64,000 nucleotides of DNA from Leucoraja erinacea (lineage: Eukaryota). The notes under the pieces were generated by a model. That model made no database searches. It was not told where the DNA came from and was given only the letters and a program-made list of their open reading frames with translations. Position numbers and translations under genes: made by a program. Numbering within the stretch: position 1 is the stretch's first letter; the number at the start of each line of letters is the position of its first letter. This document shows positions 1 through 64,000 of the stretch, in pieces. The DNA lies in the NCBI RefSeq assembly GCF_028641065.1, contig NC_073415.1:11842001-11906000 (forward strand), written 5' to 3'.

Positions 1-375
1 GTAACTCAGTGAAGAGAGACACACCAAATGCTGGAGTAACTCAGTGAAGAGACACACAGAATGCTGGAGTAACTCAGTGAAGAGACACACAGAATGCTGG
101 AGTAACTCAGTGAAGAGAGACACAGAATGCTGGAGTAACTCAGTGAAGAGACACACAGAATGCTGGAGTAACTCAGTGAAGAGACACACACCAAATGCTG
201 GAGTAACTCAGTGAAGAGACACACAGAATGCTGGAGTAACTCAGTGAAGAGAGACACAGAATGCTGGAGTAACTCAGTGAAGAGACACACCAAATGCTGG
301 AGTAACTCAGTGAAGAGAGACACCAAATGCTGGAGTAACTCAGTGAAGAGAGACACCAAATGCTGGAGTAACTCA
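1..375 (+). repeat. Minisatellite (33-35 bp, TGCTGGAGTAACTCAGTGAAGAGACACACAGAA) derived from the Penelope-related dispersed repeat
   Basis: About 11 units that run directly into a normal copy of the dispersed repeat at 361-412. Confidence 0.9.
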
Positions 376-2788
376 GCTGGACAGGCAGCATCTCTGGAGA
401 GAAGGAATGGGTGCACACACAGCCTGTTTACCTCCTGTCCAAACACATCAACTACTTTTTCCAAAGAGCTCAACTTGTAAAACTGTGCTGGAAATTAAAA
501 GCAAGTATTCCATTGGCCTTCAGGAGAACCGATGCAAATTCTCACCACAGCCTCATTACTGCAGCTCAGATCTTTTGGGAAATATTTGGCGCAGACTACA
601 AAACAAACTATAAAAAAAAGAAAGTTGCAGAGGCACCAAAATCGCTTTATACAAGACATTCAGTAGTACAATACAACGTCCTCCCTGCTGATCACTAGAA
701 CATATTAATGTATGACAGGCCCTTCAGCCCAAAATGTCTGTGCTGAAGAAAGGTCTCAACCCAAAACGTCACCTATCCCTTTTCTCCAGAGATGCTGCCC
801 AAACCACAGAGTAACTCCAGATTTTTGTGTCTATAATTCCAAGAAAAACTCCTAACTGCCTGCACGCGATCCATATCCCTCCATTCCCTGCATATGCATG
901 TGCCCTATCTAAAAGCCCCTTAAACACCACTATCGTATCTGAATCCACCACCACCCCTGGCAGCGCGTTGTAAGCACCCACATCTCCTTTAAACGTTGCC
1001 CCTCTCACCTTACAGGTATGCGCCTTGGTAGATACTTCCACCCTGGGGAAACGTTTGTGGCTGTCTATTGATTGGCACTGATGTCGCTGTGCAGACTTTA
1101 CTGACAGTCACTGCCTGGGTCTCAGGAGGCAGTGAAGGGTTAACCACTTACACCCTGTCATTGGTTCCCACGCCCACATTTACACAGAACCACAGCCTGC
1201 CCCCTCCCATCACCAGGGCCCTCCAGCAGTTTATTGTCAGATGGTGCACTGACATTCCTTGTTCACATCAAGCTTACAGATTAAACAATGTACATAAATA
1301 TTAAATACAATGAGGAGTGCAAAACACTGGAATGATGCAAGACGGTCAGTCAAACAACAAGCATTGCAATTTGTGTTTAGATTAGTTTAGTGTTATCATG
1401 TGTGCTGAGGTACAGTGAAAAGCTTTTGTTTGCATGCTAACCAGTCAAAGGCCATACATGAACATGAAGCCATCCACAGATAGAGCATAAAGGATACAAC
1501 ATTCAGTGCAGTATCAAGTCTGATTTAAGAAAGATCAGGTCCCCAGTGAGGTGAATGTGAGGTCAGGACCGCTCTCTAGCTGATTATTGAAGTTCACTAA
1601 TGGAATAACTGAAGGAGATAGAGTTCAGAGTAAGAGTATGTGGCAACCTACAGGTTCAGGAACAGTTTCATCCCTACAGCCGTTCGGCTATTAAACACAA
1701 CAACTTTAATTAACTCCAAGCTACATACACTATTATTGCCATTATTGCACTATTATTATTTATTTTTGTGTGTACGTATGTGTGTGTGTGTATATATATA
1801 TATAATCTATGTGTAGGAAAGAACTGCGGATGCTAGTTTAAATCAAAGATAGACACAAAATGCTGTAGTAACTCAGCGGGACAGGCAGCATCTCTGGAGA
1901 GAAGGAATGGGCGACCTTTCGGGCCGAGACCATTCTTCAGACATTATAGATATATAATCTATAAATATATGTGTATTTGTGAGTATGTTTATATGGGCAC
2001 ACACTGAACCTTTCTCTCTCATCTATTATATTGTTTACAGTGTATTATCTTTACATATTCTGTTGTGCTGCAGCAAGTAAGAATTTAATTGTTCTATCTG
2101 GGACATATGATTCCCCGCCTGTAACCGAGCATCCCCCTTGGTCTAGTACGTCAATGAAACAATCTTGACTCTTGGTCCAGGGGCTGAGTGAAGAACTTAT
2201 TCCACACCATTGACGGCAATGAAACAGTGTCAAGTTGCATGACTGTGCCTTTATAAATATGGGTCAAGGTATTAATAATTAGCAAAATAAGGGAAGTATG
2301 TATGTGACTTCATAATGAAGACTAAATTATACCAGTATGTTAATTTATTCTTGTGCTCCTGAACCTGCTGCTCCAGAATTGTAGATGGTGCTTTTATATT
2401 TCCTGTGTGTGCTGAGGTTGTGTAATCGTTCTAGGTTAAACAGGGAGTCAGTCTGAAACACACAGAACGCTGGAGTAACTCAGCGGGTCAGGCAGCATCT
2501 CTGGAGAACATGGATAGGTGACGTTTCAGGTTGGGACCCTTCTTCAGGGGCCTGGAATAGGTCAGCCATGATCACGTTGAGTGATGGGGCAGGCTCGATG
2601 GGCCGAATGGACCCACCCTACCCCTACGGTGGGTTCTTGAGTCCATTCCACTTCCAGAACATTCCAAATCACTACCCTGCCAATCATTATCCTGTATCTG
2701 TACACCATGCAGAGTTCGATTGTAATCATGTATTACCTCGGTATACGTGACAAAAAACTAAACTGAACCAAACCAAACCAAACATAAT

Positions 2789-2865
2789 GAGTCTGAAGAA
2801 GGGTCTCGGCCCGAAACGTCACCCATTCCTTCTCTCCAGAGACATTGCCTGTCCGCTGAGTTACA
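2789..2865 (+). mobile_element. Penelope-like-element-derived repeat with minimal hammerhead core (representative copy)
   Basis: CTGAAGA-A-GGGT(CTCG)GCCC-GAAACGTC followed by the conserved tail ACCCATTCCTTCTCTCCAGAGA...GCTGAGTTAC. Many other copies occur in the window. Confidence 0.7.
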
Positions 2866-2949
2866 GCTCAGCGCTGTAATGGTGGATACCTGGCAACAAA
2901 CCCACACACATCATGCTGACTAGATCATCTATTCAGTGAGGCTTACATA

Positions 2950-3420
2950 AGATCATAAGGGATAGGAGTACAATTAGGCCATTCGGCCCATCAAGTTCAC
3001 TTCACCATTCAACTGTGGCAAATCTATCTTTCCCTCTCAACCCCATTCTCCTGCCTTCTCCCCACAACCCCTGACACTTGTACTCATCAATAATATATCT
3101 ATCTGTGCCTTAAATATATCGACTCATTTGGCCTCCACAGCCGTCTGTGGCAATGAATTCCACAGATTCACCACCCTCTGACAAAATAAATTCCTCCTCA
3201 TCTCCTTCCTAAAAGAATGCCCTTTAATTCTGAAGCTGTGTGCTCTAGTCCTAGACTCTCCCACGAGTGGAAACATCCTCTCCACATCCACTCTATCCAA
3301 GCCCTTCACTATTCTGAATGTTTCAATGAGGTTCCCCCTCATCCTTCTAAACTCCAGTGAGTGCAGCCCCAGAGCCCATCAAATGCTCATCATATGTTAC
3401 CCACTCATTTCTGGGAAATG
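2950..3420 (-). mobile_element. CR1 LINE 3' fragment
   Basis: ORF 3124-3342 [32 protein letters not shown]...[11 protein letters not shown] is a CR1 ORF2 C-terminus, followed by the CR1 3'UTR. Confidence 0.88.
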
Positions 3421-3711
3421 TCGCCCTATCCATGTTCTCACGAGAGACTGCTGTCCCGCTGAGTTACTCCAGCTTTTTGTGTCTATCTTGGTTTAAACCA
3501 GCATCTGTAGCATCCTTCCTCTATGGAGCCCGGAATTGCTTACAAATAGTCAGGGATATTCGGGCCAAAGAGCTTCTGGGAATAGGCACTGGGCCTTCGG
3601 GATCAAACCACTGAGCTCAGCATCGCGGGCTGCACCCATGGACAGCTGAGCCAGGCTGCTGCTTGCCAGGGAGACAGGGGAAGCAGCAGAGACCCTATTT
3701 CCTTAGCCCAG

Positions 3712-3948
3712 AGATTCTGCCTGACCCGCTGAGTTACTCCAGCACTCTGTGAAACGTCACCTATCCATGTTCTCCACAGTGCTGCCTGACCCGCTGAGGT
3801 ACTCCAGCACTCTGTGAAACGTCACCTATCCATGTTCTCCACAGATGCTGCCTGACCAGCTGAGTTACTCCAGCACTCTGTGAAACGTCACCTTTCCATG
3901 TTCTCCACAGATGCTGCCTGACCTGCTGAGTTACTCCAGCACTCTGTG
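3712..3948 (+). repeat. About 3.5 tandem ~66-bp units of the same Penelope-related repeat
   Basis: Repeated GCTGCCTGACCCGCTGAGTTACTCCAGCACTCTGTGAAACGTCACCTATCCATGTTCTCCACAG. Confidence 0.85.
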
Positions 3949-6889
3949 TCCAGCTGGGTGTCAGTGTCTGGGCAAAAGCCATGGATTCAAGCTCTGCATC
4001 ATAATTCCTAAAGAAACGATGGTACACCGTGACTTGGTAATTGAAGGGAACTGTAAACACATCTCTCTGCTTCAGTTTATTTTGAGAAATACTTTAGAAT
4101 TAAACCAAATTGAGGGCCTCCACAGCTTTAACATTTTAATTAGCATTTCATGTTGTTGTTAGCCTACAATTACCTCATTAAATCCACTCAAAAGGTTATC
4201 TGCAGATTTAATTCCATACATGTTTGAATGCCACAAAGCCAGAAGAATTAAAAGCAGAGTGAAATTAAAGGATTATGCCCTGCATAGATTTGCACATTAA
4301 AAAGCCACAAGGAAGGTATTTACGGTGGGAAGATCGTGCAGAGAGCCATGAGATGAACAAGAAGGGAACTGAGACTCTCTCTCGTCCAGTCAATAAACGT
4401 CACAGAGCGGAGATCACAACGATGACAGTAGTTATTGCTATTTCAGTTGAGTTTAGTTTATTGTCACGTGTACTGAGGTATATTGAAAAGCTTCTGTTGC
4501 GTGCTAACCAGTCAGCAGAAAATCTATGCATGGTTACAATCGAGCCGTCAACAATGTACAGATACAGGATAAAGGGAATAACAAGAATAATGTTTAGTAC
4601 AAGATAAAGTCCAGTAAAATCTGATCAAAGATAGTCCAAGGTAGACACAAATGCTGGAGAAACTCAGTGGTGTGGCAGCATCTATGGAGCGAAGGAATAG
4701 GTGACGTTTCCATAGATGCTGCCTCACCCGCTGAGTTTCTCCAGCATTTTTGTCTACCGTCGATTTTTCCAGCATCTGCAGTTATTTCTGATAGACCAAG
4801 GGTCACCAATGAGGTAGTTGGTAGTGTATGAAGGAACTGCAGACGCTGGTTTAAACCGAAGATAGACACAAAAAGCTGGAGTAACTCAGTGGGCCAGGCA
4901 GCATCTTGAGAGAGAAGGAATGGGTGATGTTTCAGGTCGAGGCGCTTCTTCAAATGGTAGATGGTAGGTCAGGACTGCTCTCTACTTGGTGAGAGGATGG
5001 TGCAGTTGCTTATAACAGCTGAAACTGACCTTGACCGTGGTGATGTGTGTTTGGCAGTAGTGTATTGGTGGTTCCCAGGTACCTGGGCTTCATTCATCAG
5101 TCTGAAGAAGGGTTTCGGCCCGAAACGTTGCCTATTTCCTTCGCTCCATAGATGCTGCTGCACCCGCTGAGTTTCTCCAGCATTTTTGTCTGCCTTCTTT
5201 CTTGCATCCTGAGGACCTGTGATTGCCTCACGTGCCTCTCCCTTCGATCACACCTGTCCTACTCACCTGAGCACATCACCAATACCGAGAGAGAGCACAG
5301 TTTCAGGGGCCATCGTCCTTTAGGTTAGACTTAATTTCAATCTGCCTCTCAAGCAGGAACCATTATAAAATACATTTGGACAGTTACATGAGCAGGAGAG
5401 ATTCAGATGGAAATGGGTCAAACAAAGACAGGTAGGACTAGTGTAGATGTGGCATGTTGGTCGGCATGGGCAGGTTGTGCCAAAGGATCTGTTTCCATGG
5501 CAGTGCAAGAGGTGGTCTGTGGTCGAGATCTCTGCTCGGTGACATTTATTGACTGGACGAGAGAGTCTCAGTTCCCTTCTTGTTCATCTCACGGCTCTCT
5601 GCACGCTGTCGAGGTGGGATTAGGGTCGTGTGGGTCGGTGCAGGAAGCTGATTTTGCGTTCACATTTGTGGAACTCTCTCTGCATGTTGCGTGTACATCG
5701 TGAGTGTACACGGGGCGGTATATTCTGGGATGTTGTGAGCTGGTGAAAGGTGCGGTCTCTCTCATTACTTGACCAGAATTAAAGTGTAGTTTTTGGTTGG
5801 CACAAGAGGTGTACACGGCTGGCTTTATTCTGGTCTACACTACAAAGTGCTTGCTAATCATTGCACATTTCATGGCAGCTAACATCTGCCTTTTATTACA
5901 GCCTGCATGTAACTATTATCCATCATTAGCCAATGCAAAGTAGTCACTAATGGCAGTTTATACTGCTTGTTTGGATACAAACAACTGCCTCTGATGCCTC
6001 ATTATCCAGCGGAATTGTTGCAACAGCCCAGGATTCATTGAGGTGGGAGAGGATGGGGGGAGGTGGGGCTGGTGAAAGTATCAAACACACTACGCTAGCA
6101 ATGATAGTGTTTCACCAACAATTATAATTATATAACACCTTGTTTCACCTGCATTTATATAACACCTTGATCATCCCAGCAAGAGAATTCCAGAGCTACA
6201 TACATGAAGGAATGAAAAATTGAGCCATGTATATGATGCCTGGACTGGACATATATATAGAGGCTGAGAAAGGCAGGGACATGGAAAGCCTGGAGTCTCG
6301 AAACACCAGCTTCAGGAACAGATACTTTCTTACAACCATCTGGTTCATGAACTGCCCGCACAATCCTGAATAAGAGTTGGGCTTGGCATCATACTCAGAC
6401 GGCATAGACATTGTGGGCTGAAGGGCCTGTTCTTGTGCTGTCCTGTTCTATGTTTTAAGGATGGCTCGGACAGAAATTCCCAGAATGTGATCAGACAGAA
6501 ACTAGAAAGCAATTTAAACAAAGACTTGCCTTTCATTTGAGGATGCAAATCACAGCCATGTGGATGTAGAGGCTGGTTTAATGTTTGGGCGTGGAGCAGG
6601 CTTTGTCAGGCAAGCAGTATCACCGCACCCCAACTGCTCTGGATATAATGACTGGAACCTGACTCGGCATGCCTGCACGGGTTAAGTAATACATCTCTGC
6701 AGCTCCCTTGTCCCGGAGACTGAGGGTGGTGGGTTCACATCCCACACCAGAGTCGACATCACAAACACCTAGGTTGATATTGCAGTTAGTTTGACACTAA
6801 AAGCTGGAGTAACTCAGCGGGACAGGCAGCATCTATGGAGACAAGGAATGGGTGATGTTTCGGGTCAAGACCCTTCTTCAGAAATGGCC

Positions 6890-7079
6890 CTGATCGCAGG
6901 TGAGTTTACCCTTGACTAAACTCGCAGCGAGGTTGTCACGAGGTCGTGGGTAGGTCATAGCAGGTCGTGATGCTAGTCGTAGGTAATCGTGGCATCAAGT
7001 AGGTCACGGTGTTTTTTCTAGCAAAATGTCCACGAGTAAAAAAGGTTGTGAATTAGGTGGTGAAAGTGGGACAGGCCCT
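6890..7079. mobile_element. Truncated PIF/Harbinger-type MITE (right end only)
   Basis: Ends AAGTGGGACAGGCCCT followed by TTA, the same TIR as the element at 28550-28779. Confidence 0.55.
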
Positions 7080-7135
7080 TTAGAGGGACTGCTTCATTCA
7101 GCTGTAAAACAGGGTTCAGCTGGCCCTCTATAGAA

Positions 7136-7380
7136 GGTGGCACGGTGCTGCAGCGGGTAGAGCTGCTGCCTCACAGCGCCAGAGATCCGGGATCGATGTC
7201 TATGGGGAGTTTGTACCCGGTATCATGTGGGTTTCCTCCGGGTACTCCAGTTTCTTCCCATATTGTAAAGACGTGCCAGTTTGCAGGTTAATTGGCTTCT
7301 GTAAATTACCCCTAGTGTGTAGGGAGTGGATGAGAAAATGGGAGAACATAGAACAGGTGTGAACGGGTGATCTATGGTCA
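7136..7380 (+). mobile_element. tRNA-derived V-SINE (HE1-like)
   Basis: Head GGCACGGTG..CAGCGGGTAGAGCTGCTGCCTCACAGCGCCAGAGA and central GGGTTTCCTCCGGGTACTCCAGTTTC. Confidence 0.8.
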
Positions 7381-8819
7381 GGAAGGAACTGCAGGTCCAG
7401 GTTTATACCAAAGATAGACACAAAATGCTGGACTAACTCAGCGGGACAGGCAGCAACTCTGGAGAGGAGGAATGGGTTACTAGACCCAGGACTGAAGATG
7501 GATCTTAACCCAAAGCATCACACATTCCTTCTCTCCAGATGCTGCCTGTCCTGCTGAGTTACTCCAGCATATTGTGCCTATGATCGATGGTTGGCATGGA
7601 CTGGGTGGGCCGAAGGGCCTGTTTCCATGCTGTATCACTGAAGTAAACTGAGATCCGTGGCCACGTCTATGAAGAACAGCCATCTCCAGTGTCATTGGCT
7701 TAGTGTGGGATTTCACTAACTGCTTTGTTTCCTCAAATACAACAGTAAAAACACCTCAAATGTTCCTTGTTTTCTGTAATAAAATGTGTTGGAATATCCT
7801 GAGTGTGAAGATTACGGCACAAACAAAATACCTTTTGGAATTATAACAATTTATCAACCCTCTCTGTGGACTGGTCTCAAGTTGTAATGTCACCTACTTC
7901 TTTTCTCCATAGATGCTGCCTCACCAGGTAAACTATTTATGTTCATTTCCTTTTGTAACGTTGCTGCTGAATCTCTCAGATATTCCACTCCGAGTGACAA
8001 TCTTCAATGCAAAGAGTTCTCCTCATTTCCACCTCATCCTCTCCCATATTTGTTAGTTATTTACTACCATAGTACCATACAGGTGTCAGGGGTTACGGGG
8101 AGATGGCAGGAGATGGGGTTATGAAGGAAAGATAGATCAGCCACGATTGAATGGCGGAGTAGACTCGATGGGCCGAATGGCCTAATTCTGCTCCCGTCAC
8201 CTGTAACCTTATGATGATAGAGCACCGTACCGATGATCTGAGGTCAAGGTTTCAAGGTCAGTTTATTTTCACATGCACCAATTAAGGTACAGTGAAATTC
8301 AAAGTCTATCTTCTCATCACTGGCTGGTCTGGGTCTGCCCAGTGTTTCTGCTTCCAGCAAAACCCCTCTAAACTTTGAGTATTAAATCTCAACGCCTTCT
8401 TTACACTGAAGATTGACCCAAAATACTGGAGTAAACCAGCGTCTGCAGTTCCTTCCTGCACCTTCTTCTCACTGCTGTCCCCCTCTACAGCAGTCCGCTG
8501 AGTGTCTCTATGCTGACTTTGTCTGTGATGTGGACGGACATTCATTGTTCTGGAGGGAACATAACTTTACAAATACACAATTTCCAGGGACTACAATGTG
8601 TTAGACCAAAGAGAAGACACTGCCCTCAACAGTTCTCCTGCAATGCTTTTGTCCTTTGTGTTTATCTGGGAGGTTTCCTGCCTTTTGCCCCAATTATGTA
8701 TCGACAGACAGTCATTCCGTGGATCGTGATGTCTTGCTGACTGGGATTTTGCACAGAATGATACGGTCCACACATTCACTGCCTCGTTACTGCATCGGGA
8801 GAGTCACAGGATCACCTCG

Positions 8820-9222
8820 CACACGTGCCCACACACGACACACATACACACACACATGTGTACACACATACACGTGCCCACACACATATACACACGTGCC
8901 CATACACGACACATACACACACACACATGTGTACACACATACACGTCCCCACACATACACATGTGTACACACATACACGTGCGCACACACACACACGTGC
9001 CCATACATGTGCGCATACACACATGTGCGTACACACACACATGTGCGCACACACATACACACATGTGCGTACACATACACACAATTGCTCACACCCACGT
9101 GGTCACACACACGTGCGCACACACATACTCACTTGCACACACACACACACACATACGCATGCAGACATACACACGCACTCACACACACACACAAACGCAC
9201 GCATCCCCAAACACTCACACAC
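8820..9222 (+). repeat. Degenerate (CA)n/(CACG) microsatellite
   Basis: About 400 bp of alternating purine-pyrimidine sequence. Confidence 0.95.
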
Positions 9223-11532
9223 AAATGGGAAGCTGACGCTGAACCACGGGAGACGTTAGTGAAGACAGCCACACGGTCACAATGGGAAGATTTACGGAAC
9301 CTCCAAAGAGATGTTAATTTCCTGGTACAGGTAGTTAAAGTTAAGAGAGGGTTTTGCAGACCTGAGTGTCAGTTCAAGGCAGGGCTGAAATTGGGGAAGT
9401 GATTCAATGGGGACAAGGCTCTCATGGACTCGTGGCACCAGAGGTATAAACTGTGGGGGAAAATGGCCGGTTTCCTTTATCATCGTTACTTTTTTGCTTA
9501 TCTTTCATTCATTTGTTTTATATCTCTCCAGATCACTGTCTATATCTCTCGTTTCCCTTTCCCCTGACTCTCAGTCTGAAGAAGGGTCTCAACCCGAAAC
9601 GTCACCCATTTCATCTCTCCAGAAATGCTGCCTGTCCCGCTGAGTTACTCCAGCTTTTTATGTCTATCTTCCCTCCACAGATGCTGCCTGACTCACCAAG
9701 TTCCTCCAGCACTTTGTGTTTTGCTCAAGATCCCAGCAACTGTAGTTCCTTGTCGGCTTTATAAATGCCAGCGTTTCTATTCTGAGATTGCATGAAGCTG
9801 CCTCATGAAGAAGGCATGAGATGGAGGATTTGATGGGACATCTGGATTACAACCCTGTCCTCCATTTCCCAATCAGGTTCAGCGTGTGGCAGCAACATTG
9901 TCTGCCGACATTCCTACACAATTTATTTTCATTATCTATTCGCTGGGACATTTCCCAGAATTTGTGGACCTGATACTTCAAAAAGACTTAATCAGCATTA
10001 AACATTTCCAGATGCACATCCCACCGACATCTTGCTCCGTAATGCTGAATCGCCACCAGCTTAAAGATGATTCATTCTAACCCCAACCATAAAACACCTG
10101 CTCTATTTCTTAACCAACAGCAAGGAGAAAGAGAATTTAGACACTAAATGCTGGAGTAACTCAGCGGGACAGGCAGCATCGACGAAGGGTCTAGAAAATA
10201 AAATGTATTTTACACACACGTACACCCGAAACGTTACCCATTCCTTCTATCCAGAGATGCTGCCTGTCCTGCTGAGTTACTCCAGCATTTTGTGACTATC
10301 TTGTTCAGTGTAGATATTGTGGGATAAAGGTCTGTTCCTGTGCTGCACTGTTTAATATTAAAATTCATCAGAGTTTTAATTAACGGCAGGAAAGGCTAAA
10401 GAGGCTCCTCTCCTCGAGTGTAAATACCTCCTATACGAGGCGCTTGGTGCTTTATCTGGGTGCTGGGGTAGAGGTCAGTGCAGCCGTGAAGGAGTAGAGT
10501 GCACCATCTGCATCAAGTTGCCAGGGAGCCAGGCACTGCCGGGAAGGGGGCAAGGCATCAAACAAGCTCCACATGCCGGAAGAGGCGGGTGCCAAGGCAT
10601 TCCGTGAGTAAAGGCCGAGAGGTTCCGAAGTGGAACAGTTCTGGAAATGTGCTCCTCACAATAAAATTAATGGCAGCTGTCATTGCCCCTAGCAACTCAG
10701 CTGTCGGTAAAACCCACTTACATCTCCAGATAAAGCATTTAATCATACTGCACGTAAACAGGCCCTTCAGCCCAACACATCAATGCTGACCAACATGCTC
10801 CAACTATATCCCATTTGCCTGCGTTTGGCCTAAACCTCTAAATCTTTTCAATCCATGTACCTGTCTAAATGTCTTTTAAATGTTGTTATTGTAGCTGCCT
10901 CAACTACCTCCTCTACCAATCTGTCCCATAGACCCAACACCCACCAGAGTCACTCGCCCCTCAGATTCTTATTAAGTCTTTCCCTTCTCACCTTAAACCT
11001 ATAGCTTCTGGTTCTTGGTTCCCCTACTCTGGGGGTAAAAGATTCACCATAACAATTCCCCTCATCATTTAATACACCTCTATAAAGGAGCAGATGAAGG
11101 GTGGAGGAGGCTGCAGATGTACAAGAAACAAAGCCATAGACAGAGTTGTCGGTGGGGATTATTGTTGGTTTGGTGTGTACGTGTGAGTGTGTATTTGCTA
11201 AGATCTAATATATATTTGTGTATGAACTTTTCTCTCTCGTTTATTATAATGTTTTGTGTACAATGTTTACATATTCTGTTGTGCTGTTGCAAGTAAGAAT
11301 GTCATTGTTCTATCTGGGACATACGACATTTACAATTACAGTGGGGTGAGTCAGACAAGAGACCTCCCTGCTGACACAAGTAGAGGGCAAGGCAGGGAGG
11401 GAGGGCCACGGTGCTGACAATATGCAATCCATGTGTAACCAAGGATGAATGAAGATTTCTGCGAGGGCAGGGCTTGTACCACGACAGCTGAGCGATTGTA
11501 CATCAGCAAGTTAATATTTAAGACCTGTAATG

Positions 11533-11538
11533 TTTATT
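11533..11538 (-). terminator. C19orf53 polyadenylation signal
   Basis: AATAAA on minus about 140 nt after the stop. Confidence 0.7.
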
Positions 11539-11676
11539 GACATTACAAAATCAATGTAAAATAAACAGTTTTTTAACATGTAAAGTGTCAGGGGTTTTGA
11601 GAAGGTGGTGTTTAACAACTGTTAACGTGGTTTTCTGTCGTTGCAATGATCCCCAGGGCAGCTGTGCCCTTCACCC

Positions 11677-11799
11677 CTACTGGTTAGCAGCCTGCTTTTT
11701 CTGGGGTACCTTCACGATGGTCAGTTTCTTGGCCATGTTGGAGCTGGCCTTCATGGTGATGTCATGCTCAATCTTGTTCCTGATAGCGACCTCCAGGTC
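11677..11799 (-). CDS. C19orf53: C19orf53 exon 3 coding part
   Basis: cag acceptor, TAG at 11679-11677. Confidence 0.92.
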   Translation of the reverse strand, partial: DLEVAIRNKIEHDITMKASSNMAKKLTIVKVPQKKQAANQ

Positions 11800-14087
11800 C
11801 TGCAGGGGAAGGTCAGAAACCAGAGGTCAGACACCTGCCCCACTTAACCCACTCATACCTTTACATATAGGTTTATTATTCATGTGCTGAGCTACAGTGA
11901 AGAGCTTTGTTTTGCATGCTATCCAATCCAATCAGAAAATAGTACACATTAATACAAACAAGCCGATCTCAAGTACAATAGAAGGAGCAAAGGGGAAGAT
12001 ACAGAACGTCTATCTCCAGCTCATCCTTGCTCACTGGCTACCTCTGCTGGCAGAACGACAGCACTGCAGGTGTGAACATTCATCCAGGGTGACACCAATC
12101 GATCACGACACAAAACGTCACCTGTTCCTTTTCTCCAGAGATGCTGTCCATGCTGTCTGACCCGCTGAGTTACTACAGCCTTTTGTGTCTATTCACAAAA
12201 AGACCAAACTACGCTGCTAATTAGAGAATATTTAGCCCGCGCCCCGCTCCAATCCCTGTATCCACCTCGAACCCCAGACTCTGTCAGACACTGGGCACCA
12301 CTGCTCGCAGGGGAAGGGAACACTGAGAGGAAGTTTCATCCCCTCGGTTGCCAGAACAGCTGGAACGTGAAACCTGCTAATGGGAGCAGCTGAAGGGAAG
12401 AGGGAATGTGGATAAACATGGACGGCTACTTGGGCTGTGCTGAGAGATGCCAGACCGGAGCGGGAGTGTGGATTGGATGGCACAAATAGCCTGGTTCTGG
12501 CCTTACATTCTCCGCAAGGCAACAGAGTTTTAGTTTAGATAATTGTACCGAGGTTCAGGGAAAAGCTTTTTGTTGCGTGCCCAGTCAGCATAAAGACTAT
12601 ACATGAATACAATCAAGTCGTCCACAGTGTACAGATACAGGATAAAGGGAATAATGTTTAGTGCAAGATAAAGTCAAGTTAAATTCGATTAAAGATAGTC
12701 TGAGAGTTTACAGTGAGGTAGATGGGAGGTCAGGACCGCTCTCTAGTTGGTGAGAGGACGGTTCAGCTGCCTGATTACATACTTCTCTACCTCTTGCCTG
12801 ATGGGAGACGATGAGGTTGGTTTGGATGATGGTTCGGGCTGCGCCATTCCACCCACTCCCCCCATTCTGCACCCTCCAGACAGAGCAGAGACACCCTCCT
12901 CATCAGTCTCACCCCAAAGCCGTGTTTCCGCCGTAACTTGGTGAGTATCAGGCGCACAGAGTGAGTGGCATCGAATGTGCTGCAGACTCTGTCCCTGCAC
13001 TGTGTGTTGCTCCAACTCTGCACAAGACTGGAGGGGCCGGGATGGTGTGTACGGTTCTAACGTCACATTATGGGAAGCAGTAGTAGCAAGAGAGGGCATG
13101 AATGCCACACAGACTCACTGTGAGCGAGACCTAGCCGCACTCATCAGAAAGGTCCACGTATTCTGTTTCAAAGCTTGATAATGATATTCTATGACAGACA
13201 CTGTCGTGATGACACTGCCCCAACAGGGACAAATTCCCAAGTAAATACCTTCTTCAGTTTCTGTTGTTTAATCACGTGCTTCTTTTTGGGAGCAATTACT
13301 CGCCCTAATGGGATAAAGAAACATCAAGAGAATTATCAACTCGATAGATCTTCTCAGTGCAACATCTTATACAGAATCCCGCACGGTTTATTAACATGTT
13401 CAGGCAGAACAGGTAAACTGTACTCATGCATCACACACAGAGATTGTCTTTGCCCTGCGAGTATCAGCCTCAGCTTTGTGGCAGCAAACATGGAAACATA
13501 GTAATTAGGTGCAGGAGTAGGCCATTTGGCCCTTCGAGCCTGCATCGCCATTCAATATGATCATGGCTGATCATCCAACTCAGTATCCCGTACCTGCCTT
13601 CTCTCCATACCCTCTGATCCCTTTAGCCACAAGGGCCACATCTAACTCCCTCTTAAATATAGCCAATGAACTGGCCTCAACTACCCTCTGTGGCAGAGAG
13701 TTCCAGAGATTCACCACTCTCTGCGTGAAAAAAGTTCTTCTCATCTCGGTTTTAAAGGATTTCCCCCTTATCCTTAAGCTGTGACCCCTTGTCCTGGACT
13801 TCCCTAAGCAAGGGGCAGAGGATCCGGTGTACAGGTGCAGGTGTAGAGGGACGTGGGCCAGACGCGGGCAGGTGGGACTGGTGTAGATGGGGCATGTGGG
13901 GCAAGTTGGGCCGAAGGGCCTGTTTCCACGCTGTGTCACACTGTGACTGTGACTGTGACCCCCCCTCTCCCCGCTCCCCTCCCCCCACTCACCTCCCTTC
14001 CTGGGCCCCGCGCCCTCCACCACCACCTCCTCTCTCTCCGCCCCGCGGCCGCTTCGGCGCCGCCAACTTGAACCGTCCCTGCGCCAT
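11677..14087 (-). CDS. C19orf53: Leydig cell tumor 10 kDa protein homolog (C19orf53), 3 exons, apparent frameshift in exon 1
   Basis: Exons 14087-13993 (MAQG...GPRKG), 13304-13249 (GRVIAPKKKHVIKQQKLKK) and 11799-11677 (DLEVAIRNKIEHDITMKASSNMAKKLTIVK...*). The gene sits directly downstream of MRI1 on the same strand, as in human. Confidence 0.9.
13249..13304 (-). CDS. C19orf53: C19orf53 exon 2
   Basis: 56 nt, tag/GTATTT, encodes RVIAPKK..QQKLKK. Confidence 0.92.
13493..13808 (-). mobile_element. Young CR1 LINE 3' end in C19orf53 intron 1
   Basis: [36 protein letters not shown] plus an intact 3'UTR. Confidence 0.88.
13993..14087 (-). CDS. C19orf53: C19orf53 exon 1
   Basis: gtcATGGCGCAGGGA start and GTGAGT donor. 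At 95 nt it does not give the phase-1 end that exon 2 needs, and GPRKG lies in another frame. Confidence 0.82.
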
Positions 14088-14094
14088 GACACGA

Positions 14095-14430
14095 GCGGGT
14101 CACTGGGAGGTCAGCGCGCGTCGCCTGCCGGGAGTGAGGTCAGATCTCGGCGCATGCCGGGAGAGATGAGGTCAGTACGCAACGCCTGCCGGGACAAGGA
14201 AGGTCAGATCTCTGCGCTTGCCGGGAGAGAGGAGGTCAGCGCGCAACGCAACGCCTGAGAGAGGAGGTCAGGCCGCGGCGCTTGCCGGGAAAGAGTAGGT
14301 CAGCACGCAACGCCTGCCGGGAGTGAGGTCAGCACGCGGCGCCTGCAGGGACAAGGAAGGTCAAATCTCGGCGCATGCCGGGAGAGAGGAGGTCAGCCGC
14401 GGCGCTTGCCGGGACAAGGAAGGTCATATT
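14095..14430 (-). promoter_or_regulatory. CpG-rich tandem-repeat promoter/5' region of C19orf53
   Basis: About 11 degenerate ~30-bp units (GAGGTCAG..GCGC..TGCCGGGA) immediately upstream of the ATG. Confidence 0.65.
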
Positions 14431-15104
14431 GTGGCATCACAGATTATAAAGGCGCGGGGGTCATAGGGTCATGGGGCAAGGACGGGGCAAGGTGGGACAG
14501 AGACAACAAATACACCGTCCAGGCCCTTCGGCCCACAGTGTCCGTGCTGACCACAATGTCAGGTCAACCTGGTCTCTGCCTCACCTGGCCAGTATTAGCC
14601 GTAGAGCGCAGACACAGGCCATTCGGCCCACCTTGCCCACACTGGCCAACATGTCCCACCTAGCCCATATCCCTCCAAACTTGTCCTATCCATGTACCTG
14701 TCTAACTGTTTCTTATACATTGAGATAGTCCCAGCCTTAACTACCTCCTCCGGCAGCTCATTCCATACACCCACCACCCTCTGTCAGTAAAAGTCACCCC
14801 TCAGGTTCCTATTATATATTTCCCCCTTCACCTTGAACCTGCATCCTCTGGTCCTCGATCTTCCCACTTTCGGCAAAGAGACTCTGTGCGTCTACCCGAT
14901 GCTATTGCTGGAGTTTCAGTGAGGGCGAGGACTCAGAGTCACAACTTAAAACTGCAGGACAGTCCCCCCCGATTACACACCAGACATTCTGCATCTGCAG
15001 TTTAAAGCAGGAGGAGGCCATTCAGTCCCTCATCCTTATGCTTGAACCTAATCCTGTCCTTTCAAGTGCAAAAGCACTAATCCTATCTTACTTCCCTCCA
15101 CATT

Positions 15105-15110
15105 TTTATT
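15105..15110 (-). terminator. Candidate MRI1 polyadenylation signal
   Basis: AATAAA on minus about 650 nt after the stop, with ATTAAA at about 15163-15158. Confidence 0.55.
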
Positions 15111-15762
15111 AGTTCTGCCAAATAAAAGGAGTCAGTTTGTTGAAGAGTACACGGGTGTTTTAATCAAAATGAAACAACCCATGCAAGGGCTGGAGTTCAG
15201 GGTGTGATGCGTCCTCTTTAGAGGAGACGTGACTGAGAGGTTCTTGTTGGGTAGCTCGGGAATATGGACAGCAGTTCCACACTGGCCGTTTTCCAGAAAA
15301 CAAAGCACTGGGAATACGCAACAGACCCAGCGGATGCTCAGCCATCGTGACGAGCAGACACCTGTTGACAGCGGAACTGTGGAGATAGTGATGAAGAGAG
15401 GGAAGTCTGAAGAAGGGTCTCTACTCCTAACGTCACCCATTCCTTCTTTCGGGAGATGCTGCCTGTTCCGCTGAGTTACTCCAGCATTTCGATTTAAACC
15501 GGCATCTGCAGTTGGTTCCAACACAAGAGAGGGAAGTGGCTGTAACTGAACCAGAGGAGGGCCAGACTCCACTGACCTATTCCTGCTTCTTCTCCTCGTG
15601 AAGATTCCCATCACAAAACCAGCGCAGGGGTGCACGACGATCCTTGCCTTTGGGCGGGGGGGGGGGGGGGGAATGGAAGAGCAAGTTTGGAATTTGTACG
15701 GAAAGAAAGGTGGAAGGGGCAGGAAGGGCGAGGGATATCGTGCAGCTTCTGGGGACCACGGC

Positions 15763-15899
15763 TCAGGAGATGTGCTGCGTCTTCTCAGTGAGGACTTTCT
15801 GAAGATCTTGAGGGACGTGGACTCCAAATTCGGTGATGATCGCCCCTGTGATCAGGCCGTGGGGTGTGATGTCAAAGGCGGGGTTCCACACACCCACCC
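15763..15899 (-). CDS. MRI1: MRI1 exon 6 coding part ([13 protein letters not shown]...TQHIS*)
   Basis: cag acceptor, TGA at 15765-15763. Confidence 0.92.
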
Positions 15900-18800
15900 C
15901 TGCAGAGAAAGAATAAAACCTTCACAAACTGAAGCTTTTACATCACATTATCTTCCTCCTGCTTGATCTTCACAGTACCAACTTGACTGGAAGGATGCAG
16001 AGAGGATGACTGTCAGTCCTTTACCCAGGGCACAGGGTCTTACACTAGAGGGCTGAGGTTTAAGTTGAGAGGGGGAGATATTTAAAGGGGACTTGGCGGG
16101 GGAACTTTTCCACATGGAGGGTGGTGGGTGAATGGAACGAGCTGCTGGAGGAGGTGGTTGAGGTTGGGACTAACAAAATGTTTATGACATTTAGACTGGT
16201 GCATGGAGGACAGGTTTAGAGGGATGTGGACCAAAGGCAGGCAGGTGGGGTTTGTGTAGATGGGGCAACTTGATCGGCATGGCCAAGTCGGGCCGAAGGG
16301 CCTGTTTCCTAGCTCCATGATAATGATTTGTTGGAGAATCTGGAAATAAGGCTCACCCCCCCCCTCCCACCCCACCCCCCCCACCCCAGCTGGTGCCACA
16401 CTCCCCCTTACAGTGACCCCTGACCCTCCACACTCCCCCTTACAGTGACCCCTGACCCTCCACACTCCCTCCCCTTACAGTGACCCCTGACCCTCCACAC
16501 TCCCCCTTACAGTGACCCCTGACCCGCCACACTCTCCTACCGCAACTCGACGGGTCAGGACATTGACCGGTGGTCAGTCATGCAGTGTGGTGCTGGGCTG
16601 GGGTCAGAGGGGAGGGTCAGGGGTCACTGACCGGCAATGGGTCAGTGGTCACTCACCGGGTGCGGCCACGTGGACACCGTTGATGTGGGTGAGCTCGTTG
16701 GCTGGACGCTCCTCCACTGGGATGTGGTGACCAGAGTCCAGGCTGAGGTCACATGACTGGCTGGGGGCGGCCACATAGAAGGGGATGTGGTGGTGCAGGG
16801 CCACGATGGCCAGCTGGTACGTCCCCACCTTGTTGGCTGTGTCTCCATTGGCAGCAATCCGGTCAGCTCCCACCACCACCGCTACAGGGAGGGATGGGGG
16901 GGGGGGGGGGGAGGAGAGTGGGGGGAGGGGGAGTGGGGGGGGGGGGGGGGGGGGGGAGCAAGAGAGTGAGGATGATGAGGGGGGGGGGGGGGGAGAGAGA
17001 GAGTGACAGATTAGCCAAACAGAGACACAAGGAACTGCAGAAGCTAGAATCTTGAGAAAAACACAAAGTGCTGGAAGAACACAGCGGCTCAGGGAATGGC
17101 GGCGGGTAGACTGGTCACACACCAGTGTCCAGCCTGGCCTGAATCCCAGTGTCCAGCCTGGGCAGTGTACCCATTCCATCCACACCTCACATAATCAAAG
17201 ACCATGAGAGAAAGGCCAGGGCTGGAGAGGTGTTTGGGGAAGCTGCTCCATGCTGGGACCACCTGTGATAAAAGTTGGGGCAGCAGCTCCATGCTGGGAC
17301 CCGCCTGTGATTGCCGGGGCTGGCTCCACGCTGGGACCCACCTGTGATGGCTGGGGCTGGCTCCGTGCTGGGACCAACCTGTGATGGAGATTGTGATGAA
17401 GGTTGAGGCAGCAGCTCCGCGCTGGGACCTACTTGTGATGAAAGCTGGGGCAGCAGCTCCGCGCTGGGACCCACCTGTGATGAAGTTTGGGGCAGCAGCT
17501 CCATGCTGGGACCCACCTGTGATGAAGATTGGGGCTGGCTCCGTGCTGGGACCCACCTGTGATGAAGGTTGAGGCAGCAGCTCCATGCTGGGACCCACCT
17601 GTGATGAAGATTGGGGCTGGCTCCGTGCTGGGACCCACCTGTGATGGCCAGGGCTGGCTAGCTCCGTACTGGGACCCACCTGTGATGAATATTGGGGCTA
17701 GCTCCGTACTGGGACCCACCTGTGATGGCCAGGGCTGGCTCCGTACTGGGACCCACCTGTGATGTGCTTCTCCTTCATGGCCACAGCAGCCATGCTGTCA
17801 GTGATGAGCGTGGCTGGGATCTGCTCGTAGGTCAGCTCGTAGGCGGTCAGCCGCGCCCCTTGGTTGTACGGCCGTGTCTCCGTGCAGTAGACGTGCTCCA
17901 GACGACCCAGGGCCCAGAGCGATCGGATCACACCTGAGGCACAGCACACTCTTTAGTTTAGAGATACAGAGCTGAAACTAGCCCTTCGGCCCATCGAGTC
18001 CATGCTGACCAGTGGGGGAGAAGTAACTTTAAGAGTGGTGGGGGAGCAGGTCAAAGCCTGGTGAGTGATGGGTGGATACAGGTGAGGGGCGGGGGGTGGT
18101 GATTGGCAGATGGGTGGAGTAAGTGACAAAGGCTGGAGGTGGAGGATGGATAGAAGGGGGTATTGGGGAGAGGGGGATACAGTGCGAATGTCCTGCTCTG
18201 GCTCCATTCTCAGTGTCTGTATCCCTGCGGGGCCAGCTGTCTGTCGATGAGTGCAGGAGATGTGTATGAGATCTATACTGGAGGGACAGTGTACTTTGTG
18301 CTGTGTCTCTAGGGACAGGGAGGGTGAGGACAAAGGACTCAAGGCCAACGACCTCAGTCATTACACCTTTACTCCTACACACTAAGGACAATTTACAGAA
18401 GGCGATTAACCTACAAACCTGTACGTCTTTGTAGTGTGGGAGGAAACCGGAGCACCCGGAGAAAACCCACGTGGTCATAGGGAGAATATACAAACTCCGT
18501 ACAGACAGCACCAGTGGTCAGGATCAAGCTCGAGTCTCTGGTGCTGTGAGGAAGCAACTCCACCGCTGTGGCACCGTGCTCCGGTTTCCTCCCGCCCTAA
18601 ATCTCACAGCTGGCATTCTCAGTAATTCAGTATTGTGACACGAGTAAAGGCTATGATCATGAACTTGACAAGACTTAACACAGCTTGTACCAAGCCCTCT
18701 TCAATAAGTGCTGTGTTTGCAAATATCGCTCGCATCTGTGTTGTGAAAAGTGAGGCATCGATGTTAAAACAGGGACAGCAGGAAATACAAGGGATGATAT

Positions 18801-21688
18801 CAAACTTCTCTTCCTCAATGTGTAATAAGACTCTACTGCTACGCCACCAAAACAGAAACAGAAAAATAGGTGCAGGGGTAGGCCATTCGTCCACAATCAG
18901 TACCCCGTTCCTGCTTTCTCCCCAAATCCCTTGATTCCGTTAGCCCAAAGAGCTAAATCTAACTCTCTCTTGAAAACATCCAGTGAATTGGACTCCACCC
19001 GTCTGTGGCAGAGAATTCCACAGATTCACAAACATTTTTTCCTCATCTCAGTACTAAATGGCCTACGCCATATTCTTAATAAGAGGTGAGTGTGGAGACC
19101 CGGTCAACACTTACCCAGAGCGGTTCCGTAGCCTGCCGTGGCCAGGGAGCCCGTGTTACAATGAGTCAGGATGGTCACCTTGTCTGTTGTGGCCATGGAC
19201 AGAATGTGCTGGGCACCGTGTGACCCGATACTGTGGTTGTCTCTGATGTCCTTCTCCAGCATCGACTCTATTCTGCAAATCAAACTTCCATTGGGAAGAC
19301 AAGATGGTTTAGTCAGGAAGGTTTCGTCATGAGGGGAATAGATTATCTAGAATCTCTTGCCCAGAGTAGGGGAATCATGGACCAGAGGACATAGGTTTAT
19401 GGTGAAGGGGGAAAGATTTAATAGGAATCTGAGGGGTAACTTTTTCACACAGAGTGTGGTGGGTGTACAGTGACTGATGGGACTTTCCAGGTGGAATGTT
19501 GAGTAAAAGGAACTGAACCTACGATCCTTTGTTTAACTGAAAGGTTGTGGGGAGACTGAATGAAGACCCCAGGAGCCAAGGACATCTGAACAAGTCAACA
19601 AATTCTTCAGTACATGTCAAATTTTCCAAATCCTTGATCTTGGGGAAGTGTCCTCAGGGTGCAGAAATTTGAGAGAGATGCAAGCTGAGGAAACACCAGC
19701 GTAACGGTTTGTGATAGACAGATGGTTGGACAAGAGCCAGAGATAAAAAGACAAAAAGTGTGGGAAGAGGATAGAGGTGTAGTGAATTGTAAAGCTGGTG
19801 GAACCAACATAGATGGAGGGGGGTGAAATGGGGCAGAGGGAAGAGAGGGGGGAAGAAGGAAGGGCTTGTTAGACAATAGCTGCAGGAGTAGGCCATTCGG
19901 CCCTTCGAGCCAGCATCATCATTCAATGTGATCATGGCTGATCATCCACAATCAGTACCCCATTCCTGCCTTCTCCCCATATCCCCCGACTCCACTTTAA
20001 GAGCCCTATCTAGCTCTCTCTTGAAAGTATCCAGAGAACTGGCCTCCACCGCCCTCTGAGGCAGAGAATTCCACAGACTCACAACTCTTGGTGTGAAAAA
20101 GTGTTTCCTCATCTCCGCAAAAGAGAGTTAGCTCTTCGGGCAAAAGGAATCGAGGGATATGGGGAGAAAGCAGGAACGGGGTACTGATTTTAGATGATCA
20201 GCCATGATCATATTGAATGGCGGTGCTGGATCGAAGGGCCGAATGGCCTACTCCTGCACCTATTTTCTATGGAGGGTGAGGGGAGTGAGCATCAGGTCAG
20301 CACTCACTTCTCCTTGAAGTCGTCAGCAGTGGTGTCTGGCCTCTTGACCTCCAGCTGGATGAATTGGGTCAGGTCCTGGGCAGCTCGGGCCATGTTGACC
20401 GCCGTGGGTCTGGCCGTCACCAGGTAGTCCAGTGATTCCATGGCAAAGCTGGCCAGGGCTTCCTTGTCCATGTCCTCCCTGTGGTGGAGCTCCACCGCCA
20501 GGCTCAGGCAGCCAACAATGGCAATCGCTGGGGCACCTCGTACCTGCACAGGGGGCTGGAGTTACAGAGGGCCACGCACCAGGGGAGAGGGGGGGAGGGG
20601 GAGAGGGAGAGGGGGCAGGGGGAGAGAGGGGGAGGGGGGCAGGGGGAGAGAGAGGGAGGGGGGCAGGTGTGTAGAGAGGGAGGGGGGCAGGGGGGAGAGA
20701 GGGGGGGGGGGCAGGGGGAGAGGGGGGGGGGGTAGGGAGAGAGAGGGGGGGCAGGGGGAGAGAGGGGGGGGGGCAGGGGGAGAGAGGGGGGGGGGGGCAG
20801 CAGGGGAGAGGAGAGGGGGGGGGGCAGGTGTAGAGAGGGGGGCAGGGGGAGAGGAGGGGGGGCAGGAGAGAGGGGGGGCAGGGGGGAGAGAGGGGGGGGG
20901 GCAGGGGTAGAGGGGGCAGGGGGGGTAGGAGGGGCAGGGTAGAGAGGGAGAGGGGGGGGGCAGGGGTAGAGAGGGAGGGGGGCAGGGGGAGAGAGGGGGG
21001 GGGGGGGTACGGGGGGGGGGGGGGGGGGAGGGGAACCCCCAGGGGGGCCCCACCACAGACCACAGATCTGCTCTAGGATCTGTGAGGGGGGGGGCAGGTC
21101 TAGAGAGGGGGGGGGGCCCTGTACCCGCATGGGGGGCGATGTTTAGAGGGGGGGGGGCAGGTGTAGAGAGGGGGTCCACGGGGGGGTAGAGGGGGGGGGC
21201 CAGGTGTGGGGGGGGGCAGGGGGTCCAGGATGGAGAGAGGGGGCCAGGTGTAACGAGGGGGGAGGCAGGGGAGGAGATGAAGGGGGGGCAGGGGGGAGAG
21301 GGAGGGGGCAGGTGTAGAGGGGAGGGGGAGGGAGGGAGGGGGCAGGGGGAGGAGGGGGGGGCCAGGGGGGAGAGGGGGGGGGGACAGTGTAGAGGGGGGG
21401 GGGGGAGGGGGGGAGGGGGGGGCAGAGGGGGACAGAGGGGAGAGAGGGGGGGGGGGGTACGGGGGGGGGGAGGGGAACCCAACGAGGCCACCACAACCAC
21501 AGATCTGCTATAGGATCATTGACCACACCGCCTCTACCCCCACACCCCCCCTGTACCCGCATGGCGGCGATGTCGGTCCAGGCGGCGCTGACTCCATCCA
21601 CGGGCCGGTATTGGCGCCGCTGTGGCAGCTCCAGTTGGTCCAGGATGGAGAGGCGGCCCCGGCTGTAACGCAGCGCCTGCAGCTCCAT
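15763..21688 (-). CDS. MRI1: Methylthioribose-1-phosphate isomerase (methionine salvage), 6 coding exons, 358 aa
   Basis: Join (minus): 21688-21557, 20543-20308, 19284-19115, 17933-17757, 16881-16657, 15899-15763 = 1077 nt. MtnA/MRI1 motifs present: [66 protein letters not shown]. Confidence 0.95.
16657..16881 (-). CDS. MRI1: MRI1 exon 5 (AVVVGADR...HVAAP)
   Basis: 225 nt, tag/GTGAGT. Confidence 0.93.
17240..17762 (-). repeat. Minisatellite (37-42 bp) in MRI1 intron 4, each unit carrying the exon-4 donor sequence
   Basis: About 13 copies of ATCACAG/GTGGGTCCCAG on minus. Confidence 0.9.
17757..17933 (-). CDS. MRI1: MRI1 exon 4 (GVIRSLW...MKEKHIT)
   Basis: 177 nt, cag/GTGGGT. Confidence 0.93.
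18365..18577 (-). mobile_element. V-SINE (HE1-like)
   Basis: Reverse complement of the SINE head and central domain. Confidence 0.8.
19115..19284 (-). CDS. MRI1: MRI1 exon 3 ([12 protein letters not shown]...GYGTAL)
   Basis: 170 nt, aag/GTAAGT. An alternative in-frame cag acceptor would start the exon at 19272. Confidence 0.88.
20308..20543 (-). CDS. MRI1: MRI1 exon 2 ([11 protein letters not shown]...DDFKE)
   Basis: 236 nt, cag/GTGAGT. Confidence 0.93.
20580..21480 (+). repeat. Extreme G-rich low-complexity tract (MRI1 intron 1)
   Basis: Continuous G4-G10 runs separated by CA/AGA. Confidence 0.9.
21557..21688 (-). CDS. MRI1: MRI1 exon 1 (MELQALRY...IAAMR)
   Basis: accATGG Kozak context, 132 nt, donor GTACAG. 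Confidence 0.9.
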
Positions 21689-21835
21689 GGTGACCCGGCC
21701 CGGGGACAGGAGCACACGGGGAGGCCGGGGATGGAGGAGGGAGGGAGGGCCCAGAGGTGGGGGGTGAAGCCGGGGCCTAGGGTAGGTGGCGCCGCGGGGA
21801 GGGGGAGTGTCTGGGCCGGGGGGAGGGTCAGTGTA

Positions 21836-22236
21836 NNNNNNNNNNNNNNNNNNNNNNNNNNNNNNNNNNNNNNNNNNNNNNNNNNNNNNNNNNNNNNNNN
21901 NNNNNNNNNNNNNNNNNNNNNNNNNNNNNNNNNNNNNNNNNNNNNNNNNNNNNNNNNNNNNNNNNNNNNNNNNNNNNNNNNNNNNNNNNNNNNNNNNNNN
22001 NNNNNNNNNNNNNNNNNNNNNNNNNNNNNNNNNNNNNNNNNNNNNNNNNNNNNNNNNNNNNNNNNNNNNNNNNNNNNNNNNNNNNNNNNNNNNNNNNNNN
22101 NNNNNNNNNNNNNNNNNNNNNNNNNNNNNNNNNNNNNNNNNNNNNNNNNNNNNNNNNNNNNNNNNNNNNNNNNNNNNNNNNNNNNNNNNNNNNNNNNNNN
22201 NNNNNNNNNNNNNNNNNNNNNNNNNNNNNNNNNNNN
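21836..22236. other. Assembly gap (covers the MRI1 promoter region)
   Basis: N run. Confidence 1.
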
Positions 22237-22274
22237 TGAGTGAGGGGAGAGCTGAACAGGGGGTGAAATATTGA

Positions 22275-22777
22275 AACATAGACAATAGGTGCAGGAGGAG
22301 GCCATTCAGCCCTTTGAGCCAGCACCATTCGCCATTCAATATGATCATGGCTGATCATCCCCTATCAATAACTCGTGCCTGCCTTCTCCCCATATCCCTT
22401 GACTCCACTAGCCCCTAGAGCTCTATCTAACTCAAAGATTCTCTATAATAGTTGATATAACTCTCTTAAATCCATCCAGTGACTTGGCCTCCACTGCCCT
22501 CTGCGGCAGGGAATTCCATAAATTCACAACTCTCTGGGTGAAAAAGTTTTTCTCACCTCAGTCTTAAATGACCTCCCCTTTATTCTAAGACTGTGTGGCC
22601 CCTGGTTCTGGACTCGCCCAACATTGGGAACATTTTTCCTGCATCTAGTTTGTCCAGTCCTTTTATAATTTTATATGTTTCTATAAGATTCCCCCTCATC
22701 CTTCTAAACTCCAGTGAATACAAGCCTAGTCTTTTCAATCTTTCCTCATATGACAGTCCCGCCATCCCAGGGATCAA
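22275..22777 (-). mobile_element. CR1 LINE 3' fragment
   Basis: [39 protein letters not shown]. Confidence 0.88.
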
Positions 22778-23121
22778 TTTAAGAGATCAAATTCACAGTG
22801 TACAGATACAGTGCATCAAGGGATAACGTTTAGTGCAAGATAATTTTAGTAAAGTCAGATCAGGATAGCCGGAGGGTCACCAGTGAGGTAGATAGTAGTT
22901 CAGGACCGCTCTCTAGTTGTGGTAGGATGGTTCAGTTGCCTGATAACAGCTGGGAAGAAACTGTCTCTGAAACTGGAGGTGTGCGTTTTCTGTACCTTTT
23001 CTACCAAACCTCTCAGTCTCAATAAGTTCAGGGGGCCTTCGTGCACTTAACCTCATGACTGTCTGCAAATGTCGACTTAAACCACACTACATTTGCAACA
23101 ACACAGAGTTTCTGCTTTGCT

Positions 23122-23228
23122 TTTATTGAAATTAACTGACATTAGTTTCAGGAACAATCAGGTCTCTCCATTGGACAATGTGGAATTACAAAAGGGGTTT
23201 TAATTGAATGCATTTTCAAATCTTTATT
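23122..23228 (-). terminator. Candidate AP1M2 polyadenylation signals
   Basis: AATAAA on minus at 23228-23223 and 23127-23122 in AT-rich unique sequence about 1.5 kb past the stop codon. Confidence 0.55.
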
Positions 23229-47390: not shown

Positions 47391-50300
47391 TTGTCTTCAC
47401 GACTGACACAGAAGTAGCGTTTTTTCACACTTGTTATTTTTGGGCAGAGCACCCAGGCAAATTCCTTGTATGTGAATACTTGGCCAATAAATGTATTTAC
47501 TTACTTAATCACACTAGAAGCGACAGGAACCTCTTCATTCCAGCAACGCTGAAACCCAAGACCAAGGTAAGAACTGTGATAGTGACATTTCAGCGACGTT
47601 TGGATACATATATGGATACACAGGGAATAGAGGAATATTGAATTTGTGCAGTTTGGGCATTATGTTCAGCACAAACACGGTGGAGCGGGGGTGTGTGTGT
47701 GGGGGGGGGGGGTGTGTGTGTGGGGGGGGGGTGTGTGTGTAGGCAGAGGGTGTATGTGGGGAGGGGTGTGTTTGGAGGGTGTGTGGGGGGGGAGTGTGGG
47801 CGGGTGTGTGTTGGGGGGGTGGTGTAGGGCGGGGTGCGGGGAGAGGGAGGATGTGGGAACTGTGTGGGAGGGGGGTGTGGGAACTGTCATGTGTAGTGGC
47901 AAGGTGTGGGAGGGTGAGTGGGGGGATGTATTTCTTGCTGTAGATTAGCTAGCCTGTAATTGCAACAACACAACAGTGGCAGGTATTTCTTGTATTCGTA
48001 TTGTATTGTATTCAAATTTATTGTCATTGTGTCAATTTGAGACAACAAAATGAATTTCCCTTACAGGCAGTATCGTTAAAAACAAATCACAAGAAAAATA
48101 ATAAAAATAAATAATAAATAAATAATAAAACATATTAAAAATAAAATTGAAATTGAATTAAAAATTTAAAAAAAGCACTGGGAATAATACAGAAGGTGCA
48201 GGATCAGTTCATTACAAATAGGAAGAGAGATTCCAAAGGGAGTAAGGGGCGACCGTGGCTGACAAGGGAAGTCAGGGACAGTATAAAAATAAAAGAGAAG
48301 TATAACGTAGCAAAGATGAGCAGGAAGCCAGAGGATTGGGTAACGTTTAAAGAGCAACAGAAGATAACTAAAAAGGCAATACGGGGAGAAAAGATGAGGT
48401 ACGAAGGTAAGCTAGCCAGGAATATAACGGAGGATAGTAAAAGCTTCAGGTATGTGAAGAGGAAAAAATAGTTAAGGCCAAAGTTGGACCCTTGAAGACT
48501 GAAAAGGGTGAATTTATTATGGGGAACAAGGAAATGGCAGATGAGTTGAACAGGTACTTTGGAGGGGGAGGAGCTTTAATACCCAGAAGTGTGGACGTGC
48601 CTCAGCCGCTGCAAGATGGCGAGCGAGAGGGTCACGACTCTCAGTCTGAGCTGGAAATCTACTGAACACAGAGAATACTGACCTGTGAGTGCTCTTTATG
48701 TGTTTTTAACTGCCTTTTGTAACTGTGCCTTTTGCAACTGTCTGCCTTTTGCAACTGTCTGCCTTTTGCAACTGTCTGCCTTTTGCAACTGTCTGCCTTT
48801 TGCAACTGTCTGCCTTTTGCAACTGTCTGCCTTTTGCAACTCTGCCTTTTGTCTTCACGACTGACACAGAAGTAGCGTTTCTTCACACTTCTTACTTTTG
48901 GGCAGAGCACCCAGGCAAATTCCTTGTATGTGAATACTTGGCCAATAAATGTATTTATTCAATGAAGCGACAGGAACCTCTTCATTCCAGCAACGCTGAA
49001 AGCCAAGACCAAGGTAAGAACTGTGATAGTGACATTTCAGCGACATTTGGATACATATATGGATACACAGGGAATAGAGGAATATTGAATTTGTGCAGTT
49101 TGGGCATTATGTTTAGCACAAACACTGTGGGCCGAAGGGCTTGCCCTTTTCTGTTCTAATTATTTAATTGTCATATGTACAGGCAACAGGCAATTTAAAT
49201 TATTGCTGTAGATTAACAAACCTATAAAAGCAAGGTAGTGTCCCAGCTCCCATGTTGTTCGGCATCTTCCTGTCTGCCCTCTGTCCTTTGTCTTCACGAC
49301 TGACACAGAAGGAGAGAATCTTCACACTAGAAGGTTGTGGGTGGAAAGAGAGAGAGGGGGCAGCGAGCGTTGTGGGGGGGGGGGGCGGGGGAGGTGTGTG
49401 GGGGCGGGGATGTACGTGTGGGGGAAGGGGTGTGGTGGGTGAGGGGTTGCAGGGGGAGAGGAGGTGCGTGGGGGGGGGTGTGTTTGTAGGGAGAGGGTGT
49501 ATGTGGGGGGGGGTGTGTGGGCAGAGGGTGTGTGGGGGGAGGGGTGTGTGTTGGCTGAGGGTGTGGGGGGGGGGTGTGTGTGGGCGGGTGTATGTGGGGG
49601 GGGGTGTGTGTGGGGGGTGTATGTGGGGGGGGGTGTTTGAGGGCAGAGGGTGCGTGGGTGATGGGTGGTGGTGAGGGGTGTGTGTGTGTGGGGGGATGCA
49701 GGCGGGGTGCGGGGAGAGGGGGATGTGGGAAGGGGCGTTGTGTGGGGGGTGTGTGTGGGCGGGTGTATGTGGGGGGGGGGGGTGGGGGGGTGTGTGTGGG
49801 TGGGTGGGTGGGTGGGGGTGAGTGTGTGGGCGGTGTGTGGGCGGTGTGTGGGGTGGGGGGGGGGGGGGGGGGTGTTTGAGGGCAGAGGGGTGTGGGCGGG
49901 GGGTGTGTGTAAGAGGTGTGTGTGTGTGTGGGGGGGGATGTAGGGCGGGGTGCGGGGATAGGGAGGATGTGGGAGGGGTGAGGGTGGGGGGGGATGTATT
50001 TCTTGCTGTAGATTAGCAAACCTGTAATTGCAACAACACAACAATGGCAGGTATTTCTGGGAATAATACAGAATAATGCAGGATCAGTTCATTCCAAATA
50101 GGAAGAGAGATTCCAAAGGGAGTAAGGGGCGACCGTGGCTGACAAGGAAAGTCAGGGACAGTATAAAAATAAAAGAGAAGTATAACGTAGCAAAGATGAG
50201 CAGGAAGCCAGAGGATTGGGTAACGTTTAAAGAGCAACAGAAGATAACTAAAAAGGCAATACGGGGAGAAAAGATGAGGTACGAAGGTAAGCTAGCCAGG

Positions 50301-50849
50301 AATATAACAGGATAGTAAAAGCTTCTTCAGGTATGTGAAGAGAAAAAAATAGTTTAGACCAAAGTTGGACCCTTGAAGACTGAAAAGGGTGAATTTATTA
50401 TGGGGAACAAGGAAATGGCAGATGAGTTGAACAGGTACTTTGGATCCGTCTTCACTAAGGAAGACATAAATAATCTTCCTGATGTACTAGTGGCCAGAGG
50501 ATCAGGGGTGATGGAGGAACTGAAGGAAATCAACATTAGGCATGAAATGGTGTTGGATAGACTGTTGGGACTGAAGGATGATAAATCCCCAGGGCGTGAT
50601 GTTCTGCATCCCAGGGTACTTAAGGAAGTGGCTCTAGAAATTGTGGAGGCATTGGTGATCATTTTCCAATGTTCTATAGATTCAGGATCAGTTCCTGTGG
50701 ATTGGAGGGTAGCTAATGTTATCCCACTTTTTAAGAAAGACGGGGGAGAGAAAACGGAATTATAGACCAGTCAGCCTGACATGGGTGGTGGGGAAGATGC
50801 TGGAGTCAATTATAAAAGATGAAATAGCGGCACATTTGGATAGCAGTAC

Positions 50850-52316
50850 AGGTCTTGTCCCACTTTGCAATTTTTACGGAGACTGCGAGCGTCAGTGACT
50901 GACGCCTGTAAAACCGTCAAGTTGTACAACGTACACGCTGATGTACGCTGTCCTGCGGGTGATGCCCGGTTAGGGTCAGGGTCAGGGACCACAGATGGGC
51001 TGTAGAATATTCTTCCTTCAATGCATGGAGTTTAAACATTAATATATCAAAATTAATACAATAAAATCAATTGTGCAAATGAAAAGATGTCTGAGTTCAG
51101 TTTTATTTACAGATGTATTGGTCAAGTTCCAAATCTAATCACCGTCTCTAACGTTTCACAGGGATGGATTCAGTCAATGTAGACTGAACTTCCCTCTCTC
51201 ATCCACCCCCCTCTCCCCCACTCCCGCCCCATCACTGCTTCTCCACTACCCCCCTACCTTTCTCCCCTCCCCTCCCCTCTTCTTCTCTCCTCTCCCCCTT
51301 CTTCTCATCCTCCTCTTCCTCCCTTCTCCCCGCTCCACTCTTCTCCCATTCTCCAACCCCCCCCCACTTTTCCCGATGCCCCTCATTTGTGGACTCAGCC
51401 AGCGACCAGCGTATACCCGCACACCATCCCACACACTAGGGACAATTTATACAAACTCTAACACTAACTCTAACACTAACTCTAACACTAACTCTAACAC
51501 TAACTCTAACACTAACTCTAACACTAACTCTAACTCTAACACTAACTCTAACTCTAACACTAACTCTAACTCTAACTCTAACTCTAACTCTAACTCTAAC
51601 ACTAACTCTAACTCTAACACAAACACTAACTCTAACACTAACACTAACTCTAACTCTAACTCTAACACTAACTCTAACACTAACTCTAACTCTAACACTA
51701 ACACTAACTCTAACACTAACACTAACTCTAACACTAACTCTAACACTAACTCTAACACTAACACTAACACTAACTCTAACACTAACTCTAACACTAACTC
51801 TAACTCTAACACTAATAACTCTAACTCTAAAGGGTTGGTATAAATATGTTGTCCCTATCATGTGTGGGATAGTGTGCGGGGGATCGCTGGTCGGTGCGGA
51901 CTCGATGGGCCGAAGGGCACTGGATCTCTGAACTAAATGTAATACAGGGGCCCCATGGACTCGAACCCCCAATGTTCTGCCTGCTCCTCATGGGAACTAA
52001 ACTGTTGGCCACGAGTTGTCCCAGAGGGCAGATCTCTCTTCCAATGGTCTCTCCAAACCCCCAGAGGCAGCGGCTTTCCCTCTGAAAAGTTAGAGACGGT
52101 GACTGGATATAGAAGCAGACCAATACATCTGTAAATAAAACTGAACAACTCAGACATATTTTCATTTGCACAATTGATTTTATTGTATTAATTTTAATAT
52201 ATTAATGTTTAAAATCCATGTATTGAAGGAAGAATATTTTACAGCCCATCTGTGGCCCCTAACCCTAACCCAAACCGGGGGTCACCTGCAGGACAGCATA
52301 TGTCAGCGTGTGACAG
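50850..52316. mobile_element. Nested-palindrome foldback element, copy 2
   Basis: Same arms as copy 1; centre expanded to a (CTAACA/CTAACT)n array. Confidence 0.75.
51455..51830 (+). repeat. Telomere-variant hexamer array (CTAACA/CTAACT)n
   Basis: About 62 hexamers, each one substitution from CTAACC. Confidence 0.9.
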
Positions 52317-54499
52317 GGAGCCAGTGGATGTAGTGTACCTGGACTTTCAGATGCATTTGATAAGGTCCCACATAGGAGATTAGTGGGCAAAATTGGGGCA
52401 CATGGTATTGGGGGTAGAGTGCTGACATGGATAGAAAATTGATTGGCAGACCAGAAACAAAGATCAGGGATTAATGGGTCCCTTCCAGAATGGCAGGCAG
52501 TGACTAGTGGGGTACTGCAAGGCTTGGTGCTGGGACCGCAGCTATTTACAATATACATCAATGATTTAGGCGAAGGGATTACAAGTAACATCAGCAAATT
52601 TGCAGATGACACAAAGCTGGGTGGCAGTGTGAACTGTGAGGAGGATGCTATGAGAATGCAGGGTGACTTGGACAGGTTGGGGGAGTGGGCAGATGCATGG
52701 CTGATGTAGTTTAATGTGGATAAATGTGAGGTTATCCACTTTGATAGCTAAAACAGGAAGGCTGATATTTATCTAAATGGTGTCGTTGGGAAAAGGGGAA
52801 GTACAACAGGATCTGGGGGTCCTTGTTCATCAGTCAATGAAAGTAAGCATGTAGGTACAGCAGGCAGTGAAGAAAGCCAATGGCATGTTGGCCTTCATAA
52901 CAAGAGGAGTTGTGTAAAGGAGCAAATAGGTTATTCTGCAGTTGTACAGGGCCCCAGTGAGACCACACCTGTAGTATTGTATGCAGTTTTGGTCTCCAAA
53001 TTTGAGGAAGGACAGTCTTGCTATTGAGGGAGCCCAGCGTAGGTTCACAAGGTTAATTCCCGGGACTGTAATATGCTGAGAGACTGGAGCGGCTGGGCTT
53101 ATATACTCTGGAATTTAGAAAGATGAGAGGGCATCTTATTGAAACATATAAGATCGTTAAGGGGTTGGACACGCTAGAGGCAGGAAACATGTTCCCGATG
53201 TTGGGGGAGTCTAGAACCAGGGGCCACAGTTTAAGAATAAGGGATAAGCCATTTAGAACGGAGACGAGGAAACACAGAATGGGGGGTGTGGTGGTGCGGG
53301 TTATGGGGGGGGGGATTGTGGGGGGGGGGGTGTGGGTGAGGGGTGGGTGGGCCGGGTGTGTGGTGGGGGGGGAGGGAGGGGGGTTTGGGGGGGGGGGATG
53401 TGGGGTGGAGAGGGGCTTGGTGGTGTGTGGGGGTTTTGTAGGGGAGGGGTGGGTGGGGGGGGTGGTGGTGTGGGTGGGGGGGGTGGATGTGGGGGGGGAG
53501 TGTGGAGGGGGGGTGGGGGGTGGGGGTGGGGGGGGGGGATGTGGAAGGGAGGGTTGTGTTGGGGTGGGGGGGTGTGGTGTTGAGGGGTGGGGGGGCGGGG
53601 GGTTGGAGGATGGGCAGCGGTTGTTGGGGGGTGGGGGGGAGGGGTTTGTGTTAGAGGGTGGTGTTGGTTGGGTTTGTGTGGGGGTGGTGTGGAGGGGTTT
53701 GTGTGGGGGGGGTTGGGTGGGTGTGGGAGTGTCTGTGTGGGTGTGTGGTGGGTGGGGGGGGGGAGTGTCTGGGGGAGGGGGTTGTGCGTGGGGGAGAGAG
53801 GGGGTGTGCGGGAGAGGGGTGTGGGGGGCAGGGGGAGGGGGTGATGTGTGGGCGGGGTGTGTGTGGGGGGGGGGTGTGTAGACGGGGTGCGGGGAGAGGT
53901 AGGATGTGGGTGGGTGTGTATTTCTTGCTGTAGATTAACAAGTCTGTAATTGCAACAACACAAAAATGCATTAATTTACATTTCAGTAAATTTATACTCA
54001 CGATACTACTGTAAACATGTCTGTAATGCAACCAGACTCAGTCCATAGTTCTTCACAGTTCATAGATGTGGTTTGTGTCGGGCAGTGTTCAAGAGCCTGA
54101 TGGTTGCTGGGAACAAGCTGTTCCTGAACCTGGAGGTCACGTTTTTTGAGTTTCTGAACAAAATAATGGGAGCGTAGTGCAACGACACAGATAACTAATG
54201 AAATAAAAATCCAGGAAATTAATAATTAAATGCTAGTGTATAAAACATCTGTCGGGCAGCAAGTGACGCAGTCCATAATATCTCATCGTTGTGGTTCATG
54301 TTGTGCAGAGTTTGAGAGGCTTGTAATTGCTGGGAAGAAGCTGCTCTTAAACATGGAGGTCAGTTTCCCTGCTTCTGTTAGTTTTTCACACTGGTAGGGT
54401 GGTGTGGGTCTTTGATATTAGCTGCCTTTTGCAGGTAGCATCTCCTGTAGTTCCCTTTGATGGTGAAGAGATCATCACCTGTGACAGACTGAGCAGTTT

Positions 54500-57400
54500 C
54501 TGCGTAACACATGCGTAACACCAACATTGTCACACTGTACAAGAACACAGCGAGTGCACCAACTACAGGGACATCTCACTTCTGAGTGTTACAGGAAAGG
54601 CCTTTGCCAGAGTGATCCTGCAAAGACTGCACAGACTCGCTGACCTGAGGCACAATGTGGTTTCCATGGTGGTAGATCCACAATGGACATGATCTTCTCC
54701 CTGTGTCAAATCCAAGAAAAATGTGAAGAGCAGCAAACCCCAATGTTCATCGCCTTTGTGGATGTTACAAAAGCTTTCAATTCTGTTAGCAGACACGGCC
54801 TCTACCAGCTACTGGAGAAGATAAGATATCCACCGCGTATTCTCAACCTCTGATGATGCTGCACTCAGTTCCCCAAAAGAAGGACTTCAGGGGCTGATGG
54901 AGATAATGCTTTCTCATGCTTGTACCAAAGACTGACTGGCAATCAACTTAAGATTTAGTCTGTAGTTCTTCATTGTTCATAGTTGTGGTTAGTGTTGGGC
55001 AATGTTTAAGAACCTGATGGTAGCTAGGAAGAAGCTGTTCCTGAACCAGGAGGTTGTGTTTTTTAAGCTACAGTACCTTGTTGCTGATGGTAGGACTGAA
55101 ATATTGAGAGTGTGGTCAGGGTGGTGTGGGTCTTTGACATTAGCTACCTTTAGGATGCAGCATCTCCTGTAGATCCCTTTGATGGTGGGGAGATCATTAC
55201 CTGTGATGGACTGAGCAGTTTCTACCACTCTCTATTCTTCTTCATTCCTGGGGGTTTGAGTTGCTGAACCAGGCTGCAGTGCAACCAGCCAGTGTGCTCT
55301 CTCCCATACAACTGTACAAGTTCAATAGAGTATTCATCAACATGCCGAATCTCCTCAATCTTCTGAATAAGTAGAGGTGATGATGAGTCTTGTATGTGAT
55401 GGCATTGATGTGCTGGACACAGGACAGATCTGCAGAGACATGGACAACCAGGAATATGCAACACAACATTCCCCACCACTGTCCCATGAATGAAGACAAG
55501 TTTGTGGATCATCAGCTTTCCACTCTTGAGGTCATGGACCATCTGCCATGTTTCTTGTGATTGACCAGAGGACAATATCTGATGAGACGGCCATGGACCA
55601 GGGCTGGCACACAGAAGCTTTGGATCGGGACCCTTCAAGACTCCATTCTTGTCTCCATTTACCAGGTTGGATTATGATGACAGGAAATGGCCGAGATTGA
55701 TGATCATCGTGGCCTGGAATGACAAATGATTCTTCTTCTTCTTGCGTTTGGCGTGCACAGTCTAAAGTTGTAGGACAACTTGTTCTATTTGATCTTATTT
55801 AAATGTGCACGCCGGGTTGATTGCATTCGTCGAAACAAAGCGGACAAACTTGAAGGTTGCAATCTCCCACCCCGACAGATGATTGAAGATCTTGAAGACC
55901 CAATCTTGCTCAATGTTCTCTGCAACCTTCAACAGCTGGCACTGGAGAAGCTGTTGAGGAACAACTTGGTGGGATTTCTTTTGGCCCTGGATCTTTTCCA
56001 GACTGTTTGAAGGGGAAAACATGAAACATCTGCCGACAGATGTGTGTGTGTGCTCTTGGTAAGTCGGGGACGGGCTTGGCAGCCAGGAAGGCTCCTGGAC
56101 AGGATGGCATATCTGCTGAAATCCTTTAGTATGGAAACCGTCAACTCTTGCCGTACCTGCACACCCTTCCCCTGTTCTGCTTGAGAGAGGGTGGCATCCC
56201 TCAACACACGCGTAACACCAACATCGTCACACTGCACAAGAACAAGCGAGATCACAGCGAGTGCACCAACTATCATCATGGACTGGAATGTCAGATGATT
56301 CTTCTTGCGTATGGCGTGCACAGTCTAAAGTTGTAGGACAACTTGTTCTATTTGATCTTTTTAAAATGTGCACGCCGGGTTGATTGCATTCGTCGAAACC
56401 ACATGAAGGTTGCAATCTTCCACCCCGACAGATGATTGAAGATCTTGAAGACCCAATCTTGCTCAACGTTCTCTGCTACCTTCAACAGCTGGAGCTGGAG
56501 AAGCTGTTGAGGAACAACTTAGTGGGATTTCTTTTGGCCCTGGATCTCCTCCAGATTGTTTGAAGGGGAAAGCATGAAACATCTGCCGAGGAAGGCTCCT
56601 GGACAGGATGGCATATCTACTGACCTCCTTAAGTATGGAAACCGTCAACTCTTGCCGTACTGGCACACCCTTCCCCTGCTTTATACACGTAACACCAACG
56701 TCGTCACACTGTACAAGAACAAGCGAGATCACAGAGAGTGCACCAACTACAGGGACATCTCACTTCTGAGTGTTACAGGAAAGGCCTTTACCAGAGTGAT
56801 CCTACAAAGACTGCACAGACTCGCTGACATGAGGCACAATGCGGTTTCCATGGAGGTAGATCCACAATCAACCTGATCTTCTCCCTGCGTCAAATACAAG
56901 GAAAATGTCAACAGCAGCAAACCCCATTGTTCATCGCCTTTGTGGATTATACGAAAGCTTACACCTCTGATCATACATTTTGTGTGTGATTGCATTGATG
57001 TGCTGGACACAGGACCGATCTTCACAGACATGGACAACCAGGAACTTGCAACATAACGTTCTCCACCACTGTCCCATGAATGAAGACAAGTTTGTGGATC
57101 ATCGGTTTTCCACTCTTGAGGTCATCGACATCTCACTTCTGAGTGTTACAGGAAAGGCCTTTGCCAGAGTGATCCTACAAAGACTGCACAGACCATCTGC
57201 CATGTTTCCTGTGATTGACCTGGCGCTGGAGAAGCTATTGAGGAACAACTTGGTGAGACTTCTTGTCACCCTGGATATCCTCCAGACGGTGTGAGGGGGA
57301 AAGCATGAAACATCTGCCGACTGATGTGGTCGCCCGCTGTTCTCAAGTAGCTTTCCCTCTGAAGATTTGCAGGAATATGCCACTGGGGCAGATGATGAGT

Positions 57401-59170
57401 CAAGAGCTCGGCGAATTTGACAAATTTCTTAAACGCCTTGGATTCTCCCGTGCAACACCAAGAGGGATTGGATCGCACGCAACAAAAGCCTGAAAATGGA
57501 TGTCGGGATCCCGAATGCTGTTCGTGGAAAACCATCGGATACGAAGCCACATCGGTGGGGACCGCACCGGAATTTCTCAGTGTCCAACAAAGGCCCTTTT
57601 AAGAGCCACTTCTAGAAAGAGCTACAACCACATCCCCACCCCCGCTCTCGTCTGCATTTGGGATTTCATCGTCAACATTTCCCAGTACAACCGGAAGCGA
57701 TCTGTTGCACGTGAGAATCCACGGTGTTTAAGAATTTATCAAACTCGTCTGGCTCTGACTCATCATCTGCCCCAGTGGCATTTTGCTGCAGGTCTTCAGA
57801 GGGAAAGTTCCTGAGATTGACCAGAGGACAAGATCTGAAGACAAGGCCATGGACCAGGGGTGGCCGCAGAAGCTTCATCACACCTGACCCTGCTGCTGGA
57901 ACCGACCAGGCGGTCAGCATGGAGCTGGTCAAGACCAGACTTGGCAATCAGTGGCCACGAACAAGGACGAGCCTCGTGGCTGAAGTGACCGCCGAGAAGG
58001 AAGAGGAACAGTTGGGACCACATTGGTCACTCATCATCCCAACAGAAGAAGGACTTCAGGGCCTGATGGACAGACTGTCTCAAGCTCGCAACAATGACCG
58101 ACAGACAATCATCAGAGAGAGTGGTGGCCCTCAACACACGTGTAACACCAACATCGTCCCACTGCACAAGGACAAGGGAGATCTCAGCGAGTGCACCAGC
58201 TACAGGGACATCTCACTTCTGAGTGTTACAGGAAAGGCCTTTGCCAGAGTGATCCTACAAAGACTGCACAGACTCCCTGACCTGAGGCACAATGCGGTTT
58301 CCATGGAGATAGATCCACAATGGACATGATCTTCTCCCTGCGTCAAATCCAAGAAAAATGTGAAGAGCAGCAAACCCCAATGTTCATTGCCATTGTGGAT
58401 GTTACGAAAGCTTTTGATTCTATCAGCAGACACGGCCTCTACCAGCTACTGGAGAAGATTAGATGTCCACCATGTCTTCTAAACCTCACTTGGTCCTTCC
58501 ATGAGAACATACATCTACAGTGGAATTTGATGAAGCTACATCAGACAGTTTCCCCATGAGAAGTGGAGTGAAGCAAGACTCTGTCCCAACTCCCATGGTG
58601 TTTGGCATCTTCCGATCTGCCCTTTTGTTCTTTGCCTTCCCAACAGGCACGGAAGATGTGTATCTTCAAACCAGAAGTGATGCGATGCTCTTCAATGTGG
58701 CAATGTTGAAAGCCAAGACGAAGATGAGAACTGTGCTTATAAGGGAACTCCAGCCCGCTGATGATGCTGCACTCAGTTCCCCAACAGAAGAAGGACTTCA
58801 GGGGCTGATGGACAGACTGTCTCATGCTCGCACCAAAGACTGACCGGCAATCAGCGTTAAGATGACTGTTGTCATGGGTCAGGGCACTCCGCTCCCCTCT
58901 GAAATCACCATAAGCACCACTCCACTGGAAAATGTTTTAAATTCACCAACCTAGGATCTACGGTGACTGACAGCCACTCTCTGGATGAGGAAACCAATTC
59001 ACGTACAGTAAACCACCTTCCTCTACAGCACCCACCTTCGGGAGACTAAGCAAGTGGACATAGAAGAACAGGAAACTCACAATGAAGACAAAGGTAACTC
59101 TACAACGCGTGAGTGTTGAACACGTTACTGTACAGCAGTGAAGCTCGGGCGACTTACCTCCATCAAGAAC
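54500..59170 (+). mobile_element. Scrambled, repeatedly duplicated RTE-clade LINE RT fragments interleaved with minus-strand Rex1/L2-like pieces
   Basis: NIVTLYKNKRDHSECTNYRDISLLSVTGKAFARVILQRL (4-5 copies), MIFSLRQIQEKCEEQ..FVDVTKAFDS, ADDAAL. Confidence 0.82.
55731..55873 (-). mobile_element. Short structured retroposon with (AAG)n tail and ~11-bp TSD (second copy 56301-56426)
   Basis: Flanked by GACAAATGATT / GACAGATGATT. Confidence 0.6.
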
Positions 59171-59249
59171 GGTAAATGAATGGGTGAGGACCAAGAGAGG
59201 ACCCGGCTGTGGGCAGCCTAGGACCGGCCCGCGGTGGGTGTCGGAGGTC

Positions 59250-59720
59250 AGTCGAGGAGTGAAGTGGAGAACAAAATGGGACCTGCGTTGGAACCAGGAC
59301 AGATCTTCAGAGATATGAACGCCCAGGAACTTGAAGCAGGATCTTGGAACATAACTTTCTCCGCCACTGTCCCATCAATGAAGTCAAGTATGTGGATCTG
59401 CGGCTTTCTCCTGAGGTCAACAAATAGCTCTGTGGTGCTGCGGACATTGAGAACAAAACGTCTGCAATGGCAGCATTCCCTCAGATTATCAATCTCTCTC
59501 CTGTACTCTGACTCATCATTGTCCATCATTTGTCCAACAACGGTGGTATCGTCGGTGGAATTTAAAGACGGCATTGGGATGGTCTGGCTGTACAGTCCTA
59601 GTGATAGAGCAGGGGGCTGAGCACACAGCCTTGAGCTGGTCCTGTGTTGGTTATAGAGGAGGAGGTGTTGCCCGTTTGTGTGGATTGTGGTCTGCTGATG
59701 AGGAAATTGAAGATCCAGTT
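59250..59720 (-). mobile_element. Rex1/Babar- or L2-like LINE RT fragment
   Basis: DDTTVVGQMMDNDESEYRREIDNL..LNVRSTTELFVDLRRK. Confidence 0.75.
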
Positions 59721-61279
59721 GTATTGGATTGAGCAGAGGAGATGTGTGAGGCAAGTTTTGTTTTAACAGAGAAGGTGGTGAGTGCCTGGAATCTGCTGCA
59801 GAGAGTGAGCGATGGTGGGGTGGGGGGGTGTGGAAGTTGCATCTGGCAGGACTTAAGGACATGGAATTTGTGCAGTTGTTTTTAGCATTATGCTCCGCAC
59901 AAACATTGTGGGCCGAAGGGCCAGTGCTTGCACTGTACTGTTTTAATTATTTAATTGGCAACAGAACATTTAAACTATTTCTTGCTGTGGATTAACAAAC
60001 CTGTAATTGCAACAACATAAAAAAATAAAAATAAAAATATCAGTAAATTTATAATTATGATACTAATGTAAAAAATGTCTCTAATGCAACTAATGACTCG
60101 GTGTATAGTTCTTCATAGATTCTCAAACAGAAGTGTCTCTGCTGGCTTGGACACGTCCACAAGATGGGAAATGGACACATCCCCAGAGATGTGGTGGACG
60201 GGGAGGTCACCAATACACGGAGGTGGAGGCCAATACCAGCGCGGCAATTCAGTGACTTTTACAAAGGCGTCTGGATACGGAGGGACGTGGAACGTGCAGG
60301 CAAGTCACAGTTGGTTTTGGCATCATGTTTGGCATATTATTTAATTACTTCTTGCTGCTGCCTGTGTGGAGTTTGCACGTTCTCCCTGTGACTGGGTGCC
60401 TCCGTTTCCTTCCACACTCCAAAGACATGCAACAAAGCTTTGGTATCATTATACATTGTCCCTACAGTGTAGGATATTGCTGGTGTACAAGGATCGCTGG
60501 TCGGCGCGGACTCGGTGGGCCGAAGGGCCTGTTTCTGCGCTGTATCTCTAAACCAATCTGTCCAATGTTCTATGTGGGACTGAGAGAGCCTCTGACTCAG
60601 TACTTTATTGCCTCGCCCTTGTGTTGTTTTGTTTATCTTTACCAACCAGACAAAACCACAAGACCCGCTCCGCACCAGCGGGAGCAGAGAGGCCCTTGCT
60701 CACACACACCTCCGCTCAACTCCGCTACATGTCCATCCAACCATGCGGCAGCTGCCCAACCTTGTGACCACTCAGACCCCGAGTCAACAAGTCAACACCC
60801 TGGTGTAAACCAGCACCGACAGCTTCATCAGGAGTGGGATGTTTACTGAGCTGATTATACATCGATTCACGGTTACTGTGGCAATCAACATTGAATAAGT
60901 TTGAATAAATTATATGAGCCAAGCATGTATACATACAAGGAATTTGCCTAGGTGCTTTGCTTGCACGATATACAGTAGACAATTACAAATAAAACATAAG
61001 TGGTGTGGGGAGGGGAGTTAGTAACACGGTGCAAACTGTAATGTCCATGTTCAGGAAAGGCTTATCTCAACCACAATCAGACATAAGAACTCTACAGACT
61101 CCAACACAACTACAAACTACAAACTGGCTTGCACTCGGGACTTTGGGCTTAGTTGAGCTTTGCACTGTATAGAGTTTTTTTAGTTGTCGAAGTTCTTTTG
61201 TTTTTGTTAATTTATTGTGTTATTTATTGCGTACCGTGTTTGCAAACCTGTGGAGCTGCAGGAAGTAAGTAAAGTACAC

Positions 61280-61860
61280 GGCCTGTCCCACTCTGCGGCA
61301 ACTGCGAGCGTCAGTGACTGAAGCGCGTAAAACCATCACGTTGTGTGACATACACACTGACGTATGCTGTCCTGCAGGTGATGCCCGGTTACGGTTAGTG
61401 TTAGGATCAGGGTTGGGGTCAGTGTCAGGGTTGGGGTTAGCGTCAGGGTTAGTGTCAGGGTCAGCGTCAGGGTCGGGGTTAGGGTTGGGGTCAGGGTCGG
61501 GGTTAGCGTCAGGGTTAGGGTCAGGGTTAGGGTCAGCGTTAGGGTTAACGCTAGGGTTAGGGTTAGGACCAGGGTTAGCGTCAGGATTAGTGTCGGGGTT
61601 AGTGTCGGGGTTAGTGTCGGGGTTAGTGTCGGGGTTAGTGTCAGGGTTAGTGTCGGGGTTAGCGTCAGGGTTAGGGTTAGGGTCAGCGTTAGGATTAGAG
61701 TTGGGGACCACAGATAGGCTGTAAAGTATGTGACCAGCGGTTCACCGCACATTATCCCACACACTTTAGGGACAATTTATACAAACACGAGCCTTAGCCT
61801 AACCCTAACCTGAGCCCTCACTTGGTTGCTAGGCTTGGTATAAGTATAAATTGTCCCCAA
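61280..61860. mobile_element. Foldback element, copy 3 (deleted), with expanded TTAGGG-like array
   Basis: GGCCTGTCCCACT terminus, same subterminal sequence as copies 1 and 2, and the inner palindrome at 61745-61860. Confidence 0.72.
61388..61706 (+). repeat. Interstitial degenerate telomeric array (TTAGGG/TCAGGG/TTAGTG/TCGGGG)
   Basis: About 53 in-phase hexamers, including runs of perfect TTAGGG. Confidence 0.88.
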
Positions 61861-62271
61861 CATCTGCATTTATCCCATAGACAATGTTACTAAAACAGAT
61901 GATGGGTCGGTGTATAGTTTAGGGTTGGAGGGAAATGGGTCAAGTGCAAGCAGGTGGGACTAGTGTAGATGGGGCAAGTTGGGCTGAAGGGCCTGTTTCC
62001 ATACTGTGACCATCACTATTACACCAGAATATGGTATTGCAATCCCAAGGCCCTCTTATTCACCGGTGAGTACCTCTGATATTGATGGGGGTGAACTAAT
62101 AGAAGCATGTTCCAAAATGACTGACCCCCAACCCAGGCTAGAAGTGGTCAGATTAAGCTGGCGTTTGAATACTTACTCAGCAACTTTGGCTGTGGTTTGG
62201 AAGAGTCCTTGTCTTTAGCTCCACCTCCCAGTGCCCTGACCCCACCCGTGACCCAACCTCCTTCCCTCCAG

Positions 62272-62457
62272 ATCTGAGAGATTGGAAAGCAGTGTGTGGT
62301 TCCTGGGCTCAGAGCGCCTTCCTAAACCAGCAGAATAGTCGCAGCAAGAACCTTCGGACCATGGGGGCAACCTGTGTCTGGAGGCTGAGGCTCTACCCTC
62401 TGATGTGGAGTGTGGCAGCCATTCTGAGAGAAACTCCGTCCAACCTGGATGTCAAGA
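62272..62457 (+). other. Candidate exon of an unidentified + strand gene
   Basis: Polypyrimidine plus CAG acceptor (62271), GTGAGT donor (62458), and accATGG at 62361 giving MGATCVWRLRLYPLMWSVAAILRETPSNLDVK with a phase-1 end. Non-repetitive sequence. Confidence 0.4.
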
Positions 62458-63134
62458 GTGAGTTTGTTATTGTAGATATTAGATCCTTAGCCCATGTTAA
62501 GCCTCATGATAAAAACCCTTCTCAAGGGGCCTTGATGTTTGCTGACCATGACACGAATTGTCACTGGTGAAAAAACAAACAGCATTGCTGTTCATTGTTG
62601 GGGATGTTGCACAGACAAGAAGGCAGGGTGCTTTAGTTTAAAGAGGGCACCCTGCTGTTTTACTGTGAAACATACCCTGTTTATTTGGGTGATATTGAAC
62701 TTGTAACTAGAGTGTCTAACTTTGCACAGTGGCTGATGTCTCTCATGTTTTAGAACATGTGGGAGAGTGTGGTCTGAAGTGATGCCCTTCTCTCTAATTG
62801 TTTTGAATTAGTGATCAATACTTTTGGTGGGGGGACTGTGTGGTTAGTTTGTGTTGCTGTTGCTGGAGAAATATTACTTTGTTGTGACTCACACTAAATC
62901 CAACTAGGCCATTCGGCCCCCCTCCCCCTGCTAGCTCTTTGATATCGTGGCCAATGTCCATTCCTCAATCGACAAATAACACGGACATCACTCTGCAGTT
63001 TGCTTGCTGCTACCCCAGTCAGAATTACTTCATGAATTGTGGACCACCTGAGGCCCACCTGTAGCCAGACCTCTCTTACAATAAATAGCACAATGGAAAT
63101 ATGGGTCTGGAGACTTTGTTTTAATGAAAATGCT

Positions 63135-63412
63135 AATGTTTAAGGTGAAGGGGAAAAGATTTAATAGGAACCTGAGGGGTAACATTTCCGCACAGAGGGT
63201 GGTGGGTGTATGGAACAAGCTGCCAGAGGAGGTGGTTGAGGCTGGGACTATCCCAATGTTTAAGAAACAGTTAGACAGGTATATGGATAGGACAGGTTTG
63301 GAGGGCTATGGACCAAACGTGGGCAGGTGGGAATAGTGTAGCTGGGGCATGTTGTTTGGGGTGGGCAAGTTGGGCCGAAGGGCCTGTTTCCACACTGTAT
63401 CACTCTATGACT
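63135..63412 (+). mobile_element. CR1 LINE 3' end
   Basis: [33 protein letters not shown] plus tail. Confidence 0.85.
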
Positions 63413-64000
63413 CCATACCCTTCCAGCCCTGAAGTATCAGTCCAATGTTCCAGGGATTAAAATTGCTAATGTACCAGCTGAACAAAGTTCCTTTGTTAGA
63501 GGCTGTTGTTTTATTTATTTTCAAGAGGTTTGCTTTTAAATGCTCCCTATTTTTTTTGCAGTTACACCTATGTTAACTCTACATTGCATTTACATAGTCC
63601 CTGAACCATCCAACAAGTTTAATGGTTTTGTCACATGTCAGCAGTACATTTATTAATCATTTAGCATGTAGTTTTGGAGACCAGGATTGCAACATCCTCA
63701 GCTGGACTTGAACCAGAAACCAAATGCAACAATTTGCAAAAACACAAACGCTTGGTTTGCAGAATGTTTTCTCTCTGCTGCAGCAAGATAACGCTATTAA
63801 CTGTAACAAACTGTGAGCTGAGCTTGTTTGTCACAATTACCAGCAGTGATGTTAGCAGTGGGCCTTATCTAACCACACATGTGTCTCCGTTGATGACTGG
63901 GAATGGGCATGGGAGCCTCTGGATAAGGGCTGGCTGACAAGTGTGGACAGCGTTGTAATTCATTGATTTCATGTTTGTGTCTCTGGATGACCTGCTCTCC

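What the first reader, a model, noticed from the sequence alone, without database searches (positions are those of the whole stretch)
2789..2825. High-copy dispersed repeat carries a minimal hammerhead-ribozyme core
Seen: CTGAAGA-A-[GGGT-CTCG-GCCC stem II]-GAAA-CG-TC-ACC at 2793-2823. Intact or near-intact cores also occur at 5102-5129 (+), 9576-9603 (+), 2517-2547 (-), 6852-6881 (-), 24203-24232 (-) and 29926-29954 (-). Broken cores lie at about 743, 1911, 4925, 7491, 15408, 34539, 36597 and 38042. Established: CUGANGA..GAAA..UH with a loopless palindromic ACGU stem III is the minimal type-I hammerhead described in Penelope-like elements, proposed to cleave as dimers. Inference: this is a non-autonomous Penelope-derived, retrozyme-like family at very high density (over 15 cores in 40 kb). 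Stem I is weak here (about 2-3 bp, GU/AC), so activity is uncertain.
Basis: partly seen in the sequence, partly recalled or inferred. Interest (0 to 1): 0.75.

Follow-up and report, generated by a model that had tools for sequence, protein, structure and literature searches.

The report
Penelope-end repeat with minimal hammerhead
The motif is a real minimal hammerhead-ribozyme sequence at the head of a very abundant 100-140 base repeat, likely the end piece of a Penelope-like jumping gene; this kind has been known since 2014, and these copies decay with no sign of selection on the ribozyme core.

Summary
2793-2820 is a complete minimal type I hammerhead core; 5 sites pass a strict descriptor (1 hit in 200 shuffles) and 19 fragments carry most of a core. 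The cores head a 100-140 nt dispersed repeat in at least four subfamilies. It shows the structural marks of Penelope-like element (PLE) 3' ends: 8 head-to-head inverted pairs, an optional ~36-nt tail on one member in 6 of 8, 11-18 bp target-site duplications and 5' truncation. No linked RT/GIY-YIG ORF was reached, so PLE origin is inferred. 'Retrozyme-like' is not supported: no tandem of whole cores in the window, and such joints are rare in genome contigs. Within subfamilies the core is no better kept than the body (142/156 vs 1582/1725), catalytic G12 decays like any CpG, and RNA reads show no ends piling at the cut site. Two unexplained details: 5' ends cluster at the ribozyme's first bases, and duplications occur only in tail-bearing units (7/12 vs 0/13). 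This scan noted the same kind in three findings on other shark DNA. New member of a known kind; interest low.

The parts
2793..2820 (+). Focal minimal type I hammerhead core (C3 to C17; predicted cut 2820/2821)
2791..2864 (+). Focal repeat copy, subfamily A, 3'-truncated, no tail, no target-site duplication
2787..2827 (+). Possible stem I of the focal copy: 6 of 7 positions pair, the outer 4 use flank sequence (probably chance)
9460..9671 (+). Longest copy: ~115 nt pyrimidine-rich upstream part shared with other genomic copies, strict core at 9576-9603, body to the tail-less end
5098..5197 (+). Subfamily B copy; core 5102-5129 passes the descriptor, GUU triplet
29863..29975 (-). Subfamily A copy with 23 nt of upstream sequence; core passes the descriptor (3-nt loop II)
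24083..24283 (.). Subfamily C copy (core at 24232-, passes descriptor) with one extra 66-nt core-less unit and a short inverted partner
1810..1942 (-). Tail-bearing copy with an 18-bp target-site duplication (17 matches, TA-rich); palindrome broken
2460..2547 (-). Subfamily C copy, core intact but stem I lost
743..834 (+). Subfamily D copy, G12 mutated
4640..4788 (.). Head-to-head inverted pair, tail on one member, 12-bp duplication (11 matches)
4825..4953 (-). Tail-bearing copy, broken core, 12-bp duplication (11 matches)
6793..6882 (-). Subfamily A copy, palindrome broken (ACAU)
7378..7581 (.). Inverted pair, tail on one member, 11-bp duplication (10 matches)
8400..8459 (.). Short inverted pair, tail on one member, no duplication above threshold
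10135..10302 (.). Inverted pair without tail, no duplication
15404..15523 (+). Tail-bearing copy, broken GAAA, exact 13-bp duplication
23397..23559 (.). Inverted pair, tail on one member, exact 13-bp duplication
27259..27378 (-). Tail-bearing copy, decayed core, no duplication found
34441..34566 (-). Subfamily B tail-bearing copy starting inside the core, no duplication found
36547..36627 (-). Subfamily A copy, G5 mutated, internal deletion
37938..38117 (.). Subfamily B inverted pair, tail on one member, 17-bp duplication (16 matches)
40892..40999 (.). Short inverted pair, tail on one member, no duplication found
3694..3955 (+). Tandem of 66-nt subfamily C units that begin at GAAAC and lack CUGANGA and stem II
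8..413 (-). Copy starting at the cut site (413-345) followed by ten 33-nt units made from its 3' end

Best explanation
The site is a minimal type I hammerhead motif at the head of a short dispersed repeat that is likely the 3' end (pseudo-LTR) of Penelope-like retrotransposons, and the genomic copies, this one included, are likely inert. Shown: the motif, the 41 fragments plus a 10-unit array, subfamilies with a shared core, head-to-head inverted pairs, an optional ~36-nt tail, target-site duplications, 5' ends mostly at or inside the ribozyme, and neutral-looking decay of the core. Inferred mechanism: the RT/GIY-YIG protein of an autonomous PLE nicks the genome with a staggered cut (11-18 bp duplication) and starts reverse transcription at one of two internal sites about 95 and 130 nt downstream of the core, as shown in vitro for the anole element PAc, which gives the two classes of 3' end. 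cDNA synthesis mostly ends at the 5' edge of the ribozyme, often with a second, inverted copy joined head to head. The template is mostly uncleaved RNA, since copies keep the whole ribozyme rather than starting at the cut site. In the source elements the core would cleave only as a dimer or with protein help (loopless ACGU stem III, 2-bp stem I); after insertion the copies drift.
For: Core features match the min-HHR description: bulged base between 9 and 10.1, G10.1-C11.1, palindromic 15.2-16.2 (paper; copies). 8 head-to-head pairs, tail on exactly one member in 6 of 8 and never on both, the arrangement described for PLEs; inversion joints at 9571-9575 also stand in genome contigs and RNA reads. 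3' ends of 37 independent fragments: 19 at alignment columns +88..+109, 13 at +128..+137, 1 between, 4 shorter. Duplications with >=10 matches in 7 of 25 units against 2 of 600 mismatched flank pairs (14 of 600 with wider windows). No poly(A) end in the printed 3' flanks; ARAGORN finds no tRNA gene in the window. Summed contig depth rises from 0.5-1.6 M upstream to 17-20 M over the core and 35-46 M near the 3' part. Only 2 of 37 5' ends lie at the cut site, 13 of 37 at columns -5..+5. Within subfamilies core 142/156 vs body 1582/1725, p=0.76; G12>A in 15.4% of contig depth against 7.8% and 11.7% at the body CpG.
Against: No RT or GIY-YIG ORF was linked to the repeat: the upstream 216 bases of the longest copy give no Pfam hit in 3 frames, and protein and DNA collection searches were blank or chance. 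No Dfam/Repbase comparison was possible. Pooled over subfamilies the core looks more conserved than the body (190/203 vs 1685/1952, p=0.002), which I attribute to subfamily differences and edge bias. The sharp 5' step is stronger than plain truncation would give. Stem II shows no two-sided compensatory change between subfamily majorities, only U-A to U-G. Duplications here (11-18 bp) are longer than the 8-10 bp reported for rotifer PLEs. Cleavage was not tested.
Confidence: 0.8

Rival explanations
1. The 100-140 nt unit is a discrete non-autonomous element, a PLE-dependent SINE: a short RNA that starts at the initiator-like TCAGTCT just before the core and is mobilised in trans by PLE protein. 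This shares the PLE origin but makes the copies full-length rather than truncated.
For: 13 of 37 5' ends fall at columns -5..+5 and only 2 reach further upstream. Contig depth steps about 12-fold at 9571-9575; 691 contigs have unrelated sequence before 9573, the A of TCAGT; tandem and inversion joints restart at 9571-9577. An Inr-like TCACT is reported in a rotifer pLTR and Penelope has an internal promoter. The commonest subfamily (A) has a stop at codon 18 of the frame from the conserved ATG, while subfamily B stays open through the tail.
Against: Longer copies with the same core exist (9460-9671, 29975; reads). Part of the depth step comes from subfamilies whose upstream sequence is too different to be laid (loose ends). 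No place where many RNA molecules begin (table 6). The Inr match is low in information, is judged against a recalled consensus, and overlaps a 3' splice-site-like tract. In 15407 the first three bases belong to the duplication.
Confidence: 0.3
2. It is a non-LTR retrozyme family: tandem units self-cleave, circularise and reinsert, and the dispersed copies are monomer offspring.
For: Some head-to-tail joints of the 95-98 nt unit exist in genome contigs (4-7 contigs each for 5 listed joints); 66-nt tandems occur in the window and in reads. A 2026 preprint reports retrozymes in its one chondrichthyan genome and derives them from pLTRs.
Against: No tandem with two whole cores in the window; the 66-nt unit lacks half the core. 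Monomers cut by the ribozyme would start at the cut site, and only 2 of 37 do. The ribozyme is the minimal, not the canonical, type. Inverted pairs and tail are PLE marks.
Confidence: 0.07
3. The dispersed cores are active in host RNA: at one core per few kb, two copies in one pre-mRNA pair through ACGU and cut the transcript, so selection acts on them.
For: 5 descriptor-passing cores in 64 kb; 0.27-0.29% of RNA reads in three runs carry the repeat; the focal copy has a 6-of-7 stem I.
Against: No excess conservation or excess loss of the core within subfamilies. The active dimer fold is predicted 17-27 kcal/mol above the dimer minimum for 6 of 6 pairings, because the core strand pairs with the pyrimidine run downstream (no positive control was run). 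No pile of read ends and no depth step at 9603/9604 (these libraries are poorly suited). Published min-HHR dimers cleave weakly, 8 of 9 Xenopus dimers did not cleave, and the anole ribozyme needs its protein.
Confidence: 0.05
4. The match to a hammerhead is chance within an unrelated SINE or LINE tail.
For: Rfam gives no hit; none of 5 copies folds better than shuffles (z from -1.25 to 0.57); no two-sided covariation.
Against: All 11 invariant core bases, the bulge, stem II and the palindrome sit in register in the subfamily majorities as far as they are covered; 5 hits against 1 in 200 shuffles (the 5 share one ancestor, so this is not 5 independent events); the carrier has PLE architecture, where such motifs are expected.
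Confidence: 0.04

Closest known systems
Minimal hammerheads (min-HHR) in pLTRs of metazoan Penelope-like elements (Cervera and de la Pena 2014, PMC4209133)
   Same: Type I core, loopless palindromic stem III, bulged base before stem II, G10.1-C11.1, thousands of dispersed single copies read as truncated PLEs (about 4,000 in coelacanth, 9,000 in Xenopus tropicalis).
   Different: Stem I is 2 bp (as in D. virilis) rather than 4-5 bp, stem II 4 bp; density here is far higher (19 core-bearing fragments in 64 kb); the parts of the paper I read name no cartilaginous fish; no ORF linked here.
Poseidon element PAc of Anolis (Frangieh et al. 2024, PMC11167929) and Adineta vaga Penelope families (Arkhipova et al. 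2013, PMC3846280)
   Same: Two classes of 3' end separated by a 30-40 nt tail, about 100-140 nt downstream of the ribozyme; head-to-head inverted pLTRs with the tail on one; target-site duplications; solo pLTRs without duplication; uncleaved RNA as template; no RNA-seq ends at the cut site.
   Different: No protein in hand; duplications 11-18 bp against 8-10 bp; most copies begin at the ribozyme's 5' edge; no evidence that an ORF starts in the repeat.
Non-LTR retrozymes (Cervera and de la Pena 2020, PMC7229834; Li et al. 2026 preprint 10.64898/2026.07.22.740005)
   Same: Short non-coding repeat with a type I hammerhead, related to pLTRs; monomer copies spread along chromosomes.
   Different: Not tandem here, minimal rather than canonical ribozyme, copies do not start at the cut site, no circular RNA evidence.

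Membership tests
Metazoan PLE minimal hammerhead (min-HHR) | Core CUGANGA...GAAA...UH in type I order | tested here: met
Metazoan PLE minimal hammerhead (min-HHR) | Unpaired base between A9 and 10.1; G10.1-C11.1 pair | tested here: met
   A in 14 of 15 copies; G 14 of 17, C 15 of 21
Metazoan PLE minimal hammerhead (min-HHR) | Palindromic 15.2-16.2 without loop III | tested here: met
   ACGU; C 20 of 24, G 18 of 24, losses mostly CpG decay
Metazoan PLE minimal hammerhead (min-HHR) | Helix I of 4-5 bp (2 bp in the D. virilis variant) | tested here: inconclusive
   2 bp in the element's own sequence; 6 of 7 at 2793 through flank
Metazoan PLE minimal hammerhead (min-HHR) | Compensatory changes in stems across families | tested here: inconclusive
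   only a one-sided U-A to U-G change between subfamily majorities A and B
Metazoan PLE minimal hammerhead (min-HHR) | Self-cleavage as dimer or with protein | not testable with these tools
   needs a bench assay; folding predicts the active dimer is disfavoured
Penelope-like elements (EN+) | Single ORF with RT and GIY-YIG endonuclease flanked by this repeat | tested here: inconclusive
   no genome held; searches blank or chance
Penelope-like elements (EN+) | Inverted 5'-truncated copy joined head to head | tested here: met
   8 pairs; inversion joints in contigs and reads
Penelope-like elements (EN+) | Optional 30-40 bp tail at one end | tested here: met
   3' ends bimodal, 19 vs 13 of 37; tail on one member in 6 of 8 pairs
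Penelope-like elements (EN+) | Short target-site duplication | tested here: met
   7 of 25 units vs 2 of 600 null pairs
Penelope-like elements (EN+) | 5' truncation | tested here: met
   depth gradient; 5' ends
Penelope-like elements (EN+) | Consensus matches a Dfam/Repbase Penelope pLTR | not testable with these tools
   no repeat library available
Non-LTR retrozymes | Tandem repeats with a whole hammerhead in at least two consecutive units | tested here: not met
   none in the window; 4-7 contigs per joint among 167,301 laid records
Non-LTR retrozymes | Canonical type I hammerhead with 6-bp helix I and loop I-II contact | tested here: not met
Non-LTR retrozymes | Monomeric linear and circular RNAs ending at the cut site | tested here: inconclusive
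   no pile of ends (table 6); libraries are oligo-dT and single-cell, poorly suited

The most novel reading that the evidence does not exclude
The repeat is a true PLE-dependent SINE, among the most abundant elements of this genome: a 100-140 nt RNA that starts at an initiator overlapping stem I, so the ribozyme is left with a 2-bp stem, stays uncut and is copied whole by PLE protein. The two 3' start sites would give two integration routes, since only tail-bearing insertions carry a target-site duplication (7 of 12 vs 0 of 13). Hundreds of thousands of such junctions would then be a ready data set for the unresolved PLE integration mechanism.
Probability: 0.25. Interest if true: 0.5.

Novelty: new member of a known kind. 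Interest (0 to 1): 0.22.

Why it matters
As it stands it extends a known association (minimal hammerheads in PLE ends) to a very dense family in what is probably a cartilaginous fish, and gives annotators a name for about 6% of this window (3,768 of 64,000 bases). Its use would be as a large natural sample of PLE insertion junctions: the link between tail and target-site duplication, and the stop at the ribozyme's 5' edge, bear on how PLEs finish integration, which the in vitro work leaves open. It gives no evidence for a host function.

Tried and rejected
No whole genome is held, so no genome-wide model search and no look at long copies. Rfam gathering scan: 0 hits. Exact-pattern scans for two motifs of the repeat: 0 in viral contigs, metagenome contigs (21, 31) and GTDB genomes (32). 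A 44-aa open frame across the repeat found no longer homologue; the 30-aa frame from the conserved ATG of subfamily B gave 2 hits, a lectin-repeat protein and a short repetitive protein, both judged chance. So the idea that the PLE ORF starts in the repeat has no support. A six-frame Pfam scan of the whole window was not completed; only 11 ORFs and 3 frames of 9360-9577 were scanned, so small PLE ORF remnants elsewhere in the window are not excluded. The pooled excess conservation of the core was rejected after splitting by subfamily (4 locally duplicated units and 2 subfamily E fragments left out; subfamilies assigned by hand). The idea that splicing at the upstream pyrimidine tract plus CAG completes stem I, as in D. 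virilis, found no support: no shared upstream exon in window copies or among the listed loose ends (1,284 rows not shown). Run search: no RNA holder listed for 2100-2460. Single-cell reads lie about 8:1 on the minus strand, but the mate type is unclear and the bulk library is even, so no strand claim is made. Look-ups of earlier findings by sequence and place were blank. Literature searches for a description of this family in sharks or skates found none; Lunse et al. 2017 is not held.

Full report
Context. The window is eukaryotic repeat-rich DNA with exons of an adaptor-complex medium subunit (Pfam PF00928 at 28899-29276-) and of an IF-2B-family gene (PF01008 at 16652-17194-), and LINE-type RT pieces. 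That it is a cartilaginous fish is my inference from recalled repeat types and from the earlier scan notes; no call tested it. No genome is held.

Observation. The focal motif is as described. C3 is at 2793, C17 at 2820. A strict descriptor finds 5 cores (2793+, 5102+, 9576+, 24232-, 29954-), against 1 hit in 200 shuffles. 19 fragments cover most of the core, all below 40 kb. Rfam does not score these minimal motifs.

The carrier. A profile from 10 hand-picked window copies finds 51 hits: 41 fragments and 10 units of a 33-nt array at the window start; 0 on the reversed window; 3,768 bases covered, 3,683 of them in the first 40 kb. By hand the fragments fall into subfamilies A (21), B (6), C (3 after dropping 4 locally duplicated units), D (5) and E (2); their majorities differ in the body but share the core where covered. 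Of 37 independent fragments, 3' ends lie at alignment columns +88..+109 (19) or +128..+137 (13), about 95 and 130 nt after C3; 1 lies between and 4 are shorter. 5' ends lie at -5..+5 in 13, further upstream in 2, at the cut site (+28/+29) in 2, and elsewhere inside in 20. There are 8 head-to-head inverted pairs; 6 carry the tail on exactly one member, none on both. 7 of 25 insertion units have flanking duplications of 11-18 bp with at least 10 matches, against 2 of 600 mismatched flank pairs, or 14 of 600 with wider windows. In 4 of the 7 the duplication encloses a whole inverted pair, so a pair is one insertion event. All 7 are tail-bearing units (7 of 12, against 0 of 13 tail-less; Fisher p=0.0016, noticed after the fact, boundaries set by hand).

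Genome-wide view from reads (9430-9675 laid at 85% likeness with 4 of the 24 runs listed). 167,301 contig records of a DNA run of the same species label were laid. Summed depth is zero before 9457, 0.5-1.6 M over 9466-9546, 17-20 M over the core and 35-46 M over 9628-9654; the tool warns that this is no copy number, and dips follow variant bases of the reference. So the upstream pyrimidine-rich part belongs to longer versions of the element, and most copies start at 9571-9575; part of the step is due to subfamilies with another upstream sequence. Loose ends after 9671 give the tail. Inversion joints sit at 9571-9575. Head-to-tail joints of the 95-98 nt unit are in 4-7 contigs each among the listed joints (224 more not shown). 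In three RNA runs 0.27-0.29% of reads carry the repeat, 89-98% of them running on into unlike sequence; the bulk run shows both strands evenly and a profile like the DNA, which fits passive transcription within host RNA. No place has many molecule ends, and depth shows no step at the cut site; these libraries could easily miss such ends.

Selection on the core. Pooled, the 11 invariant bases match the column majority in 190 of 203 cells against 1685 of 1952 for the body (p=0.002). Within subfamilies and away from edges this vanishes: 142 of 156 against 1582 of 1725 (p=0.76); without CpG 128 of 135 against 1543 of 1673 (p=0.40). G12, the general base, lies in a CpG and is read as A in 15.4% of contig depth, against 7.8% and 11.7% at the two bases of the body CpG; the palindrome's C and G are lost in 7.7% and 10.0%. 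I read this as a core maintained in the source elements and drifting in the copies. The sample is small, and weak selection would not be seen.

Folding. None of 5 copies folds better than shuffles. At 2793 the minimum fold pairs the CUGAAGAAGGG strand with the pyrimidine run after the cut site, hiding the core. The active dimer fold lies 17-27 kcal/mol above the dimer minimum in 6 of 6 pairings of 2793, 5102 and 9576. Nearest-neighbour energies ignore the core's tertiary contacts and no positive control was run, so this is weak.

Comparison. Cervera and de la Pena 2014 (PMC4209133; read parts 1-2 of 4 of the text) define the min-HHR, report thousands of single copies per genome as probable truncated PLEs, and find no monomer and low dimer cleavage. 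Craig et al. 2021 (PMC8557442; passages), Arkhipova et al. 2013 (PMC3846280; passages) and Goubert et al. 2022 (PMC8969392; passages) describe inverted 5'-truncated copies, the optional 30-40 bp tail, duplications of 8-10 bp and solo pLTRs without duplication. Frangieh et al. 2024 (PMC11167929; parts 1-2 of 4) show that the tail lies between two internal RT start sites, that uncleaved RNA is the main template, that the ribozyme needs the protein, and that RNA-seq has no ends at the cut site. Retrozymes are tandem and mostly canonical (PMC7229834; passages; preprint 10.64898/2026.07.22.740005; parts 1-3 of 5). Schostak et al. 2008 (PMC2377424; passages) show an internal promoter and a 5' intron in Penelope. 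Lunse et al. 2017 was not available and is known here only through a review (PMC6765202; passages). I did not read the supplements of the 2014 paper, and those of the preprint are closed; either may already list this family or a close relative, since the preprint includes one chondrichthyan. Searches found no paper describing it.

What is missing. The defining PLE feature, an RT+GIY-YIG ORF next to the repeat, could not be shown. An earlier scan note reports such an intact element with cores in both pLTRs in another shark genome (e1-7857333); I could not check it, and sequence look-ups did not tie it to this repeat.

Verdict. A real minimal hammerhead motif in a dense PLE-type repeat: new member of a known kind, probably inert at this site, interest 0.22. 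The two details worth a genome-wide count are the stop at the ribozyme's 5' edge and the link between tail and target-site duplication.

Noticed in passing
window 25500-36955 (-): Exons of an adaptor-complex medium subunit gene, probably AP-1 mu (Pfam PF00928 for 28899-29276; other exons seen in ORF translations). Several repeat copies lie in its introns.
   Followed up: partly
window 16652-21400 (-): Exons of an IF-2B-family gene, probably methylthioribose-1-phosphate isomerase (Pfam PF01008; the name MRI1 is recalled).
   Followed up: partly
window 42100-55100: Several repeated, rearranged pieces of a CR1/L2-type LINE (RVT_1 hit at 44427-44807) with G-rich low-complexity inserts; the hammerhead repeat is absent beyond 41 kb. 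Could be a segmental duplication or an assembly artefact.
   Followed up: no
window 55700-58900: Scrambled fragments of another LINE, RTE-like by recalled motifs; no Pfam hit in 3 ORFs tested.
   Followed up: partly
window 8-344 (-): Ten 33-35 nt tandem units built from the 3' end of the repeat copy at 345-413: a minisatellite seeded by the element.
   Followed up: partly
window 3694-3955 and 24083-24240: 66-nt tandem units of subfamily C that start at GAAAC; the same joint is in hundreds of RNA reads, so it is a genome-wide variant.
   Followed up: partly
window 9540-9575: Pyrimidine tract ending in CAG just before the ribozyme; resembles both a 3' splice site (as in D. virilis Penelope) and an initiator. 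No spliced joint found.
   Followed up: partly
window 37924-38016 (-): A conserved ATG about 50 nt after the core opens a frame that runs through the tail in subfamily B but stops at codon 18 in subfamily A; no homologue found.
   Followed up: yes
window 7139-7323, 33783-33963, 1363-1582, 4434-4640: Other dispersed repeat families (SINE-like by recall) into which several hammerhead-repeat copies are inserted.
   Followed up: no
window about 21830-22240, 33960-34320, 37010-37620: Three assembly gaps (1,353 N in all), next to G/C-rich low-complexity sequence or repeats.
   Followed up: no
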